Shown piece by piece: positions 1 to 64,000 of a DNA stretch of 64,000 nt. The notes under the pieces were generated by a model. It did not search any database. It was not told the DNA's origin and saw nothing but the letters and a program-made list of their open reading frames with translations. Location: positions 100,807 to 164,806 of the forward strand of contig CAVUBX010000003.1 in assembly GCA_963739935.1 (NCBI GenBank), given 5' to 3'. Positions within the stretch are counted from its first letter, which is position 1. Each line of letters begins with the position of its first letter. A program made the position numbers and the translations under genes. This DNA comes from an uncultured Acidobacteriota bacterium (GTDB taxonomy: Bacteria > Acidobacteriota > Terriglobia > Acidiferrales > UBA7541).

Positions 1-77
1 GTGCAGCTAACAGTGAGCATGAGGACGACACGCACCGCTGTTCTCGACAAACGTTCTTTCCCTAAGCTCATTTTCAT
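1..77 (-). CDS. 5-prime end of a putative lipoprotein gene running off the left edge (MKMSLGKERLSRTAVRVVLMLTVSC...)
   Basis: Reverse-strand ATG at 77 is preceded by an AGGAGAAGG Shine-Dalgarno-like motif. It has a basic n-region, a hydrophobic core and an LTVSC lipobox-like end. Only 25 codons are visible. Confidence 0.3.
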   Translation of the reverse strand, partial: MKMSLGKERLSRTAVRVVLMLTVSC

Positions 78-306
78 TTGAGGACACCTTCTCCTCTCAT
101 TGGTACCCGCGAATCTACTCGCAAGTCTATGCAATTGCTTCGCTTTCGACAAATAAGTCTTGTCTCTCGGGCTTTCGGGCGAATATCGAATACTCGATCG
201 CTAACGTCGTAAGAGTTTGTTTCTTTTGCCGCAAAACCTCTCGTCGAGATAATGATTGTGGGTACGATGCAATGGTCGCTGTGTTCAGCGGCGGCAGGTG
301 CTGGAA

Positions 307-1287
307 CTACAGAGTGGAGTAAGCCAGCTCAACAAACTGGTCGGGTGTATTCAGGCCGCCGCCGAATGCACCGTCGAATTCCGCAGTGGGCTTGGTGGCG
401 ATCACTTCCTTCAATGACTTTCCGGAAGTTTTCTGCTTCTTGACCCTATCGCGCACGGTGATCAGCATATCGCGATAGGCCGTGAGCGCGGCCTTGTCGC
501 CAACTGGTCCGTGTCCGGGCACGATCTTAGTGGAAGTGTCAGCCATGGCAATGCCCTTACCGGCGGCCGCGATCATGCCATCGATCTGTCCTCCCGTGCT
601 GCCATCGATGAAAGGATACGCTCCCTGGAAAAAGGTATCGCCCATGTGCAACACATTGTTGTTTGCGAAATGAATATAAATGTCAGTGTCGGTGTGTGCG
701 GGAGCGAAGTGAGCCAAGCGGATTTCTTCTTGATTGAAGAAGAGTTCGAAGCTGTCAGTGAAGGTTTGTTGTGGAAGCGCGTCCGGCGGAGAAGGAGGGA
801 AATGCATCTTCAGGAACTCGATCACTTGGGGCGTAGAAAGGCGTTTGCGGGTATTTTCGTGCGCGAGAATCGTGGCGCCCATGCGATGCATGGCCGCGTT
901 TCCGTCGGTATGGTCAAAATGCCAGTGCGTGTCGATCAGAATCTTCAGAGGCGCGCTGCTGAAACGGTCGAGCGTCTGTTTGACCTTGGGCGCCACCCTG
1001 CCAAAGCTTGAATCCACCAGAATCTTGCCGTCTGGACCATCGAGCACTACCATGTTTCCGCCAGGGCCGAAGAGCAGATGTACATTGTCGCGCAACGGCA
1101 AGGTCTGCAGAGGCACACTGGCCATTTTCCGGGTCGATTCCTCCACCGGATCGATGGCGGCGCCGCTCTGAGCGGCCGCGAGCAGATGGCGCGGCAGCAA
1201 ACCCGCCAACGCGCCACCACCAGCCAGGGCGGAAAGTGCACGTAACATTTCGCGTCGGGTCGAACGTGGAAAAGATTCGTGATCCAT
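307..1287 (-). CDS. MBL-fold metallo-hydrolase, probably Tat-exported
   Basis: Lies in ORF 307..1383. Has the HWHFDHTDGN (HxHxDH) zinc motif and a twin-arginine-like leader STRREMLRALSALAGGGALAG. The start was moved to MDHESF. Confidence 0.8.
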   Translation of the reverse strand: MDHESFPRSTRREMLRALSALAGGGALAGLLPRHLLAAAQSGAAIDPVEESTRKMASVPLQTLPLRDNVHLLFGPGGNMVVLDGPDGKILVDSSFGRVAPKVKQTLDRFSSAPLKILIDTHWHFDHTDGNAAMHRMGATILAHENTRKRLSTPQVIEFLKMHFPPSPPDALPQQTFTDSFELFFNQEEIRLAHFAPAHTDTDIYIHFANNNVLHMGDTFFQGAYPFIDGSTGGQIDGMIAAAGKGIAMADTSTKIVPGHGPVGDKAALTAYRDMLITVRDRVKKQKTSGKSLKEVIATKPTAEFDGAFGGGLNTPDQFVELAYSTL

Positions 1288-1401
1288 TAATTTCAGGCCA
1301 CTTTTAAAAATGATGGACGATATAAACATAGCATCCTCGCAGACCAGCGTCACCATGGAGATAGGCCTCCGATCCTTTTGCAAGCTGATATAGAATTGCG
1401 C

Positions 1402-3129
1402 ATGGGTAGGTCCACGAATCTCGTCCGCCTTCCGATATATGCCTGTTTTTCTCTAGCAATTTCTGCTTTGCTGGGCTCTGCCGCGGTTTTCGGACAACAG
1501 CCGACCGGGACACGCATCGAGCACGCTGATCAAGAACCGCAAAATTGGCTCACATTCTTTGGAAATTACGCAGCTTGGAGCTACAGCCGTCTCGACCAGA
1601 TCAACCGGGCGAATGTAAAGAAACTCGTTCCCGTCTGGGCCTTTCCTACCGGCTTTCCACCAAGTTCCATCCCGCGTTGGGGGCTTGAGGCAGCGCCCTT
1701 GGTGATGGATGGCATCCTCTATTTGGAAGGGCCCCAAAACAACGTCTACGCCATCGACGCCGTCACGGGCCGGCCGCTCTGGACATACTTCTACAAGCTT
1801 CCGAATAGCAATTTCCCTGGCGCGCGAGGAGCTCGCGGACTGGCCATGGGCCCCGGAATGATTTTCATGGGCACGCAGGACAACCACGTGGTGGCACTCG
1901 ATCTAAAAACGGGCGCAGCAGTGTGGAACGTGGAAGTGGAAAACGTGTTCGAGTGCGGCTGCGGCGTTACTTCTGCGCCGCTTTTTGTCAAAGATAAGGT
2001 AATCGTTGGAGTCACTGGTGGCGACCAAGCGCATCGCGGCTATCTCAGCGCGTTTAACGCAAGCACGGGCAGGTTGGACTGGCGCTTCTACACGATTCCA
2101 GCCCCGGGCGATCCCGGTTCGGAAACCTGGCCGGGAGATGCCTGGAAGCTCGGGGGCGGCGCCACCTGGTTCACCGGTTCCTACGATCCCGAGCTGAACC
2201 TTATTTACTGGGGCGTGGGCAATCCATCGTCCGATTTCTACGGCGAAGACCGCGCCGGTCTGAATTTGTATACCGGCTCTCTTGTCGCGCTGAACGCAGA
2301 CACCGGGAAGTTGGGGTGGTATTTCCAGGAAACGCCGCATGATGTGTATGACTACGACTCGGCCCCTGAGCCAGTGCTGATCGATATCCGCCAGAACGGA
2401 GAAGATCGGAAAATCGTTCTGCATTCCAGCAAGAACGGATTCTCCTACGAGTATGACCGCAAAACAGGCCAGTTCATCCGCTCGTTCCCCTACGTGAAGA
2501 CCATCACTTGGACCAAGGGGCTGGACAAGAATGGCAAGCCTATCGGCACCGTAATCCCGGGAGCAGTGAAAGGTTTTCACTTCTGCCCCGGAGTCGGAGG
2601 CGGGCGCAATTTCAATCATTCAGCGTATAGCCCACGCACCGGTTGGTGGTACAGCACCGGCACCGAAATGTGCTCCAGCCTCGATCCGGCAAAAACTGAG
2701 GTGAAACCGGGAGAGGATTGGTTTGGCGGCAAGATTGCGGATGCGCCCAACCTCGAAGCGCAGCCGCACATCAGCGCTTTCGATCCTGCAACCGGCAAAG
2801 AACAATGGAGCTTTCCCACCAAGTATGTGAACGAATCGTCGCTACTCGCTACCGCGGGCGATTTGATCTTTGCGGGAGATCTGGAAGGGTACGTCTTCGC
2901 ACTCGATGCCCGCACCGGCGAAAAGATTTGGTCCTTTAATACCGGCGGGCGTATTGCCGCCCCTCCCGTGAGCTTTTCAGTGAATGGACGGCAATATATC
3001 GCCATCGCTTCGGGCGGGGGCTCATTCAATGAGACGGTTGTGCCGAAGCTCTGGCCCGAATCGGCCGGGCATCTGCCGCAGTCCACTTCGACCTTGTTTG
3101 TGTTTGCGTTACCGGAAACCACTCCCTAA
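1402..3129 (+). CDS. PQQ-dependent dehydrogenase (methanol/ethanol family beta-propeller), secreted
   Basis: Lies in ORF 1378..3129. Carries a signal peptide (LLGSAAVFGQQ) and propeller W-motifs. WPGDAWKLGGGATWFTGSYDPELNLIYWGVGNP and TPHDVYDYD align by eye with quinoprotein alcohol dehydrogenases. Confidence 0.85.
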   Translation: MGRSTNLVRLPIYACFSLAISALLGSAAVFGQQPTGTRIEHADQEPQNWLTFFGNYAAWSYSRLDQINRANVKKLVPVWAFPTGFPPSSIPRWGLEAAPLVMDGILYLEGPQNNVYAIDAVTGRPLWTYFYKLPNSNFPGARGARGLAMGPGMIFMGTQDNHVVALDLKTGAAVWNVEVENVFECGCGVTSAPLFVKDKVIVGVTGGDQAHRGYLSAFNASTGRLDWRFYTIPAPGDPGSETWPGDAWKLGGGATWFTGSYDPELNLIYWGVGNPSSDFYGEDRAGLNLYTGSLVALNADTGKLGWYFQETPHDVYDYDSAPEPVLIDIRQNGEDRKIVLHSSKNGFSYEYDRKTGQFIRSFPYVKTITWTKGLDKNGKPIGTVIPGAVKGFHFCPGVGGGRNFNHSAYSPRTGWWYSTGTEMCSSLDPAKTEVKPGEDWFGGKIADAPNLEAQPHISAFDPATGKEQWSFPTKYVNESSLLATAGDLIFAGDLEGYVFALDARTGEKIWSFNTGGRIAAPPVSFSVNGRQYIAIASGGGSFNETVVPKLWPESAGHLPQSTSTLFVFALPETTP

Positions 3130-3179
3130 CCGTATGGTATACTTTCGTGCGAACAGCCTTCGGAAGGGATAATCCACGG

Positions 3180-4226
3180 ATGAGCGAGACAAGCGTAGAC
3201 GTGTCTGCCTACGCGGCTCTCTTCGGCAAAGACCTTCCCCAGCCCGAGCAGTTCAACTACGAAGTCACACGCGATACGATTCGTCATTTTGCCTACTGTA
3301 TCCCTGACTACAATGCACTTTATCTGGATGACGAATATGCGGCCAGTGCTCGCTGGCGTGGCATCATTGCGCCACCCGGCTATCTTTACGCTCACGGGTC
3401 GCCCGCCTGGCTTGGAAAACTGCCGGGCATAAAAGATTCTTCCGGCAACGAAATGGAAGGCAGCGACAACGCCACCGAAGCCTGGGAATTTTTTCGCCCG
3501 GTGCGCCCAGGCGATACCATTCTGTCCCATGGCAAGATCGCAGGGGCGGAGCCGAAGAACTCCCGCAAACTGGGAGACGCCGTTCTCGTCAACGAAGAAA
3601 TGCGCTTCACCAACCAAAAGGGCGAGATTGTTGCTCGATTGAATTCGTATACGTTTCGCTTCGACGCCAAACGTGTTACGGACGCCGGGACGATGGCGCA
3701 GAGCTACCCTCCCATGCCGCCCGGGCAATTCACGCGAAACGTTCCTACGGCACCGGCTCTACCAGGCACGTTCCCGACTCCCACTCGGCGACGCGACGCG
3801 CCACGATATTTCGAGGACATCCGAGACGGCGAACAGCTCCCGCCATGGGAACTGGGGCCGTTAATGGCTTTCGACATGGGCCGCTTTAACGCCGTGACCC
3901 TTGGAACAGGATTCGATCGGATTGGCCGCACGCAACATATTCCCGACGCTTTTGCGCCCGGCGTTCTGCGCATCCCATGGTTCGGCGCGATGCTCACACG
4001 TTGGGCAGGGCCGAACGCGTTTGTAACAAAAATCGCCCAGCGCAACGAGGACTGGGTGTTGGTTGGCTTCAAAGTGATCTGCAGTGGCCGCGTGACACGC
4101 AAATCCATCGTCGATGGTCGTTTCCTTGTGGATGTCGACATCGCCTGCCACAGTGAGCTTGGATTTCGCACCAATAGCGGAACAGCGCAACTGGAATTCG
4201 AAAGCCGGGAAAGGGCAGGAGCGTGA
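3180..4226 (+). CDS. double hotdog-fold MaoC/FAS1-like (R)-specific enoyl-CoA hydratase/dehydratase
   Basis: Lies in ORF 3147..4226 with an internal ATG at 3180. It is about 350 aa with two hotdog-like halves. The operon context includes a CoA ligase and a crotonase. The assignment is motif-level only. Confidence 0.65.
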   Translation: MSETSVDVSAYAALFGKDLPQPEQFNYEVTRDTIRHFAYCIPDYNALYLDDEYAASARWRGIIAPPGYLYAHGSPAWLGKLPGIKDSSGNEMEGSDNATEAWEFFRPVRPGDTILSHGKIAGAEPKNSRKLGDAVLVNEEMRFTNQKGEIVARLNSYTFRFDAKRVTDAGTMAQSYPPMPPGQFTRNVPTAPALPGTFPTPTRRRDAPRYFEDIRDGEQLPPWELGPLMAFDMGRFNAVTLGTGFDRIGRTQHIPDAFAPGVLRIPWFGAMLTRWAGPNAFVTKIAQRNEDWVLVGFKVICSGRVTRKSIVDGRFLVDVDIACHSELGFRTNSGTAQLEFESRERAGA

Positions 4227-4377
4227 ACAGCGACCTCGGCTCGCGAGAACGAAGGAATCTCACCAAATTTCAGCTCTCGGCCGCTCACCACTTTCCCGCA
4301 AGTGCCGAAGTTCATGGAGCCTTGACCCCTTGACCTCTTCTTGCGCAAATCCTGGCGCTAACCCAGCCACGTCCGCC

Positions 4378-6558
4378 GTGGGTGAAAACGCGATCCAGCG
4401 CCTGAGCCGCAAAGGATGGGAAGCGATCTCCAACCCGCGTCGAATTGCTTTGATAGGCGCCAGCGGACGCGAGAGCAGCGTTAGCTTCACCAGCCGATTC
4501 CTGCAGACCAACAAGGAACTTGGATTTGGCGGCGAAATTTATCTGATCAATCCCAGCCGCTCCGAAATCATGGGCCGAAAATGCTGGCCGAGTATTGCTG
4601 CGCTGCCCGAACCACCCGATATCGTTGCCATCAATCTTCCCGATGCGAAGGTCCTGCCGGCCGTCGAGGAGGCCATCGCTCACGGAGCCGGAGCGTTAAT
4701 AATCCATGCCGGCGGCTTTCTTGAGCGTGGTACGGCGGGCGCAGAGCGGCAAAAAGAGCTTCAGCGGCTGTGCACGGAAGCGGGCATTCCGGCTCTCGGT
4801 CCCAATTGCCTGGGTTTTCTGAGCTTCACGAATCGCGCATCGATTTCAAGTTTCAAGATTGCCGCGGGCAGCGCGGCGGGTTCGATTGCCGCGATCAGCC
4901 AAAGTGGATCGGTGGCCTCGCTGCTGCAAGGCATCGCCGGCCGCCACGGATTGTCTTTTTTGGCCTCCACTGGGAACGAGGCTGTGACAACGGCTGAAGA
5001 TCTCATCAGCTATGCCATCGAAGATCCCGCCACGCGCCTGATCGTGGCCTTCGTCGAAGGATTTCGCAAACCGAAAGAATTGTTTAGCCTCTCTGAGCGC
5101 GCGCAAGCAGCCGGAAAGCCAGTAATTCTGCTTAAAGCGGGGCTGACCCAGGAGGGCAGCGCCGTATCTCGCGGACATACCGGCGCGATCGCTGGATCGG
5201 GCGCGGTTTACCGGCAAGCTCTGCGGCAAGCAAATTTCATAGTCGTCGAAGATTTCGATGAGCTGGCGCAGACCGTGGAGCTGATCGCCTCGTGGCGAGT
5301 GCCTCCGAAATCATTTCGCGTGGGTATGCTGGGCACTTCAGGTGGAGAACTTAGCACCATCACGGATCAGTGTGTTGCGCACGGCCTGAAGTTGCCGGCA
5401 CTCGCGTCGCACACACTTACGGCGCTTCAATCTGTACTTCATCTTCCCAGCGACGTGTTTCCGCGCAATCCAGTCGACGTCGGAATCGGCTTTAGCACTC
5501 CTGGCAGCTATCAGGACCGCATGCGCGCGGCCATCCACACCGTTGCTGCCGATCCTTCTGTTGATATTGTCGCCGTGCTCCAGGGATTCAATCGCGACAG
5601 TCCCGACATTGCTTACTCGCTGAACCGTGAGATATTGGGCGCAACCGCACAAGAGTCGACTTTAATAGGGAAACCCACCTTGGTAGTGGCAACCCGAGCG
5701 GGATTCGCTGACGAAGAAGTTTTGGCGGAGGTGCAAGCAGCCAATATTCCGGCGCTTCAGGGTAGTCGCGAAGCTTTGCGCGCTTTGGGCCACTTTGAGG
5801 ATTACTCGCAGCGTCTCGTACGAAGCAAAACGCCTTCTCTCCCTTGGCCGCAACCGTCCGGCGGCATCTCCGCTCTTCTAAAAAATAAGGACGTAGTTGG
5901 GCAGGTGGAGTTGTTCGACTATTTGGCGGAAAATGGGTTAGCCACTGCGACGATGCGCCGCGTGGGAAGCAAGACGGAAGCTGAACAGGCCGCTCGCGAG
6001 CTGGGTCCGCCTGTAGTGATGAAGATCGATACGGCGCGCGTGGTGCACAAGAGCGACATTGGCGGCGTGGCGTTAGATGTAACGCCGGAGAATGCCGCGC
6101 ACACGTACGAAAAGCTTCTCAATTGTCTCAATCCGCCGCTGGGCTCTTTCCCCGGCGAAGGGATCGTGGCAGCGAAACAAGTCGAAAGCGGTCTCGAAGT
6201 TTACATTGGGGCGAAGCAGGACGAGAGCTTCGGCTGCGTAGTGGTTTTTGGGCTGGGAGGGCGATTGCTCGAGCTTCTCAATCGAAATACGATGCTAGTC
6301 GTGCCTTTTGACCAGTCCGACGCGCTGGAAGCTATCGAGCGCAGCGGTGTTCATCCGTTCCTCAACGGTTTCCGCGGCGGCCCCGTAGCTGATTTTGCGG
6401 AACTGGCCAGAATAATGGTTCGCGTCGGGCAAATCGCGGCCTCCATCGGCGATCGTCTCGAGGTCCTCGATCTCAATCCGGTGATCGTGAATGCGCGCTA
6501 TCCAGGCGGCATCATCGCGGACGCCCGCCTTCTGTTGCTTCCGGAGCCTCAACCATGA
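4378..6558 (+). CDS. ADP-forming acyl-CoA synthetase (fused CoA-binding, succinyl-CoA-synthetase-like and ATP-grasp domains)
   Basis: Lies in ORF 4114..6558. Has a CoA-binding N-terminus (RRIALIGASGRES), a GHTGAIAGS phosphohistidine-loop-like motif and a C-terminal ATP-grasp (VVMKIDTARVVHKSDIGGV). A GTG start at 4378 was chosen because the upstream part of the ORF overlaps the previous gene. The start is uncertain. Confidence 0.8.
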   Translation: MGENAIQRLSRKGWEAISNPRRIALIGASGRESSVSFTSRFLQTNKELGFGGEIYLINPSRSEIMGRKCWPSIAALPEPPDIVAINLPDAKVLPAVEEAIAHGAGALIIHAGGFLERGTAGAERQKELQRLCTEAGIPALGPNCLGFLSFTNRASISSFKIAAGSAAGSIAAISQSGSVASLLQGIAGRHGLSFLASTGNEAVTTAEDLISYAIEDPATRLIVAFVEGFRKPKELFSLSERAQAAGKPVILLKAGLTQEGSAVSRGHTGAIAGSGAVYRQALRQANFIVVEDFDELAQTVELIASWRVPPKSFRVGMLGTSGGELSTITDQCVAHGLKLPALASHTLTALQSVLHLPSDVFPRNPVDVGIGFSTPGSYQDRMRAAIHTVAADPSVDIVAVLQGFNRDSPDIAYSLNREILGATAQESTLIGKPTLVVATRAGFADEEVLAEVQAANIPALQGSREALRALGHFEDYSQRLVRSKTPSLPWPQPSGGISALLKNKDVVGQVELFDYLAENGLATATMRRVGSKTEAEQAARELGPPVVMKIDTARVVHKSDIGGVALDVTPENAAHTYEKLLNCLNPPLGSFPGEGIVAAKQVESGLEVYIGAKQDESFGCVVVFGLGGRLLELLNRNTMLVVPFDQSDALEAIERSGVHPFLNGFRGGPVADFAELARIMVRVGQIAASIGDRLEVLDLNPVIVNARYPGGIIADARLLLLPEPQP

Positions 6559-7373
6559 CGAGTTCATCTCTGATCGATTGCCAGATGGCTGATGCTGTCG
6601 CAACACTCACCATCCAACGCCCTCAGAAGCTTAACGCGCTGACCAACGAAATTATGAAGGAGTTGACCGCGGCTCTCGATCGCATTGCCGGCGATGAATC
6701 GATTCGCGTGGTAGTGCTCACCGGCGAAGGCCGGGCCTTCTCCGCCGGATTCGACGTGAGCATCGACGCGAACCAGCCTCAGTCAACGCCCGCTGATTGG
6801 GCCGAACATTTTCGCTTGGCCTATGGCGGGTTGCGGCGCGTGTGGTCTATGTCGCAGCCGGTCGTGGCCAAAGTGCGCGGCGCATGTCTGGGCGGTGGGT
6901 TTGCGCTGTGTCTGGCTTGCGATCTGGCTTACGCGAGCGAGGATGCTTTCTTCGGCGAGCCGGAAGTGAAATTCGGCGGCAGTACCATGGCGCCCATCTT
7001 GGCGCTGGCTTTGCCACCGCGCCAATACAAGGAGTTAATCCTGACCGGCCGCTCCATCGATGCGAAGCGCGCCGAAGCCCTAGGTTTGATCAACGAAGTG
7101 GTTGCCGCCGACGCCCTCAACGCACGCGTCGAGCAGGTCGCGCGGCACATGTGCTTGTTGCCTCCTGGCACTCTGGCGAAAAATAAAAACATACTCAATC
7201 GCTTCTACGACGCCATGGGTTACTCGACACTGCTCGGTATCGCCGAAGATCGCTCCGTGATCGGCCTCAGCACGGCGGCCGAAAATGAGTTCACGCGAAT
7301 CTCCAGGGAGCGCGGACTATCGGCCGCATTGCAATGGCAGAAGAAACGCTTCACGGATGTGGGAGCGTTCTGA
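6555..7373 (+). CDS. enoyl-CoA hydratase/isomerase (crotonase) family protein
   Basis: Shows the VVVLTGEGRAFSAGFD oxyanion-hole motif and a second GGGFALCLACD segment. Its ATG overlaps the stop of the upstream gene (ATGA). Confidence 0.85.
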   Translation: MTSSSLIDCQMADAVATLTIQRPQKLNALTNEIMKELTAALDRIAGDESIRVVVLTGEGRAFSAGFDVSIDANQPQSTPADWAEHFRLAYGGLRRVWSMSQPVVAKVRGACLGGGFALCLACDLAYASEDAFFGEPEVKFGGSTMAPILALALPPRQYKELILTGRSIDAKRAEALGLINEVVAADALNARVEQVARHMCLLPPGTLAKNKNILNRFYDAMGYSTLLGIAEDRSVIGLSTAAENEFTRISRERGLSAALQWQKKRFTDVGAF

Positions 7374-7375
7374 CC

Positions 7376-8218
7376 ATGGCCGGGCCGTCGCCGAACGTTG
7401 GGCACAGCCCTTCTTTTGTTGCGCACGCTCGCGGCCGTGATTATACGGGCGCTAAACGTTTCGGCGCCTGGCTGCTGAGCGCCATCCTGCTGGTCGCATT
7501 CTGGCAGTGGTACACGAAACACTTCGACGTCTCGCCTGCTCTTTTCCCAAGCCCACTCGCCATCTGGCAATCCCTCTCAGCCAATCTGGCCGACGGTACC
7601 TTCGTAAACGACCTGGGCGTGACCATGCGCGAGGTGATGATCGGATTTTTCGGCGGCAGCATCGTCGGGTTTGTTCTGGCTCTGGCGATTTCGGAATTTC
7701 GGCCTGTGCGCACGATTCTCTATCCCTACGTGGTTGGCCTGCAGTCGGTGCCTAAGACTGCCCTCGCTCCAATGTTTCTCATCTGGTTCGGCTTCGGCAT
7801 CGAATCGAAAGTGGCGCTGATTGTTTCCACCGTCTTTTTCCCCGTTCTGATCAACACGCTTTGGGGCATCGAGCGCACGGATCCCGATCAGCTCGACATG
7901 CTCCGCGCCTACTGCGGACGGCGGTGGCGCATTTTTCTCCGCGTGAAGCTTCCCAGTGCTTTGCCAGCGTTGTTTGCGGGCCTCGAACTTGCCATTGTGC
8001 TGGCGGTTATTGCCGCAGTCGTATCCGAATTCCTCGGCGCGGTGGGAGGCCTCGGGTACCGCATCCTTACTTACAACACAAATCTGGACATGGCTGGCGA
8101 GTTTGCAGCTCTCACCGTGTTGTCGGTGACCGGCTTTCTTCTGCACGCGATCGTTCGAATGTTGGGGCAGCGCCTGGTGTTCTGGGGGCGTCATCGCGAC
8201 GGCGCGCGGGGCGCCTGA
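7376..8218 (+). CDS. ABC transporter permease (NitT/TauT family)
   Basis: Multi-pass membrane protein with an EAA-like loop (RAYCGRRWRIFLRVKLPSALPALFAGL). Sits adjacent to an NMT1-like binding protein and an ATPase. The ATG at 7376 follows the crotonase stop. Confidence 0.85.
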   Translation: MAGPSPNVGHSPSFVAHARGRDYTGAKRFGAWLLSAILLVAFWQWYTKHFDVSPALFPSPLAIWQSLSANLADGTFVNDLGVTMREVMIGFFGGSIVGFVLALAISEFRPVRTILYPYVVGLQSVPKTALAPMFLIWFGFGIESKVALIVSTVFFPVLINTLWGIERTDPDQLDMLRAYCGRRWRIFLRVKLPSALPALFAGLELAIVLAVIAAVVSEFLGAVGGLGYRILTYNTNLDMAGEFAALTVLSVTGFLLHAIVRMLGQRLVFWGRHRDGARGA

Positions 8219-8252
8219 ACACCACGGTGCGCAGTTTTAGGGGAAGAATTTC

Positions 8253-9362
8253 ATGCAGGATGGGCAACGATCTTCAAGGCGTCACTTTTTGCTCCGGATT
8301 GGTTTTGCAGTTGCATCCACGTGCGGCGCGGCCATCGCTGCGCCCGTATTGTCCTTCGGCGGATCGCTCAGGAAAGTCACCTATGCTGTCGCGACTGCCG
8401 ATCTGAACATCGGCTATCCTTATTCCACCCTTCCCAAGGCGCTCGGATATTTCGAACAGGAGGGGCTCGACGTTGAGATCGTTCCCGGGCAATCGTCCGC
8501 CGCAACCACGCAATTGCTTCTCTCTGGTCGCGCCGATATAGGTCTCGCGCAGCCCGACCCCGTAGTCATTCAGCGCGTGAACAATAAGATTCCGCTCATT
8601 TCGTTTTACGCCGTTTGCCGGCGTGGTACCAACCGCATCGTCGTCAATCCCGATTCTTCGATTCAATCGCTGCAGGATTTGAAAGGTAAAAGAGTCGGCG
8701 TCAACGATCTTGGTAGCGGCGGCATGACTTACCTCCGGGCGCGCCTCAAGGAAGCAGGCATGAATCCGAGCGACGTGCACGTTCTCAGCGTCGGCTATGG
8801 AACGCCTTCTTTCGAAGCGTTGAAGAATCACAGCGTTGATGCAGAAGTCAGTTTCACCGGCGGAATTGCCCGGCAGCGATTGGCCGGTTATTCGTTTCGA
8901 GTGCTTCCCGTTACTCCCGCCGAGCTGAATCAGTACAGCTACAACCTGTTCGCTAGCCAGTCTCTCATCGCTAAAGATCCCGATTTGATTGCCCGCATGG
9001 GCCGCGCTACCGCAAAGGCCACTGTGTTCATGATGACAAATCCCGAGGCCGCCGTACGCGCATTCTGGAAGCTATATCCCGATCGCGCGCCGAAGAATCC
9101 AAATGACCCGAAGGCCATGGAGAACGATCTTGGCATCATCAAGGCGGAGCTCCAGGACATGGCCGCCGACACACTTCCGGTGAATTTCAAGTGGGGCAGC
9201 CAGGACGCCGCAGTCTTTGCGCAGATTGAATCCTTCCTGGCAGATGCGGGACAGATTTCGAAAGCCATTCCCCCAACCGACTTCTTCACCAATGCGTTCG
9301 CCGATCAATACAACCAGTTTGACCATCAAGCGGTCATTCGCCAGGCGCAAAACTGGAAATGA
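8253..9362 (+). CDS. ABC transporter substrate-binding protein (NMT1/THI5-like), Tat signal
   Basis: Has an RRHFLL twin-arginine leader and a periplasmic binding-protein length. It sits between the permease and the ATPase. Confidence 0.8.
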   Translation: MQDGQRSSRRHFLLRIGFAVASTCGAAIAAPVLSFGGSLRKVTYAVATADLNIGYPYSTLPKALGYFEQEGLDVEIVPGQSSAATTQLLLSGRADIGLAQPDPVVIQRVNNKIPLISFYAVCRRGTNRIVVNPDSSIQSLQDLKGKRVGVNDLGSGGMTYLRARLKEAGMNPSDVHVLSVGYGTPSFEALKNHSVDAEVSFTGGIARQRLAGYSFRVLPVTPAELNQYSYNLFASQSLIAKDPDLIARMGRATAKATVFMMTNPEAAVRAFWKLYPDRAPKNPNDPKAMENDLGIIKAELQDMAADTLPVNFKWGSQDAAVFAQIESFLADAGQISKAIPPTDFFTNAFADQYNQFDHQAVIRQAQNWK

Positions 9363-9363
9363 A

Positions 9364-10158
9364 GTGACCGCCGGCGAAATCCCCAGTTCGGTCGCGGAAG
9401 GCATTGCCTTTGTCGATGTGGGGCACCGCTTTGAGACACGTGAGGGGCAGCAGCTTACTGCTCTCGAAAATGTTCGGCTGGACATTCGGCGCGGTGAATT
9501 CGTCTCCATCGTCGGGCCAAGCGGTTGCGGAAAAACCACGCTGCTCCGCATGGTGGCTGGCCTGCTCGCGCCCACTGAGGGGAAGGTTCTTGTTGGTGGC
9601 GTCGAGATTCGTGAACCACGGCCGGATGTGGGAGTGGTTTTCCAGCAAGCGCTGTTGCTGCCCTGGTTCTCCGTAAAGCGCAATGTGCTGCTTCCGGTGG
9701 ACGTGCAGGGGCGGCAGATCGCGGATTATGAAACACGAGCCAGCGAGCTCATCCGCACGGTCGGTCTCTCCGGTTTCGAGAAACGGCTTCCGAGTGAGCT
9801 TTCCGGAGGTATGCAACAACGAGTCGCGCTCGCGCGGGCCCTGGTGCACAATCCCAAGATTCTGCTGATGGACGAGCCTTTCGCGGCCTTGGACGCCATG
9901 ACCCGCGAAAAGATGAACATCGAGCTTCAGCGCATCTGGTTGGAAGAACGCAAGACCGTTCTCTTCGTGACACACGGTATTTCCGAATCTGTTTTCCTCA
10001 GTGATCGTGTTGTGGTCATGACCGCGCGGCCCGGCCGCGTGGCTGCCGTAGTGGATATCCCTTTTGCTCGCCCGCGATCGGCACAACTCCTCGGCTCCGC
10101 CGATTTTGCCGCCTTAGCTGCGCAAATTCGCAGCATCTTCGATACTTCCGCGTCTTAA
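9364..10158 (+). CDS. ABC transporter ATP-binding protein (NitT/TauT family)
   Basis: Walker A GPSGCGKTT, signature LSGGMQQRVALARAL and Walker B ILLMDEPF are present. The GTG at 9364 lies directly after the binding-protein stop. Confidence 0.9.
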   Translation: MTAGEIPSSVAEGIAFVDVGHRFETREGQQLTALENVRLDIRRGEFVSIVGPSGCGKTTLLRMVAGLLAPTEGKVLVGGVEIREPRPDVGVVFQQALLLPWFSVKRNVLLPVDVQGRQIADYETRASELIRTVGLSGFEKRLPSELSGGMQQRVALARALVHNPKILLMDEPFAALDAMTREKMNIELQRIWLEERKTVLFVTHGISESVFLSDRVVVMTARPGRVAAVVDIPFARPRSAQLLGSADFAALAAQIRSIFDTSAS

Positions 10159-10305
10159 CATCCTCAGGGAAGTAAAAGAGGTGGGGGCTTGCACGCGCAC
10201 TGCAGAAAACTCGTTTCGCTCTAAAAAAAAGGCGTTGCGAAGCAGCGTCACTCAGAGTTACTGGTTGGCAAAAAACAAATAAATGAGATCATCAGAATAA
10301 TTACC

Positions 10306-11208
10306 ATGAACGCCACTCCCGTCTCTCTCCTCGCTGGCGATCTGCAGGCAACTTTTTGGCCAGGGTCAGGCATGTTGGGTGTGTCGCTTTGTCATCGCGG
10401 TGTTGAATTGCTTCGCCGCATTGATGATCTGGAAGTTGCCAAGGCAAAGGGAAGCACCGCCGGCATTCCGCTCCTCTATCCTTGGGCAAACCGTCTCGAT
10501 TCTCTCCATTATCTTGCCGCTGGGTGCGACGTCGTGCTCGATCCTTCCTCGCCGCTCCTGCACTTTGATGATCACCGCCTGCCGATTCATGGCGTTCCCT
10601 GGGGCCGGCTCGCCTGGGAAATTGTTGAGGTCAATCGGACCTCGATCTTGGCTCGGCTTGATTGGGAGTCACCCAGCCTTCTGGCTGTTTTCCCATATCC
10701 TCACAGGCTGCAAATGGACGCGGCATTGCATCCCGATGCCTTGGTGCTGCGAACAACCGTGCTTGCGAGCCCCCAATCTCGCGTGCCCGTAAGTTTTGGA
10801 TTTCATCCTTACTTCGGGATTCCGCGCCTTCCTCGCCAGCAATGGCGAGTGGAATTGCCTGCCATGCGCAAGCTCCTGCTCGATGAGCGCGGGATTCCCA
10901 CGGGCAGCCAGGAACCGTTCGGTCCACTGGACTCCCTGCTCGGGAATATCAATTTTGACGACGGGTTCGCAGTGATGGACGCGCGACCTGCGTTCTCTGT
11001 CTCTGGCGCCGGCCACAGAATTACTGTTACGTTTCTCGATGGCTTCCCCTACGCACAGGTTTTTGCTCCCAAGGATAAAGACTTCATTGCTTTCGAGCCA
11101 ATGACGGCCCCGACCAGCGCGCTCACCTCTGGCCGGGGACTACGCCTTGTCGAGCCGGGCGCCGAATTCCAGGCTTCGTTCCGGATCAGTGTCCGATCGG
11201 CGGGTTGA
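10306..11208 (+). CDS. aldose 1-epimerase (galactose mutarotase-like) family protein
   Basis: GIPLLYPWANRL, HGVPW and FGFHPYF motifs are typical of the aldose epimerase superfamily. Confidence 0.7.
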   Translation: MNATPVSLLAGDLQATFWPGSGMLGVSLCHRGVELLRRIDDLEVAKAKGSTAGIPLLYPWANRLDSLHYLAAGCDVVLDPSSPLLHFDDHRLPIHGVPWGRLAWEIVEVNRTSILARLDWESPSLLAVFPYPHRLQMDAALHPDALVLRTTVLASPQSRVPVSFGFHPYFGIPRLPRQQWRVELPAMRKLLLDERGIPTGSQEPFGPLDSLLGNINFDDGFAVMDARPAFSVSGAGHRITVTFLDGFPYAQVFAPKDKDFIAFEPMTAPTSALTSGRGLRLVEPGAEFQASFRISVRSAG

Positions 11209-11293
11209 CTAAGCGAGTCGAGACTGCATTTCGTTGACTTGATTTGAGTCCAAACCTAAGATTCCGGAATCCAACCACCGGAGGAACTGAGCC

Positions 11294-12262
11294 ATGCCTT
11301 TGACTACGGACGAAAAATTGTTGACCCTTAGCCGCGACATTATCGAAGGATTTGACAAAGCGGATGGTGGTGTTCATCCGGGCTTCAGACCCGCTCACGC
11401 CAAAGGTATCTTGCTGGCCGGCGTGTTTGCACCTTCGGCGGAAGCCGTCTCACTCACGCACGCGCCACATGCCCAGCGGGATTCCACGCCCGTGACGGTC
11501 CGCCTATCGGACTTCGCGGGAATTCCCACTGTTCCCGATAACGACCCTCAGAATGCCAGCCCTCGCGGTTGCGCGATCCGCTTCCACCTTGCCGATCATG
11601 TTCATACAGACATCGTCGCTCATTCGGTCGACGCCTTTCCGGCGCGCACCACGGAAGAATTCCTGGACTTCATCAAGGCGCTGATTGCTACTGATTTCGC
11701 GGGGCCGCACCCGAATGCCATTGAGCAGTTCCTTGGCGCGCATCCCGCAGCTTTGAGATTTGTGCAAGCTCCCAAGCCGATTCCGACCAGCTTTGCAAAG
11801 GAGTCTTTTTTCGCGGTGTCTGCATTCAGGTTTTCCAGCGCGGACGGCGTGAGCCGCTTCGGGCGATATCGGATCTTACCGGTAGCAGGCAATGAATATC
11901 TGAACGAGACCGAAGCGGCAGCCCAAAGTCCTAACTTCCTCTTCGACGAGATCGAAAAGCGGGTCGCCAAGGAGCCGGTCAGGTTTCAGATCGTCGTACA
12001 GCTAGCTGAAGGCGGCGACACCACGGACGATGCCACTGTTCGCTGGCCTGAGGATCGTCCTCGGCTTGTGTTCGGAGAAATCAGTTTGAAAGAGATTATT
12101 CCCAACAATGCCAGCGAGCAGCAGCAGATCATCTTTGATCCCATGCCTCGCGTCGCCGGCATCGAGGCTTCCGCCGATCCTCTCTTTGAGCCGCGGGCGA
12201 ACGTCTATCTGATGGCCGGAAGACGGCGTAGAACAGCTGTAAAGGCAGCCGCTGCGCAATAG
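11294..12262 (+). CDS. small catalase-related haem protein (catalase-core only)
   Basis: Has a distal-His motif RPAHAKG, the VRLSDFAGIP / ASPRGCAIRF catalase core, and a proximal Tyr context RANVYLMAGRRR. At about 320 aa it is much shorter than a canonical catalase. Confidence 0.75.
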   Translation: MPLTTDEKLLTLSRDIIEGFDKADGGVHPGFRPAHAKGILLAGVFAPSAEAVSLTHAPHAQRDSTPVTVRLSDFAGIPTVPDNDPQNASPRGCAIRFHLADHVHTDIVAHSVDAFPARTTEEFLDFIKALIATDFAGPHPNAIEQFLGAHPAALRFVQAPKPIPTSFAKESFFAVSAFRFSSADGVSRFGRYRILPVAGNEYLNETEAAAQSPNFLFDEIEKRVAKEPVRFQIVVQLAEGGDTTDDATVRWPEDRPRLVFGEISLKEIIPNNASEQQQIIFDPMPRVAGIEASADPLFEPRANVYLMAGRRRRTAVKAAAAQ

Positions 12263-12359
12263 CAATCAGGATTGGAATTCGGCTTTCAACGTCCCCCCAA
12301 AGGCGTCTCCCGTAATTGCCAAAACGGCCGAGGCCGCACTGGTCTCCCGAGAGCCGCAA

Positions 12360-12749
12360 TTATTTGAACTGCTCGTCGATTTCCACCTGATATCCGGCGG
12401 CAAGCCGGTTGGTTTCGTTGGCCATGCCCACCACGGCCATCAGTTCATGAAACATCGCATCCGTCATTCCTTTTTTGCGGGCTGCGGCGGTATGCGACGC
12501 GATGCAGTAGCCGCACTGATTGCTCGCTGAAACGGCCAGATAGATCATCTCTTTCGCCAGCGGATCGAGCGCGCCCGGCGCCATAATCTGCTGGATCGAT
12601 TCCCAGGTCCGCTTCAGGCTTGCCGGATCGGCTGCCAGCGCCTTCCAGAAATTGTTGATCCAGTCCTTTTGGCGCGTGGCCATGATGTCGTCATATACTG
12701 CGCGAACTTCCGGGCTGGCGTCTGCACATTCGATCAACCGTGCACTCAT
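12360..12749 (-). CDS. carboxymuconolactone decarboxylase / AhpD-like family protein
   Basis: Has the CGYCIASH CxxC motif within an AhpD-like helical core. The start was moved to MSARLIE inside ORF 12360..12884. Confidence 0.8.
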   Translation of the reverse strand: MSARLIECADASPEVRAVYDDIMATRQKDWINNFWKALAADPASLKRTWESIQQIMAPGALDPLAKEMIYLAVSASNQCGYCIASHTAAARKKGMTDAMFHELMAVVGMANETNRLAAGYQVEIDEQFK

Positions 12750-12981
12750 AATTTCGCCTCCAAATTCTGCGAGATTGCGCAAACTGCTTGCTTTCGCGAG
12801 CAACTGCCCCGAAATCGAACAATTGCATTGCTTGCTCCGACATCCAGATACTACAATCGCCTCGTATTCTCTGCCCATGGTCACGGTTCCGGACGCGGTG
12901 ATTTTTTAGGCGTGTTTGGTGGACGGAATCCAAACTTTTATGCGGCGACATTCTGGTTCCTACGGGGTCTGAGGCCGGCAA

Positions 12982-15657
12982 ATGAGTCCGAAAGCTCCAA
13001 CCCGCAGCAAGCGTCGCCCTCCCGCTAGACATCCTCAAAAGGATAAACCACCGCAAAAGGAAAAGCCTGCCGTCCCCGCTCCGTCTCAGGATGATTTCCT
13101 CATTGCTGCCATCGGCGCTTCCGCCGGCGGTATGGAAGCCTTCCAGGAATTGATGCGCAATTTGCCCGCCGATACCGGCATGGCTTTCGTTGTGATCCAG
13201 CATCTCGATCCCAACCACGAGAGCGCCCTGGCCGATCTGCTCTCCAAGTCCACCTCCATGAAGGTCAGCGAAGTTACCGACGGCATGCGCGTGGTTCCCA
13301 ACCAGGTGTTCGTCATCCCGCCGAATACTTTCATGACCATCTCCGACCACACTTTGCATCTCGCACCGCGCGGCGACGCTCGTGGTGTGCACATGTCCGT
13401 CGATCAATTCATGCGTTCCCTGGCCGAGCACCAGGGCAATCGCAGCATCGGCGTGATTCTCTCCGGCTCCGGAACCGACGGCACGCACGGATTGGCCGAA
13501 ATTCAGGCTCAGGGCGGCGTCACCTTCGCACAGGAGGAATCCAGCGCCAAGTATGACGGCATGCCCCGCAGCGCCATTGCCGCCGGGTTTGTCGATTACG
13601 TTCTGCCGCCGAAGGCGATTGCTAAGGAATTGACGCGTATCGCGCGCCATCCCTACGTTTCGCGCGATGCCGCTGCCCTGTCGCCCATTTCTCCTGTCGA
13701 GGAAAATAACGGTCTGAACTCCATCTTTCAGTTGCTCCGCCGCAGCGCCGGTGTCGATTTCACGCATTACCGCAAAACCACTATCCTCCGCCGCATCCAG
13801 CGCCGCATGATGGTCCACAAAATCGAGCGCATCAACGACTACATCCGCTACCTGCAAACCAATCCAGCCGAGATTAACGCTCTTTATCAGGACATGCTCA
13901 TCAACGTCACCAGTTTTTTCCGCAATCCCAAGACGTTCGATGCGCTCAAGACCACTGTCTTCCCTTCGCTGATGAAAAATCGCGACCAGGACGCCAGCAT
14001 CCGCGTCTGGACTCCCGGTTGCGCCTCCGGAGAGGAAACCTATTCGATGGCGATCGCCTTGCTCGAACATCTCGGTGAAAAGGCCAGCCAAACCAACATC
14101 CAGCTCTTTGGCACCGATATCAGTGAAGTCAACGTGGTCAAGGCCCGCGCCGGCGCCTATCCCGAGAATATCCAGGGCGACGTCACTCCGGAGCGCCTGC
14201 GCCGCTTTTTCTCCAAAACAGAGAGTGGCTATCGCATTAGCAAGAGCATCCGCGACATCTGTATTTTCGCCCGCCATAACCTGATCAACGATCCGCCCTT
14301 CTCCCAAATGGACTTGATCTGCTGCCGCAATCTGCTCATTTATCTGGAGCCGGTTCTCCAGAGCAAGGTCATTTCTTTGTTCCATTACGCCCTTCGCGGC
14401 CATGGCTTTTTGGTGCTGGGCACTTCAGAGGGCATCGGCAGCGCTGGGAATCTTTTCGCCATCGAAGACCGCGGTTTGAAAATCTTCTCTAAGAGGCCCG
14501 CCGCCGGGCGCCAGTTGGTTACCTTCTCTCTCGGCCGCGTTCCCGATCGCGGCGAAGCCTTTACTCCCCGGCTCCCGGCCAAGCCCGTCGACAGCGGCTC
14601 CGACCAGGTCGAAGCGCAGCGCGAATTCGACCGCCGCCTGTTGACCTCATTTTCTCCGGCCTCCGCTTTCGTCAATGACGACTTTGAAGTTGTCCACACG
14701 CGCGGCAACATCACTCGCTACCTGAAGCTCGCTCCTGGCCGCGCCACTTTGAATATTCTGAAAATGGCTCGCGAAGGCCTGCTTTTTGATCTTCGTAACG
14801 CCATGAATCGTTCCAAAAAAGATAAAGTCAGCGTCCGCAAGCAGAAGGTGCAGGTCCGCACTGGTAACGGCAACGGCCATGGCGAAGCCCACGCCGATTC
14901 CCACGCCAAGCCAGCCACCCGGCTGGTCGACTTCGAAGTGGTTCCCGTCACTTTGGGCAACTTCAAAGATCTGTATTTCATGATCGTCTTTCAGGATTCT
15001 CCCGAGCCGGTCGTTCACGCCCCGCGTTCCGCCCGCGTGCAACGGGAATCCGACCTGAACCTCCGCCAGCTAGAAAAGCTTCAGCAGGAGCTGGAATCCA
15101 CCAAGGAATATCTCCAGTCCGTTATCGAGACACAGGAAGCCACCAACGAGGAGTTGCAGTCTGCCAACGAGGAAATTCTCTCGAGCAACGAGGAACTTCA
15201 GAGTACCAATGAGGAACTGGAGACCGCCAAGGAAGAACTGCAGTCCACCAACGAAGAGCTGATCACCGTCAACGACGAGCTGCGCGCTCGCAACGTCGAA
15301 ATCACTCAAATCAACAATGACCTCACCAATCTTCTCTCCAGTATCGAAATTGCCGTGGTTATGGTCGGCGGTGACCTCAGCATCCGCCGCTTTACCCCCA
15401 AGGCGCAGGAATTGTTCGGCTTGATTCTCGGCGACGTCGGCCGCCCGCTTTGGAACATCAACCCCTCTCTGGACATCCCGAATTTCCAGCAGGCCATCCT
15501 GGACGTAATCTCCAGTGCAGCACCTGTCGAGCGTCACTTGACGGGAAGGGAAGGCCAGCACTACCAACTTCGCATTCTGCCCTACCGCACAGCGGAGGGC
15601 GCCGTCGATGGAGCCGTAATAACCCTGATGCCGCCTCCGGAAGAAACTAAAAAGTAA
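12982..15657 (+). CDS. CheB methylesterase - CheR methyltransferase - coiled coil - PAS fusion protein
   Basis: The N-terminus has the CheB motif (IGASAGGMEAF...VVIQHL...GSGTDGT). The central region has the CheR SAM-binding region (RVWTPGCASGEETYS). These are followed by a heptad coiled coil and a C-terminal PAS-like fold. Confidence 0.9.
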   Translation: MSPKAPTRSKRRPPARHPQKDKPPQKEKPAVPAPSQDDFLIAAIGASAGGMEAFQELMRNLPADTGMAFVVIQHLDPNHESALADLLSKSTSMKVSEVTDGMRVVPNQVFVIPPNTFMTISDHTLHLAPRGDARGVHMSVDQFMRSLAEHQGNRSIGVILSGSGTDGTHGLAEIQAQGGVTFAQEESSAKYDGMPRSAIAAGFVDYVLPPKAIAKELTRIARHPYVSRDAAALSPISPVEENNGLNSIFQLLRRSAGVDFTHYRKTTILRRIQRRMMVHKIERINDYIRYLQTNPAEINALYQDMLINVTSFFRNPKTFDALKTTVFPSLMKNRDQDASIRVWTPGCASGEETYSMAIALLEHLGEKASQTNIQLFGTDISEVNVVKARAGAYPENIQGDVTPERLRRFFSKTESGYRISKSIRDICIFARHNLINDPPFSQMDLICCRNLLIYLEPVLQSKVISLFHYALRGHGFLVLGTSEGIGSAGNLFAIEDRGLKIFSKRPAAGRQLVTFSLGRVPDRGEAFTPRLPAKPVDSGSDQVEAQREFDRRLLTSFSPASAFVNDDFEVVHTRGNITRYLKLAPGRATLNILKMAREGLLFDLRNAMNRSKKDKVSVRKQKVQVRTGNGNGHGEAHADSHAKPATRLVDFEVVPVTLGNFKDLYFMIVFQDSPEPVVHAPRSARVQRESDLNLRQLEKLQQELESTKEYLQSVIETQEATNEELQSANEEILSSNEELQSTNEELETAKEELQSTNEELITVNDELRARNVEITQINNDLTNLLSSIEIAVVMVGGDLSIRRFTPKAQELFGLILGDVGRPLWNINPSLDIPNFQQAILDVISSAAPVERHLTGREGQHYQLRILPYRTAEGAVDGAVITLMPPPEETKK
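15145..15291 (+). repeat. in-frame 21-nt x7 tandem repeat encoding the heptad NEELQS(A/T) coiled coil
   Basis: Encodes NEELQSA NEEILSS NEELQST NEELETA KEELQST NEELITV NDELRAR. The 21-nt periodicity can be read directly from the DNA. Confidence 0.8.
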
Positions 15658-15758
15658 ACAGCAGAAATCTTGATTAGAACCTGCTTAACATACAGCAAAT
15701 ACCCCATTTACGCGACGACCCCGAACCGCTACATTGAGCTGCTTCTCGCGGTTCACCT

Positions 15759-17405
15759 ATGCCTCGTTTGAAAAAATCGGAAGCGAAGCACGTCCGTCCG
15801 CGCCCTTCGCAGCAGTCCAATCCGGCTTCCTCTTCTTCGCCTCTGAACGGACGCGAGAAAAGCGAGCTGTTGCAGGGCCTTTTCAACAACCTTGAGGTCG
15901 GGATCGCCCATGTAATGCCTTCCGGTGAGATCCTTTATGCAAACGCTCGTTTTACTTCTGTACTAGGCATCCCCGCAAAAGCGAATGTGGCCGGCCGCAA
16001 TCTTAGCGATTTCATCGCGCCTCATAGCTGGGAAACGCTCCAAAGCGCCTTGCGCGAAGCCGTTCAAGGCCCGGTGGTCGGCGAGCTCCAATTATGTTCC
16101 CTGTCTGACAGACCTCACACCGTCCGCCTCTCGCTCAGCCTCCAGCAGGTGAATAAGCATAGTGTCATCCGCATCGTGGCCGACGAAGTCACCGAACTCG
16201 TCGAAGCGAACGTGCGGTTGCGGGAGACGGAAACCACCCTCCGCGCTCTTTCCGCCCGTATCCTGCAGATTCAGGATCAGGAACGCCGTAAGATGGCCCG
16301 CGACCTTCACGACACTACCGGGCAGGAACTCGCGGTGCTGGTCATGTCCCTTCGCCACCTGTCGGAAAGTCTCGATCGTCCCGGCCTCGACGTGCGCAAA
16401 GCTTTGGCGGATGCCGCCGAGCTCGCCAACAAGGTGAACGACGAAATTCGCACCTTTTCCTATGTTCTGCACCCGCCGCTTCTCGACCAGCTCGGTCTGG
16501 CTTCCGCCTTAAAGTGGTATGTTGAAGGTTTCTCCGCGCGCAGCAACATCGAAGTGAAGCTGGTGATTCCGGAAAGTCTCAATCGCTTCTCGCCCGAAAA
16601 AGAGACCGCTCTTTTCCGTGTGGTGCAGGAAGGGCTCACCAACGTCTTGCGCCATTCCGGCAGCAAGAGAGCAAAGATCGTTGTTTGCACCTCCGCTGAC
16701 GAAGTCGAGGTCACCGTCATCGACGAAGGCAAGGGCCTTTCCTCCACGCAGGTCGAGCAATTCGCTTCAGGCGCTTCACCGAAGGGCGTGGGTGTCGGCA
16801 TCGCCGGTTTGCGTGAACGCATGCACCAGCTCGGCGGCACTGTGCACATATGCTCCCAGCGCGTCGGCACGGTTCTGAAAGCCATCCTTCCTCTGGACGA
16901 ATCCGAAGCGGATTTGCCCGTTTTGGCTGTGGATTCGGAAACTCCGGTCGAAGAACAAGCGCACGCGCCGCAATCCGTTGCTCACGTTCATGCCAACGGC
17001 CGCAAACGCATTCTCATCGTCGACGATCACGAAGTCATGCGTCGCGGCATCCGCGCGCTTCTCGAGAATTACACCGATCTGGAAATTTGTGGCGAAGCAG
17101 GGAACGGCTCAGAGGCTATTCAAAAGGCCTCCCAGCTCGATCCCGACCTCATCATTCTCGATCTGAACATGCCGGGTTCTGGTGGGCTTTCTGCCGCGAA
17201 TCAATTACTACGGGATGGTTCACGCGCCCGCATCCTGGTGTTCACCACTCATTCTTTCCCGGGCATGGAGCGCGTGCTGCGCTCCGCTGGATGCAAAGGT
17301 TTTGTTTCCAAGGTCCATGCCGAGCGCGATCTGCTCCGCGGCGTGCGCGCCGTGCTCGCAGGCGACGAATTTTACGCCGCCGCCACCCGCGCCCACTCCG
17401 CCTGA
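15759..17405 (+). CDS. hybrid sensor histidine kinase (PAS - HisKA_3 - HATPase_c - REC)
   Basis: Has an H-box LHDTTGQEL (NarX/DegS-type HisKA_3), an N/G-box region (QEGLTNVLRH, DEGKG, GVGIAGLRER), and a C-terminal receiver ILIVDDHEVMRRG...DLIILDLNMPG. Confidence 0.9.
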   Translation: MPRLKKSEAKHVRPRPSQQSNPASSSSPLNGREKSELLQGLFNNLEVGIAHVMPSGEILYANARFTSVLGIPAKANVAGRNLSDFIAPHSWETLQSALREAVQGPVVGELQLCSLSDRPHTVRLSLSLQQVNKHSVIRIVADEVTELVEANVRLRETETTLRALSARILQIQDQERRKMARDLHDTTGQELAVLVMSLRHLSESLDRPGLDVRKALADAAELANKVNDEIRTFSYVLHPPLLDQLGLASALKWYVEGFSARSNIEVKLVIPESLNRFSPEKETALFRVVQEGLTNVLRHSGSKRAKIVVCTSADEVEVTVIDEGKGLSSTQVEQFASGASPKGVGVGIAGLRERMHQLGGTVHICSQRVGTVLKAILPLDESEADLPVLAVDSETPVEEQAHAPQSVAHVHANGRKRILIVDDHEVMRRGIRALLENYTDLEICGEAGNGSEAIQKASQLDPDLIILDLNMPGSGGLSAANQLLRDGSRARILVFTTHSFPGMERVLRSAGCKGFVSKVHAERDLLRGVRAVLAGDEFYAAATRAHSA

Positions 17406-17430
17406 AATCGCTACGCCCACCTTGTACGCC

Positions 17431-17604
17431 TGTCATCCGAAGCACAACCGGCGTCACACTCTTTTTTAATCTGTCATCCCGAGCGAAGCCGCTTTCGCGA
17501 CCCTGTAAGGGTCGCGCTGGCGCAGTCGAGGGATCTGCATTTTCTTTGTTCTTGTTTTCTTCGTCATTCCGAGCGCGTTTCTTGCGCGAAGAATCCCTCT
17601 TCGC
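17431..17604 (+). repeat. intergenic hairpin repeat family, locus 1 (degenerate copy 17431-17468, full copy 17472-17544, short copy 17563-17604)
   Basis: Copies start with (T)GTCATCCCGAGCG and end with CGAGGGATCTGCATTTT or GAAGAATCCCTCTTCGC. An internal stem GCGACCC-TGTAA-GGGTCGC is present. Confidence 0.85.
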
Positions 17605-17634
17605 CTTTTCCCCTGAATACCTGAAAATCCATCC

Positions 17635-18204
17635 ATGGAAATCTCCGCCTGGAATCACCGTTACCGCACCGGCGACCGCGCCGCCGAGGACCTCGAACCT
17701 TCTCCGAATCCGCTGCTCGGCGAAACCGCGGCCAATCTTCCTCCCGGCAAAGCCTTGGACCTCGCTTGCGGTACCGGACGCAACGCTGTCTGGCTCGCCG
17801 AGCGCGGCTGGCAGGTCACCGCTGTCGATGGCGCCTCCGCCGCCATCGACTTGCTTCACCAGCGCGCCGCCGCCCGCGCGGTTTCGGTCGAAACGCACGT
17901 CGCCGATCTCGAAAAGAATGAATTTTGCATCGAGCCAGCCGCGTGGAATTTCATCGCCATGTGCTTCTACTTACAGGTTTCGCTCTTCGAGTCTTCCAAG
18001 TGGGGACTAAAGCCAGGGGGAATCGTGCTCGTCATCGTGCACATTACCGCGCCCGGCGAAGAACCGACCGAGCACCGCTTGCGCCCCGGCGAACTCAAAA
18101 ATTATTTCCGCGATTTCGAAATTCTCCATTACCGCGAAGGTGCGCCCAACGATCCCGCGCACAAACGCCTCTGCTCCGAACTCGTCGCGCGCCGCCCCAC
18201 CTAG
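17635..18204 (+). CDS. class I SAM-dependent methyltransferase (TehB-like)
   Basis: Has SAM motif I LDLACGTGRNAVWLAERGW and is about 190 aa. Confidence 0.8.
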   Translation: MEISAWNHRYRTGDRAAEDLEPSPNPLLGETAANLPPGKALDLACGTGRNAVWLAERGWQVTAVDGASAAIDLLHQRAAARAVSVETHVADLEKNEFCIEPAAWNFIAMCFYLQVSLFESSKWGLKPGGIVLVIVHITAPGEEPTEHRLRPGELKNYFRDFEILHYREGAPNDPAHKRLCSELVARRPT

Positions 18205-18356
18205 CATCTCTTCGGAGCAAACCGTTATGTTTTGCTAGCCTTCGGCTGACCTGGTCACGTCTCATCCCCAGCGGAGTCGCTTGTTTCCGGCCTTGCCCAA
18301 GTTAAGATGGTGTCTCGAGCGCGGTAATTGTCCTCTCCGGCAAAAATAAAGCCACC

Positions 18357-18558
18357 TGTCATCCCGAGCGAGCGTAGCGAACGACCGCAGGTCGCTCGCG
18401 CAGCGACGAGGGATCTCTCTTAGCCTTCGCGTCTTTCCCGGTTTTTTAGCGAGGAAACTTTCTACTTATCCGCGAATTAATTCACCTGTCATCCCGAGCG
18501 GAGCCGCCTTCGCGACCCGTTAAGGGTCGCGTTGGCGCAGTCGAGGGATCTGCATTTG
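18357..18558 (+). repeat. intergenic hairpin repeat family, locus 2 (copies 18357-18422 and 18487-18558)
   Basis: The termini match those of locus 1. Copy 18487 is nearly identical to copy 17472, with loop GTTAA instead of TGTAA. Confidence 0.85.
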
Positions 18559-18631
18559 TTTTTCTTCTCACCACATTACTCCCGGCATCCCTGGCAACCA
18601 TTCGCCTTTTCTAGCCACTCGCCACTCGCCA

Positions 18632-19207
18632 CTAGACACTGCTTTTCCTCATCCGGTTCCAGTCGATCCTCCACCGTCCTCGCGGCATCTTGATCCACAC
18701 CAGCTTCCGCACCGGCGTCCCGCGCGCATGGTGATACAGCACCGCCGCCCGCTGGTAAAACCCTCGCGTGTGTGGCGACCCAACGTACGCAAAACTCTTG
18801 CAGTCCAGGTGATGGCAAAACTCGTGGCATAGCGTGCTGAAAAATGTCCCGTAAGATGTGACCTGCTTGCGAACCGCCGTGCGCATCCACACCCGAATCA
18901 CCAGCGTCTCCGGGTGGTAATCGCCGAAAAGTTCCGACGACCAGCCGCCTTCGCGCACGCGCAACGGCCGCGCCGACAAAACGCGCAGCTCCGGCCTTTT
19001 CACCCGGTAGAAATCCGCGGCCACCGCTATAAAATCGTTGCACGCGTAGAGCACTGCTGCGGGCTTGCCGCCCTGCATCGCCGATTCAATCGCGCTCGCG
19101 CGCGTTCGCAGCCGGTCGTCGGCTGGCACCGGCAGGTCCACGTGCTGATCGCTCGCCTGGTACTCGCCCAGCCGCGACGCTTGCCGCGGTGGAATGTCTG
19201 TGACCAT
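18632..19207 (-). CDS. hypothetical HExxH zinc-metallopeptidase-like protein
   Basis: ORF of 191 aa with a single HEFCHH motif preceded by a hydrophobic helix (TFFSTLCHEFCHHLD). No other family signature was recognised. Confidence 0.5.
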   Translation of the reverse strand: MVTDIPPRQASRLGEYQASDQHVDLPVPADDRLRTRASAIESAMQGGKPAAVLYACNDFIAVAADFYRVKRPELRVLSARPLRVREGGWSSELFGDYHPETLVIRVWMRTAVRKQVTSYGTFFSTLCHEFCHHLDCKSFAYVGSPHTRGFYQRAAVLYHHARGTPVRKLVWIKMPRGRWRIDWNRMRKSSV

Positions 19208-19310
19208 TACAAAATATGTTTAGCGGAATGCGCCCCTGCCCGCAAGTTCACCCGTGCAAGTCCGGACACACGCGCTGTTCCGTCCCCGTTTTTGCATATA
19301 CTGGGAGCGT

Positions 19311-21404
19311 ATGAAAAAAATGGATTTCTTCCACTTGAGCCGTCGCGCCTTTGCGCTCTCCAGCCTCATCGTCTTGCTCAGCCTTTCCGGCTGGAGCCTC
19401 CTGCGCGCGCAATCGCAACCTCCCGCGCAAAATCAGCCGGCACGGCAATCCGCCTCGCAGGCGCAGCGGCCCTCGAATCCGCAAACGCCGCAGCCCTCCA
19501 ATCCGAAGGCACCGCAGCCATCGTCGCCATCCGCCGCGTCCCAGCCCGCCGCGCACATCGACCGCAACGCCATCGTCAACCATCTGAATCTCGCCATCAG
19601 TTGGTATCGCGATTCCAATAGCAAAGTGCAGGCTCCCGGCCAGCCCAGCGACGTCATCTATCGCGACAACGCCCAGAATTTTGCCGCCGAAGCATTGCGT
19701 CTCGCTTTCCAATCCGCGAAGGAGGAAGCCGAAATCATCAGCACTGCCGATAAGGGCGACACCGGCGACGAAGACAATCAGCCCGACGCCTCCGGCCAGC
19801 CCAATTACACCCGCTTTCAGATCCGCTTGGCCGCGCAGATGGCCGACCTGCAGTCGCAGATCGACGCCCAGAACAAAGCCATCGCCAGCGCCTCGGCCTC
19901 CACGCGGCAGCAGGCCGTCGCCAAACGCGACGCTCTCCAGGGTCAGATGGATCTCTACAAGTCCATGCAGGATGCTGTGCAGAAAATGGCCACCTTCGCC
20001 GAAACCACCGAAGCTTCCACCAGCGGGTTGGCCGGCACCATCAACACTCTGGCGAGATCTGTCCCCGAAGTGCTCGCCAATCCTAAAAACCCCGGGAACA
20101 CCAAATCTGCCGCAACGCCAGCGCCTTCCGCCACGCAAGCACAAAATTCCAACCCCACCGGCCTGGTCGGCCAGATGGTCGCCTTGTATGACCAGCTCAC
20201 CGACATGCACTCGCTCGATGGCATGGTCACGGAAACCGGACGCGTGCGCGCCGCCGCCAACGCCGTTCGAAAGCCCCTGCGCGACAATCTCGTAGCTACC
20301 ATTCGCGCCGGAAACATCGTCCTGAATCAGAATCCCAACGCGTCATCCACGCCGAATCAGCCCGCGTCCGCTTCGCCGCGATCCGCGGCGGACGTCCAGA
20401 AACACTATCGCGATCTTACCGCGCAGTTCCGCTCTTACTCCGACGCCATGGTTCCTCTCGCCCAGGAAGCGGCCGTGCTCGATCAGAGCCAGGCAAATTT
20501 CCAGGAATGGCGACGTTCCATCGCTCGCGAATCGTATGTGACCCTGCAATCGCTGCTCACGCGCGTGCTGGGCATTGCCATCGCGCTGGCCGCGGTATTT
20601 CTGCTCTCCGAAATTTGGCGCAGGTTGACTTTCCGTTATATCCGCGATCCCCGCCGCCGCCGGCAGTTTCTCGTGCTGCGCAAGTTCGTCATCGGATTTC
20701 TCTTTGGCGTCGTCATCATTCTCGGCTTCGTAAGCGAGTTCAGCTCGCTCGCCACCTTCGCCGGATTCGTCACCGCCGGCATCGCCGTCGGCTTGCAGAC
20801 CGTGCTGTTGTCGGTTGCCGCCTACTTTTTCGTGATCGGCCGCTACGGCATTCGCGTCGGCGACCGCATCAGCATTTCCGGCGTCACCGGTGACGTCATC
20901 GACGTTGGCTTGGTTCGTCTCTACATCATGGAACTGGCCGGCCCCGCTGTGGATCTCTATCCCACCGGCAGAATTGTCGTATTCTCCAATTCCGTGCTGT
21001 TTCAGGCAGCCACGCCTCTCTTCAAGCAGCTTCCCGGCACCGATTACACCTGGCACGAAGTGGCCCTCGATCTTGCGCCGGGCGGCAATCACAAGGCTGT
21101 CGAGGAGAAAGTTTCCGCCGCGGTGAACTCCATCTTCGAAAAATATCGCGCCACTCTCGAGAGTCAGACCGGATATGTGGAAGGTCACATGGAATTCCAG
21201 CTCAAGTCGCCCGCCCCCGACTCGAAACTGCAATTTACCGACACCGGACTCGAGCTGATGGTTCGCTATCCCGTGGAGCTGCGAAAAGAAGCGGAAACCG
21301 ACGATCTCATTACCCGCACCCTCGTCGACCTGATCGATAAGGACCAAGCTCTGAAAGCCGCCGTCAACGGCTCGCCCAAAATCCGCGCCGTGGTCAAAGG
21401 CTAG
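19311..21404 (+). CDS. mechanosensitive ion channel (MscS) family protein with long N-terminal periplasmic/coiled-coil extension
   Basis: Start placed at MKKMDFF with a signal peptide. The N-terminus is P/Q/S-rich. The C-terminal third has three TM helices followed by GDRISISGVTGDVIDVGLVRLYIME, the MscS beta-domain signature. Confidence 0.8.
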   Translation: MKKMDFFHLSRRAFALSSLIVLLSLSGWSLLRAQSQPPAQNQPARQSASQAQRPSNPQTPQPSNPKAPQPSSPSAASQPAAHIDRNAIVNHLNLAISWYRDSNSKVQAPGQPSDVIYRDNAQNFAAEALRLAFQSAKEEAEIISTADKGDTGDEDNQPDASGQPNYTRFQIRLAAQMADLQSQIDAQNKAIASASASTRQQAVAKRDALQGQMDLYKSMQDAVQKMATFAETTEASTSGLAGTINTLARSVPEVLANPKNPGNTKSAATPAPSATQAQNSNPTGLVGQMVALYDQLTDMHSLDGMVTETGRVRAAANAVRKPLRDNLVATIRAGNIVLNQNPNASSTPNQPASASPRSAADVQKHYRDLTAQFRSYSDAMVPLAQEAAVLDQSQANFQEWRRSIARESYVTLQSLLTRVLGIAIALAAVFLLSEIWRRLTFRYIRDPRRRRQFLVLRKFVIGFLFGVVIILGFVSEFSSLATFAGFVTAGIAVGLQTVLLSVAAYFFVIGRYGIRVGDRISISGVTGDVIDVGLVRLYIMELAGPAVDLYPTGRIVVFSNSVLFQAATPLFKQLPGTDYTWHEVALDLAPGGNHKAVEEKVSAAVNSIFEKYRATLESQTGYVEGHMEFQLKSPAPDSKLQFTDTGLELMVRYPVELRKEAETDDLITRTLVDLIDKDQALKAAVNGSPKIRAVVKG

Positions 21405-21538
21405 CCCGTTTTATTTTTTGGGCTTGGATTTGCCTTCGGTTTCCTTGGGCCTAGCCCGGCGTGCTTCGCGTCTGTTTTTTGTTGCTCTACCTTTTATTTT
21501 GCCGCGGCTTTCAACCCGCCATGTTCTTTTTTTCACGG

Positions 21539-21612
21539 TGTCATCCCGAAGCGAGCCGCGCCCGGTGAGGGCGCACGGAAAATGTTCAGCGAGTCGAGGG
21601 ATCTCTCTTCGG
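21539..21612 (+). repeat. intergenic hairpin repeat family, locus 3
   Basis: Reads TGTCATCCCGAAGCGAGCC-GCGCCC GGTGA GGGCGC-...GTCGAGGGATCTCTCTTCGG. Confidence 0.8.
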
Positions 21613-21641
21613 TTTTTTCCGGTATCTGTAACTGCTGGGAA

Positions 21642-21836
21642 TTACAGCGGGGAATCGGCGCCGGCCACCTGCGCCCTGGCGCGCTTTTCCGATTCGTCTC
21701 TTCGCAGGTTGCGCACCTTGTCCAGCACCGCCATGGTCAGCGCTTCCACGAATTCCTGCTTGGTCAACTTCTGCCAGCCGATGCGAAACTTCGCTTCGAT
21801 CTCGCCCTCCGGATTGCTGGCATGATCATCGGACAT
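21642..21836 (-). CDS. hypothetical small protein (64 aa)
   Basis: Lies in ORF 21642..21860 with the start placed at MSDDHASNPEG. No motif was recognised and coding status is uncertain. Confidence 0.3.
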   Translation of the reverse strand: MSDDHASNPEGEIEAKFRIGWQKLTKQEFVEALTMAVLDKVRNLRRDESEKRARAQVAGADSPL

Positions 21837-21992
21837 CCGCAGGCCTCCTCGCGTACCCACGTGTTGTATGTCGCCCCAGCCGCCAGGTCAACGTAACTCG
21901 TACCGTTATGTCCTTAAAACGTAATAGCTTAGTTCTAGGACTATAAGTGTGTTAAATCCCAGGGCCTCCGTCTTTGCCCCGTGTGTGGTCCT

Positions 21993-22469
21993 TCAGAATC
22001 CCAATTGGCTCAATCCGGGATGTTCGTCCGGCCGTCGCCCCGAGGGCCAGTGATATTTCCGCTCCGATTCCTGGATCGGCAAGTCGTTAATCGACGCGAA
22101 GCGGGCTCGCATCAATCCGTTCTCGTCGAATTCCCAATTCTCATTCCCATGCGACCGATACCAGTTTCCCGAGTCGTCGTGCCATTCATACGCGAAGCGC
22201 ACCGCAATCCGGTTTCCCTCGAAGGCCCACAATTCTTTGATGAGTCGGTAATCCAGTTCCTTAGCCCACTTGCGCCGCAGAAACGCCACGATGTTCGCTC
22301 GTCCATTCACGAACTCCGCGCGGTTCCTCCAGCGCGAATCCACTGTGTAGACCAGCGCCACTTTCTCTGGATCGCGCGAGTTCCATCCGTCTTCCGCCAT
22401 CCGCACTTTCTGCGTGGCGCTCTCGCGCGTGAATGGCGGCACCGGCAGCCTCCGCGAAGTTTCTTCCAT
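21993..22469 (-). CDS. DUF1348 / NTF2-like (SnoaL-fold) family protein
   Basis: The sequence [43 protein letters not shown]...[12 protein letters not shown] matches the conserved DUF1348 pattern as remembered. Confidence 0.8.
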
Positions 22470-22603
22470 GCGGTCGTCTCCTTTTCTCGGGTCTTTATCA
22501 CAACAACCCGCGTTTGCGTCGTCCGCCGGATGTGCTAGCGTTACACCATGGTCGGCAAACTTTTCAGCTCGCGCCGCGCACTCCGCGTGGCCTCGGTGCT
22601 TGC

Positions 22604-24079
22604 ATGAGTACCACCGTCGCGGAAAAACCCGCGAAATTCAACGAGTACGACCGTCCTCACGCCGACCTGCGCGAATTCCTCGACCGCGCCGGCCGCGCCG
22701 GCGAACTCCTTCGTGTTCCTGGCGTCGACTGGAATCTCGAAATGGGCGCGCTGGCCGAAGCCATTTGCCATAAAAAGTCCGAAGCACCGGCGCTTTTGTT
22801 TGAAAATGTTCCCGGTTACCCGGAAAAAATGCAGGTGCTCTCCGGCGCCACCAATTCTTCCAAGCGTCTCGCGCTGACTCTCGGTTTTCCCGTTCCGTCG
22901 CGTGCCCTTGACGTCGTCCAGTCCTATCGCAACCGCATGAAGACGCATCAGCCCATTCCGCCCAAACTGGTTGGCGGCGGCCCGGTGCTCGAAAACATCG
23001 ACCGCGGCGAACAGGTCGATGTCCTCAAATTTCCTGTCCCGCTGCTCCACGAACTCGACGGCGGCCGCTACATCGGCACCGACGACCTCGTCATCATGCG
23101 CGACCCCGAAAACGACTGGGTCAACGCCGCCACCTACCGCTCCATGGTCGTCTCGAAAAACACCGTCTCTCTTTGGATGTCCCCCGGCAAGCACGGGCGC
23201 CAGATTCGCGAAAGATATTTTCAGAAGGGACAGTCCTGCCCGGTGCTCATCAGTTGCGGACACGATCCGCTGCTCTTTCTCGCCGGCGGCAACGAAATCA
23301 AGTTTGGCCTCTCCGAATACGACTACGCCGGCGGCCATCGCGGCATTCCGTTCGAAGTGGTGAACAGCGAGCTGTACGGCTTGCCCATGCCTGCGCACGC
23401 GGAGATCGTGCTTGAAGGGGAAATGCGCGCGGACGAAACTTCGCTCGAAGGTCCCTTCGGCGAATTTACCGGATACTACGCCAGCAGCCAGAGCCCGCAG
23501 CCGCTGGTGCATGTGCAGCGCGTCTACTACCGCGCCGATCCGATTCTGACCATCGCCAGTCCCATGCGCCCGCCCTCCACTTTTTCTTTCAGCAAGTGCG
23601 TCACGAAAGCCGGAATGATCTGGGACGAAGTCGAACGCGGCGGTCTTTCCGGCGTCACGGGCGTGTGGTGCCACGAATTTGGCGGCGCGCGCATGTTCAA
23701 CGTCATCGCCATTAAGCAGATCTATGCGGGCCACGCGCGCCAAGCCGCCATGCTCGCGGCCAACTGCCAGTCCGGCTCTTACCTGGGGAGGTTCGTCGTT
23801 GTCGTCGACCACGACGTCGATCCCACCGACCTTTTCGACGTCATGTGGGCCGTCTGCACCCGTTGCGATCCTGTCGAGGACATCGAATTTATCCGCCGCG
23901 CCTGGTCCGGTCCGCTCGATCCGCGCATCCCCAAAGGCACGTCGCACAATTCTCGCGCCATCATCGATGCTTGCCGCCCGTTCGAGCGCCTCAAGGATTT
24001 CCCAACCGTCGCGCAGTCCAGCCCCGAGCTGCGCAAAAAAATCGAAGCCAAATTCGCCGCCCTGCTCTCGAAGTTGTAA
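22604..24079 (+). CDS. UbiD-family (prenylated-FMN dependent) decarboxylase
   Basis: About 490 aa with the start at MSTTVAEKP inside ORF 22433..24079. UbiD-like segments include [44 protein letters not shown] and the C-terminal FPTVAQ. Confidence 0.85.
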
Positions 24080-24136
24080 GGGCGCCGTCCTCGTTTTGCG
24101 GGCGTTAGCAAATTGCGACTATCGACCAAACGCGTG

Positions 24137-24309
24137 TGTCATCCTGAGAGGCTGTGACTTTTTCGATTTTGCCCGAAAACCGGCACTGAAAAGAATCGAG
24201 TTGCGCGATGAGAATCGCGTTTCTCGGAATAAAATCACACCCTCTGAGCGACGCGGGTTTCGCGGCCCGGTGAGGGCCGCGCAAGCGAGGTCGAGGGATC
24301 TCTCTTCGA
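24137..24309 (+). repeat. intergenic hairpin repeat family, locus 4 (copy split by about 90 bp of internal sequence)
   Basis: The 5-prime end TGTCATCCTGAGAGG and the 3-prime half CCCTCTGAGCGACGCGGGTTTC-GCGGCCC GGTGA GGGCCGC-...GTCGAGGGATCTCTCTTCG are separated by unrelated sequence that contains a CGCGAT-GAGA-ATCGCG hairpin. Confidence 0.7.
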
Positions 24310-24390
24310 TTGCACTCCAGCGTAGCGGCGGATTAAACCTTCCAGCCTCCACCTTTCATTAGGGAACGGCTTTTCATCGGCCCCTGACAC

Positions 24391-24429
24391 AAAAAAACGA
24401 GCCTTCCCGCCAATGGGAAGGCTCGTTTT
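24391..24429. terminator. bidirectional rho-independent terminator between convergent genes
   Basis: Reads AAAAAAA-CGAGCCTTCCC-GCCAAT-GGGAAGGCTCG-TTTT. It is an 11-bp GC-rich stem flanked by an A-run and a T-run. Confidence 0.75.
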
Positions 24430-24452
24430 GGACTTCGTCCAAGTCTTACGTC

Positions 24453-27400
24453 TTAGTCCGCGGCCACTTCCTGCCGCTGTTCCACCTGCCCTCGAAGCTG
24501 AGCTTCCATTTGCGCAAGCTGCGCGGCAATTTCTTCCTCTGCTTTTCGCCGCTTGATGATCGTCTCGCGGTAACGCCGCAGGAAGTAGTCGATGGTCTCC
24601 ACGCGGATGCGAATCGATCCGCTCGGCTTGTTTTCGTCGAGGTCCTTGAAGCAGAAGTACGGCGTGCCGGAATTCTCGATGATCCCTTCGATCACGCCAT
24701 AAATCGGCGCGTCGTGCCCGCACTTGAAGCTGGAAATCTCCAGCGCCACCAGGTTCGGATGCCGCGCCGTAAACTTCGCCGCCCAAATCTTGTGGTTCGT
24801 GCTGCACGAGTAGGAATTCTTCCACGCGTCGGTGATATCCAGCGCGTGGCTCACCACTCCCGCGCGCACCTCCTCGCCGAACAGCCGCTCCAGCATGTCC
24901 TCATCCAGCGGTAGCGTGCTCTGCGAGAAGATCGGATATCCGAGCTTCTGGAACTCTTCCATGATCTCGTGGTTCAGGCCCGGATCGTGATGATATGGCC
25001 TGCCCAGCATCACGATGCCGATGCGGTCCTCGCGCTCGAGCTGGTCAAGCACCTGGCGAGCTTGCGATCGGATCTTCTTCTCGTAATCGTCAACCGCTTT
25101 GTAGCCCACCTCGATCGCCCGGTCGTTTTCTTCGAGCGACAATCCCAGAACATCTTTCCAGGCGTCGAACATCTGGTGCGCGAATAGTTTTTTATCCGCG
25201 AAGTTCAGGATCGGATCGATGTACTTCACATTGATTTCCGCGAAAGCGTCGTTTTCCTTCGTGAACGCGGCCTTCACGGTGGCCGGAGTCGCCGTCACCG
25301 TGGGGCACGCATTCGTCCCGGTCAGCTTCACCAGCGGGGAAGTGAGCACGTCGATCATCGGAAAGAAGATCGCGTCGAGCGGCTTCTTGCGGTGCTTCAC
25401 CTGAATCAGGTTGTAGACGTGTGAGATGCCTATCTTTGCCGGGAAGCACGGGTCGATCGATCCGCGGCTCGCGCCCGCGCGATACAGCTCCGGGCTGGTG
25501 AAGTCCGAGTAGATGATGTTTTCCGGCTGTACGCCCAGGCTTTCGAGATACGCGTTGAACAGCGGCGCGTACACGTACGCGTTCAGCACGCGCGGAATTC
25601 CGATGCGCAGTTGATCGCGCGTCTCCATTTTCTCGATGCGTTCTTTCGATGCCCGCGTCCAGCCGCGCGCCGGAATCGGATCCGCGACCGACTTCGAGTT
25701 TTGCGGACGGAACACTTCGTGCGCTGCGATGTCCACGAAATTCGGGTTCGCGTCCTTGATCTGGTCGAGCCCGGCCTTGATGCCCTTCATGTCGTTCACA
25801 TCTTCCACCGTGCCTTTTTCGCAGGTGGCGATGATCAGCCGCTGCTCGTCGGCTGCCAGCGGCACCTTGGTCACTTTCTTCTTCGGCTGCGTCACGGGCA
25901 AGGGCATCAGCGTGTCGGTCTTGATGTCGATGAACGTGCGCAGGCAGGTGTTCTTGCAGAAGTTGCAGCGCGTGTCTTCGTTGCGCGTGGTGCGGTATTC
26001 GATCCTGCGCACTGAATCCAGCCCGATGAACGTTGTCCGCATGCCGTTTTTCCACAGCCGCAGCGCTTCGGCCGCCGCGCCAATCGCGCCGGATTCACCG
26101 CAATGCTCGTGCACGATAATTTCCGGCTGCTTGCCCGCGGCGCGGAAGCTGCTGCGGATGAAATCCACTTCCGCTTTCACCACCGCCAGGTTGTTCTGCG
26201 TTCCGCCTTGCAGCACGAAGCGCGAACCCAGCGCCGCCAGGTTCGGAATGCTGGCCACGTACAGGAATACGTTCTTCGGCAGCACCGCCGCCAGCCCGGC
26301 CAGAATTTCCTTGGCCTGCCAGCCCTGCCGCTGGAAGTTCACAATGTCCGACTGCATGAACACCGCGCAGCCGTACCCGAACATCGGCATGGAATTGGCC
26401 GAAAATGCCAGCTCAGCGAAGTCTTCCACCTTCAGCCCGAAACCTTCCACCGTCGATTGCAGGAAGTATCCATTGCCCGCCGAGCACTGCGTGTTCAGCT
26501 TGAAATCCTTCACGCGCCCGTCTTTCAGCACGATCAGCTTGATGTCCTGCCCGCCCACGTCCACGATCACGTGCGGGTCGTCGTAGAACTTCAGCGCCGA
26601 TTCGGTGTGCGCCACCGTTTCCACCAGCCCCACGTCGGCTTTCAGCACATCCTTCAAGATATCTTTCGCGTAGCCGGTGGTAGCCACGCCCAGAACTTCG
26701 AGTTTTGCGTGCTGCGCTTCCACTTGTCCGCGCAGGTTCTCGAACATCTCAATCGTGTCCTGAATCGGATTCCCGTTCGAGAGCTGGTAGGACTTGCAGA
26801 GAATGTCTCCATTCTCATCCAGCAGCACGGCCTTGGTCGAAGTCGACCCGCCGTCGACGCCGATGAATCCGCCGACGGTTTGCCCCTTGGAAAAAGTCGC
26901 GGGAATAAATTTCTTGCGCTTGTATTGCTCGCGAAAAGTGGCCAACTCGTCGCCGGACTTCACCAGCCCCGATCCGCCAGACTTGGCCTTCTCTTCCTGC
27001 CGTCCCACTTCGATGTAATGGATCAGCTTGTCGTAGCCGTGGTAGCAGCCGACGCAATCGTCTTCGTCCTTGCCGAATTCGATCGCGCCCAGCGCCGCGA
27101 AATACTGCGCGTTCTGCGGCACTTTGATCAGCTCTTCCGGCTTCGTTCCCGCCGGAATTTCCACTTTGCGCTCTTCCCACATTTTCGGGATGTTCGCTTG
27201 CCACGCTTCCTTCATCCCGCGAATAAAAGTGTTCGGTCCGCCCAGCAGCAGAACATGCGGCTTCAGCGTGTTGCCGCGCGTCAGCACGCTCAGGTTCTGC
27301 AGCACGATGGCGTCGAACAGCGACGCCATCAACTGGTCCGGTGGCGTGCCCACTTTCTGCAAGCCGTTGATGTCCGTCTCGGCGAACACGCCGCACTTTC

Positions 27401-28025
27401 CGGCCACTTTGTGCAGCTTGATGCCGTGATAACCCTGATCGCTCAGTTCCGCCGCGGGAATTTTCAGCTTGGCGTTGATCTTGTCGATCACCGCGCCCGT
27501 GCCGCCGGCGCACTTGTCGTTCATCGACGGGATCTTCTTCTTCCGCCCGCTCTCGTTGTCGTCCTTGAACACGATAATTTTCGCGTCCTGCCCGCCCAGC
27601 TCGATAACGGAATAGACCTCGGGATGCGCCTTTTCCACCGCCAGCGCCACCGCCGTTACTTCCTGCACGAATTTCGCCCCGATCAGCTCCGCAAGCACAC
27701 CACCGCCCGACCCGGTCACGAACATGCGCGTATTGCTGGCGCTCACGCCGACTTCGGCTTCGATCCGCTTCAAAAACTCCAGCGTTTTTTCCGGCTGCTT
27801 GGTTTCGTGGCGTTGGTAATCCTGCCAGAGGATTTCATCGGTGGCGGCGTTCACCACCAGCGCTTTTACTGTGGTCGAGCCGATGTCGAGTCCCACCATG
27901 AAGCGGTTCTCGCGGTCATTTCCGTGCGCCGCCCCATGTGGCGCGCCGTGCCCCATTCCATGCGCCGACCCATTTCCATTGCCGTTGCCGTTGCCGTTCC
28001 CATGCTGTGCCTCGTTACCATGCAT
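24453..28025 (-). CDS. BcrAD/BadFG-type ATPase (2-hydroxyacyl-CoA dehydratase/benzoyl-CoA reductase activase, two tandem ATPase domains) fused to a DUF2229/dehydratase-like C-terminal domain
   Basis: Two acetate/sugar-kinase-fold ATPase starts are present (VGLDIGSTTVKALV and IGVDGGSTSTKAVLL), each followed by a conserved Cys (KCAGGTGA, QCSAGNGY) typical of the bridging 4Fe-4S cluster. The protein is about 1190 aa. The start was placed at MHGNEAQ inside ORF 24453..28133. Confidence 0.85.
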   Translation of the reverse strand: MHGNEAQHGNGNGNGNGNGSAHGMGHGAPHGAAHGNDRENRFMVGLDIGSTTVKALVVNAATDEILWQDYQRHETKQPEKTLEFLKRIEAEVGVSASNTRMFVTGSGGGVLAELIGAKFVQEVTAVALAVEKAHPEVYSVIELGGQDAKIIVFKDDNESGRKKKIPSMNDKCAGGTGAVIDKINAKLKIPAAELSDQGYHGIKLHKVAGKCGVFAETDINGLQKVGTPPDQLMASLFDAIVLQNLSVLTRGNTLKPHVLLLGGPNTFIRGMKEAWQANIPKMWEERKVEIPAGTKPEELIKVPQNAQYFAALGAIEFGKDEDDCVGCYHGYDKLIHYIEVGRQEEKAKSGGSGLVKSGDELATFREQYKRKKFIPATFSKGQTVGGFIGVDGGSTSTKAVLLDENGDILCKSYQLSNGNPIQDTIEMFENLRGQVEAQHAKLEVLGVATTGYAKDILKDVLKADVGLVETVAHTESALKFYDDPHVIVDVGGQDIKLIVLKDGRVKDFKLNTQCSAGNGYFLQSTVEGFGLKVEDFAELAFSANSMPMFGYGCAVFMQSDIVNFQRQGWQAKEILAGLAAVLPKNVFLYVASIPNLAALGSRFVLQGGTQNNLAVVKAEVDFIRSSFRAAGKQPEIIVHEHCGESGAIGAAAEALRLWKNGMRTTFIGLDSVRRIEYRTTRNEDTRCNFCKNTCLRTFIDIKTDTLMPLPVTQPKKKVTKVPLAADEQRLIIATCEKGTVEDVNDMKGIKAGLDQIKDANPNFVDIAAHEVFRPQNSKSVADPIPARGWTRASKERIEKMETRDQLRIGIPRVLNAYVYAPLFNAYLESLGVQPENIIYSDFTSPELYRAGASRGSIDPCFPAKIGISHVYNLIQVKHRKKPLDAIFFPMIDVLTSPLVKLTGTNACPTVTATPATVKAAFTKENDAFAEINVKYIDPILNFADKKLFAHQMFDAWKDVLGLSLEENDRAIEVGYKAVDDYEKKIRSQARQVLDQLEREDRIGIVMLGRPYHHDPGLNHEIMEEFQKLGYPIFSQSTLPLDEDMLERLFGEEVRAGVVSHALDITDAWKNSYSCSTNHKIWAAKFTARHPNLVALEISSFKCGHDAPIYGVIEGIIENSGTPYFCFKDLDENKPSGSIRIRVETIDYFLRRYRETIIKRRKAEEEIAAQLAQMEAQLRGQVEQRQEVAAD

Positions 28026-28179
28026 TGTCGATTCCCCCGGAATTTCCGTGTGAAACGTGGGTTGAATGGAGGGGAGCGACGGCCAGCGACGGCTCGCTCC
28101 CCTGGAACGACGGGCGACTCGGCTGTGCTTCATTGGCGCATGTTATATGCGCCAAGCGACGCGCCCTACGAGACACCAG

Positions 28180-29967
28180 CTACGCTACATTCGGTACGGC
28201 CACTCCGCCCTGCACCCGCGAGCGCCGCCAGAACCGATGGCTCTTGTCCATGCGCTCGCCCACATGCAAAACGAATTGAGCCGCTGTTCCGGCGATTCCC
28301 GGCGCGTGCGGCACGTGGTAGAACGGTTTCCGCAGTTCCGCATGCTCGGCGATGTAGCCGCGAATGTCATCGAGCGATTTGCCGGTCGACTTCAGCGCCT
28401 GCTCGAATTCCATCTTGGCCTTGACCTTCGCTTCGCCCAGTGCCATCTGGACGCGGCTGTGCGCGTTCACTTCGCCTTCGCCGGAAGTTTCGATGGGTAG
28501 GAAAATCATGTCTTTGAACTTGTTGATCACCGCGGATTGCACGCCGTCCGATTGCGACGATGGCATGCAGCCGAATGGCTTCAGCGCCAGCACCATGTGG
28601 CAGAGGTGGTTCACCGTGTAATATACGTTCTTGCCCACTTCGAGGTGGCCTTCTCCACCGCGCGCAAACTGGTTGTAGAACGGATGCGCCAGCCGCGCCA
28701 GCTCCGGCTGCGGTACCAGCTCGTGCGTAATGCCGCCCAGATTCTTGATCACCCGGTGGTAGAAGTGGTACCAGAGCGTCTCGCCCACCGCGATGCCCAT
28801 AAGTTTCTTGCGCAGGGACATCTGGTTGGCCAGATGCTTCCGCACTTCGTACCATTTCGGCGTGCGATGCGGCCGCGTTACCGGATATTTCCGCCGCGCA
28901 TTTGCTTTGCCCTGGTACATCAGGTACGCCACCCAGGTCGCGATCGGCTCCACGATCACCTGCGCGCCTTCGCGCTCCAGGAACTCGAACATGTGGAAGT
29001 TGCCGTCGCCTTCGGTGGTTTGCGCCCAGAATTCGCCGGTCACTTTCACCACCGGCTTCACCCGCGTGCGGTCCACTTCCACTTTGTCCATCGATTCGCG
29101 GCACTCTTTCAGCGCATCCAGATAGATGTCGCCATACAGGTGCTCGCGAATCTTGCCGAGCGTATTGAAAGTGTTGCGCACGGCTTTTTTCTTGGAAAGG
29201 TAGCCATGCGTGAACTTCGGCGCGCGCTGCATGATCTCAAACGCCGGGCGGTCGCGAAGCGTGGTGGAAAGCTTGTCCATCGCGCCCTTGAACACCTTTT
29301 CCGTTTCGCCCTTGTTCACTTCGAACGGGCGCACCTGGTAAATCATATCGTTCATCACGTCGCCCACATGCAGCGCGTTCAGCATGCCCAGGCCGAAATC
29401 CACCGTGAATTTCAGTCCTGGCTCGCCGGAGGCCGCTTTCAACCCATCGCTGTCGTGGAACAGCAGCACGCGGAAGCCATCGAATCCCGCGTTCTTCAGC
29501 GCGAAGCGGTACTCCGCCTCGTACATGCCGAAGCGGCACGGCCCGCACGAGCCCGCCGTAAAGAATACATAGTTGTCCAGAATGTCCCGGCGCGACTGGC
29601 CCTCTTTTTCCAGTGTCTGCAGATGTTTCACCAGGTTGCCAACGGTGAAGTAGGTGGGATTGCACTGCCCGTTGTTCCCGTACTCTTTGCCGAGCTGAAA
29701 CCCGGCCACGTCGGGGCAGGGCACTCGCTCGCAGTGGTAACCCGTGCCCAGAAAAACGGCACGGATCAGTTCTTCGTGTTTCCAGGTGAGGCCGCCAAAC
29801 AGGATAGTCACTCGGCTGCGCTCTTCGGCGGTGAAGGCGCGCTCGATGGGTTTGTGGAAATGCTTGGGGGCTTCCAGGCCCGCCAGCTTTCGCAGCCGCA
29901 GCCTTTCGGCGGCTAAACGTTCGGCAATCTCTCGGTCATGCTCGATCTGTACCAGTCCTGTTGCCAT
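28180..29967 (-). CDS. acyl-CoA dehydratase activase-related / 2-hydroxyacyl-CoA dehydratase-like (DUF2229-type) protein
   Basis: Conserved Cys motifs are NNGQCNPTYF, GSCGPCRFGMYE and LKPFGCMPSS. It lies immediately upstream of, and co-oriented with, the activase fusion gene. Confidence 0.75.
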   Translation of the reverse strand: MATGLVQIEHDREIAERLAAERLRLRKLAGLEAPKHFHKPIERAFTAEERSRVTILFGGLTWKHEELIRAVFLGTGYHCERVPCPDVAGFQLGKEYGNNGQCNPTYFTVGNLVKHLQTLEKEGQSRRDILDNYVFFTAGSCGPCRFGMYEAEYRFALKNAGFDGFRVLLFHDSDGLKAASGEPGLKFTVDFGLGMLNALHVGDVMNDMIYQVRPFEVNKGETEKVFKGAMDKLSTTLRDRPAFEIMQRAPKFTHGYLSKKKAVRNTFNTLGKIREHLYGDIYLDALKECRESMDKVEVDRTRVKPVVKVTGEFWAQTTEGDGNFHMFEFLEREGAQVIVEPIATWVAYLMYQGKANARRKYPVTRPHRTPKWYEVRKHLANQMSLRKKLMGIAVGETLWYHFYHRVIKNLGGITHELVPQPELARLAHPFYNQFARGGEGHLEVGKNVYYTVNHLCHMVLALKPFGCMPSSQSDGVQSAVINKFKDMIFLPIETSGEGEVNAHSRVQMALGEAKVKAKMEFEQALKSTGKSLDDIRGYIAEHAELRKPFYHVPHAPGIAGTAAQFVLHVGERMDKSHRFWRRSRVQGGVAVPNVA

Positions 29968-30284
29968 GGATACCCCCTCAGTGGAGTGTCATTTAGCAGG
30001 CTGCAGAAAGCTGCGCCCTCCAAATTTTAAAAAGCCAAAACGATAAAACCTCTCTTCTGCGACGGTTCACACCAGCGGTTGATTCGATTCAGGATTACGG
30101 TTGTTATTTGCTGCGCGGTTCCGGTTACGAGTGTCGAACTCCAAAAGAAGGCGTTGCTGTTTTAAGTGGTTCTCGGTCCTCAGTCAAAGCTGCCGGTCAC
30201 GCCCTGGAATCGATGGCTGGCCTGCTTGAGAACCCACTTGATCACACGAGAATCGTTGTAACAGAAACCGAGGTTGTGATTCAA

Positions 30285-30308
30285 GGTAGAAAAACAGGTA
30301 GAAAAACA
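30285..30308. repeat. perfect tandem duplication GGTAGAAAAACA x2 in the long leader of the dehydratase-like operon
   Basis: Read directly at 30285-30296 and 30297-30308. Confidence 0.6.
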
Positions 30309-30440
30309 GTGGGTTGGCAACTCGCCTCCCGCCATGTCCTTTGTGCTCTCCTATGCTCGCTGTGATTGTCGGACGCGGTGTCCCGCCTCTTGTAGGGGTT
30401 TTACTGTAGGAAAGCGTACAAAGTTTGCGTGCCATAAATA

Positions 30441-30475
30441 AAAAGAGCGCCTTCTTTCGAAGGCGCTCTTTGGAC
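30441..30475 (-). terminator. rho-independent terminator (13-bp stem, TTTC/GAAA loop, T-run on the minus strand)
   Basis: The minus strand reads AAAGAGCGCCTTC-GAAA-GAAGGCGCTCTTT followed by TTATTTAT. It lies 34 nt downstream of the small ORF stop. Confidence 0.75.
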
Positions 30476-30508
30476 ACGGACGAGAACATGAAGATGACTG
30501 ACGAGCGT

Positions 30509-30643
30509 TTAGCCCATATGCGTCACGGCAGGGCGCACACGCCTCCGTACCAATTCTTTGTAATGCGCATGGGCGAACTTGCCGAGAACCACAAGGTAGA
30601 AGACGCACGCCAGCCCGGCGAGAGAACTGAATGCAATTTCCAT
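30509..30643 (-). CDS. unannotated 44-aa single-pass membrane peptide (MEIAFSSLAGLACVFYLVVLGKFAHAHYKELVRRRVRPAVTHMG)
   Basis: It is below the 60-aa cutoff of the ORF track. A GGAGG motif sits 5 nt upstream of the ATG. It has a hydrophobic helix plus a basic tail and its own strong terminator. Confidence 0.5.
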   Translation of the reverse strand: MEIAFSSLAGLACVFYLVVLGKFAHAHYKELVRRRVRPAVTHMG

Positions 30644-30763
30644 AGTGCCTCCTTGTGGGCCTAAGCTCGTCTAACAGAAGACTCAGCTTACGAAATGTGC
30701 AAAGTTCTTCCCATCCGCTGTTTGCTGTAGATCATTGTGAGCCAGTTCTGTATCTCGCTGAAA

Positions 30764-31195
30764 TCAAGACACTACGAAGCGATCTTCGGGCGTCAGCTCC
30801 ACGGTGTGAATTTCATCGAACCCCTCTTCAAGCGTGGGGCGCTGAATGTTTTTGAACGTGCCAGCGATGGCCACTGGCGGAACTCGCTGCTTGCCTTTTC
30901 GCAGATTGTTGCGGCGCAGGGCTTCACTCATGGGCGTGGAGAAAAAGTACGCGATCATGCGAAAGCCCGCGACGCGCGCCGGCGCGATGTAGCGGGCGCG
31001 ATCGGCCGGCGTGGGATTGGTATTGTCGACCACGAAAGACTGTTGCCCAGCGATACACGCCTCCAGAATGAGCTTTTCGCGGTGGCGGGTCCGCAGCATG
31101 TCGAGATTGATGCGGACATGCGTGTCGAGAAACGTTTCGCGGTAGAAGGTGCTTTTGCCGCTGCCTTGCCCGCCAATGAAGATGACCGCTTCCAC
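30764..31195 (-). CDS. stand-alone P-loop polynucleotide 5-prime-kinase-like protein (PNKP kinase-domain homologue, AAA_33-like)
   Basis: Has Walker A GGQGSGKSTF. The block VVDNTNPTPADRARYIAPARVAGFRMIAYFF...ALRRNNLR...PTLEEGF aligns by eye with the kinase domain of metazoan PNKP (IDNTNPD..SRARY..CAR.AG). The GTG start lies 6 nt after the upstream stop. Confidence 0.75.
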   Translation of the reverse strand: MEAVIFIGGQGSGKSTFYRETFLDTHVRINLDMLRTRHREKLILEACIAGQQSFVVDNTNPTPADRARYIAPARVAGFRMIAYFFSTPMSEALRRNNLRKGKQRVPPVAIAGTFKNIQRPTLEEGFDEIHTVELTPEDRFVVS

Positions 31196-31201
31196 AGTCC
31201 G

Positions 31202-31960
31202 CTACATCCCTGCGGAAGCGGTCGCGTGGCACGAAAGCTTCGGCAGCTTCGCCAGCTTGGCCAACTTGGGTGGACGCGGCCCGTGCCGCACGGCCGTGGC
31301 CACCGGGACGTATGTCAGTTCTTCGCCGGACCGCGCGCAGCGCAGCATCAGTCCGCCGCGGCTCATGTCTCCTCGTCCGGCGAACTCCGCGGGAAACATC
31401 AATCGCTCGCCGAAAATTCCGAGAAGCGGCTCTACATATTTGGGAGTGGCCACGCTGCCGAGCAGCACTACATCGCACGCCGCTCCGATCCGCTCGCGCA
31501 ATTTCCACGCGTCGCGTTCCAGCGGCTCGCGGTACCGTGCCTCCTTCGCTTCGATCGGAACGGCGGAAATTTCCCGCAACATGTCGATGGTGAAAAGCGT
31601 TTCGGGAGGAATCAGCCCGCCGCCGGCGGTGATGACGAACGAGCGCGCTTCACCATCCACCGGCGCAGCGAACGTTTGCGCATAGACCAGCTTGCCGCGG
31701 AAGTACAGTCCGCTGATGAAGCTAAAAATTTCTCCAAGCGGCAGGCCTTCTCGCCTCAGGCGCGCCGCCAGCGCGAATTGCGCTCGATCACTCAGGATCA
31801 TTTTTGCGCGTAGTCCACCGGCGTTCGCGGGGGAGAGCAGGAAAATCCGGCGAGGCCGCGCGGCTGGCTCGGAATTCTCCGCGCCCGCGCTCGGAGTCGC
31901 GGTGACCGTCACTCGCTTTGCTGTGCGCTTGGAGTTTTTCGCCGTTCTTGATGTTGCCAT
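31202..31960 (-). CDS. conserved hypothetical protein co-transcribed with the PNK-like kinase
   Basis: Lies in ORF 31202..32005, with the start at MATSRTAKN or 15 codons upstream. Has a basic N-terminal tail, the conserved-looking blocks IFLLSPANAGGLRAK, VITAGGGLIPPE, VVLLGSVATPKYV and FPAEFAGRGDMSRGGLMLR, and a C-terminal PKLAKLAKLPKL tail. No family was recognised. Confidence 0.6.
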   Translation of the reverse strand: MATSRTAKNSKRTAKRVTVTATPSAGAENSEPAARPRRIFLLSPANAGGLRAKMILSDRAQFALAARLRREGLPLGEIFSFISGLYFRGKLVYAQTFAAPVDGEARSFVITAGGGLIPPETLFTIDMLREISAVPIEAKEARYREPLERDAWKLRERIGAACDVVLLGSVATPKYVEPLLGIFGERLMFPAEFAGRGDMSRGGLMLRCARSGEELTYVPVATAVRHGPRPPKLAKLAKLPKLSCHATASAGM

Positions 31961-32104
31961 AGCTGACTCGCGCTCCCTCCGCTCTATTGTCGTGGCTAAT
32001 GCCACGACTCACAAGTCCGCCCCCCTCGAGTAAATCAAGCATGCTCGCAATGGAATACCAAGGGAAGATCGTAGTAGGATGCCACTGCAAATGGGGGTGG
32101 AAAC

Positions 32105-33649
32105 GTGACTACAAAATCTTTCGCACACTTTGTTCATGCCGGAATCCTGTTCTGCTTTTTGAGCGCGATCTTCCTGGCCGCTCCGGCAGAAGCGCAGCAA
32201 TCTCCCAAAACCGCAACGGACGCTTTGCAGAAAGCTCACGTTCTCGATCGCCTCGCGGAGGCCATCCCTCCCGACCACAAGGGAACCGCGCCAAACTTTG
32301 TGCTCGATCCCGCTTTCCCGAAACCGTTGCCGCACCACTGGGTCATCGGAGATGTTGGCGGCATCACCGTCGATAAGCACGACCACATCTGGGTGTATCA
32401 CCGGCCGCGTTCACTTGGCAGCGGCGACACCGGGATGCAAGGCGCCGCCGCAACCGATGCAAAGGGCCGGCCCATCAGCGCCATCGGTTTCCCGCGTCCT
32501 TTCGGGCAGCTCAACGGTTGCTGCATGCCTGCGCCTTCCGTACTCGAATTCGATCAGGCGGGTAATCTGATGCATGCCTGGGGTGGTCCGGGCGATCCCG
32601 GTTTTCTCGACACGAAATGCCGCGAGCAGGATGGCTGCTTCTGGCCCGCACGCGAGCATGGCATTTACGTCGACGAAAACGATTTCGTCTATCTCGCAGG
32701 CAACGGGCAGGCCCGCAATTTCCATGGCCAGTATCCCTGGGCGCCGAAATTCGGCAACGATTCACATATTCTGAAGTTCAAATCGGACGGAACATTCGTG
32801 ATGCAAATCGGCACCCCCGGCGCGAAGGGCCCTAACAGCAACGATACGAATGGCGGCGTCAACGGCACGCCGCAGCCGTTCTGGCCGGCCGACATGGTGG
32901 TCGATCCGAAAACGAACCTGATGTATATCGCCGATGGTTACGGCAATCGCCGCGTGCTGATCGTGGACGCTGCCACAGGAAAATATGTCGGGCATTTCGG
33001 CGCATATGGGCAGAATCCCGTCGTCGGCGAAAATGGTGGCGTTGCGCCTGCCAGCGGTGGCGTTGGAGGCGGAGCTCCGACCGCCGCCGCAGAAGAAGTC
33101 GGCGAGGGCATCAGCTCTTGGCCCGCCGAGTACAAAGCCGGCCAGATGAAACCGAAGTTCTTCCGCAGCCCGGTGCACTGCGCCAAATTAGCCAACGACG
33201 GCTTGCTCTACGTCTGCGATCGCAGCAACAATCGCGTGCAGATCTTCAAAGCTTCCGAAGTAGGGAAGCCCTGCTCCAATCCGGACGGCGAGCCGGGCAA
33301 ATGCGGTTTTGTCGGTGAGGTTCACATCGCGCCGCAAACTTCTCTCGGCACAGCGGGCACGGTGAACTTTTCCACCGACCCCAAGCAGACCTGCATGTAC
33401 GTTGCGGATCTCAGCAACGACGTGGTCTATGTCATCAACCGGCAAAATCTCACAGAGTTAAGCCGCTTCGGGGGCGGCGGACGCCAGGCTGGCGAATTCC
33501 ATTGGCCGCACATGGTTACTGTCGATTCCGAAGGGAACATTTACGTCGGCGAAGTGGATGGCGCCTCACGAGTTCAGAAATTCCTGCGCTACGGCGCTGC
33601 GGGATGCAGCGGCACCGGAAATTCCGACGTGGGCCAGTACACCGAGTAA
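32105..33649 (+). CDS. secreted NHL-repeat six-bladed beta-propeller protein (peptidyl-alpha-hydroxyglycine lyase-like)
   Basis: Has a GTG start, a signal peptide (FLAAPAEAQQ), and repeated NHL signatures (ADGYGNRRVLIVD, CDRSNNRVQIF, GEFHWPHMVTVDSEGNIYVGE). Confidence 0.8.
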   Translation: MTTKSFAHFVHAGILFCFLSAIFLAAPAEAQQSPKTATDALQKAHVLDRLAEAIPPDHKGTAPNFVLDPAFPKPLPHHWVIGDVGGITVDKHDHIWVYHRPRSLGSGDTGMQGAAATDAKGRPISAIGFPRPFGQLNGCCMPAPSVLEFDQAGNLMHAWGGPGDPGFLDTKCREQDGCFWPAREHGIYVDENDFVYLAGNGQARNFHGQYPWAPKFGNDSHILKFKSDGTFVMQIGTPGAKGPNSNDTNGGVNGTPQPFWPADMVVDPKTNLMYIADGYGNRRVLIVDAATGKYVGHFGAYGQNPVVGENGGVAPASGGVGGGAPTAAAEEVGEGISSWPAEYKAGQMKPKFFRSPVHCAKLANDGLLYVCDRSNNRVQIFKASEVGKPCSNPDGEPGKCGFVGEVHIAPQTSLGTAGTVNFSTDPKQTCMYVADLSNDVVYVINRQNLTELSRFGGGGRQAGEFHWPHMVTVDSEGNIYVGEVDGASRVQKFLRYGAAGCSGTGNSDVGQYTE

Positions 33650-33663
33650 CCTACCAAACGGGG

Positions 33664-34007
33664 TGTCATTCCGAGCGAGCTCCCTGGCGACCCGGTTAGG
33701 GGCGCGGTGGACAATCCGCGATCCGATCAGGATCGCGCAGCGAGTCGAAGAATCTCTCTTCTGTTTTGAAGTGATGTTCGTTTTACGTTGTCATCCCGAG
33801 CGGAGCGGCTTTGGAGACCCGGTTAGGGGCGCGTAGCGTAGTCGAGGGATCTGCATTTTCTTTTGCATTGTCATCCCGAGCGAGCGAAGCGACGAGGGAT
33901 CTGCTTTTTCTTTGCTATGATTTTCGCCGTCATTCCGGGCCCAGCCGACGACCCGATTAGGGCCGGAGTCCTGAGCGGAGCAACGCGAGCGAAGGAGCTC
34001 TCCTCGT
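33664..34007 (+). repeat. intergenic hairpin repeat family, locus 5: array of four copies (33664-33763, 33789-33860, 33869-33910, 33929-34007)
   Basis: Each copy starts (T)GTCAT(C/T)CCG(A/G)G and ends CGAGGGATCTGC or GAAGAATCTCTCTTC. Inner stems contain CCCGGTTAGGGG. Confidence 0.85.
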
Positions 34008-34138
34008 CACAGACTCTTGCAGCGCAAGTCGCACCGGCGCCCAGCCCGCCATCCGTTGCCGGATTCAGCGCCTGAAACATGCCTTACAATTGTACGGACT
34101 GAATTGCACCACTAACTTATCTGTCGGAGGATTCAATC

Positions 34139-34624
34139 ATGTCATTTCGAGTTTGGAGCAATGACTTTAAGGAAGGCGGGCGGCTTCCCGAAGCGCAGGT
34201 TTTCAATGGCATGGGCTACACCGGCGGCAATAAATCGCCGCACCTGGCGTGGGAAGGCGCGCCAGACGGAACGAAAAGCTTCGTGGTCACCTGTTACGAT
34301 CCCGACGCGCCAACCGGATCAGGCTGGTGGCATTGGGTCGTCATCAACATTCCAGGCAGCGCCAAAGAATTGGCCGCCGGCGCGGGCAGCGGCGGAAACT
34401 TGCCAGCGGGCGCGTTGCAGACGCGCACCGATTTCGGAGCCCCCGGCTATGGCGGCGCCGCACCGCCGCCAGGACGCACCCACCACTACGTTTTTACCGT
34501 GCACGCGCTCAAGGTTGAAAAAATCGACCTGGATCCGCAATCGAGCGCGGCCATGGTCGGCTTTATGTGCTTCATGAACACCCTGGGCAAAGCCACCTTG
34601 ACGGCCACCTACAGCAAACAATAG
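34139..34624 (+). CDS. YbhB/YbcL family Raf-kinase-inhibitor-like (PEBP) protein
   Basis: Motifs SPHLAWEGAP, DPDAPTGSGWWHWVV and HHYVFTVHAL are diagnostic of bacterial PEBP proteins. Confidence 0.9.
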   Translation: MSFRVWSNDFKEGGRLPEAQVFNGMGYTGGNKSPHLAWEGAPDGTKSFVVTCYDPDAPTGSGWWHWVVINIPGSAKELAAGAGSGGNLPAGALQTRTDFGAPGYGGAAPPPGRTHHYVFTVHALKVEKIDLDPQSSAAMVGFMCFMNTLGKATLTATYSKQ

Positions 34625-34654
34625 CCCGCGCTTCGCGCTGTTTTTTTCTTTCGC

Positions 34655-35175
34655 TGTCATCTCGAGCGAGCCGCACCCGGTTAGGGGCGCGGTAGCGAAG
34701 AATCCCTCTTCGCTTTTGAAGTTTGCTGTTTCGCTGTCATCCTGAGCCGCACCCGGTTAGGCCGCAGAAAAAAGGGCGATCCGGATTTAGCCCTTCGTCC
34801 AATCGAAGGCTCCGCCGCTGATCCTCACAAAATCACCCTTGTGCCTCTCATGATCTTCCCGGGTGCCGCATCGCTTTGCGCCCTTTGCAATGCGTGCGTG
34901 GCTTTGCCTAACTACATGCTCGCTTTTATCCGAGCACATACTTCAGCGAGTCATTCTGAGCGCAGCGAAGAATCTCTCTTCGCTTTTGAATTTGCTGTTT
35001 GGTTTTTCAGTCGCTGTTGATTTTCGTTTGTCATCCCGAGCGAGCCGCGCCCGGTTAGGGCGTAGAAAAAAGGACGAGAGATCTCTCCTGGTTTTTGACT
35101 TTGCTGTTCGGTTTTTCCAGCGGAGTTCAGCGGCCCCTCAGGGCCGCTGAACGCAGTCGAGGGACCTGCATTTTC
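34655..35175 (+). repeat. intergenic hairpin repeat family, locus 6: array of five to six copies (34655-34713, 34735-34784, 34950-34983, 35029-35090, 35118-35175) with a recurring TTTTGAA-TTTGCTGTT linker
   Basis: Termini and inner hairpins match the other loci. The last unit has a 12-bp stem GTTCAGCGGCCC-CTCA-GGGCCGCTGAAC. Confidence 0.85.
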
Positions 35176-35302
35176 TTCGTTATTGTCTTCGCGTTCGGTC
35201 TCTCGCCTGCAAACGCGCCCGCCGTAACTCTTCCGCTGGCTTCGCCCCGCCGGTCCATTGCCCGCGCCATGCCGCCACGTTAACTTTGTTCGAGAGACTG
35301 CG

Positions 35303-35983
35303 ATGAAATATCCCGCCCGCCGGCCGCTTTGCGCCTTTCTTCTGACGCTCGCCCTCGCCTGCTGCGCCAGCGCGCAAAATCAGCCCGTGCCGGAAGACGT
35401 CCGCGCCTTCGCGGCCCGCTACGTGGCGGCCATCAACGCCAAGGATGCAGCGCGCATCCTCGCCCTGTACAATTCACAGTCGCTTGCCTGCATCACGCCC
35501 GAGAACAAGGACTTTTACGACACCGTGATGCCCATTCATCCGAGTGACCACGTCCCGCCCGGCTATACCGTTTCGCTGCTGCCGGTGAATCAGGACAACC
35601 TGAAAGCGCTCGCCGACACCGAAACCTTTCCCCTAAAGCCTCTGAACGAACTTCACATCGACTATCAGCAGGGCGAGGAAAGCGGGACGGTCATCATCTG
35701 GCTCGTGCGCGAAAACGGCCGGTTGGTTGGCGATTTTCCCTGCGCCACCGAATCCGCCCTGAAGCAATATCGCGACCAGGCGCCCCAGCGGAAAGAGCTT
35801 GAAGCGCATTACAAATCCCTGGCGGACGGCATTCAGCAGCCGCTTCGCGATGAGCTGCTCGCAATGCTTCGCGACCATAAGCGCTCGAGCGCCATTACCC
35901 GCTACCGCGAAGCCAGCGGCCAGGATTTCAGGACCGCCATCTTCGTGCTCAACGATCTGGCGCAGCAACTCGGCCCGCGCTGA
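35303..35983 (+). CDS. hypothetical lipoprotein
   Basis: Start at MKYPARRPLCAFLLTLALACC (lipobox LALAC) inside ORF 35258..35983. No catalytic motif was recognised. Confidence 0.55.
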   Translation: MKYPARRPLCAFLLTLALACCASAQNQPVPEDVRAFAARYVAAINAKDAARILALYNSQSLACITPENKDFYDTVMPIHPSDHVPPGYTVSLLPVNQDNLKALADTETFPLKPLNELHIDYQQGEESGTVIIWLVRENGRLVGDFPCATESALKQYRDQAPQRKELEAHYKSLADGIQQPLRDELLAMLRDHKRSSAITRYREASGQDFRTAIFVLNDLAQQLGPR

Positions 35984-36123
35984 CTCTCCGCCCCCCCGAA
36001 TGAACTCCGCGCCCGCCGCAATTCCAGAGTTCACTCGTGATGAATCGTAAAATCCTCGATTTGAACTAATTCTTCATTTGTCGATTTCGGCGTTAACCAG
36101 GCACTACAGTCCGAGCAATTCGA

Positions 36124-36603
36124 TTAGACGACGCGATGGGCTGGCTCCCGCTTGGCCCAAGTCATCAGGCACCAGCGGTGATAGTCGCTCACTAGAGCTA
36201 GAAACGCGAAAAGAGTACAGACGAACAAACCGGGCCAAAACCAGTACCCCGGCACGCCCCGCCGAGCTGTCCAAAAAAACTGATTCGCGGAGGACGGGTA
36301 AGTCCAGTCGAGCGAATTTCGCAGCAGGAACGCCGAAGTCCCGAGGATCGCGAACAGAATGACAGACAGTTTCAGAGTTTCGCACCACAGGTGCCGACGG
36401 GCTTCATCGGAATTGAAAACCTCCGCGAGGCGCATCACAACAGGATGATCACCTGTATCAACATAGCTGTGCTCGGCAAAGGGGGCTCCCACGGTAGATC
36501 CTAAAACGTCTTCTGGCAAACAAAGCTGACCAGAAAAGAGCAACAAGAGTTGGGCAAACCCACGGACCCAAAAGGTATAAGAAGCCGTTGTGCTCAGGGC
36601 CAT
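36124..36603 (-). CDS. hypothetical membrane protein (possibly disrupted; overlaps ORF 36458..36736 in another frame)
   Basis: Hydrophobic segments are visible (VILFAILGTSAFLL, LFVCTLFAFLALV). Local GC is lower and there is no family signature. Confidence 0.3.
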   Translation of the reverse strand: MALSTTASYTFWVRGFAQLLLLFSGQLCLPEDVLGSTVGAPFAEHSYVDTGDHPVVMRLAEVFNSDEARRHLWCETLKLSVILFAILGTSAFLLRNSLDWTYPSSANQFFWTARRGVPGYWFWPGLFVCTLFAFLALVSDYHRWCLMTWAKREPAHRVV

Positions 36604-36788
36604 AGAGAGAAAGAACCATACCCCCTATGAGGGCAGTCTTCCCCACGGGGCCTGTCATTTCCGCAGAATTCAAGAGCCAAGGTGAAATCTGCCGCGCTAG
36701 CTCGGGAGGGAGCATTGCTTTACTGGTGGCAGGCAATTTCCACGCGTTCCATCAGACTGACGATGATCAATAACGCCATGTCTTCATT

Positions 36789-36956
36789 TTAGCAGTGCTT
36801 CAACGGCCTCTGATCGAGTACATGAGAACGATTGCCAGAAAGTCTGTCGGCCGTCAATTCGGAAATGCACCACCGAATAAATTCGTCAAGTTTCAGGGAA
36901 CGCGAACAGGCGGGACAAAAGGAGAGAGGCGCTCGGTAACATCGCACGCGCGACAT
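36789..36956 (-). CDS. unannotated 55-aa Cys-rich small protein (MSRVRCYRAPLSFCPACSRSLKLDEFIRWCISE...)
   Basis: An AGGAGG motif sits 8 nt upstream of the ATG. The C-x8-C-x2-C...C spacing suggests a zinc ribbon. It is below the ORF-track cutoff and is weakly supported. Confidence 0.3.
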   Translation of the reverse strand: MSRVRCYRAPLSFCPACSRSLKLDEFIRWCISELTADRLSGNRSHVLDQRPLKHC

Positions 36957-37221
36957 CACCAGCGCCTCCTCTACTGCGTCAACGTAAACCGTACCTCACT
37001 GGATCACCTCCTTCTCGGCAGGAAGCCGATATCGACCAGATGTCGAATAATCGGAGTATAACGCAGGATCGCGTGGTGTTGGAACAAGCCTTTCTTGCAA
37101 ATTTTTCGGGTTGGGCACGCAACGGTTACCGATAACCGCCTTCACAATCGCCTAATTGCGCCTCGCTATCATGCGGAGAGATTCATCCAGAGAGACGCCG
37201 CACGCATCCTCCAAAACCTGT

Positions 37222-38220
37222 TCACTGCGCGACCCACTTGTCGAGGCGCGATGCATACAAATTAGCCAGGTAGACGGCTTTCTCATCCGGACACGCAATT
37301 CCGTGAACCGAGTCGATCGTGCCGGGCATGCGTCCGGGGCGGCCGAAGGCCCCGAGTATCTTTCCGCTGAGGTCCACTTTGTACACGTGGCCCACACTCC
37401 CCACGAACATCACTTGCGACGGTCCATTAGTCAGGCAGAGCGCCCAAGGCGCAGTCGGAAAATTCCACACTGATTTCAGGTTGCCATCCGTATCAAAAAC
37501 CTGCACGCGGCTGTTGCCGCGATCCGCCACGTAGATCACATCATTGCTATCGATCACCAGGCTATGCGGCGTGTTGAAGTTTCCCGGCTGGGTGCCGCGT
37601 TCGCCCCACGCCTTCACGAAGTTTCCATCCTTGTCGAACTTCGCCACCCGCGAGTTGCCGTATCCATCCGAGACGAACATGCTGCCATCCTTGCTCCATC
37701 CGATATCGGTCTCCTGATAGAAGCTGGCTTTGTTCGGCACCGCGCCCGCGATCACATGCGTCAGGTAAGTCCACGGCTCCGGATTCGTCCCCAGCGTTCC
37801 CACCGTCCGCCCTTCGGAGTCGAAGCGGTAAATAATGTTGTCGGCCGCATCCACGTACCAGAGATTCCCTTGCGGATCGAATCGCAACTGGTGCGCGCCC
37901 GCAAACATGGTCGAGCCCTCGCCCCACGAGCGCACGAAACTCCCGTCGGATTTGAATTCCAGCACGGGGTGATAGCCCCGGTTCAGCGCCACAATTGTGC
38001 CGGTGGGGCCCACCGCAATGCCACTCACGCGTCCCACGATAGAGTTGGGCGGATAATGAAAAAAGTTCTCCACCAGATGAAACGCCAGTTGCGGGATCGG
38101 CGCTCGCGCCATGTGCCCGTCCTGCGCGTTCCCGCCTTCGCCCTGCGCTTTTATCCGCGCCGCCGGCCAAAGCGAAATCGCTGCGGCGCAAATCACTGAC
38201 ATCAGCAATAGGTTCTTCAT
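37222..38220 (-). CDS. secreted NHL-repeat beta-propeller protein (second paralogue)
   Basis: Start at MKNLLLMSVICAAAISLWP. NHL signatures include SDGYGNSRVAKFDKDGNF, ADRGNSRVQVFD and HGIACPDEKAVYLAN. Confidence 0.8.
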   Translation of the reverse strand: MKNLLLMSVICAAAISLWPAARIKAQGEGGNAQDGHMARAPIPQLAFHLVENFFHYPPNSIVGRVSGIAVGPTGTIVALNRGYHPVLEFKSDGSFVRSWGEGSTMFAGAHQLRFDPQGNLWYVDAADNIIYRFDSEGRTVGTLGTNPEPWTYLTHVIAGAVPNKASFYQETDIGWSKDGSMFVSDGYGNSRVAKFDKDGNFVKAWGERGTQPGNFNTPHSLVIDSNDVIYVADRGNSRVQVFDTDGNLKSVWNFPTAPWALCLTNGPSQVMFVGSVGHVYKVDLSGKILGAFGRPGRMPGTIDSVHGIACPDEKAVYLANLYASRLDKWVAQ

Positions 38221-38296
38221 GAAAGCCTCCACGCTGCTGCGTTGGGCAGGCATGTTAGGCCCGCTCCGTGGATATAGCAACAATGTCGATTACCTC

Positions 38297-39653
38297 GTGT
38301 CGGTAGCGCATGATATGTCCGGTGGAATTAGCAAATGAAATGTCCGCTTTTGCGGCGCGACTTGGGATAGAGGAACGTGCCGGAGGCAGGCATGGTTTTC
38401 TATCCCGAGTCCGCCGTGGAGCGGACGATGAAAATTCAGGAAGCGATTCTGCGAGCGATGGCGAAGAAGATCACTTGGAGCCAGGCGGCGGAGATCATCG
38501 GCATCAGCGACCGGCAGATGAGGCGCTGGTATGAGCGCTACCGCGAGTTTGGCTACGACGGGCTGTTTGACCGTCGCTGGCGGCGTCCCAGCCCGAAGCG
38601 GGTGCCGGTGGAGATGGTGGAACAGGTGCTGGGACTCTACCGCGAGAAGTACTCCGGCTTGAACGTGCAGCACTTCACGGAAAAGCTGCGCGAGCAGCAC
38701 AGCATCCGGCTGAGCTACACGTGGATTAAAACGGCGCTGCAAGGAGCCGGACTGGTGAGCAAGGGACGCTCGCGAGGGGTGCACCGTCGGCGGCGGGCGC
38801 GGCGGCCGTTGCCGGGCATGCTGTTGCATGTGGACGGCAGCCGCCACCGCTGGTTTCTCGACGATCGCTGGTACGACCTGCTGGTGGTGCTCGACGATGC
38901 CACAAGCGAGGTGTACTACGCGCAGTTGGTGGAGCAGGAATCGACGCGCACGGTGCTGGCGGCCCTGCGGGAGGTGGTCGAGCGCAAGGGCGCCTTCTGC
39001 GCGCTCTATAGCGATCGCGCGAGTCATTTCTTTGTCACACCACAAGCGGGCGGGAAAGTCGATCCCGAGCGGCTGACGCAAGTGGGACGGGCGCTGAAGG
39101 AGTTGGGCATGCAGATGATTCCGGCCTACTCGCCGCAGGCGCGCGGGCGCAGCGAACGCAACTTCGGGACTTGGCAGGGGCGCTTGCCGCAGGAGTTGCG
39201 TCTGAGGGGCATCACCACGGTGGAGAAAGCCAACCAGTTTTTGCGCGAGGAATATCTGGCTGAGTTCAATCGGCGTTTCTGTGTGCCTCCGGCACAGGCG
39301 GGAAGCGCGTTCCTGCCCTGCCGGCGGCGAGATCTGGATTTCATTTTTTCCATTCGGCACGAGCGCACCGTAGCGCGAGACAACACCATCGAACTCGGTG
39401 AGCGCACCTTGCAAATCGAAGCGGTAGGCTGGCGGGGCAGCTTGGCGTGTTGCCGGGTGCTGGTACACGAACATCTCGACGGCACCCTCACGGTGAGCTA
39501 TGGGCCGCACATCGTGGGGCGCTACAACGCACAAGGCTGGCCGTTGCTGGAAGGGAAACGGATGCGGCGGAAGGCCGTGGAAAAGCCGCTCCGCGGGAAA
39601 GCGCTTCGCTCACTTGCTACCAAAATCGGACATTTTAATTTGCTAACGACACA
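38297..39653 (+). mobile_element. ISNCY-like insertion sequence with imperfect terminal inverted repeats
   Basis: The left end is GTGTCGGTAGC...TTAGCAAATGAAATGTCCG (38297-38346). The reverse complement of the right end is GTGTCGTTAGCAAATTAAAATGTCCG (39627-39653). A single DDE transposase gene lies inside. No target-site duplication was seen. Confidence 0.75.
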
Positions 39654-39660
39654 AAACTGA
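38428..39660 (+). CDS. DDE transposase (ISNCY-family-like, HTH + rve integrase core)
   Basis: Has an N-terminal HTH (ITWSQAAEIIGISDRQMRRW). The integrase core has LLHVDGSRH, LVVLDDATSE and AYSPQARGRSER (the DDE triad context). An alternative start lies at 38377. Confidence 0.85.
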   Translation: MKIQEAILRAMAKKITWSQAAEIIGISDRQMRRWYERYREFGYDGLFDRRWRRPSPKRVPVEMVEQVLGLYREKYSGLNVQHFTEKLREQHSIRLSYTWIKTALQGAGLVSKGRSRGVHRRRRARRPLPGMLLHVDGSRHRWFLDDRWYDLLVVLDDATSEVYYAQLVEQESTRTVLAALREVVERKGAFCALYSDRASHFFVTPQAGGKVDPERLTQVGRALKELGMQMIPAYSPQARGRSERNFGTWQGRLPQELRLRGITTVEKANQFLREEYLAEFNRRFCVPPAQAGSAFLPCRRRDLDFIFSIRHERTVARDNTIELGERTLQIEAVGWRGSLACCRVLVHEHLDGTLTVSYGPHIVGRYNAQGWPLLEGKRMRRKAVEKPLRGKALRSLATKIGHFNLLTTQN

Positions 39661-39779
39661 GGAATAGCGGCTCGCTTGAACCTGCGAAGTCCTGGTAAAC
39701 GGGTACTCCGGGTCAGCAAATGCCGACATCTGTCGCGGAGATGCCTTCTGGACGTCACCGAGATAGGACCGTCGGCGGC

Positions 39780-40280
39780 CTAGGTAGGGTTTACACGGAA
39801 AACAGTTGACGCCGAGACCGTAGGAACCTTCCATTCGGGATATTTTTTCCCCTTAGCCTGGAGCACGGCGGCTTTTTCGGATGGATCGCTCACAACCGAT
39901 AAGGTACGGTCAAACACTTGGTCAGCGATTTTGAGCCGCACGTGAGGATCACGGATTATGTCTTCAACCCATAGTCTGCCGCGATAAGATGTGACATAGA
40001 GATTGCCGTCATATACGGCGCACCAAATGGTCACCGAGTGAGGCAGCAGAAACGGAGTCTGGGTTTGAATCTTGATTAATTTGATCTTGTCTGTGAACGA
40101 CCAGTCGGTGGCTGCGTTAGTGACGGGTTCTCCCTTCAGCCAAAGTCCTGGTACTTTGCACGACCAAGCTCTATCGGTCGGGGCGCACAGCTTTGGCTCG
40201 AAACCCGTGACACGCAGTATCAGCAGGAGCGCGACCAACGCAATTATCACTGATCCAACAATCTTTAAGAGTTTCTTCAT
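39780..40280 (-). CDS. membrane-anchored PNPOx-like / Ddn (DUF385)-like split-barrel protein, paralogue 1 of 4
   Basis: Start at MKKLLKIV followed by one TM helix. Shared motifs are LRVTGFEP, PGLWLKG, TDWSF, LLPHSVT, NLYVTS, DPHVRLKI and KKYPEWKVP. Confidence 0.7.
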   Translation of the reverse strand: MKKLLKIVGSVIIALVALLLILRVTGFEPKLCAPTDRAWSCKVPGLWLKGEPVTNAATDWSFTDKIKLIKIQTQTPFLLPHSVTIWCAVYDGNLYVTSYRGRLWVEDIIRDPHVRLKIADQVFDRTLSVVSDPSEKAAVLQAKGKKYPEWKVPTVSASTVFRVNPT

Positions 40281-40404
40281 ACCGGCTCCGATAAACGGAG
40301 CGAAGTCTAACATTGTGCCGACTTGCGGACAAGGATGCGCGTCGTGGATCAAGCTAGGATTCGAAGAATCATTGCCATGCCTGGAAACCGGGCGCTTCTT
40401 CTGC

Positions 40405-40920
40405 TTACCCCCCATGTCCACGTGAAACTGCGTGAAACAGATGCATCACTCCGCCGCCGTTTGAAGCCGCAGGCTGCGCTCTCGAGCCGAGAACGGCCGC
40501 TATCTCCGCCGGATCGCTGACCAGCGACAAAACACAGTCGTATAAGTTGTCGCCGAACTTAAGACGGACATGCGAGTCACGCATCACATCGGAAACCCAC
40601 AGCTTGCCTTGTGGGAACGGCGTTCCCGCGCGGAACATCGATGTCAAATAAAGCTGACCGTTATAGACGATGAAACCTGTAGTTACCGAATGCGGAATCA
40701 AAAACCAAGTTCGTGTCTGCACTTTGTCGGTCTGATATTTGGTTGCGAACAACCAATCAGTCACGGGAGTGGCTATTACCTGCCCGCTGAGCCATAACCC
40801 AGGATAGTTTCCAGGACCCGGTGTATTTCCGATTGGGTTAAGGCCAGTGATCCGCAGAACTACCAATACCAGAGCTAAGCCGAGCACGATCACCACTGCA
40901 ATCTTGGCTGCTACCTTCAT
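40405..40920 (-). CDS. membrane-anchored PNPOx-like / Ddn (DUF385)-like split-barrel protein, paralogue 2 of 4
   Basis: Starts MKVAAKIAVVIV with a TM helix. Shared motifs are LRITGLNP, PGLWLSG, VTDWLF, LIPHSVT, QLYLTS and DSHVRLKFGDNLYD. Confidence 0.7.
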   Translation of the reverse strand: MKVAAKIAVVIVLGLALVLVVLRITGLNPIGNTPGPGNYPGLWLSGQVIATPVTDWLFATKYQTDKVQTRTWFLIPHSVTTGFIVYNGQLYLTSMFRAGTPFPQGKLWVSDVMRDSHVRLKFGDNLYDCVLSLVSDPAEIAAVLGSRAQPAASNGGGVMHLFHAVSRGHGG

Positions 40921-41247
40921 CTTGGGATCCTAAGCGCGAGAATTTCTTCTGTACGAATAAAGCTGGGGTTTGTTATCGGAATTCTCTACAAGCATGATTA
41001 GAGTCTAACATTTCCCGAAGGGCGCTGATAAGCCCATTATGAGCGCGAATTGAAGATCTGCGAGCGAAGCCATGCATGCATCGGCCTAAAACGTTCTTGA
41101 GGGTTTCTGTGTGGGCTGCGAGCGGCACCGTGAGGACTATGATTTCCGCAGATTTTATTGTGTCGGATGAGACCAGAGGTTCGTTTCAAGCGCAGAGTGA
41201 ACTTCTGCTCCTGCCTCCCGAAGGGGCACATCGATAATCTGGCAGTC

Positions 41248-41880
41248 CTAAGGTTTATTCTCAGGGATAAGGCCCGCCAAACTCGGAGATGGCTGACTAC
41301 CGCCGTACTCCGGGATGTTTCTTTGGAAAACACGATAGACATGGTCGTAGCCTGCAACATGGTCTTGCCCGTCGGGGCCCTTCTCTACCGTTTCAGGGTT
41401 CCTGCCCAAAAAGGCGATAGCTTCGGCACGATCCGCGACCAATACCATGGTCGCTTCGTATAACTTATTGCCGATCTTTATACGCACGCGCGGATCACGG
41501 GCCACATTTGCTGTCCAGGACTTGTCATGTGGAAACGGCACGTCCATTCGATCCTGATGCGAACGAATGAAGAGCTCGCCGTTGCGCACGCTAGGCATCG
41601 TCCGGACCGAGTGGGGAATGAAATAGGGCGTTCGCGTCTCGATCAGGACGGTGTTTAGGCTACGTCCGGGGTGAGGTACTTGCTCAACGAATGACCAATC
41701 CGTGACGGGCGTGGTGACGACTTCGCCTTTCAGCCACAAGCCGGGGCGGGCAATCATGTGGTGAGCGCGAAGTTGGTCCAAGTCGAGGTATTCCGGTTCA
41801 AGACCGGTAACGCGGAGCGTCAAGAGCGCTACCGCCAGGATAGCCACGATTGCCACGCTCACTACTTTTAATATTTTCAT
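41248..41880 (-). CDS. membrane-anchored PNPOx-like / Ddn (DUF385)-like split-barrel protein, paralogue 3 of 4 (longer C-terminus)
   Basis: Starts MKILKVVSVAIV with a TM helix. Shared motifs are LRVTGLEP, PGLWLKG, VTDWSF, FIPHSVRT and DPRVRIKIGNKLYE. Confidence 0.7.
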   Translation of the reverse strand: MKILKVVSVAIVAILAVALLTLRVTGLEPEYLDLDQLRAHHMIARPGLWLKGEVVTTPVTDWSFVEQVPHPGRSLNTVLIETRTPYFIPHSVRTMPSVRNGELFIRSHQDRMDVPFPHDKSWTANVARDPRVRIKIGNKLYEATMVLVADRAEAIAFLGRNPETVEKGPDGQDHVAGYDHVYRVFQRNIPEYGGSQPSPSLAGLIPENKP

Positions 41881-42339
41881 TTTCCGTTTCTCGATTCCTT
41901 ACGATCGTCTCGCGCGATGCTACACCACCGACGGGCTGTCTGCAAAAGTTCGTCTTGCCGAACGAGCGCGCGGATTCAAAGACCTCACCGATGAGAAATC
42001 GAGGGAATGCCTAAAAATGACTTCGGCTCTCGATTGGCCCCGCTATGGTAGCGAATTCATTTTATCGAAGGCAAAAGAAACGTTACCATACGCGGTGGAG
42101 AAGGAAAGACGCTGGGGGAAATTATCCTCGGACTACCGGTTTACCCGGGTTGGGCGCTGCCAGCACGGCGTGCTATGACAAATATGAACAGTTCAGCGTC
42201 AACGAGGCCGAATTACGCAACGTCTTACCGGCAAGGCGTCCGAAAAATCGGCTTTTGAGCGCGCTGCGCATGGAATGTTCTCCGATCTTTGTTGGTCGAT
42301 CCATGTTCTTGTAAGGAGTGTCAAATTGAAGAGGCAGTT

Positions 42340-42819
42340 ATGAAGATGCTCTTAAAAATAGTAGTAGCAATCCTAGTTTGCTTAGCGTTGTTGTTGGTCG
42401 CGTTGCGCATCACGGGACTTAACCCGCATGACGGAATCCCCGGTCTGTGGCTCACAGGAAATGTTGACACCACTCGGGTCACCGATTGGTCGTTCACCAA
42501 TAAAGTTCCCACAATCAAGCTGCAGACCCAAAGTCGATTTCTGCTCCCGCACTCCGTGACAATCAATTGTCTCGCTTACAATGGTCAGCTTTACGTCACT
42601 TCCGTGTATCCGGCAGGACCGCCGAGGAGCTGGAATGAGAATGTGATGCGAGACCCCCACGTACGTATAAAAATCGGAGATAAGCTCTACGACCGTACGC
42701 TGGTTGTGGTTACCGATCAGACCGAGATCGAGGGCGTGCTCCAGGCGAGAGTGAAGAAGTACCCGCAGTTGAAAGTTCCGGCGAATGCGACGGTACATGT
42801 ATTTCACGTTATCGGCTGA
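42340..42819 (+). CDS. membrane-anchored PNPOx-like / Ddn (DUF385)-like split-barrel protein, paralogue 4 of 4
   Basis: Start at MKMLLKIVVAILV with a TM helix. Shared motifs are LRITGLNP, PGLWLTG, VTDWSF, LLPHSVT, QLYVTS, DPHVRIKIGDKLYD and KKYPQLKVP. Confidence 0.7.
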   Translation: MKMLLKIVVAILVCLALLLVALRITGLNPHDGIPGLWLTGNVDTTRVTDWSFTNKVPTIKLQTQSRFLLPHSVTINCLAYNGQLYVTSVYPAGPPRSWNENVMRDPHVRIKIGDKLYDRTLVVVTDQTEIEGVLQARVKKYPQLKVPANATVHVFHVIG

Positions 42820-42831
42820 CCAGGGTCCTGG

Positions 42832-43739
42832 ATGAAGATCGTCATCACCGGCGCCAATAGCGCTGTCGGTCAGGCCATCCTGCGATGCGGACGGAAACTC
42901 GAGGTTACGACAACCACTTTGGTCGCTGCGGTCCGTTCTGCACGCGCTGCCGAACAGATCCGCTCGGAGTCCGGTAATGCCGACAGCGTGGTCCGAATCT
43001 TGTACGATGACCCGGCTAGTCTCGAAGGAGCGTTTCAGGGCGCTTCCGCAGTTATCCACCTCGCGGGAATTCTCGTCGAAACCCCGGATTCGACTTATGA
43101 GCAGGCCAATGTTGCGTCAACTCGGGGCGTCGTGGAAGCCGCGAAGCGAATGCGGGGTGCAGAAAATCGTCTTGGTGAGCGCGACGGGGGCCGATGAGAC
43201 GTCTCGCAATCGATACTACCGCACCAAAGGGCAGGCGGAGGCTCTCGTTCGCACATCAGGATTGAATTATACGGTGCTCCGCGCCCCGCTTTTGCTTGGT
43301 CCCGGCACTGCCGGCGCGGCGACACTTGGGCGCCACGTAAACCAAAGCCGGCCCAAGCTGATCGGCGGCGGCCGCAATCTTCAGCAGCCTCTCTGTGTAG
43401 ATGATTTAGCACGAGCTGCACTGGCCGCCACAAAACCATCGGTTGCGAACAACCTTGTTTTGGACCTGGTTGGCCCTGTCTCCCTGCCGGAGCGGGAACT
43501 CGTAGAGCGCGCTGCCCGCTTGCTAGGTCGCCAGGTCCGGATCGGTTCGATTCCAAAGCACTGGGCTTCGTTGGTGTCTGGCCATCCGACAGCGCCTCGG
43601 TAAACCCGGCTTTTCGCGGGACGCTCTCGACGTAATCACCGCGGACACGGGTCTCGATCCGCAGCCGGCCGCGTCTGCTCTCGGAATCGAACTCACCGGA
43701 ATTGACGAAATGATCAAAAACAGCTTAGGCCAAGGATGA
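42832..43739 (+). pseudogene. NAD(P)-binding SDR/NmrA-like (NDUFA9-like) protein, reading frame broken twice
   Basis: Has the N-terminus MKIVITGANSAVGQ and a YYRTK (YxxxK) motif. The product is spread over three frames: 42832-43150, 43150-43580 and 43580-43739, the last ending ...ALGIELTGIDEMIKNSLGQG. Frame changes fall near 43148-43156 and 43570-43600. Confidence 0.7.
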
Positions 43740-43743
43740 CAAA

Positions 43744-44722
43744 ATGAGTGAGACCGTCCCAACCACCAGTGCATCTTCAATCCCAACCAGCAAAAAGGCG
43801 AAGCCATGGCAGCGGATTTTGCCATTCGCCATTACGGCAGCTTGCTTTGCCTATCTTTATACCCGTCTCAGGGCCGCCGCTGCGGCTGAAGGCAGCGGGC
43901 TGCTGGCCTACCTCTTAAAAAGCTTCGAGAATGTAAACTGGCTTCATTGGCTAGCGTTGGTGATTCCATACTGTTTCCTTTATCTCCTGATTGACAGCCT
44001 GGTTGTTTGGACCGTGATCAACTGGTTCAACGCAAAAATCCGCTACGCGGATATCCTGCCGATTCGGGCCAGCGCCTATATTCTTTCCTTGCTGAACGAA
44101 CAAGTCAGCAAGGGCGCCATCGCTCTCTATCTCAACCGCAGGGACGGTTTACCAGGCTGGGAAATCGGCTCCAGCATGCTTTTCCTCATGTTTTGTGAAT
44201 ATTACAGCCTGATACTATGGGCGTCCATCGGCGCGCTGTTGCGATGGAATAGCATTCAGACTGTTTTTCACATCATCCCTTGGATCGCCTTGGGCTCCGG
44301 CATATTCTTCGTGTTTTTCCATCTCTTCTTCAGCGGGAAAAATCGGCTCGGGGATCGCGTTGCGCGAGCGCCAGATCTTCCGCGCGTTCCGGCTGGCTAA
44401 GGTGTGGCATTACGGAGCGGTGATTGCGATGCGCGCGCCGCTGGTCATCGCCGGCGTGATTGTTTATACCCTGGCTTTAAGGCTCTTCGGAGGCACAGTC
44501 GGCTTTGGCGAAATGCTGGGATATCTGCCGGTGATTTTCTTCGGCGCGGCCATACCCGGGCCGATGCACTCGGTCGCTATCCTCTTCTGGGTTCTGCTCT
44601 TTCCAGACAAGCCCGGACAGATGACGGCGTTTGGATTCGTCATGCATAATTTCTTCATCTTCTTTAATGCCGGAGTCGGCCTGCTATTTCTCCGGCGAGC
44701 GAGCCGGGAGATGTTCGCGTAG
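43744..44722 (+). pseudogene. multi-pass membrane protein (possibly flippase-like/UPF0104), frameshifted
   Basis: ORFs 43744..44400 and 44360..44722 are contiguous hydrophobic halves in different frames. The junction lies near an A5 run at 44338-44342. The family call is tentative. Confidence 0.45.
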
Positions 44723-45230
44723 CCTGCTGGACATCAGGCGCTGGCCCATCGATACCAGAGTGCTCAGAACCAGCATCCAGACCAGGACGGTAAGCAAGGG
44801 TCGAAACCAGGATGCGCCCAATCGAATGAGAATCTCCAGGCAAGGCGGGACGAAATACAGCATGCCGTTATAGCGCCCAAGCTTGCTCCCGCGGAGCCTC
44901 GCCTGTCGATGGATCCAGTAAGAATCGATGACGTACTGCGAAAAGGCCGCGACGATCAGGACCGGCAGAATCCATGGAAACACTCCGCGAAGTGCACCGG
45001 CAAATAATCCGCTCGTGACAAACAGAAAATCGGTAGTGTGATCGAAGAGTCCCGCTCCACGCGGTCACCGTACCTCTGCGGCGCGCGATGGGTCCATCCA
45101 GGAAATCCGTAATCAGAGCCACGGCCCACACGACCAAAGCGAAAACCGCAGAACGCACATCTCCTTTGGCCATGAAGAACGCAAATGGGACCACCAGAAG
45201 CAGGCGAACAGCCGTCAGGGCATTAGCCAT
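44684..45230 (-). pseudogene. CDP-alcohol phosphatidyltransferase family protein, frameshifted
   Basis: The motif DFLDGPIARRRGTVTA is in one frame and GAGLFDHTTDFLFV...FPWILPVLIVAAF in another. The junction lies near 45050-45062. Confidence 0.7.
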
Positions 45231-45395
45231 CGGGCATCCAAACGCTGACGAGATTGTTCAGCATTTTTCTCGCTGGAAAACACGTTTCTGATTCTCGCAC
45301 ATTGTAAACACGCCGCGACATTCGTCACAGCATTCGCGCTGCAGCCGAAATTTGCTGCCGCCGGGCGCCATAGATTTACAATCACTCCGTTAAAG

Positions 45396-45424
45396 TTGAC
45401 AGTACTGGGGTCGGCGCATATCCT
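45396..45424 (+). promoter_or_regulatory. candidate sigma-70-type promoter upstream of cofG (TTGACA-17 nt-TATCCT)
   Basis: The hexamers were read directly at 45396-45401 and 45419-45424, about 45 nt upstream of the cofG ATG. There is no experimental support. Confidence 0.35.
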
Positions 45425-45469
45425 TTTATCTGGGCCAGTTTCAACGGGAGATTTTCTAAAGGCATCCCA

Positions 45470-46669
45470 ATGGCAAATGTGGCGATTCCTTACCATGTGG
45501 ATGCCGCTCTCGAGCGTGGATTAGAGGGCCGTGGTATCTCCCGCGAAGATGCGCTTTCGTTGATGGAAGAAGGCCCGCTAGCAGCTTTGGTCCAGGCGGC
45601 TGGTGCTGTCCGGGACCGCTTCAAAGGCAATTCGGTCAGCTACTCCAGAAAAGTCTTCATTCCGCTCACCCACCTTTGTCGCGACTATTGCGGCTATTGC
45701 ACCTTCCGGGCTGATCCGCAACCCGGCGTGCCCTCGTACATGACCCCAGATGAAGTGCTGGCGGTAGCCGAGGCAGGGCGCCGTGCGGGATGCAAGGAGG
45801 CTCTGTTCAGCCTTGGCGATCAGCCCGAGCGGGTGTTTCCGGAAGCGAAAGAGTTTCTGCATTCGTTGGGCTTCGATACGACGCTCGAATATCTTGCGGC
45901 GATGAGTGAGTTGGTTCTTTTGAAGACTGGTTTACTCCCTCATTCAAATCCAGGCTTGATGGGCTCGAAAGACCTTTGCCGGCTGCGCGAGACAAACGTC
46001 AGCGTCGGCATAATGCTGGAGAGCGCTAGTCCTCGGCTGGGACGCCCCGGTGGGGCGCACTGGAAAGCGCCGGACAAAGTTCCTTCGCTTCGCTTGCGGA
46101 CAATTGAGAATGCAGGCCAATTGTCCATGGCCTTCACGACTGGCATTTTAATCGGAATTGGTGAGACTTCAGAGGAACGTGTGGATGCGCTGCTGGCGAT
46201 CCGTTCTGCCCATGAAAAGTATGGCCACGTGCAGGAAGTGATCGTCCAGCCCTTCCGCGTCAAACTGGATATTCGGATGGCTCGGGCGCCGGAGCCTTCC
46301 AACGATGATTTACTGCGCACGATTGCAGTCGCGCGCTTGCTTTTCGGCGGGGAGATGAATATCCAATCCCCGCCCAATCTGCTCTCGGAGGACTACCCGG
46401 ATTTGCTGACTGCCGGTCTCAACGACTGGGGTGGAATTTCGCCAGTGACAAAGGATTTCATTAACCCGGAAGCCGCCTGGCCGCAGATCTCTTCGCTGGC
46501 GGAGAGAACCGCGAAGGCAGGGTTCGTTTTGCGCGAACGGTTGGCAATCTATCCGGAATTTTCCTCGCGCCCGGAATTCGTAAGCGAGCAACTCCGGCCG
46601 TATGTTCGAAAGCTCCAGGGCGGGGATGGCTATGCTCGAGGGGAGGGTGACCCATGCTTAAAGCAGTGA
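45470..46669 (+). CDS. cofG: 7,8-didemethyl-8-hydroxy-5-deazariboflavin (F0) synthase subunit CofG (radical SAM)
   Basis: SYSRKVFIPLTHLCRDYCGYCTF shows the CofG-type CxxxCxxC context, followed by GCKEALFSLGDQPE. The split partner cofH lies directly downstream. Confidence 0.85.
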   Translation: MANVAIPYHVDAALERGLEGRGISREDALSLMEEGPLAALVQAAGAVRDRFKGNSVSYSRKVFIPLTHLCRDYCGYCTFRADPQPGVPSYMTPDEVLAVAEAGRRAGCKEALFSLGDQPERVFPEAKEFLHSLGFDTTLEYLAAMSELVLLKTGLLPHSNPGLMGSKDLCRLRETNVSVGIMLESASPRLGRPGGAHWKAPDKVPSLRLRTIENAGQLSMAFTTGILIGIGETSEERVDALLAIRSAHEKYGHVQEVIVQPFRVKLDIRMARAPEPSNDDLLRTIAVARLLFGGEMNIQSPPNLLSEDYPDLLTAGLNDWGGISPVTKDFINPEAAWPQISSLAERTAKAGFVLRERLAIYPEFSSRPEFVSEQLRPYVRKLQGGDGYARGEGDPCLKQ

Positions 46670-47908
46670 ATGCCGAATGGACTGAAGTCTCCTTGGATCG
46701 AGCCATCGCTATGGCGAGCCGAAATGTCGCCGGGGCCCTGGAAAAGGTTCTCGCGGGGAGCGATTTGGGCCTTGAAGAGGGGCTGACCCTGGCCAAGGTG
46801 GAAGACGAAGACCTTCTGGCGCTCCTGAAAGTCGCGGACGAGCTCCGTCATCGTGCGGTCGGCGACCGCGTCACCTACGTAGTGAACAGGAATTTGAATT
46901 TCACCAACATTTGCATCGTCGGCTGCGCTTTTTGCGGATTCAGCCGCGGGCCGGATTCGCCGGAGGCTTATTTCCATTCTACGGACACACTGATTGCCAA
47001 GTCGCTCGAAGCGGTCGAGCATGGCGCTACGGAAGTGTGCATTCAAGGCGGACTTCCGAAGGACCTAAACGGCTACTATTACGTTGAACTTCTTCGCGCC
47101 ATCAAGGCTCGATTGCCTGAACTTCATGTGCACGCCTTTTCGCCCATGGAAATCACGTACGGCGTCGAGAAAACGCGCCTGCCCCTGCGCGAGTACCTCT
47201 TCATGTTGAAGGAATCCGGACTGGGCAGTATTCCGGGAACGGCCGCGGAAATACTCGACGACGATGTACGCAGATCGCTCAGCCCCAATAAATTGAAAGT
47301 TCGGCAGTGGATTGACGTCATCCGCACGGCACACAGCCTTGGCATACCCTCGACTTCCACGATGATGTATGGCCACACCGAGCTTCCCGAACATTGGGTA
47401 AGGCATATCCTGCTGCTTCGCGACATTCAAAAGGAAACTCACGGATTTACCGAATTCGTTCCGCTTGGATTCATCCATTCTAAAACCCGGCTTTTCCAGA
47501 GCGGAGCCGCCCGCGCCGGGACGCTCGATCCACGAGGATTTGATCGTTCATGCGCTCGCCCGCGTGCTTTTGCACGGCTATATCCCCAATATTCAAGTCT
47601 CTTGGGTCAAACTGGGTTTTGAGCAATCCTTGACGTGTCTGCAGGCAGGAGCGAACGATTTCGGAGGCACCTTGATGGAGGAGAGTATCTCGAAGATGGC
47701 TGGGGCGACTTTCGGCGAATATGTCTCACCCGGCGAATTCCGTGCGATGATCCGAACCATCGGACGGATCCCTGCGGAGCGCTCAACAACTTATGGAATC
47801 CGCAAGGTTTTCGAGAACCCGGACGCCGAGGAGAGCCTCCCAGTTGAACCAATGCCGATACTCACTCCCCCGGCGAATCATGCGCCAGTGATCGCGACAG
47901 GCTACTGA
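46654..47908 (+). pseudogene. cofH: F0 synthase subunit CofH (radical SAM), single frameshift near 47515-47520 (or assembly indel)
   Basis: VVNRNLNFTNICIVGCAFCGFS shows the CofH-type cluster. The frame-1 part ends ...FIHSKTRLFQSGAARAG. The product continues as RSIHEDLIVHALARVLLHGYIPNIQVSWVKLG...GANDFGGTLMEE in ORF 47465..47908. Removing one G from CCGGGA restores a full-length CofH. Confidence 0.8.
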
Positions 47909-47995
47909 TAGCAAGTACACTGTTTGCGAAAAGATCCGAATCAGATCAGGGAGGTTGATATTCGTACGTTTTTGCTTCCCATATCATTCTCACAT

Positions 47996-48120
47996 TTGGT
48001 GAGTAGCTTATTTGCTCGATTGGTCGCGATTTGAAGTGGTGTAGCCTGCGCGAAGGCCGTGAGAAAGGAATTCATCTGCGCGCTATGGCCCAGACCTGTC
48101 TTTGATGAGTTTTGGCGATC
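47996..48120 (-). pseudogene. fragment of a LuxR-type response-regulator gene (copy 1 of a ~125-bp direct repeat)
   Basis: The minus-strand reading ...VWAIAR/AQMNSFLTAFAQATPLQIATNRANKLLTKCEND parallels the fragment at 49651-49773 and then breaks off. Confidence 0.4.
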
Positions 48121-48391
48121 TTACTTTTCCACGGTGACACCGTGTATGCTACTTGCTCCATGGATCATGAGAAGAGAGTCCTTCTGACGAACTGACATGC
48201 GACGCCTACCGACACGACGGGATTTCGAAGAAAGAGCGTTGGTTGTCTCGATTTTAATTCTGTTGATGGCGGCAATCGCTCAGCACTTCTGGTTACTTCG
48301 CCGCTGACACCGTGGTTCCCGCCCGGGTTTTAGAAACGCCAGCCCCGTGGAATACAGATGTTAACGCTCTCCGACGAAGCAGCATACTGAA

Positions 48392-48691
48392 ATGATATGT
48401 TGTGACATGGTCTCAAGAACACAATCTACGGAAGAACAGAACCAGTTTAAGGCTCGGTTGATCCACGCCAACCTGGAGACGGCCATCGTGCTCGCAAAGG
48501 TTGCGCTGGAGTCTGACGATGAGAGGGCCGTCATCAGAACCAGACAAAAAGCGTGTGAAGCTTACGAGGAAGCTCTCTACTGCTTACGTACCGCTGTTTT
48601 GACCCAGATAGAGTTCGAAGCGATCAGGACGAAGATCGCACATTTGGACTCGGTTCTGATGGCGTCGGGCGAAGCGTCTGCGGCGTTTTGA
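48392..48691 (+). CDS. hypothetical small helical protein
   Basis: ORF of 99 aa in a low-GC, otherwise decayed region. No motif was recognised. Confidence 0.3.
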   Translation: MICCDMVSRTQSTEEQNQFKARLIHANLETAIVLAKVALESDDERAVIRTRQKACEAYEEALYCLRTAVLTQIEFEAIRTKIAHLDSVLMASGEASAAF

Positions 48692-49475
48692 ACCTCGATC
48701 TCACGGAACGACTACTGACATACCTTCACGCTTTTCCGAAGAAACGCTTCCGCTGAATTTCGAATTGATCTTCTTTTGCCTCAGTAACACGCATCCCTTC
48801 CACTTTAACTGCACCCACGTCTGAATCCTCTGAAGGGAATTCCCTTAGATTCTTCGGGTCCGCGTCGGTAAGATCCATGGGCCTAATAGTTCGTCCAATG
48901 TCCATTTGTTTGGCTCATTGATCTTTTATCCTTTCTTGCCGGTAGCAATATGGCTTCTCTGTTGCGCCGCCGTACTTGCATCGAAGGAGGGAAGCGCCCA
49001 GGCATTGTGGAAGCGTTGGATGGGAATATCACCTCGCCGCCGAACCATGTCACATCATAAATGGGAGGGCAGTTTGTCTGATCGTCGAAGATTCGATATT
49101 CGAGATAGCTTTTTTCTATATCCTCAGGATCGTCGGTCAGCGCAAACTACAGCCTGATTTCGCGGTCACTCGACTACATTCTTGCTCATCGTGGTGACCT
49201 GCCTGTGAATTGCCTGTCATCTAGTTTATAAATGACGATTCTCAATATATCGCGAAAAAGCCACATCCGCCTGGAATGGCGGGGCAGCAAATACCGATAG
49301 CTCTCGCCGATTATGGGTTCCTCCGCGAAGCAGGTCCCCTCAGGGATTCGGCAGTGATTGGTCGGGATGGCACCACCGGAGGAAATTCACGAGTCCGAAC
49401 AGTTTCCGAGCCCGGCAGAACAACTTATGTCCGCGATCGGTGTTTCAGTGTTGCCGGCGGATTCTTCTTCGAAGA

Positions 49476-49800
49476 TCAGGGATGTGAATTTCCGAGCCAA
49501 TACAGAACCAGCTTGACTAGAAGTCCCCAGTTTTTGTAGATCCTAAACAGGTAGTTGCTAACCGTGTGTTCGGTGAGGCCAAGTTTTTGTGATACCTCGC
49601 GGTTGCTGAAACCCTGCACCACATGCTTGGCGACATCATTTTCACGTTTCGTGAGCAACTTATTTGCCCGAATTGGTCGCGATTTGAAGTGGCGCGACCT
49701 GTGCGAAAGCCGCGAGAAGGGAATTCAGCTGCTCGCTATTGGCCCAAACCTATCCCTGATGAGTTTTGACGATCCTTCGATTGGTCCGATTCGGGCGGCT
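49476..49800 (-). pseudogene. LuxR/NarL-type response regulator, C-terminal remnant with in-frame stops and frameshifts
   Basis: Has the GerE HTH LTKRENDVAKHVVQGFSNREVSQKLGLTEHTVSNYLFRIYK. The upstream part reads ...RRIVKTHQG*VWANSEQLNSLLAAFAQVAPLQIATNSGK* with TAG and TAA interruptions. The receiver domain is missing. Confidence 0.65.
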
Positions 49801-50072
49801 CTGCTGATGGCGCTGATTCAAACACCGCATGGCTTTCGAACCAAGCGACAATTCTGGGCCTCCAACGAACGAAGAGACCCACATCGATCCGCGGGCTCAA
49901 TCTCATCTCAATGATGATCTGAAAAATATCTTCAGGGCGCAGCCGCGCGGGCTGCGATTACCGGCGGACCTTTACAGGATTTCTATGCTGGCATGATGGC
50001 TCGCGGAATGAAGCCGTCGATGGCACGTCTGACGCTGGCCCGGAAGATTGCCGTGATCACTTTGCCAATTAA
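49765..50072 (+). pseudogene. IS110-family-like transposase, 3-prime remnant
   Basis: Has the helix-hairpin-helix-like SIGPIRAALLMALIQTPHGFRTKRQFWAS and a C-terminal FYAGMMARGMKPSMARLTLARKIAVITL, separated by tandem TGA TGA stops at 49915-49920. No N-terminal catalytic domain is present. Confidence 0.45.
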
Positions 50073-50317
50073 GGTACTAGCCCACCATTTGTCCGGTTTT
50101 CCGACTTCAACCAAGGTTTAGCATCGCACCATCTCACGTGTGGCCTTAAAGCCGTCGCTCCGCTGGAGCCATTCAATTCTTTCAAACTCGATATGGCAAG
50201 CATCGTTCGACGGCTGAGCGGGAAACCAACGCTTAGCAATGTGGCAAACTCGGCAGAGACCAAAGCTGAATGTCGTATCGATGGTACGTTAGAGGCGCCG
50301 AAAGTTACTCTTCTGCC

Positions 50318-50640
50318 CTAGAGATTTCGATTGGAACTAAGGGAAGAAGTTTCCTGCATTGCCAAGCGGAGAGTGAACTGAAAGCAGCTACCCTGCCCTT
50401 GCTGACCTTCGACGATTATGGTTCCTCCCATCGCTGTCACGAGTCTGGAGCAAACAGCCAAGCCCATGCCCGTGCCGCCATGTTTTCTGGTCATGGAACT
50501 GTCAGCTTGCGAGAATGGCTCGAAGATGTTCTTTCGCCTGTCCGCCGGAATGCCGATACCGCTGTCTTTCACGAGAAAGTGCAGCCAAGTGATGGCGGCT
50601 CGGCACTGTGTCCGACCCAGCCAAAGCGAAAATCGCAGAG
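50318..50640 (-). pseudogene. histidine kinase HATPase_c C-terminal fragment
   Basis: Reads ITWLHFLVKDSGIGIPADRRKNIFEPFSQADSSMTRKHGGTGMGLAVCSRLVTAMGGTIIVEGQQGQGSCFQFTL. No HisKA or sensor part is found upstream. Confidence 0.65.
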
Positions 50641-50946
50641 GAAATCACAGGCATCCGCAGTGCCGTTATGAAGGTCCCAAGAAGTTTCGTCCGGGTGGTT
50701 TTCCTTTCCTATCAGAAAGGGTCCGGATTTACGGCTGGTCAGGAGGCTCCGACGGCTGCGCTGAATTGCGTTCTGCGGAGCGGCCATAGCGCCGAAGAAA
50801 AGATCGACATGCTGAAGCGCTTATGGGCGATGTTTCAGGACTTGACCGGCTTCGCCACTGATCAAATCGCAATATCCCTCCAAGAGATCCCTCCCAGCAA
50901 CGCGATGGAAATGGGACAGATCATGCAATCAGTAGGACACGAGTAG
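50608..50946 (+). pseudogene. tautomerase-superfamily protein lacking the N-terminal Pro-1 segment
   Basis: SDPAKAKIAEEITGIRSAVMKVPRSFVRVVF resembles the 4-OT beta-alpha-beta unit starting about 11 residues in. An in-frame TGA at 50590 excludes a canonical MP... start. It overlaps the kinase fragment on the opposite strand. Confidence 0.45.
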
Positions 50947-51274
50947 ACATATTCGAACAAGTGCGGCCCGATTGCTGGCGCCGCGTGGAGCTTCAGATGT
51001 GCTTGTTTAACCCAGCCATGGTGCTCTGACAATGCCGCCGAAAACACCATGTCAGCGCCTAAACAGTTGCGAGGATTTTGTCACCTACCCGGGCTGATGC
51101 TTTCAGTACGAATCGCCTAAAACGCTTTTTCTCAACATACAAAGTTTTGGTGCCGCAAGTGCGTACAGGTCGAGTGCCACCCGAGAGGGTGGGTCGATGC
51201 GCCGTTCATCTATGCGTTGAATTGACCGGCATCGCGGGGTCGTCATGTGTTGGGCGAGGAGCCCGGGCAAAGAT

Positions 51275-52339
51275 ATGAGATGGAATGAGCAAACTCGGAT
51301 TCTGCTCAGCAAAGCGGCTGGAATCGCCGTGCTGCTCGCGGGCTTTTTGCTTGCCGCAAGATTGTGTTTGGGGGCGCCGGCCGATTCCTCTCAAACTCCC
51401 AATATTTTCAGACCCGCATCGACACCTGCAGACTCGATTTTCCATTTGTCGTTGCTGGTGCTTTCAGTTACGGGTCTGATTTTTCTGGTCGTCTTTAGCC
51501 TGATCGTATACGCCATCGTGAAGTTCCGGAGGCGCGGTGGCGAGGCCCATCGCGAGCCGCCCCAGGTCTACGGCAGCAATCAGGTAGAAGTTGCTTGGAC
51601 TGTGATCCCGGTTCTGATCGTTCTCGTGCTGTTCCTTGCCACTGCCCGCGTAATCCACTCCATTCAGGACGCTCCTGAGCCTGGCGGATCGATCGAGGTC
51701 ACCGTGATCGGCCATCAGTTCTGGTGGGAGTTTCGTTACCCACAACTCGGATTTGTGACGGCAAACGAACTTCATGTTCCACTCAGCGATCCTTCGCATC
51801 CCACGCCAACATTTCTCACTTTAATGTCCGCCGACACCGATCACAGCTTCTGGGTGCCGCGCCTCGCGGGAAAAACCGACCTGATTCCCAACCGCGTTAA
51901 CCAGATGTGGATCGATCCGCACGAGCCAGGCCTTTACCTGGGCCAGTGCGCCCAATACTGCGGCGTGGAACACGCCATGATGTTGCTGCGCGTCTACGTT
52001 GACTCACCCGAGCAGTTTGACAAATGGGTGCAGACACAAAAAAACGATGCCGTAAGTGATAACTCAGTTGTGGAGGGGCGCCGCATCTTTGAATCGACCG
52101 GTTGCATTAACTGCCACGCCGTCAGGGGAACTGTAGCGAATGGGCGCTTTGGTCCCGATCTCACTCATCTGATGAGTCGCGACACACTCGCCTCGGGCAT
52201 CGTGCCAAATACAGCAGAGAATCTCCGGCAATGGATTCAGGACCCCGAGCCTATGAAACCAGGATGCCTCATGCCGGCGATGAAACTAAGTAACACGGAC
52301 ATGAACGCGGTTGTCGCCTACCTCGAGACGCTTCGATGA
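51275..52339 (+). CDS. ctaC: cytochrome c oxidase subunit II with C-terminal cytochrome c domain (caa3-type)
   Basis: Has the CuA motif DHSFWVP...CAQYCGVEHAMM and a C-terminal haem-c site CINCH. Two N-terminal TM helices are present. Confidence 0.9.
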   Translation: MRWNEQTRILLSKAAGIAVLLAGFLLAARLCLGAPADSSQTPNIFRPASTPADSIFHLSLLVLSVTGLIFLVVFSLIVYAIVKFRRRGGEAHREPPQVYGSNQVEVAWTVIPVLIVLVLFLATARVIHSIQDAPEPGGSIEVTVIGHQFWWEFRYPQLGFVTANELHVPLSDPSHPTPTFLTLMSADTDHSFWVPRLAGKTDLIPNRVNQMWIDPHEPGLYLGQCAQYCGVEHAMMLLRVYVDSPEQFDKWVQTQKNDAVSDNSVVEGRRIFESTGCINCHAVRGTVANGRFGPDLTHLMSRDTLASGIVPNTAENLRQWIQDPEPMKPGCLMPAMKLSNTDMNAVVAYLETLR

Positions 52340-52349
52340 AAGCGGGAGC

Positions 52350-54029
52350 ATGAGTATGGCCTCGGAAACAATTGCGGTTCGCGCGGCCGAAATGGACGTC
52401 AGGACGATCACGGAAAGGCTCCACGATTGGGTTGTTACCGTGGACCACAAGAAGCTGGGAATTCTCTACATTCTTTACGCCCTGTGCTTTCTCGTGATTG
52501 GCGGCATCGAGGCGACGATTATGCGGATTCAGCTCATCGCGCCCAACAATCACTTTGTCTCGCCGCAAGTTTTCAATCAGCTGTTCACGATGCACGGCAC
52601 GACCATGATCTTCTTCGTGGCTATGCCCATGCTCATTGGCTTCGGCACCTATCTCATCCCTCTAATGATTGGCGCACGGGATATGGCCTTCCCGCGTCTG
52701 AATGCAATGAGTTTCTGGCTCACCGCATTTGGAGGACTGCTTCTCAACTTCAGCTTCATCGGCGGGAATGGACTGTATGGCGCGGGCAACGCCCCTGATG
52801 TGGGCTGGTTTGCATATGCCCCTTTGACATCGCCTCCATTCTCACTAGGGCACAGCACTGACTTCTGGACGCTTGGCCTGCTCGTTTCCGGTATTGGCAG
52901 CATCGGAGCTGCGGTGAATTTTATAACCACGATCCTTTGCATGCGTTGCCCCGGAATGACTCTCGGAAAGATGCCGTTGTTGGCTTGGATGAATCTGGTT
53001 ATGGGCGGCATGCTCATTCTCGCGATTTCACCGCTAACTGCAGCCCAGATCATGCTGTCCATCGATCGCTACCTTGGCGGCCACTTCTTCGATACCCAAG
53101 CGGGAGGCTCGGCGGTTCTGTGGATGCACTTTTTCTGGATCTTCGGCCATCCGGAGGTTTATGTCCTGATCATCCCAGCGTTTGCTTTCGCGTCCGAAAT
53201 CATCCCCGTTTTCTCACGCAAGCCAATTTTTGGGTATGCGGTAATGGTTGCCGCCACCATCTGCATCGGGTTCGTGAGTCTCAGCGTTTGGGCGCACCAC
53301 ATGTTCACTGTTGGGATGAGTTCGTACGCAAACAGCTTTTTTACGATAACGACCATGGCTGTAGGAGTTCCTACCGGTATCAAGATCTTTAATTGGATCG
53401 GGACAATGTGGGGCGGCAAGATCCAATTCAAAGCTCCAATGCTCTTCTGCATCGGCTTCCTCTTTCAGTTCCTGATTGCCGGCCTGACCGGAATCATGTT
53501 GGCCGCATCTCCGTTTGATTGGCAGCTTGGCAACTCGTATTTCGTTGTCGCCCACTTTCACTACGTCATCGTCGGAGGGATTCTTTTCACAATATTCGGA
53601 GCGTTTTACTACTGGTTTCCGAAGATGAGTGGACGACTGTACAACGAAGCGCTTGCCAAATGGCACTTCTGGCTGTTCCTGATCGGCTTCCATCTGACAT
53701 TCGACTTCATGCATATTCCGGGCCTGTTGGGTATGCCCCGACGAATCTACACGTACGAACCGGGCCGTGGATGGGAGATATGGAACCTCATCGTGACGAT
53801 CGGTGTGTTCTTTCAGATTGCCGGCGTGCTGGTCTTTGCCGTCAATTTGCTTTGGTCACTCTTCGAGGGTGACGCGGCGGGACCCGACCCCTGGGATGCG
53901 TGGACACTCGAATGGTCCACTGCCTCGCCCCCTCCCGAGTACAACTTTGGCAGAACGCCAACGGTTCAGAGCCGGCGGCCGCTTTGGGATATCAAGCATC
54001 CGGAAGATCCTGACTGGAAGTATGAATAG
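52350..54029 (+). CDS. ctaD: cytochrome c oxidase subunit I
   Basis: WFFGHPEVY-type motif (FFWIFGHPEVYVLIIPAF) and the HHMF segment are present, along with 12 or more hydrophobic helices. A GGGAG motif precedes the ATG at 52350. Confidence 0.95.
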   Translation: MSMASETIAVRAAEMDVRTITERLHDWVVTVDHKKLGILYILYALCFLVIGGIEATIMRIQLIAPNNHFVSPQVFNQLFTMHGTTMIFFVAMPMLIGFGTYLIPLMIGARDMAFPRLNAMSFWLTAFGGLLLNFSFIGGNGLYGAGNAPDVGWFAYAPLTSPPFSLGHSTDFWTLGLLVSGIGSIGAAVNFITTILCMRCPGMTLGKMPLLAWMNLVMGGMLILAISPLTAAQIMLSIDRYLGGHFFDTQAGGSAVLWMHFFWIFGHPEVYVLIIPAFAFASEIIPVFSRKPIFGYAVMVAATICIGFVSLSVWAHHMFTVGMSSYANSFFTITTMAVGVPTGIKIFNWIGTMWGGKIQFKAPMLFCIGFLFQFLIAGLTGIMLAASPFDWQLGNSYFVVAHFHYVIVGGILFTIFGAFYYWFPKMSGRLYNEALAKWHFWLFLIGFHLTFDFMHIPGLLGMPRRIYTYEPGRGWEIWNLIVTIGVFFQIAGVLVFAVNLLWSLFEGDAAGPDPWDAWTLEWSTASPPPEYNFGRTPTVQSRRPLWDIKHPEDPDWKYE

Positions 54030-54044
54030 AAAAGGAGAATTTGC

Positions 54045-54641
54045 TTGAGTACCGCCGCTTTCGCAGAGCCACCTCTTGAGTCCCAGTGGACTCTCCCGTC
54101 ACGGGGCCGCGTCGGGATGATTACGCTGATTGCCGCTGAATCGGCAATCTTCACGATTTTCGTGGTCGCCTACATTTTCTACATCGGGAAAAGCCTGTCG
54201 GGGCCGACGCCCAAGGATGTGCTTACGGTTCCGATTTTCGCCACGATTTGTCTGCTTTCCAGCAGCCTATCCATTCATCTGGCGGTTCGAGCTCTGCGAA
54301 ACGTAAGGATCGGAATGTTCGGGACTTGGTGGTTCGTAACCATGGCGCTCGGCATGATCTTTCTCATCGAGACGGGGCGCGAGTGGCAGAAGCTGATATT
54401 TCATGAGGGCCTGACCATCAGCACGAATCTTTTCGGCACGACCTATTACTCGCTCGTCGGCTTACACGCCTTTCACGTTACCGTCGGCCTAATCGTAATC
54501 GCGATCGTCATGACGTTCAAATTTCTGGGGAAAATGACGCCGCATTACAGCGAGCGCCTGGAGGTGTTTTCACTGTATTGGCATTTTGTCGACGCAGTGT
54601 GGGTCGTTGTGTTCACCGTTGTTTACGTGATCGGTCGTTAA
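54045..54641 (+). CDS. ctaE: cytochrome c oxidase subunit III
   Basis: TTG start preceded by AAGGAG. Has five TM helices and the characteristic YYSLVGLHAFHVTVG and LYWHFVDAVWV segments. Confidence 0.85.
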   Translation: MSTAAFAEPPLESQWTLPSRGRVGMITLIAAESAIFTIFVVAYIFYIGKSLSGPTPKDVLTVPIFATICLLSSSLSIHLAVRALRNVRIGMFGTWWFVTMALGMIFLIETGREWQKLIFHEGLTISTNLFGTTYYSLVGLHAFHVTVGLIVIAIVMTFKFLGKMTPHYSERLEVFSLYWHFVDAVWVVVFTVVYVIGR

Positions 54642-54657
54642 GGAAGAAGAAAATCAC

Positions 54658-55524
54658 ATGAATTCCATAGCTGCAGCAACGGACGAGAACAACGCGACAC
54701 CAGGCACCGTTGACCTTCCAGCCCCGACGCCGTGGCCAATCGTCCTCGCGTTTGGCATCACGCTACTGTTCGCAGGTCTGGTTACGAGCGCCCCAATCAG
54801 CTTTCTTGGCGCTGCGTTGTCAATGGTCGCAGGAGTCGGCTGGTTCTGCGATGTGCTGCCTCAGGAGAAACAAGAGACGGTCGAAGTGGGCGAGCAGACA
54901 GCCATCGTGATGAGTGATCGGCGTGAAGTCGAAAGATTGCCGGTTGCCCCGGAACTCCCGCGAGCGTTGCTCCCGCTCGAAATTTATCCCGTCTCAGCCG
55001 GAATCAAAGGTGGACTGGCTGGCGGCGCGGCTATGGCTCTGCTCGCATGCCTTTACGGTGTTCTTAAGCAGGGAAGTATCTGGTACCCGATTAATCTGCT
55101 CGCCGCGGCCGTCTACGAACAATCGCTCAAATTCGGGAGCGCGCCCCTGAAGGCGTTCCATTTGGAAAGTTTCCTACTCGCTCTTGCCATCCACCTGGTC
55201 ACCTCTTTGCTGGTGGGCCTGCTGTACGGGTCGATCTTGCCCATGTTTCCGCGCCGCCCAATCCTTCTCGGCGGCCTGATCGCGCCGATTTTCTGGACAG
55301 GATTGCTCTACAGCATTCTTGGGCTCGTTGATCCACTCCTCAATCGGCTAATCGATTGGCGGTGGTTCATTGCCTCGCAATTCGGGTTTGGCATTGTCGC
55401 GGGATTGGTTGTAGTCCGGCAGGAGCGCGTGCGCATTCGCCAGTTCTTGCCTTTCTTGCAGCGAGCGGGTTTTGAAGGTGCGGGGCTCACGGATGAGAAA
55501 CACAGCGGAAACGAATCTCAATGA
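54658..55524 (+). CDS. hypothetical polytopic membrane protein embedded in the oxidase/bc operon
   Basis: 288 aa with about 6-7 hydrophobic segments and no recognisable cofactor motif. It is tightly packed between ctaE and the dihaem cytochrome c, and its stop overlaps the next start. Confidence 0.6.
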   Translation: MNSIAAATDENNATPGTVDLPAPTPWPIVLAFGITLLFAGLVTSAPISFLGAALSMVAGVGWFCDVLPQEKQETVEVGEQTAIVMSDRREVERLPVAPELPRALLPLEIYPVSAGIKGGLAGGAAMALLACLYGVLKQGSIWYPINLLAAAVYEQSLKFGSAPLKAFHLESFLLALAIHLVTSLLVGLLYGSILPMFPRRPILLGGLIAPIFWTGLLYSILGLVDPLLNRLIDWRWFIASQFGFGIVAGLVVVRQERVRIRQFLPFLQRAGFEGAGLTDEKHSGNESQ

Positions 55525-56258
55525 AACTTGCGCCATCCATTTGCGGAATTCTGCTCGTCGCCGGCCTCGGTCTAAGCGGGTGTGCCGACTTGCCTGGGAA
55601 AGCTGTTCCTGACGACCCTCCGATCATCCCGAGCGCAGTTTCCGACTTTAATGAATTGTATGCGCAGAATTGTTCGGGATGTCACGGCATGAACGGGAAG
55701 GGTGGAGCGGCCATCGCTCTTGCGAATCCCGTGTACCTGGCTGTTGTGGATGACGCAACTCTCCGTCGGGTCGCGAGTGACGGAATTCCAAGTACGTCGA
55801 TGCCCGCCTTTGCGCAAAGCGCTGGCGGCCTGCTCACCGAGAAACAGATCGATGTGATTGCCAGAGGAATTCGCGAGCGCTGGTCGAAAGCAGATGCCCT
55901 GAATGGCTCCGTCCCTCCACCCTACGCCTCAACAGAATCCGGAGACGCCGCTCGTGGCTCAAAGGTGTACGTCGCCTACTGCCAGTCCTGTCATGGCATC
56001 GGCGGTCATGGAGGTCAAAAGGCGAGCCCGATTGTCGACGGGAGCTTTCTAGCGCTTCTCAACGATCAAGAGCTTCGCACCATCGTGATCGGCGGCCGGC
56101 CCGAACTCGGCGCTCCTGACTGGCGAAACGATCTTCCGGGAAAGCCGATGTCGGCAGGCGAAGTGTCCGACGTCGTGGCCTGGCTTGCCGCTCAAAAGCC
56201 GCAATTCGCCGGTCAACCGTATCCTACGAATGCTAAATCGACTGGAGAGATTCCATGA
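55521..56258 (+). CDS. dihaem c-type cytochrome lipoprotein (QcrC-like)
   Basis: Has the lipobox GLSGC and two CxxCH sites (CSGCH, CQSCH). Confidence 0.85.
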   Translation: MKLAPSICGILLVAGLGLSGCADLPGKAVPDDPPIIPSAVSDFNELYAQNCSGCHGMNGKGGAAIALANPVYLAVVDDATLRRVASDGIPSTSMPAFAQSAGGLLTEKQIDVIARGIRERWSKADALNGSVPPPYASTESGDAARGSKVYVAYCQSCHGIGGHGGQKASPIVDGSFLALLNDQELRTIVIGGRPELGAPDWRNDLPGKPMSAGEVSDVVAWLAAQKPQFAGQPYPTNAKSTGEIP

Positions 56259-56806
56259 CTGAGCCAGCAAGCCTATCCAGGCGCAGCCTTCTTATGAAGA
56301 TAGGCATCTTTCTCAACAGCGTCGTTGCGGTGATCCTGGCGGTGCCGGTCCTACGCTACCTTCTTTCCCCGATTGCGCGCGGGCTGCGGGACGGTTACGA
56401 CTCGTGGGTTTCTCTTGGTAATGTCTCTCAATTTCCGTCTGGCCAGACTCGTCTGGCCACCTATCAGAATCCTTTTGCAAACCAATCGGACGGAAAGACG
56501 GCGGATATCGCCTGCTGGGTTCGCAACGTAGATGGACAGACTTTCCAAGTTTTCGCGGTGAACTGTGCGCACCTGGGATGCCCGGTCCGGTGGTTTCCGC
56601 AATCCGGTCTGTTCATGTGCCCGTGCCACGGTGGCGCATATTACCAGGATGGCTCCCGGGCCTCTGGCCCGCCAGAACGAGGGCTGTTTCAATACGAATA
56701 CAAAATGGCGGGCGAGACGCTGTTAATTAAGGCCGGCCAGTTACCCACACCTGGACAACCCAGCCAAGCCTCCAATCTCGTCCGAGAGATACGACCATGC
56801 GCCTGA
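56255..56806 (+). CDS. Rieske 2Fe-2S protein of a cytochrome bc-type complex
   Basis: Has the Tat-like SRRSLLMK leader and the cluster boxes CAHLGCPV and CPCHGGAY. Confidence 0.9.
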   Translation: MTEPASLSRRSLLMKIGIFLNSVVAVILAVPVLRYLLSPIARGLRDGYDSWVSLGNVSQFPSGQTRLATYQNPFANQSDGKTADIACWVRNVDGQTFQVFAVNCAHLGCPVRWFPQSGLFMCPCHGGAYYQDGSRASGPPERGLFQYEYKMAGETLLIKAGQLPTPGQPSQASNLVREIRPCA

Positions 56807-58287
56807 TCGCATCAATCGAATCGATCGCCCAATGGATGGATGCGCGCCTGCAGCTTGGCGGCGCCATCCGTGAAACTGCAGAGCATGCCGTTCCACGCGA
56901 AACCGCGAGCTGGTTCTATGTTTTCGGCAGCGCTGCTTTCGTGGTTTTCCTGCTTCAGATTGTCACTGGCATTTTGCTCGCGCTCGTCTACGTGCCCTCC
57001 GCCTCGGAAGCCTGGCATAGCCTGCTGATCCTAAACCACAACATTCCGCTCGGATGGTACATTCGCGCCCTTCACGGCTGGGGCTCGAATTTCATGGTGG
57101 CAATTGTTCTGATTCACATGATCCAGGTCTTTCTGTTCGGCGCATACAAATTCCCGCGGGAACTCACTTGGATCGTTGGCGTGTTTCTTTTACTTATCAC
57201 TCTGGGGATGGCTTTTACCGGTCAGGTTTTAAGATTTGATCAGGACGCCTATTGGGGGCTCGGAATCGGCGCATCTATTGCGAGCCGGGTCCCATTCCTT
57301 GGACCACCCATCGTCAAGTTAATGCTCGGTGGCCCGATTATTGCCGGGGCGACTCTGTCTCGCTTTTTTGCTCTGCATGTTTTCGTGATTCCGGGGCTTC
57401 TAATTGCGTTCGTCTGCGTGCATCTGCTTATGGTTGTGAAGCTTGGAATCAACGAATGGCCGATGCCGGGACGGTTGGTCCGCAAGGCCTCTTATATTAA
57501 GGACTACCACGAACTCACGAAAAAGGACGGTTTGCCGTTCGTTCCGGGCGCGGTTTGGAAAGACCTTTTCTTTGGTGCGTTTATCCTGCTTTCCCTTGGA
57601 GCCTGCGCATACGTCCTCGGCCCTTTTGGGCCTTCCGGTCCGCCGGATCCGACGATTATTCAAACGGTCCCGCGGCCGGATTTCTTCTTCCTCTGGCTCT
57701 ACGCGGTGCTCTCGTTTTTGCCGCCTTCTATGGAAACGCCCGCTCTGCTCATTGGGCCCGTGGTGGGAATTCTTGCGCTGCTCTTATTGCCTTTCGTTTC
57801 GGGCGAAGGTGAGAAAAGCTGGCGGCGCAGGCCAATTGCTGTACTCACCATTATGCTGGTCGCTGTGGCTTTGGGAACGTTCACACGCCTTGCTGAGCAC
57901 ACGCCTTGGAGTCCGGTGATGGATGCATGGAGCGGCATTCCCATTCCATCCGAGTTCCTGCACAACCGATCCGCGCTTGAGCGACAGGGCGCGCTGGTCT
58001 TCCAAGTCAAGCAGTGTCACAACTGCCACTCTTTGGGTAACGATGGTGGAAAGCGCGGACCGGCACTCGATGCAGTCGCGGTGCGGCTCACGCAAGATCA
58101 GCTGATTCGACAAGTCATCCAAGGCGGCGGAAACATGCCTGCATATGGCAAGAACTTGAGCCCTGCGGAGACGACCGCCTTAGTCGCTTTCCTGCGGACG
58201 CTGCATCCTGAAGGCGAGAGGCCTGCGCAGGATGCCTCGCGTTCCATCGTACTTGAGGAGAATGGAGCCGCGCTGGGGACGCGATGA
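56797..58287 (+). CDS. cytochrome b (b6 + subunit IV-like) fused to a C-terminal monohaem cytochrome c domain
   Basis: N-terminal cytochrome b helices carry conserved His contexts (IRALHGWGSNFMV, FFALHVFVIPG). The C-terminus has CHNCH followed by GGGNMPAYG. Confidence 0.9.
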   Translation: MRLIASIESIAQWMDARLQLGGAIRETAEHAVPRETASWFYVFGSAAFVVFLLQIVTGILLALVYVPSASEAWHSLLILNHNIPLGWYIRALHGWGSNFMVAIVLIHMIQVFLFGAYKFPRELTWIVGVFLLLITLGMAFTGQVLRFDQDAYWGLGIGASIASRVPFLGPPIVKLMLGGPIIAGATLSRFFALHVFVIPGLLIAFVCVHLLMVVKLGINEWPMPGRLVRKASYIKDYHELTKKDGLPFVPGAVWKDLFFGAFILLSLGACAYVLGPFGPSGPPDPTIIQTVPRPDFFFLWLYAVLSFLPPSMETPALLIGPVVGILALLLLPFVSGEGEKSWRRRPIAVLTIMLVAVALGTFTRLAEHTPWSPVMDAWSGIPIPSEFLHNRSALERQGALVFQVKQCHNCHSLGNDGGKRGPALDAVAVRLTQDQLIRQVIQGGGNMPAYGKNLSPAETTALVAFLRTLHPEGERPAQDASRSIVLEENGAALGTR

Positions 58288-59192
58288 TTACGGACACGCA
58301 AACTCTGCTGCGATCGTGGTCCCCACCGGTGGCGGTGAACGCGTCGTTGTGTCTCGCAACGATCCTTTATATAGGGGGCTGGATTCGCCTTCGCGCTACC
58401 CGTCCCAAGCTAATCTCGGCGTGGAGACTTGCCGCATTTTTCGCCGGTGTCGCTGGAATCTGGCTCGCTATTGGTTCACCCCTCGCAGCGTTCGATCATC
58501 TGTCGCTCACGGTTCACATGGTGCAGCATGTGTTGCTCATGAGCGTCTGCCCCCCGATGATCCTGCTGGGTTGGCCCGCGGTGCCTCTTTTGCGAGGCTT
58601 GCCACAATTCGTGGCTCGTCGCGCGATAGGCCCGGTTCTCCGTTTAGAACCCGTCAGGCGCGTCAGACGTGTCGTTACCCATCCTTTCGTCTGCTGGTTG
58701 GCCGCCGCGTTTGCCCTGGTCGCATGGCACATACCCAGCGTGTTTGAAGCCACTTTGCGGTCGGACTGGCTCCACGACTTGGAACACGTGTCGTTTTTGG
58801 GGGCCGGCCTACTTTTTTGGTGGCCCGTCGTTCAGCCGTGGCCGAGCATCCCCAGGTGGTCGCGGTGGTCTATTCCCTTATACCTCTTTTGCGCCACTTT
58901 GCCTTGTGATGTGCTTGCAGGGTTTCTCGCATTTTGCGGTCGAGTTGTCTACCCATCTTATCTCTCTACACCGGGGACCTTCGGTATGTCGGCTCTTCAA
59001 GATCAGGAGTGTGCATCTGCGTTCATGTGGGTTTCCGTAACGCTTGTTCTTTTGGTTCCTGCAGTGCTAGTTACGATGGAAATTCTTTCCCCCCCAAGAA
59101 CCCACTGGCAACAGGAGCCCCGAGCCGCGTCTGCAGCTGCCGACCCAGGTGCCGACCAATATCTGCCTGCCCTTGGGCTGGAGGTCCTCTGA
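58284..59192 (+). CDS. ctaG: cytochrome c oxidase assembly factor CtaG (caa3_CtaG family membrane protein)
   Basis: LSLTVHMVQHVLLMSVCPPMILLGWP and HDLEHVSFLGAGLLFWWPV are typical of the Bacillus-type CtaG family. Confidence 0.8.
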   Translation: MITDTQTLLRSWSPPVAVNASLCLATILYIGGWIRLRATRPKLISAWRLAAFFAGVAGIWLAIGSPLAAFDHLSLTVHMVQHVLLMSVCPPMILLGWPAVPLLRGLPQFVARRAIGPVLRLEPVRRVRRVVTHPFVCWLAAAFALVAWHIPSVFEATLRSDWLHDLEHVSFLGAGLLFWWPVVQPWPSIPRWSRWSIPLYLFCATLPCDVLAGFLAFCGRVVYPSYLSTPGTFGMSALQDQECASAFMWVSVTLVLLVPAVLVTMEILSPPRTHWQQEPRAASAAADPGADQYLPALGLEVL

Positions 59193-59194
59193 GC

Positions 59195-60116
59195 ATGGCC
59201 ACCGAACCCACGATTGCTATTTTGCGCAGCGCGCCGATTGTGGTGCGAACCAGGATGGCCGGCGTGTATGCGGCGGCGGTCGACTATTGGGCTTTGACGA
59301 AACCAGAGGTGAATTTCTTAGTCCTTGTTGCCACGTTCGTAGGTTTTCGCTTGGGGTCCAATTCGGCTCCCGCGCCGGTTTTGGTCCACACGCTGGTGGG
59401 CACGTTGCTTGTAGCAAGCGGGGCCGCGGTGTTGAATCAATTCACTGAGCGTTCTTTCGATGCGCAGATGCGACGAACGTCGCGACGTCCTCTTGCGGCA
59501 GGAAAGCTCCGGCCGTCGAACGCGCTGTGGTTCGGGATTTCTTTGTCAGTCTTAGGCGGGCTATATCTCGCGGTGATCAACATCCTGACTGCTGTGCTGG
59601 CTTTAGCCGCGCTGCTGAGTTATTTGTTGTTATACACACCGCTCAAACGGAAGACACCTCTGTGCACGTTGGTCGGAGCTTTCCCGGGAGCTGTCCCTCC
59701 CTTGATCGGTTGGGCTGCGGCGCGAGGGCGGCTCGATTCAGAAGCGTGGGTCCTCTACTTCATCCTCTTTCTTTGGCAGTTTCCTCATTTCATGTCCATT
59801 GCCTGGATGTACCGCGAAGATTACTCACGGGCTGGCTATCAGGTCTTACCTGCGCGGCGAATCGCGAGATCGTTTTGTCATCTGGCAAAGCTTCGCGTTT
59901 GCAATGGCCCTCGTCCCAGTTGCGCTTCTCCCGGCTGTGACGGGAGAAGCGGGCATCGTCTACGTCTTCGGTGCGGCCCTGCTGAGCTTGGCCTTCCTTT
60001 ATTCAAGCGCGCGCTTTGCTTTTCATCGGTCCAACGTCAAGGCGAGACAGCTTCTGATCGCTTCGATCTTTTACCTCCCTCTACTGTTTATCCTCTTGCT
60101 CCTCGTTAGGAACTGA
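59195..60116 (+). pseudogene. ctaB: protohaem IX farnesyltransferase (haem O synthase), single frameshift near 59850-59860 (or assembly indel)
   Basis: UbiA-family motifs are present (NQFTERSFDAQMRRTSRRPL, YTPLKRKT). Frame 1 ends ...YREDYSRAGYQVLPAR, then the product continues as (G)ESRDRFVIWQSFAFAMALVP... in ORF 59799..60116. Confidence 0.8.
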
Positions 60117-60121
60117 CCCGT

Positions 60122-60568
60122 ATGCAATTCGTGACGATGAGCCCTGGTATCGCGGCTATTTTTGGTTCATTAGCAGGAGCGCTGGGCTCAAGCGTGAGCA
60201 CCTGGATTACCCAGCGGCGTGCAGACCACCGAGATTTGCTCGCGCGAAGAATTTTCTATCGGGTACAGTTGTATTCCGAATTCATCACCGAAAGTACGCG
60301 CATTTTGGTCGATGCATTGGAGAACAATTTCAATGATCCCGACAAACTTATAGCTGTTTATGCTCTGCTCAGCCGTATTCGACTTACTTCTTCTAAAGAG
60401 GTTTTCGCGAGCACAGAGGGGCTGGTGACTGAGATTGTCAAAAGCTACAGCCAGCCCAACCTGACACCGGAGCAGATACGGTCCAGAGCTTTGAAGGGCG
60501 ACTATCCGCTTGAGCGGTTCAGCGATATCTGTCGTGCTGAACTCGACTCTCTGGGAGGCCACTTATGA
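60122..60568 (+). CDS. hypothetical protein
   Basis: ORF of 148 aa with one N-terminal hydrophobic segment. Its stop overlaps the next start (ATGA). Confidence 0.5.
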   Translation: MQFVTMSPGIAAIFGSLAGALGSSVSTWITQRRADHRDLLARRIFYRVQLYSEFITESTRILVDALENNFNDPDKLIAVYALLSRIRLTSSKEVFASTEGLVTEIVKSYSQPNLTPEQIRSRALKGDYPLERFSDICRAELDSLGGHL

Positions 60569-61653
60569 TTCCGGGAAATCCAGCAAAGGCGCCCACATGG
60601 CGACGCTTGCAAATTGCCGTTTTGTTCGTCTTGATTTTTGGAGTCGCTTTGCTCTCGCTTTCTCAGGCCAATCCCGACCTGCGAACCTACTTCAAGCAGT
60701 ACATCGGGCTGAACGACGATCAGATCGTAGCCATCCGCAACGGGGAAGCGGTTACCAAAAACTTGCAATCGCGGACATCGGATGAGATCTTCGTGTTCGG
60801 TACCGTTTTCATCAAAGCAGCACCGCAAGACTATCTGAACTTTTCGCGCGATTTCGACCGCCTTCGCAAGCTCCCGGGGTATCTCGCCATCGGCGAATTC
60901 AGCAATCCTCCTCAACTGTCTGACCTAAAAGGTTTCACGTTTACCAGTGAGGACATCGAAGCTCTGAAGCAGTGCAAGACGGGCGACTGCCCGATTCAAA
61001 TGCCTACAAGCTCTATCGACGAGCTTCATCGTTCCGTCGACTTTTCCTCCCCCGATGCAGAGGGGCAGGTAAACCAGCAGCTCCAGCGGACTGTACTCGA
61101 GCGCTTGTTAGCGTATCAGCGCGAGGGCAACGAGATACTAGGGGTGTACAACGACAAGCACAACCCTACCCTCGTGCCGGAGCAGTTCAAGTACATGCTC
61201 AGCTATTCCAAAGCGTTGCCGAGGTACTTTCCGGACTTCTACAGCTATCTTCTCACTTATCCTGCAGGCAAGCCCGCTGATGTCCAGGACACTTTCTATT
61301 GGGCCAAGGTAAAATTCGGACTGAAACCGACTCTGCGAGTCGTACACGTGCTGACATTGCAGCGGGAAACTCCGGCTGGTCCGCTCATCGTCGTGGCCGA
61401 GAAACAGCTCTATTCAAGCCACTATTTCGAAACTGCCCTGGATCTCACGTTTTGTATTCCCGAGACGGCTGATTCTTCGCGACGGGGATTCTACCTCATC
61501 ATGGCGATGGGTTCAGAGCAGGCTGGTCTTACTGGCTTCAAGGGCTCAATCGTTCGAAAGGTTGCGGTGGACCGCTCCGCCTCTTCTCTCAAGAAGTCCC
61601 TCATGACAATCAAGGACGTACTAGAGCAACGCCCGGCGCCCACCGAGCCTTAA
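60565..61653 (+). CDS. hypothetical secreted/anchored protein
   Basis: ORF of 362 aa with an N-terminal signal/anchor (LQIAVLFVLIFGVALLSLSQA). No family was recognised. Confidence 0.55.
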   Translation: MIPGNPAKAPTWRRLQIAVLFVLIFGVALLSLSQANPDLRTYFKQYIGLNDDQIVAIRNGEAVTKNLQSRTSDEIFVFGTVFIKAAPQDYLNFSRDFDRLRKLPGYLAIGEFSNPPQLSDLKGFTFTSEDIEALKQCKTGDCPIQMPTSSIDELHRSVDFSSPDAEGQVNQQLQRTVLERLLAYQREGNEILGVYNDKHNPTLVPEQFKYMLSYSKALPRYFPDFYSYLLTYPAGKPADVQDTFYWAKVKFGLKPTLRVVHVLTLQRETPAGPLIVVAEKQLYSSHYFETALDLTFCIPETADSSRRGFYLIMAMGSEQAGLTGFKGSIVRKVAVDRSASSLKKSLMTIKDVLEQRPAPTEP

Positions 61654-61839
61654 AGAACTATTGCGTTCACACAAGCGGCACTCGAACAACCTGGGCCGTA
61701 CTTTGCCTTTGAGATAGAAGAACAGTCGCGCAGTGAATTCATCGCGTTCTCCATCGCGGATTTTTGGGGAATCTGCGGACCTTAAGCGACACGGACTGTG
61801 AGGACAAGGACTAGAATCGGCAAAGGGTAAGTGAGGACG

Positions 61840-62907
61840 TCAACGATCCTTGCCGGTGGATACTAGTTCAGGCACCGGTCGCAAACTCAAGTTCAAGTAC
61901 TTTTTGCAGATGACGCGCACAACCACAATCACCGGAATCGAGAGATAGATGCCCACAATTCCATCGATTTCTGCTCCCACCATTACGGCGAAAATTACCA
62001 ACAAAGGGTGGATCTCGAGGTTGTGTCCCACGACCCGCGGCGAGATGAAATAGTCCATGATCAGTCGCCAAACGCCAAGAATCGCTGCCACCCAGATCCA
62101 GTGCGAATGAGTTACAGCGCCGACCGTGACAATCACGGCTGCTGAAGCAATCCAGCCGGCCAAGGGAATAAACTCCAGGATTCCGCCCAAAATGCCTAGC
62201 GCAATCGCTTGTGGAAACCTCGCCAGCAGCATAACTGTTGAATAAAATGCAAACGAACAGCCGCCAAGAATCACTTTGGCTCTGATGTATTTTCTCAACC
62301 CGAGGTTCAGATCATCTGCGATTTCACGAATCGCTTGCTGATTCTTTTCGTTCGAAAGCAGCTGGATAAACGCGTCCGCTATCCGCCCACCCTCCGCCAA
62401 AAAGAAAATCGACAGGATTGGGACAACGACGAATACGGCCACGGCATTGGAGCTGAACCGCTCCGCGTTCTGCGCGAGTTTCTGAGTCAAGTCTCGATGA
62501 CCGACGAGAAACTGTCTCAGTTGCGACTGCCGGGTGTAGTCCCAGTGATACTTTTGGCCGATCGTTTCAGCGATCTCTCCTGTGGAGAGGCCCTCGATCA
62601 GGGCGGGCGCGGTCTTAAGCAGTTTGCTGTTGAAGCTGATCAAGCGAGGCGCGATAGCATGACCGACAAAGACGAGACAAAGAAGAAAAGCGAGATAGGC
62701 TTCCAGGACATGTGGCCCTCTCAGGTTTCGGAAGAATAGGGAGTGATTTTGTAGAAATCGGACCACAGGATCGATCAGATAAGCCAGCAAGATCGCGAAA
62801 GCAAAAGTGATCATCACCCCCCGAGCCACATACAGGATTGCGATCACGGCTGCGAAGAGGAGAAGCGTCAGCAATACGTTGAGAGTCCGGCGATCGGGAA
62901 AGTCCAT
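61840..62907 (-). CDS. AI-2E family transporter (PerM/UPF0118)
   Basis: Has about 8 TM helices. The C-terminal block IPLAGWIASAAVIVTV...ISPRVVGHNLEIHPLLVIFAVMVGAEIDGIVGIYLSIP is typical of the family. The start was placed at MDFPDRR. Confidence 0.85.
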   Translation of the reverse strand: MDFPDRRTLNVLLTLLLFAAVIAILYVARGVMITFAFAILLAYLIDPVVRFLQNHSLFFRNLRGPHVLEAYLAFLLCLVFVGHAIAPRLISFNSKLLKTAPALIEGLSTGEIAETIGQKYHWDYTRQSQLRQFLVGHRDLTQKLAQNAERFSSNAVAVFVVVPILSIFFLAEGGRIADAFIQLLSNEKNQQAIREIADDLNLGLRKYIRAKVILGGCSFAFYSTVMLLARFPQAIALGILGGILEFIPLAGWIASAAVIVTVGAVTHSHWIWVAAILGVWRLIMDYFISPRVVGHNLEIHPLLVIFAVMVGAEIDGIVGIYLSIPVIVVVRVICKKYLNLSLRPVPELVSTGKDR

Positions 62908-62967
62908 ATCTTTCTCCGAACAAGAAGCGGTCAATCGAATGCGTTGTTCGCGGGCCAGTTCCAGGCT

Positions 62968-64000
62968 TCACACCTCAAAGCTTGCGTCCACACTTCGGGC
63001 GATGCCGAGTTTTTTCATACGAAAGTAAAGGGTTGAGCGGTTCAATCCCAAGCGCGCCGCGGCGCCACTTGGCCCAGATAGGGTCCACCGCGTTTCTTTC
63101 AGCGTCTTCAGAATGTGGGTGCGCTCTACTTCCTCCAACGTCTGCACACGATTTGCGCCGTGGCCGGGTGCGACGCGTGTCTTTAAGTCCTCGTGGGAGA
63201 CTCGCAATACAGGTCCCGAGGATAAAATCATGGCTCGTTCGATTACGTTTTCCAATTCCCGGATATTCCCGGGCCAAAGATAGCGCCTTAAGGCATCCAT
63301 TGTGCCGGGCGGAATCAGGTCTATCGTTTTGCGCGTCTTTCTATTGAAATGCCGTACAAAATGCAGCACCAGCGACGGAATGTCTTCGGGTCGCTCGCGC
63401 AAGGGCGGAAGGAATATAGGCACAACATTCAAACGGTAGAACAGATCGCTCCGAAACTGTTTTTCCAGGATCATTCCCTCCAAGTCACGGTGTGTCGCGG
63501 CGATAACCCGCACGTCAACTTTCTTCGTCCGCGTGCTTCCCAGGCGTTCGAATTCCCGTTCCTGCAGCAAGCGCAGCAATTTTGGCTGGAGTTCGAGCGG
63601 AATATCGCCAATTTCATCCAGAAAGAGCGAGCCCTGGTCGGCGAGTTCGAGACGGCCGGTCTTCTGCGTGATGGCTCCGGTGAACGCGCCGCGCTCGTGG
63701 CCAAACAATTCGCTTTCTAGCAGGCCACTGGGAATGGCGGCGCAATTCAGTTTCACAAAGCCCCGGTCTCGCCGGCCGCTGCGATTGTGGATGGCACGGG
63801 CAATGAGTTCCTTGCCTGTGCCGGTCTCGCCGAGCAGCAGCACAGTCGAATCGCCAACAGCCACGTGTTTGACCATTTCCAGCACTTTTCGCAGCGCCGG
63901 ACTCTGGCCAATGATCCCGTCAATTCCGGCCCCTTCGGCGAGCTGCTCGCCGACGAGATCAGCCGCGACCAACTCGCGGTCAGAGAGAGCAGGCTGATAA
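62968..64000 (-). CDS. sigma-54-dependent transcriptional activator, N-terminal sensory part beyond the window edge
   Basis: Has AAA+ Walker A GETGTGKE, the ERGAFTGA sigma-54 contact loop, Walker B LFLDEIGD, and a C-terminal Fis-type HTH AAARLGLNRSTLYFRMKKLGI. The frame stays open to position 64000. Confidence 0.9.
   Translation of the reverse strand, partial: YQPALSDRELVAADLVGEQLAEGAGIDGIIGQSPALRKVLEMVKHVAVGDSTVLLLGETGTGKELIARAIHNRSGRRDRGFVKLNCAAIPSGLLESELFGHERGAFTGAITQKTGRLELADQGSLFLDEIGDIPLELQPKLLRLLQEREFERLGSTRTKKVDVRVIAATHRDLEGMILEKQFRSDLFYRLNVVPIFLPPLRERPEDIPSLVLHFVRHFNRKTRKTIDLIPPGTMDALRRYLWPGNIRELENVIERAMILSSGPVLRVSHEDLKTRVAPGHGANRVQTLEEVERTHILKTLKETRWTLSGPSGAAARLGLNRSTLYFRMKKLGIARSVDASFEV

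Follow-up and report, generated by a model that had tools for sequence, protein, structure and literature searches.

The closest described relatives of the repeats analyzed here are the Ssn-related motifs (SRMs), which a GIY-YIG nuclease of ≈94 amino acids binds and cuts in their single-stranded DNA form (Chenal et al. 2025, Nat Commun 16:2388, PMC11893778). One such enzyme, SsnA, the partner of the Neisseria NTS/dRS3 repeats, is a single-domain GIY-YIG ssDNA endonuclease that does not bind RNA (PMC11893778). The CGTC-tagged REP superfamily, as set out in the main description by Di Nocera, De Gregorio & Rocco (2013, BMC Genomics 14:522, PMC3733652), comprises CGTC-1 to CGTC-4 and includes Neisseria dRS3 and Rickettsia RPE-4 and RPE-6. 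A further group of short tagged hairpins comprises the REP/REPIN repeats of the RAYT systems (Nunvar 2010; Bertels & Rainey 2011; Ton-Hoang 2012).

In the stretch of DNA analyzed here, 64 kb in length and referred to in the following as the window, an earlier note had described a hairpin repeat family of at least 16 + strand copies, spread over six intergenic loci that each start right after the stop codon of a + strand gene. Reading the sequence, we counted ≈19 copies and fragments in these six loci, + strand throughout, with seven copies inside the span 17431–18558. The copies share the form (T)GTCAT-YCY-GAGCG...CGA-RGR-ATCT and are clustered as mosaic, BIME-like arrays. When the window was searched with the 5' module GTCATCCCGAGCG, allowing up to two mismatches, 17 matches were found against 3.0 expected, and none of 100 shuffles reached 17. 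The matches within the six loci, all on the + strand, were at 17473, 17563, 18261, 18358, 18488, 24138, 33665, 33790, 33870, 34656, 34736, 34950 and 35030, joined by 17432, 21540 and 33929 when three mismatches were allowed. The 3' module GTCGAGGGATCT was found on the + strand at 17525, 18405, 18540, 21593, 24290, 33744, 33841, 33891, 35073 and 35156. A covariance model run with default filters gave eight matches in the window at E ≤ 0.001, scoring 28–48 bits and all on the + strand. With the filters off, a setting that penalizes long tips and under-scores full copies, which the default filters recover, the − strand of the window gave a single, noise-level match (12 bits, E 0.46). The six loci each begin after the stop of a + strand ORF, at 17405, 18204, 21404, 24079, 33649 and 34624, and the placement, strand and abundance described in the earlier note were thus confirmed. 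The four inner stems that it had quoted were found in the sequence as written, and the peptides CHPERSEGS and VILSAAKNLSS, which it had attributed to spurious ORFs, are direct translations of copies.

The first locus opens with a remnant of the 5' half (TGTCATCCGAAGCA) at 17431–17445, which has three mismatches to the 5' module and is absent from the same position in the relative L137. It is followed by a full copy at 17472–17536, with a long tip containing the inner hairpin GCGACCC-TGTAA-GGGTCGC (43 bits with the covariance model) and an orthologous copy in L137, and by a short-tip copy at 17562–17596 with the outer stem ATTC/GAAT (21 bits), whose ortholog in L137 has a long inner hairpin in place of the short tip. 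In the second locus, a weak, degenerate 5' module at 18260–18280 (CTCATCCCCAGCG, two mismatches) precedes a full copy at 18357–18416 with both modules (38 bits), a degenerate copy at 18430–18461 (CGTCTTTCCCGG...GCGAGGAAACT, outer stem TTTCC/GGAAA), which is the sole match in the window to the published SRM pattern, and a full copy at 18487–18551 with the inner hairpin GCGACCC-GTTAA-GGGTCGC (41.6 bits). A full copy at 21539–21604 has the inner hairpin GCGCCC-GGTGA-GGGCGC (37.9 bits). The fourth locus contains a 5'-half remnant matching the 5' module at 24137–24150 (TGTCATCCTGAGAG) and a copy at 24236–24301 in which a decayed 5' module is followed by the inner hairpin GCGGCCC-GGTGA-GGGCCGC and an intact, matching 3' module.

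The fifth locus begins with a long copy at 33664–33755 with an imperfect outer stem, ATTCC/AGAAT (36 bits), followed by a full copy at 33789–33852 with both modules (40.9 bits). The near-minimal copy at 33869–33902, with the 10-nt tip AGCGAAGCGA, had the top covariance-model score of the window (48.4 bits), and a degenerate copy at 33928–34000 scored 16 bits at 33969–33996. In the last locus, 5'-module matches mark a copy with an inner hairpin and a decayed outer stem at 34655–34706 and a 5' half with an inner hairpin at 34735–34775. These are followed by a minimal copy at 34949–34975 (GTCATTCTGAGCG-CAG-CGAAGAATCT), which has a 3-nt GNA loop and folds as predicted (25 bits), a copy with an inner hairpin at 35029–35084 (28.4 bits), and an inner hairpin at 35118–35167 with the matching 3' module GTCGAGGGACCT, a variant also seen beside ssn genes in Terriglobales loci.

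The core of the element consists of five Watson–Crick pairs, then a G.A/A.G step, then GC/GC, closed by a GNA loop or by an arbitrary tip hairpin of 10–60 nt. Only the 5-bp stem is inverted; the flanks are asymmetric and strictly conserved. Across 150 aligned copies, 95% of cells were paired, compared to 18–60% in slid controls of the same alignment, and 68 cells were changed on both sides against 12.1 in shuffles, none of 500 of which reached 68. Outer-stem variants were nearly always complementary (TCCT/AGGA in 14 copies, TTCC/GGAA in 9, TTCT/AGAA in 7, TCTC/GAGA in 7, TTTC/GAAA in 2, and others), and the 11 mismatched combinations were all singletons. The first pairs of the stem were A-U in 141 of 143 copies and U-A in 143 of 143. 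Because the search pattern itself specified the GTC and the C that follows the stem, their presence is no independent evidence; outside the searched pattern, position −1 was T in 76% and C in 17%, and the base after ATC was T in 92%, where conservation stops. These data support a family of structured hairpin repeats in which compensatory changes have occurred, and the earlier note's observation that stems change while pairing is kept holds across the larger alignment. The predicted DNA folding energy of minimal copies, −2 to −3 kcal/mol, was weak and did not improve on shuffles; the energies of the top and bottom strands were alike. An argument for strand asymmetry from wobble pairs was dropped because G.T pairs were not enriched on the top strand.

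The family has much in common with SRM/SsnA: oriented hairpin repeats in many intergenic copies, a very wide distribution, (C/T)GTC directly 5' of a stem starting with AT, a C directly 3', and a GIY-YIG-only gene of ≈90–130 codons between two copies with their tags outward. The A-T and then T-A pairs that open the stem behind the GTC are also determinants of the SsnA/NTS pair (PMC11893778). The SRM core, however, is a perfect 8-bp palindrome, whereas that of the window family is interrupted by the G.A/A.G step. The published SRM pattern, HGTCWYN(0-2)YYVSBRHN(0-5)WNVSBRGN(0-2)RNCYNB, fits only 1 of 298 copies, and the repeats therefore look like an undescribed family of a known kind. Among the hosts, Acidobacteriota, Gemmatimonadota and CPR bacteria are not named in the body text of PMC11893778.

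With the CGTC REPs, as characterized in the main description of that superfamily (PMC3733652), the family shares the CGTC tag, often TGTC, the A-T/T-A start of the stem, a short unpaired tail, an intergenic location, the predominance of "HH" dimers with the tags outside, and the lack of a link to a transposase gene. The same description gives CGTC REPs stems of 8–9 bp, loops of 4–5 nt and a CCA-like tail, whereas in the window family the stem contains G.A mismatches, the loop is 3 nt or gives way to long tips, and the tail is CT; and it places CGTC REPs in five phyla, compared to ≈13 for the window-family termini. Neither the family strings nor their peptide translations are present in the supplement of PMC3733652, and a full-text literature search with DNA strings and peptide translations returned nothing relevant. 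Canonical CGTC-1/NTS-like copies share two loci (L070 and L115) with copies of the family. The attC, CRISPR, DNA-uptake sequence and oriT-nick readings were rejected as misfits in sequence, spacing or distribution.

Exact termini were found at no fewer than 118 genome loci in ≈13 phyla and on 15 viral contigs, the loci having been ascertained with an exact CCC/GGG pattern and many of the records being metagenome bins with possible contamination. One set of 23 specified bases recurs across phyla and in viral contigs. The earlier note had tied the orientation of the copies to the upstream gene, and listed 3'-UTR stabilizers, terminators and small structured RNAs among the candidate roles. In such RNA-level elements, co-transcribed with the upstream gene, one would expect what is seen in the window, where the loci all lie behind + strand genes and the copies are all on the + strand. 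The copies are also followed by T-rich sequence, and some of them extend 3' into a terminator-like hairpin with a T run, as at 34964–34984. REPs in general are known to influence mRNA 3' ends, a topic discussed in PMC3733652. In the other genomes, however, the family has no orientation preference relative to genes: by the crude in-house gene caller on which the orientation statistics rest, copies between co-directional genes were sense in 74 cases and antisense in 69 (133 loci), or 24 versus 17 in the Acidobacteriota subset. Tandem regions held sense copies only in 28 cases, antisense only in 24 and both in 31, and the share of spacers containing copies was 26% for tandem, 28% for convergent and 17% for divergent gene pairs. 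The earlier note had itself named equal frequencies of the two orientations relative to genes as evidence against its reading, and by that measure the "oriented" half of its claim fails.

Inverted doublets had their GTC tags outward in 55 cases and inward in 15. Because they are present in all gene contexts, they were ruled out as paired 3'-UTR elements of convergent genes, and their presence speaks against RNA-level elements in general. Nor is the stem directly followed by a T run; no copies were flagged as canonical hairpin-plus-T-run terminators, except for the accessory 3' hairpin at 34964. The search of Rfam that the earlier note had suggested gave no gathering-score match in the whole window, and only noise at E ≤ 10 in 17380–18640. 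Near-identical termini in ≈13 phyla fit a host-specific RNA role poorly, and SsnA, the characterized partner of related repeats, does not bind RNA (PMC11893778). A function at the RNA level is thus unlikely, and terminator, 3'-UTR and small-RNA roles are unsupported as a property of the family; among the roles proposed in the earlier note, a REP/MITE-like element comes closest.

Orientation tracked GC skew rather than genes. In Acidobacteriota, the top strand was on the C-rich strand in 35 loci and on the other in 6, and the all-plus orientation of the window copies is better explained by a strand bias linked to GC skew than by the upstream genes.

Two relatives of the window (L137 and L138), found via a methyltransferase gene, showed that both copies and the inner hairpin had been gained or lost at orthologous positions. 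Homologues found via a PBP-family gene, at 78–81% identity, were not syntenic. No target-site duplication was detected: direct repeats of ≥5 nt in the flanks numbered 8, compared to 5.5 in permutations. The host might have recruited the repeats as structural DNA sites that work without a dedicated enzyme, for instance in supercoiling, in recombination or as targets of nucleoid proteins, or they might be decayed MITEs of DDE transposons. Copies that are intergenic and clustered in mosaic, BIME-like arrays would suit either origin, as would the copies that are apparently kept at the same locus in several Acidobacteriaceae bins. MITEs would be expected to have long terminal inverted repeats and target-site duplications, but the family has neither, and its flanks are asymmetric and strictly conserved. 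Together with the recurrence of the 23 specified bases over phyla and viral contigs, and the tight physical linkage to one nuclease family described below, this makes both origins most improbable.

Among the 118 genome loci chosen by the repeat, five (L018, L054, L074, L089 and L124) contain an ORF of 90–101 codons with a + copy upstream and a − copy downstream, and a sixth (L035) contains a decayed one. The only Pfam match of these ORFs was GIY-YIG (PF01541), with E values of 1e-11 to 1e-17. The relationship also held in the reverse direction: when homologues were picked by protein sequence alone, flanking copies with their tags outward were found on both sides in six of six contexts (L217-219; L220-221; L222; L223; L224-227; L228), one of which (L220-221) consists of two tandem units that are 91% identical. 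A fold model of the protein (pLDDT 80) was nearest to the GIY-YIG domains of 1zg2, Slx1 and UvrC-N, and no specific NCBIfam model for the protein was found. The protein was assigned by Pfam PF01541 and the GIY-YIG fold. The 64-kb window itself has no ssn-like ORF (hmmsearch, E ≤ 1), and for this organism we therefore infer the nuclease, presumably an Ssn-family single-domain GIY-YIG endonuclease encoded elsewhere in the genome of what is probably an acidobacterium.

The identity of the bracketed gene also bears on whether the repeats could be classical REPs or REPINs mobilized by a RAYT or an IS200/IS605-type Y1 HUH transposase. With the REP/REPIN–RAYT systems the family shares short tagged hairpins, inverted doublets, BIME-like clusters, an enzyme gene in single copy that lies between its own repeats, and processing that is thought to involve ssDNA. 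The unpaired 5' tag, the lack of target-site duplications and the stem-adjacent G.A pairs, like those of Pseudomonas REPs, would all fit, and a Y1 class with atypical hairpins is known from Acidobacteria (PMC6006769). However, the tag is YGTC rather than GT[AG]G, and the bracketed enzyme is GIY-YIG rather than HUH Y1. A motif-level scan of ≈1 Mb of loci revealed no HUH-Y1-like small ORF near the copies; ten genes bracketed by copies were housekeeping genes by Pfam, whereas the GIY-YIG gene was bracketed repeatedly. RAYT-linked REP sequences are lineage-specific, while the termini of the window family are near-identical across phyla, and published RAYT/REP tables do not contain the family sequence. 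Finally, the top strand lies on the C-rich strand, the opposite of the pattern in IS200/IS605. Mobilization by a RAYT or Y1 transposase is thus very unlikely.

Since the hairpins flank an Ssn-like nuclease gene in other genomes, their most likely nature is that of selfish or "REP-like" elements acting at the DNA level, rather than RNA signals of the upstream gene. We consider it likely that the window repeats are CGTC/TGTC-tagged, REP-type hairpin elements, non-autonomous derivatives of a hairpin that brackets, and is probably recognized by, an Ssn-family nuclease encoded elsewhere. The single-stranded top strand would fold into the stem AT-YCY/RGR-AT, with the G.A/A.G mismatches, the GC/GC pairs and a GNA loop or variable tip hairpin above it. 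By analogy with Neisseria SsnA, the nuclease would bind and cut copies of the window type, reading the folded stem along with its immediate neighbors, the unpaired GTC on the 5' side and the C on the 3' side, and would place its cut a few bases upstream of the GTC. As to how the copies spread, we infer that the hairpin–ssn–hairpin unit may be a minimal selfish element, and that solo hairpins may build up in intergenic DNA.

A bolder proposal, which we regard as possible but doubtful, is that the hairpin with the TGTC/G.A core constitutes, together with its GIY-YIG clade, a distinct selfish system that is near-pan-bacterial and extends to CPR bacteria and phage contigs. The hairpin–ssn–hairpin unit would insert between coupled genes (pheS|pheT, E1alpha|E1beta), spread horizontally and seed hundreds of solo hairpins, and the strong tendency of the cleavable strand to be the C-rich one would reflect avoidance of self-cleavage where replication exposes single-stranded DNA. 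By the usual rule for skew, the leading-strand template is the C-rich one. If the proposal is true, the C-rich placement would amount to a rule for replication strands that is the reverse of the one in IS200/IS605.

With the likely assignment to DNA-level hairpins of the Ssn kind, an anonymous repeat becomes a testable pair of a DNA hairpin and a candidate site-specific ssDNA nuclease. Neither Rfam nor the published SRM search motif captures the copies, and they give rise to spurious ORFs (CHPERSEGS, VILSxAKNL) in many phyla, which is of value for annotation. In the hairpin described here, the core is non-canonical and the tip accepts arbitrary inserts. Ssn enzymes have attracted interest as ssDNA tools, and any further hairpin with its enzyme could provide a new specificity. 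An orientation bias linked to skew is not discussed in the Ssn paper, in which the word "lagging" is absent (PMC11893778); if confirmed on complete genomes, the bias would bear on the role of these nucleases outside naturally competent Neisseria.

The 5′ module of the repeat, GTCATCCCGAGCG, matched the window 17 times at up to two mismatches, against 3.0 matches expected, and none of 100 shuffles reached 17. Within the six intergenic loci these matches were on the + strand without exception, as the earlier note had described, and the 3′ module, GTCGAGGGATCT, gave ten + strand matches at a spacing consistent with the 5′ modules. Reading of the six loci yielded about 19 copies and fragments, showing that the repeat is real. 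A covariance model built from unrelated copies recovered eight of the window copies at E ≤ 0.001, all on the + strand; when the search was run without filters, the sole − strand match in the window was noise. Each of the six loci begins after the stop codon of a + strand ORF, and several of these ORFs have Pfam support (a hybrid histidine kinase, a TehB-like methyltransferase, UbiD, an NHL-repeat protein and a PBP-family protein). The nearest named relative of the PBP-family protein, at ≈80% identity, comes from a Candidatus Acidiferrales bin, and an acidobacterial origin of the window is probable. The inner stems and the spurious peptides encoded by the elements were found exactly as previously quoted.

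The architecture of the repeat was derived from an alignment of 209–298 copies from many genomes and comprises, in order, (T/C)GTC, AT-YCY, GA, GC, a tip, G(T)C, GA, RGR-AT and CT. Minimal copies have a GNA tip of 3 nt, giving GCGNAGC (e.g., window 34949–34975), common copies have tips of 12 or 14 nt in which the GAGC unit is repeated, and long copies carry an arbitrary Watson–Crick hairpin as their tip, reaching about 60 nt. The covarying inner stem noted earlier in the window is a tip of this kind, in a lineage-specific version with the loop CCC-(G/T)GTNA-GGG that was found only inside copies. The edges of conservation are sharp, with T (76%) or C (17%) at position −1 and T after ATC in 92%, and no target-site duplication was found at the flanks of the aligned copies.

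The suggestion that pairing is preserved while the sequence changes was borne out. The outer stem showed the compensatory variants TCCT/AGGA (14 copies), TTCC/GGAA (9), TTCT/AGAA (7) and TCTC/GAGA (7), and more rarely TTTC/GAAA (2), TGCT/AGCA (1) and TCTT/AAGA (1), while the 11 mismatched combinations were each singletons. Among 150 model-aligned copies, 95% of cells were paired, against 18–60% in slid controls, and 68 cells were changed on both sides, compared to 12.1 in shuffles (none of 500 reaching the observed value). Because the model shaped this alignment, and because CCC/GGG was part of the pattern by which many copies were ascertained, the outer-stem variants weigh more than the pairing percentage. 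At the two G/A steps, G is opposite A on the top strand, leaving C/T oppositions on the other strand. Unusual stability is characteristic of tandem G·A pairs and of GNA loops closed by C–G, for example in d(GCGAAGC). The predicted DNA fold of minimal copies was −2 to −3 kcal/mol, not better than shuffles, yet of the expected shape; the nearest-neighbor parameters used do not capture tandem G·A or GNA-loop stability.

An exact search with the pattern GTCATCCCGAGCG-N(11–41)-CGAGGGATCT, for which about 0.5 chance matches were estimated in 596 Gb, found at least 118 genome loci and 15 IMG/VR contigs. Hosts were taken from record titles, mostly of metagenome bins, so that single assignments may be wrong; among the matches listed, Acidobacteriota were most numerous, and the others included Gemmatimonadota, Planctomycetota, Verrucomicrobiota and relatives (Kiritimatiellae, Victivallales, Chthoniobacter), Omnitrophota, CPR/Patescibacteria (Uhr-, Roizman- and Moranbacteria), gut and rumen Clostridia, Bacteroidales, Rhodothermales, Alpha- and Gammaproteobacteria (Rickettsiales, Francisellaceae), Oligoflexales, Armatimonadia, Anaerolineae and one actinomycete. 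Both the AT-rich flanks of the CPR contigs and the variety of habitats speak against contamination as a general explanation. A near-identical 20-nt tip, (G/C)AGCCGTTCTTCAGGCG(A/G)AG, with similar flanks occurred in L024, L068, L078, L081, L087, L097, L099 and L112, from several Acidobacteriaceae and Sulfotelmatobacter bins; one of these copies carries a compensatory change, GCT...AGC. This may be a long-retained orthologous copy.

Two metagenome relatives of the methyltransferase locus, L137 and L138 (84% and 71% protein identity, respectively), are both syntenic with the window. Copy A2 (17472–17536) is kept in L137 with its modules mutated and its inner hairpin intact; one extra copy lies between A2 and A3 (17562–17596), the fragment A1 (17431–17445) is absent, and A3 has a long inner hairpin in L137 versus a short tip in the window. 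Downstream of the methyltransferase gene, the window has three to four copies and L137 one different copy, while the 97-nt spacer of L138 contains no copy. These differences show that copies are gained, lost and remodeled at the species scale. Three tandem GCCACTC heptamers (18614–18634) lie shortly after copy B3 (18487–18551), and in L137 the extra copy is preceded by a GCCACTCGCGACTCGCCACT stretch resembling them; this may be a motif of the spacers in a mosaic, BIME-like array. Tandem arrays of the 5′ half alone, consisting of GTCATCCCGAGCG, NAG and 3–10 nt repeated two to four times before a single 3′ half, were seen in other loci (L047 7105–7186, L061 14–86, L117 1235–1305, L053, L098, L101 and L125), and resemble the outcome of partial duplications that recurred at the hairpin.

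The earlier note had also tied the orientation of the repeat to the upstream gene. Genes were called in the window and in 133 other loci with a self-trained codon-likelihood caller, which is crude and missed some genes. In the loci other than the window, 74 copies flanked by co-directional genes were sense and 69 antisense (24 and 17 in Acidobacteriota alone), with 35 further copies in convergent and 23 in divergent spacers; by tandem spacer, 28 were sense-only, 24 antisense-only and 31 had both. With such even splits the family is not oriented with transcription, and this part of the proposal did not hold. Neighboring copies up to 120 nt apart were arranged "+ then −" in 55 cases and "− then +" in 15. 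Pairs of 3′-UTR elements of convergent genes were considered as an explanation for these doublets and ruled out, since doublets are present in every gene context.

GC skew, in contrast, did predict orientation. Among loci in which one orientation prevailed, the top strand (GTC-tagged and hairpin-forming) was on the C-rich strand in 62–66 versus 21–25, and the association survived masking of 10 to 800 nt around every copy (p ≈ 1e-4 to 3e-6). For the skew component independent of gene orientation, the corresponding number was 34 of 44 loci. By group, the ratio of C-rich to G-rich side was 35:6 in Acidobacteriota, 8:2 in Gemmatimonadota, 9:2 in viral contigs and 10:15 in the mixed remainder. Between 8 and 40 kb the + strand of the window, on which all copies lie, has more C than G, with a skew of −0.02 to −0.14 per 8-kb bin beneath + and − genes alike. 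The hairpin-forming strand of the repeat is itself G-rich, and its preferred place is the C-rich strand of the locus (window 8000–40000, L016–L133). The leading strand is usually G-rich, and the hairpin-forming strand would lie on the leading-strand template, as read from 8-kb skew, a noisy proxy. The preference suggests a replication-strand rule, opposite to that of IS200/IS605, and the uniform orientation in the window is most simply explained by such a replication-strand bias rather than by a link to the upstream gene. The Ssn paper makes no mention of a skew-linked strand preference (PMC11893778).

A subset of copies has a 3′ extension, ATC(T/C)CTCTTCG(C)TTTTGAA (window 34964–34984, 17585–17614, 33744–33773, 34694–34723 and 21593–21616), whose TCTTCG arm is complementary to CGAAGA of the 3′ module; pairing of the two would give a terminator-like hairpin as an alternative fold, with a T run behind it. 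Transcripts may be affected secondarily, e.g., through the accessory terminator-like 3′ hairpin flagged at 34964–34984. A strong classical intrinsic terminator with a 15-bp stem and T run lies at 24394–24429 on the − strand, behind a 1226-aa BadF/BcrA-type gene, in a convergent spacer that also holds + strand repeat copies. Two direct repeats of about 100 nt (48019–48120 and 49672–49774; 84–86% identical, 1.65 kb apart) are unrelated to the hairpin family.

The repeat had no match in Rfam, full-text literature searches for its strings found nothing, and its sequence is absent from the RAYT/REP literature. Di Nocera et al. (2013) described a "CGTC-tagged" REP superfamily, including Neisseria dRS3 and Rickettsia RPE-4 and RPE-6, in which the tag is often TGTC, the stems start with A and T, a short tail follows, dimers mostly have their tags outside, and there is no link to a transposase (PMC3733652). 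Canonical CGTC-1/NTS-like members, YGTC ATTCCCGC GAAG GCGGGAAT CCAG, occur within two of the repeat-bearing loci, L070 (near 3484) and L115 (near 7473). Such repeats or their relatives also share contigs with the present family in L047 (near 7055) and L001 (near 9205), and the contigs with both include a CPR bin and a viral contig. In Neisseria, SsnA, a single-domain GIY-YIG nuclease of 94 aa, binds the NTS as single-stranded DNA and cuts it, but does not accept dsDNA, RNA or the reverse strand as a substrate; cutting is governed by the three bases upstream of the palindrome and binding by the C directly after it, and ssn genes are typically bracketed by their own motifs (PMC11893778). Like the NTS, the present family has exactly these flanking bases, although the search pattern fixed them. 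Only 1 of 298 copies fits the published search pattern for the Ssn-related motif, placing the family outside what that search (Chenal et al., 2025) would have counted. The best classification of the repeat is as a new family of the CGTC-REP/Ssn-related-motif kind.

We then looked for nuclease genes, using a motif scan and a local HMM on all six-frame ORFs of loci chosen solely for carrying the repeat. ORFs of 90–101 aa were found in L018, L054, L074, L089 and L124, and L035 holds a decayed version; every one of them has a + copy upstream and a − copy downstream. GIY-YIG was the only Pfam match of the 90–101 aa ORFs (E 1e-11 to 1e-17), and NCBIfam had no specific model for them. An AlphaFold model (pLDDT 80) was closest to the GIY-YIG domains 1zg2, Slx1 and UvrC-N. 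Starting instead from homologues of the ORF gave at least 8000 candidates at E ≤ 1e-5, named "GIY-YIG nuclease family protein" or "putative endonuclease"; in a representative library the family comprised 23,543 clusters at E ≤ 1e-3 and 9,003 at 1e-10. In all six independent contexts from this protein-first approach, the gene was bracketed by outward-facing TGTCATCCCGAGCG...CGAGGGA(T/C)CT hairpins: next to a UvrC_M-domain gene (L217–219); within or adjoining a 2-oxoacid dehydrogenase operon, on the upstream side of the E1-beta gene (L220–221, L222 and L223, about 3400–4480); between pheS and pheT (L224–227, about 1900–2400); and between two phosphodiesterase genes (L228, about 1970–2360). E1-alpha and E1-beta immediately flank the unit in L220–221, which has two tandem units 91% identical, and in L223; in L222 the unit is beside the E1-beta gene with a glycoside hydrolase gene upstream. 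The neighbors in the pheS/pheT, E1-alpha/E1-beta and phosphodiesterase contexts are functionally coupled, and related bins vary between one unit and two in tandem. Flanking hairpins in Terriglobales end in GGGACCT, not GGGATCT.

The HMM and motif scan found no such GIY-YIG ORF in the 64-kb window, which is no surprise if each genome has just one or a few copies of the gene, as expected; for the window's organism the nuclease link is inferred. Most likely, by analogy with SsnA, the folded top strand, when single-stranded, would be recognized and then cut by an Ssn-type GIY-YIG nuclease encoded elsewhere. The window carries a dense cluster of solo copies of the TGTC-tagged hairpin repeat; these solo hairpins would be non-autonomous descendants of the hairpin–gene–hairpin unit, which would itself behave as a small selfish element.

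Follow-up and report, generated by a model that had tools for sequence, protein, structure and literature searches.

The window, by which we mean the whole 64-kb stretch of DNA that was analysed, carries on its minus strand a gene for a protein here called the partner, followed at once by a gene for a putative polynucleotide kinase and then by a small open reading frame and an intrinsic terminator (Table 1). The three reading frames, the short junction between the first two, the ribosome-binding site and the terminator of the original prediction were all found where it had placed them on this strand, and so were the motifs that it quoted, namely GGQGSGKSTF, VVDNTNPTPADRARYIAPARVAGF, RRNNLR, PTLEEGF, IFLLSPANAGGLRAK, LLGSVATPKYV, FAGRGDMSRGGLMLR and PKLAKLAKLPKL. 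The TAG stop of the partner gene (31202-31204) is separated from the GTG of the kinase gene by exactly the six nucleotides of the junction, which suggests translational coupling of the two. This GTG start is supported by the kinase homologues, since all of them begin with MEAVIF. Partner and kinase are genes rather than chance reading frames because each has thousands of homologues. A longer version of the partner, starting from a GTG at 32005, is also possible. The neighbours of the cassette in the window are unrelated to it (an NHL propeller protein, a BcrAD/BadFG activase, a PEBP protein and UbiD), and the 64 kb hold no gene for LigD, Prim-Pol, ligase or Ku. In the genome of this soil bacterium the cassette stands alone, surrounded by unrelated genes.

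Table 1. Position of the genes and other features of the locus within the window.
Feature	Position	Strand	Description
Partner gene	31202-31960	minus	252 aa counted from ATG
Partner/kinase junction	31196-31201	minus	6 nt, CGGACT
Kinase gene	30764-31195	minus	143 aa, GTG start
Small ORF	30509-30643	minus	44 aa, one hydrophobic helix, basic tail
Intrinsic terminator	30442-30471	minus	13-bp stem, 4-nt loop, T-run

The small ORF has an AAGGAGG sequence (30654-30648) 4 nt upstream of its ATG and encodes a single hydrophobic stretch. The terminator begins 37 nt past it and folds with an energy of -31.3 kcal/mol (z-score -4.7; none of 200 shuffles folded as well), and from the kinase stop to the small ORF no terminator-like site was found beyond generic weak matches. 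The terminator is predicted to close a transcription unit of partner, kinase and small ORF, and the small ORF is probably co-transcribed with the pair. Homologous small ORFs with a transmembrane stretch lie 119-142 nt downstream of the kinase in a few related loci (L001, L022, L026 and L107/L108). The 44-aa ORF of the original prediction is real, with its ribosome-binding site, transmembrane stretch and terminator, but its conservation is confined to close relatives, those with a kinase of 71% identity or more. It is missing from the more distant pair loci and from most pair loci overall. It is a lineage-restricted, predicted small membrane protein outside the widely conserved pair.

The 143-aa protein is a predicted stand-alone 5′-OH polynucleotide kinase of the PNKP/T4 Pnk clade. 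Pfam places it in AAA_33 (1.5e-13), and among the NCBIfam models it matches the kinase part (positions 365-502 of 520) of TIGR01663, PNK-3'Pase (E 9.4e-15), at 54 bits against a cut-off of 502.8 bits for the bifunctional PNKP equivalog. Its length and the lack of any other Pfam domain leave it without phosphatase or ligase domain, as had been read from the letters. The likeness to the metazoan PNKP kinase domain, proposed from its motifs, came out on top in both sequence and fold searches. The top PDB sequence match is mouse PNKP (3u7g; E 2.7e-12, about 32% identity), in an alignment that pairs NRD/NLD, IDNTNP/VDNTNP, RARYI and PTLxEGF. With an AF2 model of the kinase (pLDDT 91) as query, Foldseek ranks 1-8 were all mouse PNKP (E 2e-13 to 1e-11, TM 0.76-0.87) and ranks 9-18 were fungal Trl1-type, Clostridium and T4 polynucleotide kinases. 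Small-molecule kinases, a better match to which would have spoken against the assignment, were far weaker in the same search (gluconate kinase E 6.6e-6, seven orders of magnitude worse than PNKP; adenylate kinase 2.9e-5), and the fold is nearer to the polynucleotide kinases.

The residues expected of such an enzyme are in place. The P-loop, GxxxxGK[ST] after strand 1, reads G8-G-Q-G-S-G-K14-S15-T16; 43 homologues all have its G8, G11, G13 and K14, and the motif is also kept in mouse PNKP and in the fusion proteins described below. In the alignment with mouse PNKP, D32 falls on the Asp of NRD; D57-N-T-N60, R66, R95, N96 and R99 are invariant among homologues, and E124-G-F-D127 are further key residues. 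From what is known of T4 Pnk and PNKP we take D32 to be the general base after strand 2 and the arginines of RxxxR to contact phosphate.

The mammalian PNKP kinase domain (mouse 1YJ5, 3U7E-H, 3ZVL-N) has in common with the window kinase the P-loop, the catalytic Asp (NRD vs NLD), [IV]DNTNP, RARYI, NN.R and PTLxEGF, and the role predicted for the window kinase is the same, phosphorylation of 5′-OH at DNA breaks ahead of ligation. Mammalian PNKP has FHA and HAD 3′-phosphatase domains in addition, whereas the window protein is a kinase domain only; in place of a phosphatase in the same chain it has an unrelated protein to which it is coupled and, in relatives, fused. A bacterial precedent is DRB0098 of Deinococcus radiodurans, which is described as a PNKP-like 5′-kinase similar to human PNK and of unusual domain architecture, encoded in the operon of DRB0100, an ATP-dependent ligase homologue, and proposed to ready DNA termini for ligation (PMC1997131). 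[quoted passage not shown] Presumably DRB0098 carries an HD-type phosphatase domain, and its operon presumably includes a macro-domain protein. Bacterial Pnkp-Hen1 and HD-Pnk, the latter a 5′-kinase paired with an HD domain, resemble the kinase-partner pair in joining a PNK-clade 5′-kinase to a second end-processing module, and by analogy the partner could be a second healing activity. In these systems, however, the second module is a metallophosphoesterase or an HD domain and carries conserved metal ligands, and the partner has no such ligands.

The partner consists of a basic disordered N-terminal tail (residues 1-36), an alpha/beta core (about residues 37-220), a conserved RHGxRPPKL motif and a PKLAKLAKLPKL tail. 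Its family is large: clustering at 90% leaves more than 8000 homologues and clustering at 50% identity at least 1,573 clusters, every one of which carries the name "hypothetical". Thousands of members occur in soil Acidobacteriota, Verrucomicrobiota and Myxococcota. Neither the single sequence nor an 80-sequence profile gave any Pfam, NCBIfam or PDB sequence match, the window partner finding nothing in Pfam at E≤1. The AF2 model (pLDDT 90.2) likewise found nothing in the PDB below E 0.35 or above TM 0.3 by Foldseek. A uracil-DNA-glycosylase-like fold and an ordinary Rossmann dehydrogenase fold were both considered for the partner and rejected because this fold search gave no meaningful match. 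A well-known metabolic family, which would have undone the proposal, was thus found in none of Pfam, NCBIfam and the PDB, by sequence or by fold. Searches of 50,697 phage records by tblastn and of PHROGs returned nothing usable.

The partner core has a pI of 9.3 (family median 9.5). The conserved motifs of the family are LLSPAxxxGxRA and [FI]SGLYFRGK, and S43, A45, S83, L85, Y86, R88 and K90 are invariant. The conserved Gly-rich and Ser/Tyr/Arg/Lys loops come after beta-strands, which is the usual site of a phosphate-binding pocket. No conserved acidic or His cluster is present in the family, so that the partner is not a conventional metal-dependent phosphoesterase.

The description of the partner as unrecognised stands as far as database families are concerned, but is qualified by a weak, consistent similarity to DUF6884, a relative of YaaA, and the partner family is probably a remote relative of this DNA-binding group. 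In BFVD the top match of the partner model is a DUF6884 protein of Mycobacterium phage Mendokysei (E 1.7e-3, prob 1.0, TM 0.38), the second match reaching only E 0.27. The DUF6884 profile, PF21818, weakly matches 4 of 80 partner family members; the best of them reaches 16.2 bits (E 0.012), where the cut-off is 30. These matches span positions 23-123 of 135, and in two members they take in nearly the whole profile. YaaA (DUF328), DUF6884 (PF21818; YfjM in B. subtilis) and the partner are alike in size (about 200-260 aa), in being basic alpha/beta proteins and in their link to DNA damage. The order of motifs in YaaA and the partner is colinear (ILISPAK/FLLSPAN, LSGLYG/ISGLYF, VINLASDEY/VLLGSVATPKY and ARGLMSRF/GRGDMSRGG); the signature motifs are SPAK and LSGLYG in YaaA and CxxxK and LSAxxG in DUF6884, the CxxxK cysteine of which is missing from the partner. 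All of this similarity is under every curated threshold. The YaaA structure 5CAJ was not among the 50 Foldseek PDB matches listed for the partner model, and by hhalign the family profile gave no significant match either to E. coli YaaA alone or to 112 YaaA homologues (probability 0.3%), the latter a shallow template since the YaaA search gave only sequences at least 82% identical. DNA binding has been described for both DUF6884 and YaaA, and pull-downs with abasic and RNA-base lesions recovered YfjM (PMC11701544). YaaA has been reported to bind DNA and to protect from peroxide, mitomycin C and UV. A literature search found no link between YaaA/DUF6884 and LigD-type genes or polynucleotide kinases.

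The predicted coupling of kinase and partner is borne out in part. The kinase directly adjoins the partner in 18 of 105 related loci, with equally tight spacing or overlaps of 0-142 nt, and at least 14 of the best 120 kinase clusters have the same longest contig as one of the best 120 partner clusters. Fusions of the two also exist in either domain order and keep every motif, as kinase-partner (P0122, P0135) and as partner-kinase (P0121 and P0187, the last found on four contigs from different samples). The pairing is however not obligatory, as most partner genes have no adjoining kinase and a kinase 69% identical to that of the window was found without a partner. A 251-aa neighbour of one partner-less kinase (L109) was considered as a diverged partner and dismissed, having no match to the family HMM and a weak one to NTP_transf_5. 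An apparent partner-ligase fusion, P0253, was counted as adjacency only because its Arg-rich C-terminal part is a wrong-frame read-through into the adjoining ligase gene.

The genes that surround the partner in related bacteria give the pair a concrete functional context. About 30 of the 105 loci have a gene for a LigD Prim-Pol, an ATP-dependent ligase or a LigD phosphoesterase (3′-phosphoesterase) within 5 kb of the partner, and a LigD-type gene is near the partner in 13 of 25 genome loci. These genes mostly adjoin the partner directly, in several different arrangements: Prim-Pol, ligase, partner and kinase in L003 and L055, ligase, partner and kinase in L032, and in L073 a partner followed directly by a bona fide fused LigD; L003 and L084 have a DnaE-type polymerase upstream. 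An unbiased census, which covered 130 immediate neighbours, has the ATP-dependent ligase as its commonest family. About 61 of the 105 partner loci, many of them on short contigs, have neither a kinase nor a LigD-type gene. Ku was absent from the top neighbour families of the census, and tblastn with an approximate sequence of M. tuberculosis Ku found no match in the window or in the loci searched.

A role in nucleic-acid end healing, as first put forward for the pair, fits this recurrence of the partner family in operons for LigD-type Prim-Pol, ATP-dependent ligase and phosphoesterase, the activity itself being predicted from sequence. The arrangement recalls the excision-repair complex of mycobacterial LigC/Prim-PolC and LigD/Ku end joining (NHEJ) in that the partner genes of relatives sit with stand-alone or fused LigD-type Prim-Pols, a label that here covers C and D types together, and with ATP-dependent ligases; LigC operons also have no adjoining Ku gene. 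In contrast to these systems the window holds the partner-kinase pair alone, and the factors associated with LigC and LigD that are mentioned in the available parts of PMC5663958 include neither a polynucleotide kinase nor the partner family.

We consider it rather likely that the two genes of the locus form a cassette, co-transcribed and probably coupled in translation, which is predicted to process broken or damaged DNA ends. Because in related bacteria the partner family sits inside operons for the repair of DNA breaks, the pair probably serves this repair in bacteria as an accessory not described before. The substrate would be DNA rather than RNA. The partner would bind DNA at the site of damage or at the terminus and would touch the kinase physically as it works; it might serve as a targeting or scaffold subunit or contribute a second, metal-independent end- or lesion-processing activity. 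The kinase would move a phosphate from an NTP onto 5′-OH termini, and the resulting 5′-phosphate would then be what ATP-dependent DNA ligases need to seal and also the docking point of LigD/LigC-type primase-polymerases on gaps and ends. In relatives, the same partner is built into Ku-less Prim-Pol/ATP-ligase operons. Binding and synthesis by Prim-PolC are described as stimulated by a 5′-phosphate (PMC5663958).

Polynucleotide kinases of the PNKP/T4 Pnk clade can use RNA as well as DNA, and one may ask whether the pair instead heals RNA, the kinase acting on 5′-OH RNA ends such as those left by a ribotoxin and its partner binding or processing RNA in the manner of the Pnkp/Hen1, RtcB or tRNA-ligase pathways. 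Fungal Trl1-type kinases, Clostridium thermocellum Pnk and Pnkp1 are among the near fold neighbours, and the bacterial Pnkp profile TIGR04075, a model for kinase, phosphatase and ligase in one chain beside a Hen1 gene, matches weakly (4.7e-8), at 31.7 bits against a cut-off of 750. LigD Prim-Pols moreover prefer to insert ribonucleotides (PMC5663958), so that RNA-DNA junctions are part of Prim-Pol chemistry. We nevertheless regard RNA repair as unlikely, since PNKP, a DNA kinase, beats T4 Pnk by at least seven orders of magnitude and Clostridium Pnk by four, since none of the neighbours was seen to encode an RNA ligase, Hen1, RtcA or RtcB, and since the neighbours that do recur are DNA ligase, Prim-Pol and LigD phosphoesterase.

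Less likely still is a place in nucleotide or small-molecule metabolism, with an AAA_33 kinase acting on a small molecule, a Rossmann-like nucleotide or cofactor enzyme as its partner and an indirect link to repair. This would accord with the generic AAA_33 family being all that Pfam assigns to the kinase, with the resemblance of the conserved Gly-rich loops of the partner to a ligand pocket and with the nucleoside hydrolase family (IU_nuc_hydro) as second commonest in the neighbour census (6 of 130). However, the catalytic Asp after beta2, DNTN and RN..R, all of which mark out polynucleotide kinases, are invariant, the fold matches to gluconate and adenylate kinases are far weaker, and the recurrence of the partner between Prim-Pol, ligase and kinase genes, or fused to the kinase, is hard to square with it. 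An anti-phage defence or toxin-antitoxin-like module, possibly including the small membrane protein, is very improbable. In its favour are a weak Zeta_toxin match in Pfam (5.1e-5), limited to the P-loop region (residues 4-40), and the probably co-transcribed small membrane ORF. Against it, the fold resembles zeta toxin far less than PNKP, the small ORF is missing from most pair loci, the family is chromosomal, widespread and tied to repair genes, the window has no defence-island context, and the defence or stress role first offered as an alternative found no support in PADLOC, which gave no match at E≤0.1 for the kinase, the partner, the peptide or two fusion proteins.

Returning to the repair of DNA ends, bacterial end joining and LigC gap repair as described comprise, to our knowledge, a 3′-end cleaner (the LigD phosphoesterase), a polymerase and a ligase, and no dedicated 5′-kinase. 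Breaks with a 5′-OH cannot be ligated. It is possible, though we put this forward tentatively, that the partner family is an unrecognised component of Ku-independent strand-break or gap repair, a protein of a fold absent from the PDB which would recognise damaged termini or clean them chemically, and that together with the PNKP-type kinase it forms a two-component equivalent of PNKP which supplies the 5′-kinase step. If so, a PNKP-type kinase and a large unnamed family would be added as two candidate components to the end-joining and LigC pathways. The partner family, unannotated as it is, combines a confident predicted fold without solved relative with a concrete functional context. If its relationship to the poorly understood YaaA/DUF6884 group is also true, that group would gain a second, independent tie to the processing of DNA damage.

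Sequence and predicted fold place the 143-aa kinase in the polynucleotide-kinase clade as a stand-alone protein. In Pfam it matches the generic AAA_33 only (1.5e-13); among NCBIfam models TIGR01663 (bifunctional polynucleotide phosphatase/kinase, E 9.4e-15) scores best, with the kinase segment alone covered (positions 365-502 of 520). The best PDB sequence matches are mouse PNKP entries (E 2.7e-12), with T4 Pnk second (1.4e-3). An AlphaFold model built from 43 homologues (pLDDT 91) has mouse PNKP as each of its top eight PDB fold neighbours (E 2e-13 to 1e-11, TM 0.76-0.87, 31-33% identity), corroborating the original prediction of a PNKP-like kinase devoid of a phosphatase domain. It is not a PNKP orthologue, since FHA and phosphatase domains are both missing and its TIGR01663 score is 54 bits, with the cut-off at 502.8. 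In 43 stand-alone homologues the P-loop residues G8, G11, G13 and K14, the residue D32 (matched in the alignment by the Asp of NRD in PNKP), D57-N-T-N60, R66, R95, N96 and R99 are invariant, and more divergent partner-linked kinases, the kinase portions of fusions and mouse PNKP retain these motifs as well. The 6,206 detectable relatives are named only "predicted kinase" or "ATP-binding protein" in their source.

After PNKP, the fold ranking continues with fungal Trl1-type kinases, Clostridium thermocellum Pnk and T4 Pnk. Because RNA-repair kinases are thus the next-best structural neighbours, a role of the kinase-partner pair in RNA repair is conceivable, but we consider it improbable, no RNA ligase, Hen1 or RtcB gene having been seen among the neighbours. 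The polynucleotide-kinase-specific residues contradict a small-molecule role, as does the ranking itself, where PNKP is far ahead of adenylate/gluconate-like kinases, with gluconate kinase, zeta toxin, PSTK and adenylate kinase much further down (E at least 5e-6). The suggested defence module found no support, with neither a PADLOC match nor a defence context in the window.

The three minus-strand ORFs predicted within 31960-30442 are present as described, with matching coordinates, kinase start, AAGGAGG and hairpin. The hairpin has a folding z-score of -4.7 (0/200 shuffles equally good), and since no comparable terminator lies between the ORFs, the partner, kinase and small ORF are likely carried on a single transcript. 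The closest genome relative, a "Candidatus Acidiferrales" MAG (Acidobacteriota), has the same three genes (86%, 87% and 77% aa identity). The 64-kb window contains no LigD-type gene (LigD Prim-Pol, ATP-dependent DNA ligase or LigD 3'-phosphoesterase), and the neighbours of the cassette are unrelated, so that the argument is built on comparison with other loci.

Features in the window and in loci of relatives (L handles)
Feature	Sequence	Coordinates	Strand	Description
Partner ORF	window	31202-31960	minus	252 aa, ATG start
Alternative partner start	window	32005	minus	GTG, +15 residues
Kinase ORF	window	30764-31195	minus	143 aa, GTG start 6 nt past partner TAG
Small ORF	window	30509-30643	minus	44 aa, AAGGAGG before start
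Intrinsic terminator	window	30471-30442	minus	13-bp stem, T-tailed hairpin, 3' of small ORF
Activase gene	window	24453-28133	minus	1226 aa, BcrAD_BadFG + DUF2229 'CoA enzyme activase'
Gene preceding activase	window	28180-29967	minus	595 aa, no Pfam match
Interspersed repeats	window	33680-34100, 34630-35200		both sides of PEBP gene
DnaE-type gene	L003	825-2798		finger, HHH_6, OB domains
DnaE-type gene	L084	133-2100		finger, HHH_6, OB domains
OsmC gene	L005	~5770-6250		directly downstream of partner repair cluster
Catalase gene	L073	7646-9706		large; directly downstream of partner-containing repair cluster
Split partner	L107/L108	5300-5934		two overlapping pieces in different frames
Region of kinase with no partner nearby	L109	4225-5813		69% identical kinase, also in L110

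The 1226-aa activase protein has a His/Gly/Asn-rich low-complexity N-terminus (GNGNGNGNG), and in L107/L108 homologues of its gene and of the 595-aa gene lie downstream of the partner-kinase-small-ORF unit, convergent to the kinase. The short repeats around the PEBP gene (TGTCATCCCGAGCGAGCCGCGCCCGGTTAGGG, TGGCGACCCGGTTAGGGGCGCG and AGCGAAGAATCTCTCTTCGCTTTTGAA, 3-4 copies each) look like a genome-wide intergenic repeat element.

Homologues of the small ORF, each with a basic tail and a single hydrophobic helix, occur in L001, L022, L026 and L107/L108, there as in the window 119-142 nt 3' of the kinase. Identity to the window peptide is 41-77% in L001, L022 and L107/L108, and L026 gave no tblastn match to it. 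As homologues occupy the same place in relatives, where gene predictors also call them, the 44-aa ORF very probably encodes a real small membrane protein. That part of the original prediction stands for close relatives, but the ORF is confined to loci whose kinase shares 71% identity or more with that of the window, and none of the partner-kinase loci beyond this range has it. It is a lineage-specific passenger outside the conserved pair.

Coupling of kinase and partner was assessed in partner-relative loci, 25 from species-representative genomes (mostly Acidobacteriota, with two Verrucomicrobiota and two Myxococcota) and 80 from metagenomes. A kinase homologue directly adjoins the partner in 18 of the 105, downstream in 16 (gap 0-142 nt) and upstream in 2. 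When the top 120 clusters of each protein are compared, at least 14 kinase clusters have their longest contig in common with a partner cluster. Four representatives of partner-family clusters are kinase fusions with every motif of both halves intact, the kinase being N-terminal in P0122 and P0135 and C-terminal in P0121 and P0187, the last being present in separate samples, on four contigs. That fusions exist in either order argues strongly for the two proteins acting together physically. The predicted coupling is accordingly borne out by adjacency and fusion but is not obligatory, most partner genes being without a neighbouring kinase. The partner-less kinase of L109/L110 lies upstream of an rpsP-rimM-trmD cluster, adjacent to an NTP_transf_5-like gene in divergent orientation, with an AP_endonuc_2 (endonuclease IV/xylose-isomerase-like TIM barrel) gene nearby. 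In the syntenic L107/L108, where the kinase is 71% identical, the partner is split by gene callers, which may reflect a frameshift, a pseudogene or an assembly error.

The partner itself has no match in Pfam, NCBIfam or PDB sequences, even at E<=1 to 10. Its homologues number at least 8,000 in a word-indexed search and form 1,573 clusters at 50% identity in an exhaustive HMMER scan (1,180 at E<=1e-10), all named members being "hypothetical protein". In an 80-sequence alignment the conserved core (about residues 37-237) holds the invariant residues S43, A45, S83, L85, Y86, R88, K90, Y93, L167, G168, S169, P190, G197 and R201, within the motifs LLSPAxxxGxRA, SGLYFRGKxxYA, VITxxxGL, VVLLGSIATxKY and FVGRGDMSRGGLLLR. 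A short RHGxRPPKL motif is C-terminal to the fold. Disorder is predicted for the two lineage-specific tails, the Lys/Arg/Thr-rich N-terminal one and PKLAKLAKLPKL. The AlphaFold model is confidently alpha/beta (pLDDT 90.2, pTM 0.81), and its secondary-structure string puts the conserved loops after beta-strands, which would be the usual phosphate/ligand-binding place of such proteins. The core is basic (pI 9.3; family median 9.5). The alignment contains no conserved acidic or histidine cluster, and this lack of metal ligands argues for a role that would be non-catalytic or employ unconventional Ser/Tyr/Lys/Arg chemistry. One representative, P0207 (366 aa), appears to be a fusion of the partner core to a C-terminal GNAT acetyltransferase domain.

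A Foldseek search of the model against 350,542 PDB chains gave nothing (best E 0.35, TM <0.3). Among predicted viral structures the top match belongs to DUF6884 and comes from Mycobacterium phage Mendokysei (E 1.7e-3, prob 1.0, TM 0.38), two orders of magnitude ahead of the next. PF21818 (DUF6884) is also the sole Pfam family matched by more than one of the 80 aligned members (4/80, best E 0.012), the span in two members inspected being profile positions 23-123 and 23-121 of 135, or about window partner residues 85-194. The Pfam authors relate DUF6884 distantly to the DNA-binding E. coli protein YaaA (5CAJ, "cantaloupe" fold), and mention that abasic and RNA-base lesions pulled down B. subtilis YfjM (PMC11701544). 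Caulobacter mutants in yaaA tolerate mitomycin C, UV and peroxide poorly (PMC10055390). Aligned by eye, the motif order is colinear, with ILISPAK, LSGLYG, VINLASDEY and ARGLMSRF of YaaA answering to FLLSPAN, ISGLYF, VLLGSVATPKY and GRGDMSRGG of the partner. Membership of the YaaA/DUF6884 superfamily is probable, although alignment of the partner profile with the shallow YaaA profile was not significant (probability 0.3%).

Recurrent neighbours of the partner are bacterial ligase D modules, confirmed by Pfam as LigD_Prim-Pol (3.5e-86), LigD_N 3'-phosphoesterase (2.6e-46) and DNA_ligase_A_M/C. By tblastn, LigD-type genes lie within 5 kb in about 30 of the 105 loci; for the 25 genome loci, which have full flanks, the figure is 13. 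The partner is followed by Prim-Pol (L009, L010, L013, L024, L025, L077, L095, L098, L100), by a ligase (L020, L085, L089, L102), by a phosphoesterase (L006) or by a fused ligase-Prim-Pol LigD and then catalase (L073); it follows a ligase (L003, L032, L055, L084), or is divergent from (L005, L007, L014) or convergent with (L034, L043, L045) a Prim-Pol-ligase pair. In L003 and L055 all four genes stand in the order Prim-Pol, ligase, partner, kinase. Directly upstream of the Prim-Pol-ligase-partner(-kinase) series in L003 and L084 is a DnaE-type DNA polymerase III alpha-like gene; these loci are 89% identical and therefore represent one lineage. In an unbiased Pfam census of 130 immediate neighbours (L026-L105 and 17 of the genome loci L002-L025), ATP-dependent ligase was the commonest family (11/130), followed by inosine-uridine nucleoside hydrolase (6/130) and CBS-pair proteins (5/130). 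A kinase or LigD-type gene accompanies the partner in 44/105 loci, many of whose contigs are only 1-3 kb; given a handful of such genes per genome, we estimate chance adjacency at well under 1% per locus. Ku was found neither in the window or loci (tblastn with an approximate M. tuberculosis Ku query) nor among the commonest families of the census, and in gene arrangement the Ku-less Prim-Pol and ligase are closer to the mycobacterial LigC/Prim-PolC excision-repair operon (PMC5663958) than to classical NHEJ. A MutY-like HhH-GPD+NUDIX_4 glycosylase gene lies directly upstream of the partner in L026, and the OsmC gene of L005, like the catalase gene of L073 an oxidative-stress gene, has a homologue in the same position in L007.

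ATP-dependent ligases require a 5'-phosphate, and to our knowledge the described bacterial LigD/LigC systems possess a 3'-end healing activity and no 5'-kinase. Binding and gap filling by Prim-PolC are likewise strongly stimulated by a 5'-phosphate (PMC5663958). A PNKP-type kinase would therefore fill this gap, and a precedent is the Deinococcus DRB0098 kinase encoded with an ATP-ligase homologue (PMC1997131). The partner may bind a damaged terminus or lesion and present it to the kinase or process it, and the healed end would pass to Prim-Pol and ligase encoded elsewhere in the source genome. All other characterised PNK-clade kinases that we know of are paired with a 3'-phosphoesterase (HAD, metallophosphoesterase or HD), and by analogy the partner might be a second healing activity. 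In the literature we found no description of the partner family or its link to LigD-type genes, nor of a stand-alone PNKP-like kinase in a LigD-type context. End-healing coupled to break sealing is a known kind of system; what is new is the composition, in which a PNKP-type kinase is joined by a large unannotated family that is without a solved structural relative and recurs inside Ku-less Prim-Pol/ligase operons.

Follow-up and report, generated by a model that had tools for sequence, protein, structure and literature searches.

Four paralogous genes in a 64,000-nucleotide stretch of acidobacterial DNA (the window) encode split β-barrel proteins that most resemble the deazaflavin-dependent enzyme Ddn, and they belong to a conserved cluster made up of copies of this family, an SDR, an 8-TM protein, a CDP-alcohol phosphotransferase and, usually, the FO synthase genes cofG–cofH. 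In the reading that we favor, to which we give a probability of roughly 40%, these proteins are periplasmic barrels at the membrane surface that bind FO or a compound derived from it. The analyses show that the genes are paralogues, what fold the proteins have, that the synteny is conserved, that relatives carry export signals and that the ligands of the F420 tail are lost. The family is linked genetically both to FO synthase and to a phosphotransferase module of lipid type and appears to be exported, and the synteny hints at deazaflavin chemistry outside the cytoplasm.

Acidobacteriota are one of the most abundant soil phyla, and we know of no work on the role of deazaflavins in them. If the tie is functional, it would mean that deazaflavin redox reactions take place on the outer side of a Gram-negative inner membrane, with FO itself, not F420, serving as the redox cofactor, and the cluster would give F420 researchers a concrete, testable gene set. 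If it is not, the name F420H2-dependent quinone reductase, which a few database entries have already given to such proteins, should be avoided for the family.

Four paralogues and their neighbors in the window

The features discussed here are the following.

38333..39640, + strand: ISNCY-family insertion sequence, with 20-nt terminal inverted repeats at 38333-38352 and 39621-39640
39780..40280, − strand: paralogue A, 166 aa, predicted signal-anchored FDOR-A/DUF2255-like split-barrel protein
40405..40920, − strand: paralogue B, 171 aa, same family as A, C-terminal KKYP region diverged
41248..41880, − strand: paralogue C, 210 aa, same family, carries two insertions and ends in a disordered C-terminal tail
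42340..42819, + strand: paralogue D, 159 aa, leads the D–SDR–MP325 operon
42832..43738, + strand: SDR, NDUFA9-like, NAD(P)H-binding, 301 aa when intact, begins 12 nt past D
43744..44722, + strand: MP325 membrane protein, 325 aa when intact, highly conserved and hydrophobic
44682..45230, − strand: divergent CDP-alcohol phosphotransferase, 181 aa when intact
45470..46669, + strand: cofG, FO synthase subunit, intact (TIGR03550 440 bits, cut-off 213)
46654..47908, + strand: cofH, FO synthase subunit, 417 aa when intact

All four paralogue ORFs are intact, at the positions given in the preliminary description. That description called them roughly half identical; the paralogy is clear, but the actual figures range from 36 to 55%, with B, C and D being 42%, 36% and 55% identical to A, respectively. 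Even the most divergent pair, A and C, aligns far beyond chance (BLASTP E=1e-33), and 37 columns are invariant across the A–D alignment. The alignment also bears out the motifs noted earlier, PGLWLxG, TDW(S/L)F, (L/I)PHSV and RDPxVR(L/I)K, with KKYP present in A and D. The hydrophobic N terminus is modeled as helical over residues 2-25, and the paralogue D model shows this TM helix followed by the split β-barrel. The longest ORF for paralogue A extends to 40421; the MKKLLK start at 40280 is preferred because it is supported by 166-aa orthologues. Orthologues specific to each of the four types occur in several orders of Acidobacteriota. Therefore, the copies are old, and the earlier proposal of tandem diversification is misleading. 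Judged by their sequences, A–D are ancient paralogues of an unannotated family spread across Acidobacteriota. The family comprises at least 3,777 clusters at 90% identity, and nearly all sources name its members "hypothetical." Its longer members, which are either TPR fusions or frameshift chimeras, are uninformative. The host of the window is a soil Acidobacterium.

The location of cofG and cofH 2.6 kb from the array was confirmed by profile scores, that for cofH coming from the intact copy on a sister contig (TIGR03551 483 bits, cut-off 374). In the window, cofH is broken by an insertion at 47516, the SDR by single-base insertions at 43152 and 43575, MP325 by an insertion at 44335, and the CDP-alcohol phosphotransferase by one at 45050. 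Pseudogenization of these four genes was considered and rejected as less likely because the breaks are single-base insertions that differ between assemblies of the same population. The S-Y-K catalytic triad of the SDR is invariant in orthologues, and the protein resembles both the complex I subunit NDUFA9, which is lipid- and quinone-proximal, and the quinone reductase YtfG. MP325, with about eight TM segments predicted from sequence, yielded no match when its profile was searched against the PDB; against Pfam the sole hint was LPG_synthase_TM, at E values of 0.26 or above in 4 of 19 members, and we would only guess that the protein is flippase-like. The CDP-alcohol phosphotransferase, which is transcribed divergently from cofG, retains all four catalytic Asp residues invariantly, finds its best PDB match at E 1.6e-3 and could not be placed in a characterized subfamily; its pgsA score is 47 bits, under the cut-off of 109. 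No Rfam family, riboswitches included, was found between 38.0 and 51.5 kb of the window. The IS element noted beside the array is indeed there, as an ISNCY-family transposase ORF (38377-39660) and its inverted repeats; it is strain-specific and lies outside the functional cluster.

A split-barrel family closest to Ddn

AlphaFold (AF2) models of paralogues D (pLDDT 93.5) and C (pLDDT 82.2) adopt the split-barrel fold common to PNPOx, NimA, FDOR-B and HugZ. In Foldseek searches, the best match to the D model was Ddn (3R5P; E 2e-6, TM 0.75, 23% identity), and the first-ranked structures were Ddn 3R5P/3R5R, the Nocardia homologues 3R5Z/3R5Y, Rv1558 and MSMEG_2027. All 60 PDB chains matched by this model at E<=0.001 belong to the PNPOx-like FMN-binding split-barrel clan. 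The C model gave similar FDOR-A and split-barrel matches, and the top structures for the two models include Ddn, 3R5Z, 3R5Y, 7KL8, 6XRI and 4Y9I. Thus, the fold assigned in the preliminary description holds on the models: a split β-barrel of FDOR-A topology, closest to Ddn.

Profile similarity is weak but consistent. The PF04075 profile scored C at 17.3 bits and D at 15.9 bits, both under the cut-off of 22, and did not match A or B; TIGR00026 scores were 19-22 bits (cut-off 46); and DUF2255 (PF10012) scored A at 25.2 bits (2e-5) and D at 15.4 bits, against a gathering threshold of 29.8. Hence the relationship to PF04075 expected at the outset stands as similarity, with all four proteins under the curated Pfam and NCBIfam cut-offs. 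Among 106 family members, 70 match PF04075 at E<=0.01, and 36 match DUF2255 at that level (best E 7e-14). Searched against PDB sequences, a profile of these 106 sequences ranks Ddn first, marginally (E 0.05), and a profile of the four paralogues found nothing relevant. Some relatives bear the NCBI name DUF2255, an uncharacterized split-barrel family, although the four window proteins fall under its gathering score; DUF2255 has no known function, and therefore membership would explain nothing. Literature searches for DUF2255 and for PDB code 9G83 found none.

Compared with Ddn (Rv3547) and other FDOR-A proteins of PF04075, the family has the same fold and strand order, is likewise membrane-associated, and has in common with them the helix B motif W..N and the (D/N)PxVxhxhG strand, as well as a YP motif in a low-confidence part of the alignment. 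There are, however, clear differences. The family scores under the cut-offs and lacks the ligands for the phosphate and oligoglutamate of F420; it carries a true TM signal anchor or a lipoprotein signal, where Ddn has an amphipathic N terminus; it is predicted to be periplasmic; and it contains the additional invariant motifs PGLWLxGE, TDWSF and PHSV. The hosts also differ, being Acidobacteriota for the family and Actinobacteria for the Ddn/FDOR-A quinone reductases.

The fold searches also raise the question of whether the proteins might bind or degrade heme in the periplasm in the manner of HugZ/HutZ, with the invariant His of the PHSV motif (His71) as ligand. HugZ, ChuZ, alr5027 and At3g03890 are among the Foldseek matches, and a CREG/DUF2470 protein adjoins the D orthologue at locus L005. 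We consider this very improbable, as the heme proteins rank well below the FDOR-A structures, at 9-13% identity, no conserved heme-uptake genes lie nearby, and the DUF2470 neighbor was seen at that one locus only.

Predicted topology and the cofactor groove

Among 202 full-length relatives, 124 (61%) have a lipobox Cys 2-12 residues ahead of the PGLWL motif, while 47 have the anchor motif instead. As these lipoproteins carry the Cys just before the barrel, the domain is exported in them. The N-terminal flank of the anchor carries +1.7 K/R with zero acidic residues and the C-terminal flank is near neutral, charges that predict an N-in/C-out orientation. Moreover, paralogue A has a Cys pair, C-x8-C, between anchor and barrel, and such a pair (C-x6-10-C) is found in 40 of 42 A-type orthologues. 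Because of the lipoprotein signals in relatives, the flank charges and the A-type Cys pair, the barrel most likely faces the periplasm, held at the inner membrane by what is predicted to be an uncleaved N-terminal signal anchor. The same sequence features do not place it in the cytoplasm with access to an F420H2 pool, and to our knowledge no periplasmic F420H2 pool exists.

In Ddn, W88, N91, Y130 and Y133 contact the ribityl and ring of F420, whereas R54, K55, T56, R60 and K79 are ligands of its phosphate and oligoglutamate tail. An hhalign alignment places the invariant family residues W98 and N101 opposite W88 and N91 with good confidence. Y141-P142 fall opposite Y130-P131, and paralogue A (with a Y-P-x-W motif at the position of Y130-Y133) and the family consensus provide an aromatic opposite Y133, all within the low-confidence C-terminal part of the alignment; the YP/aromatic motif is missing from B and C. 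By contrast, hhalign found no family counterparts of R54, K55, T56, R60 or K79: the family sequence SRFLLPH lies opposite TGRKTGQPR of Ddn, and nothing basic lies opposite K79. The family has therefore lost the F420-tail ligands and seems to have kept the residues near ribityl and ring, the latter with low confidence for the C-terminal YP part. Overall, the most conserved barrel residues align with positions lining the Ddn cofactor groove.

These data bear directly on the function first proposed, that of Ddn-like, membrane-tethered F420H2-dependent reductases that face the cytoplasm and reduce quinones or xenobiotics, with the genes of a full F420 pathway lying elsewhere in the genome. As described, FDOR-A/Ddn-type enzymes use F420H2 in the cytoplasm of Actinobacteria and Chloroflexi, F420 biosynthesis genes are reported in some Acidobacteria genomes, and mycobacteria possess membrane-associated FDOR-AA proteins encoded in a lipid-biosynthesis gene context (PMC8498797). 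The Ddn-like fold, the retained W88 and N91 equivalents and the linkage to cofG/cofH would also suit such an enzyme. Yet the lipoprotein signals, flank charges and Cys pair indicate export, the basic residues for the phosphate and glutamates of F420 are missing, and the scores are below cut-offs. In addition, no cofC, cofD, cofE/fbiB, fno or fgd was found in the Pfam-annotated parts of the window (about 5.7-27.4 kb and 32-64 kb) or in the annotated neighborhoods of four related loci (L002, L005, L008 and L091). We accordingly set this proposal aside as unlikely.

A conserved cluster and candidate deazaflavin chemistry

Across 78 related Acidobacteriota loci, which carry one to six family copies per cluster, the core of SDR, MP325 and CDP-alcohol phosphotransferase is present in 54. 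In 33 of these 54, cofG/cofH are adjacent, with a median gap of 227 bp, making the link to FO synthase stronger than the preliminary description had claimed. Restricted to untruncated clusters, the proportion is ~70%, in several orders and despite rearrangements, and the linkage outlasts inversions and IS insertions. Some family copies even adjoin these genes in the same orientation, either just upstream of cofG or just downstream of cofH.

Approximately 13 untruncated core clusters, Vicinamibacterales included, lack cofG/cofH within 10 kb, and in Vicinamibacterales the split-barrel, SDR, MP325 and phosphotransferase genes form a tight operon without them. Near three lipoprotein-type relatives outside Acidobacteriota we saw neither deazaflavin genes nor a conserved partner, and 20 solitary A-type copies have no conserved neighbors. 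The core clusters without cofGH and the lipoprotein-type relatives fit the idea that the exported barrels act without deazaflavin, as ligand-binding or lipid-handling proteins that work with the SDR/8-TM/phosphotransferase module, their target being a membrane lipid or quinone. The cofGH genes would then lie beside the module by chance in certain lineages or through some regulatory tie to the phosphotransferase. The lost F420-tail ligands and the resemblance of the SDR to NDUFA9 and YtfG are in keeping with this idea. The persistence of cofGH beside the core, the co-oriented copies and the match of the best-conserved residues to the Ddn groove argue the other way, and we regard a role independent of deazaflavin as a serious but somewhat less likely alternative.

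On the FO-binding reading that we prefer, the barrels would hold uncharged FO, or a cluster-made derivative of it, as a tightly bound cofactor in the groove that accommodates F420 in Ddn. They might then shuttle hydride between substrates in the periplasm or membrane and a lipophilic acceptor, for example menaquinone, much as Ddn reduces menaquinone, with the substrate differing from paralogue to paralogue. FO could reach periplasmic barrels because it crosses membranes readily; indeed, it diffuses across membranes and can replace F420 in vitro (PMC8498797, PMC3478262).

A more elaborate possibility, which strikes us as improbable, is that the cluster builds a lipid-linked deazaflavin hydride carrier system spanning the membrane. 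The CDP-alcohol phosphotransferase would modify the ribityl 5′-OH of FO with a phosphatidyl group or a phospho-alcohol; in chemical terms it would stand in for CofC/CofD, and its product would be a membrane-bound deazaflavin. The 8-TM protein would carry this molecule to the outer leaflet. On the inner side, the carrier would receive its hydride from NAD(P)H through the NDUFA9-like SDR, and the Ddn-like paralogues, facing the periplasm, would draw on it for extracytoplasmic hydride transfer. A literature search for deazaflavin together with CDP-alcohol phosphatidyltransferase found none.

Two known systems offer partial parallels. The mycobacterial FDOR-AA proteins, compared with the family by description, are presumed to be cytoplasmic and F420-dependent, and a link to FO synthase or a CDP-alcohol phosphotransferase is not described for them. 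A precedent is the F420-bound dehydrogenase fHMAD/FGD2 (Rv0132c) of Mycobacterium tuberculosis, which is active outside the cytoplasm (PMC8498797, PMC3478262), acting as a deazaflavin enzyme on a lipid substrate without a pool of reduced cofactor. fHMAD, however, is a luciferase-like TIM barrel, unlike the split barrel of the family, and is exported folded via Tat with F420 bound, whereas the family bears Sec-type or lipoprotein signals; an RR motif occurs in only 11 of the 202 relatives.

Four paralogues with a Ddn-type split-barrel fold

The four paralogous ORFs of the preliminary description are all intact, can be aligned end to end, and contain the motifs listed there.

39780-40280, minus strand: paralogue A, 166 aa, intact
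40405-40920, minus strand: paralogue B, 171 aa, intact
41248-41880, minus strand: paralogue C, 210 aa, intact
42340-42819, plus strand: paralogue D, 159 aa, intact

In the full-length alignment B, C, and D are 42%, 36%, and 55% identical to A, respectively, and 37 columns, these motifs among them, are invariant; the most distant pair is A and C (BLASTP E=1e-33). Because each of the four types has its own orthologues at 60-90% identity, the duplications that gave rise to A–D are old. Contigs of Danish soil long-read metagenomes carry D in identical or near-identical form, and relatives are named as Acidobacteriota (Terriglobia, Bryobacterales, and Candidatus Acidiferrales). Copies of the family, comprising A–D and their homologues elsewhere, number 1 to 6 per 20-kb locus, with six in tandem 5′ of the SDR partner gene in one Terriglobia MAG (L065:10001-13700), and solitary A-type copies are also found elsewhere within single genomes.

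Single-protein profile matches of A–D were all below threshold, yet they were confined to one clan, with DUF2255 at 2e-5, PNPOx_N at 0.014, PF04075 at 0.005 and 0.015, and TIGR00026 at 2e-4 to 1e-3. Membership in PF04075 (DUF385) is not borne out for A–D, which fall short of its curated threshold; among 106 diverse family members, 70 matched PF04075 (best 5e-6) and 36 matched DUF2255 (best 7e-14) at E<=0.01. A family profile compared with PDB sequences ranked Ddn, the F420H2-dependent FDOR-A of Mycobacterium, first, though at an E value of 0.05. AlphaFold models D (pLDDT 93.5, pTM 0.83) as a six-stranded split barrel preceded by a helix at residues 2-25, and the top Foldseek match of this model is Ddn (3R5P; E 2e-6, TM 0.75 on Ddn, 23% identity), with 3R5R, 3R5Z, 3R5Y, Rv1558, and MSMEG_2027 as runners-up and FDOR-B, NimA, PNPOx, and HugZ-type proteins at lower ranks. 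The C model (pLDDT 82) gave a similar but weaker set of structural matches. Judged by these models, the family has the Ddn/FDOR-A-type split-barrel fold, as the preliminary description had correctly called it; a haem-binding role for the family is highly improbable.

Putative cofactor groove and predicted membrane topology

In the Ddn structure, the F420 glutamate tail is touched by R54, K55, T56, and R60, the phosphate by K79 and the M87/W88 amides, the ribityl by W88 and P63, and the ring by A76, K79, and Y133, while Y130 and Y65 touch the substrate (Cellitti et al., PMC3267046). Mapping of these sites with hhalign pairs two invariant D residues, W98 and N101, with Ddn W88 and N91; likewise, P70 pairs with P59 and the invariant H71 with R60. 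In a region of lower alignment confidence, Y130-P131 correspond to Y141-P142 of D, and both A and the family consensus have an aromatic residue at the position of Y133. In contrast, the basic hairpin TGRKTG of Ddn is replaced by SRFLL in the family, and K79 has no basic counterpart. As aligned, the head-group-proximal residues appear to be retained, whereas the family has lost the ligands of the anionic phosphate and glutamates.

Relatives were sought among 1.84 billion cluster representatives, which yielded 673 related clusters. A lipoprotein signal peptide is present in 124/202 (61%) full-length relatives, with the lipobox Cys 2-12 residues N-terminal to the conserved PG(L)WL motif (for example, LLVAC followed by EPQDYRPGFWLSGE). 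The acidobacterial anchor ...LR(V/I)TG(L/F)(E/N)P takes the lipobox-equivalent position in 47 of these 202 proteins, and only 11 contain an RR motif. In 144 acidobacterial copies the N-terminal flank is short, with a mean of 1.7 K/R and zero acidic residues, and the 15 residues past the helix are near neutral; these flank charges predict an N-in/C-out orientation. Moreover, 40 of the 42 A-type copies have a C-x6-10-C pair between anchor and barrel, as would be expected of a periplasmic disulfide. Because lipoprotein signals, flank charges, and Cys pair are three independent lines that agree, the barrel most likely lies at the periplasmic surface of the inner membrane. It is at this predicted topology that our interpretation departs from the earlier proposal of cytoplasmic F420H2 reductases, which we now regard as unlikely; we know of no F420H2 pool on that side of the membrane. 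The family is FDOR-A-like in fold, membrane-tethered, and, as predicted from sequence, most likely exported.

A conserved cluster with FO synthase and membrane phosphotransferase genes

The genes identified earlier as cofG and cofH indeed encode true FO synthase subunits, with scores above the TIGR cut-offs (for cofH, in the sister contig L002).

45470-46669: cofG, 440 bits vs TIGR03550 (cut-off 213)
from 46654: cofH, intact L002 copy 483 bits vs TIGR03551 (cut-off 374)

A neighbourhood scan with one genome per species gave 78 loci, of which nearly all belong to Acidobacteriota (Bryobacterales, Terriglobia, Acidiferrales, Vicinamibacterales, Polarisedimenticolia, and Sulfopaludibacter). By tblastn and ORF mapping, the cluster order is 1-6 tandem family copies, SDR, the 8-TM protein MP325, CDP-alcohol phosphotransferase, and cofG-cofH. 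The core, that is, family copies with the three partner genes, is present in 54 loci, 33 of which also contain cofG/H, with a median gap of 227 bp; some eight of the others stop at a contig edge. Large gaps before cofG are filled by IS elements or other insertions, the linkage is kept despite inversions (e.g., L017, L032, and L058), and several loci have a family copy immediately 5′ of cofG or 3′ of cofH. In Vicinamibacterales (L049 and L052, about 7350-10500), the genes for SDR, MP325, and phosphotransferase form a single operon with overlapping ends, which diverges from a family copy and has no cofGH within 10 kb; neighbouring genes there encode a PQQ-dependent dehydrogenase and TonB-dependent receptor-like outer-membrane proteins. 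No cofC, cofD, or cofE was found in any Pfam-annotated neighbourhood of the window or related loci. In the L005 genome, the D orthologue stands without A, B, or C neighbours, and a CREG/DUF2470 (HugZ-like) split-barrel protein is encoded divergently upstream of it (L005:8784-9608), a single occurrence.

The SDR (~300 aa; NCBI name 'NAD(P)H-binding protein') has an invariant Ser-Tyr-Lys triad, and its nearest solved relatives are 9G83 chain P (E 2.6e-27) and the NDUFA9/NUEM 39-kDa complex I subunit, followed by triphenylmethane reductase and quinone reductase YtfG. The phosphotransferase (181 aa; 'CDP-alcohol phosphatidyltransferase family protein') retains all four catalytic Asp residues and matched none of the characterised subfamilies with which it was compared. 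MP325 (325 aa; 'hypothetical protein') shows 81% mean column identity, and 51% to Vicinamibacterales, with no relatives detectable in the PDB or Pfam.

The groove is conserved without F420-tail ligands, as is the linkage to FO synthase and the membrane phosphotransferase module. At a probability of roughly 0.4, we favor a reading in which the barrels would carry FO, or a derivative of it, as a bound cofactor and would pass hydride at the membrane surface, with the paralogues differing in substrate. Such a role is feasible because FO has redox properties near those of F420, can replace it in vitro, and crosses membranes by diffusion, and because an F420-bound dehydrogenase acts outside the cytoplasm in mycobacteria (PMC8498797). 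The main rival, exported lipid- or quinone-handling proteins that use no deazaflavin, draws support from the core clusters and relatives that lack cofGH, and we rate it only somewhat less likely. The boldest extension of the FO reading that the data allow, in which the phosphotransferase would make a lipid-linked deazaflavin used outside the cytoplasm, is a long shot. In the literature we searched, neither the family nor exported FDOR-like proteins nor a cofGH-phosphotransferase cluster were described; the family adds an undescribed variant to a known fold family.

Assembly breaks and flanking sequence

Relative to L002, single-base insertions break the SDR gene (at 43152 and 43575), the MP325 gene (44335), the phosphotransferase gene (45050), and cofH (47516), leaving the four paralogues and cofG intact. 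Because L001, a second assembly from this population, has its breaks at other sites, those of the window are probably long-read assembly errors (indels), and pseudogenisation is the less likely cause. The IS element previously noted beside the array belongs to the ISNCY family.

38333-39640: ISNCY-family IS, 20-nt inverted repeats

The match of three sister contigs to the window ends at exactly 39772-39779, just past the A stop codon, beyond which one harbors an ECF sigma factor and pentose-phosphate genes and another a different IS (DDE_Tnp_1). By this comparison, the ISNCY-family IS represents a strain-level insertion or rearrangement outside the system. The cluster is likewise interrupted by IS elements and other insertions in L075, L082, L020, and L027, and their recurrence in these loci, the window, and the sister contigs indicates that the locus attracts mobile DNA. 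The genes 5′ of the IS (32105-33649, 34139-34624, and 37222-38283), encoding two NHL-repeat beta-propeller proteins and a PEBP-family protein, showed no link to the cluster among related loci. An ORF-poor stretch of 3.3 kb with lower G+C (0.51), 47900-51240, has no Rfam match; it contains remnants of a LuxR-type HTH (49476-49658, minus strand) and a histidine-kinase ATPase domain (50318-50572, minus strand) and resembles either a two-component system in decay or a sequence with many frameshifts. Directly 3′ of the cluster lies a respiratory gene block (51245-59200) that encodes cytochrome c oxidase subunits II (with a fused cytochrome c domain), I, and III, a dihaem cytochrome c, a Rieske protein, a cytochrome b/c fusion, and Caa3_CtaG.
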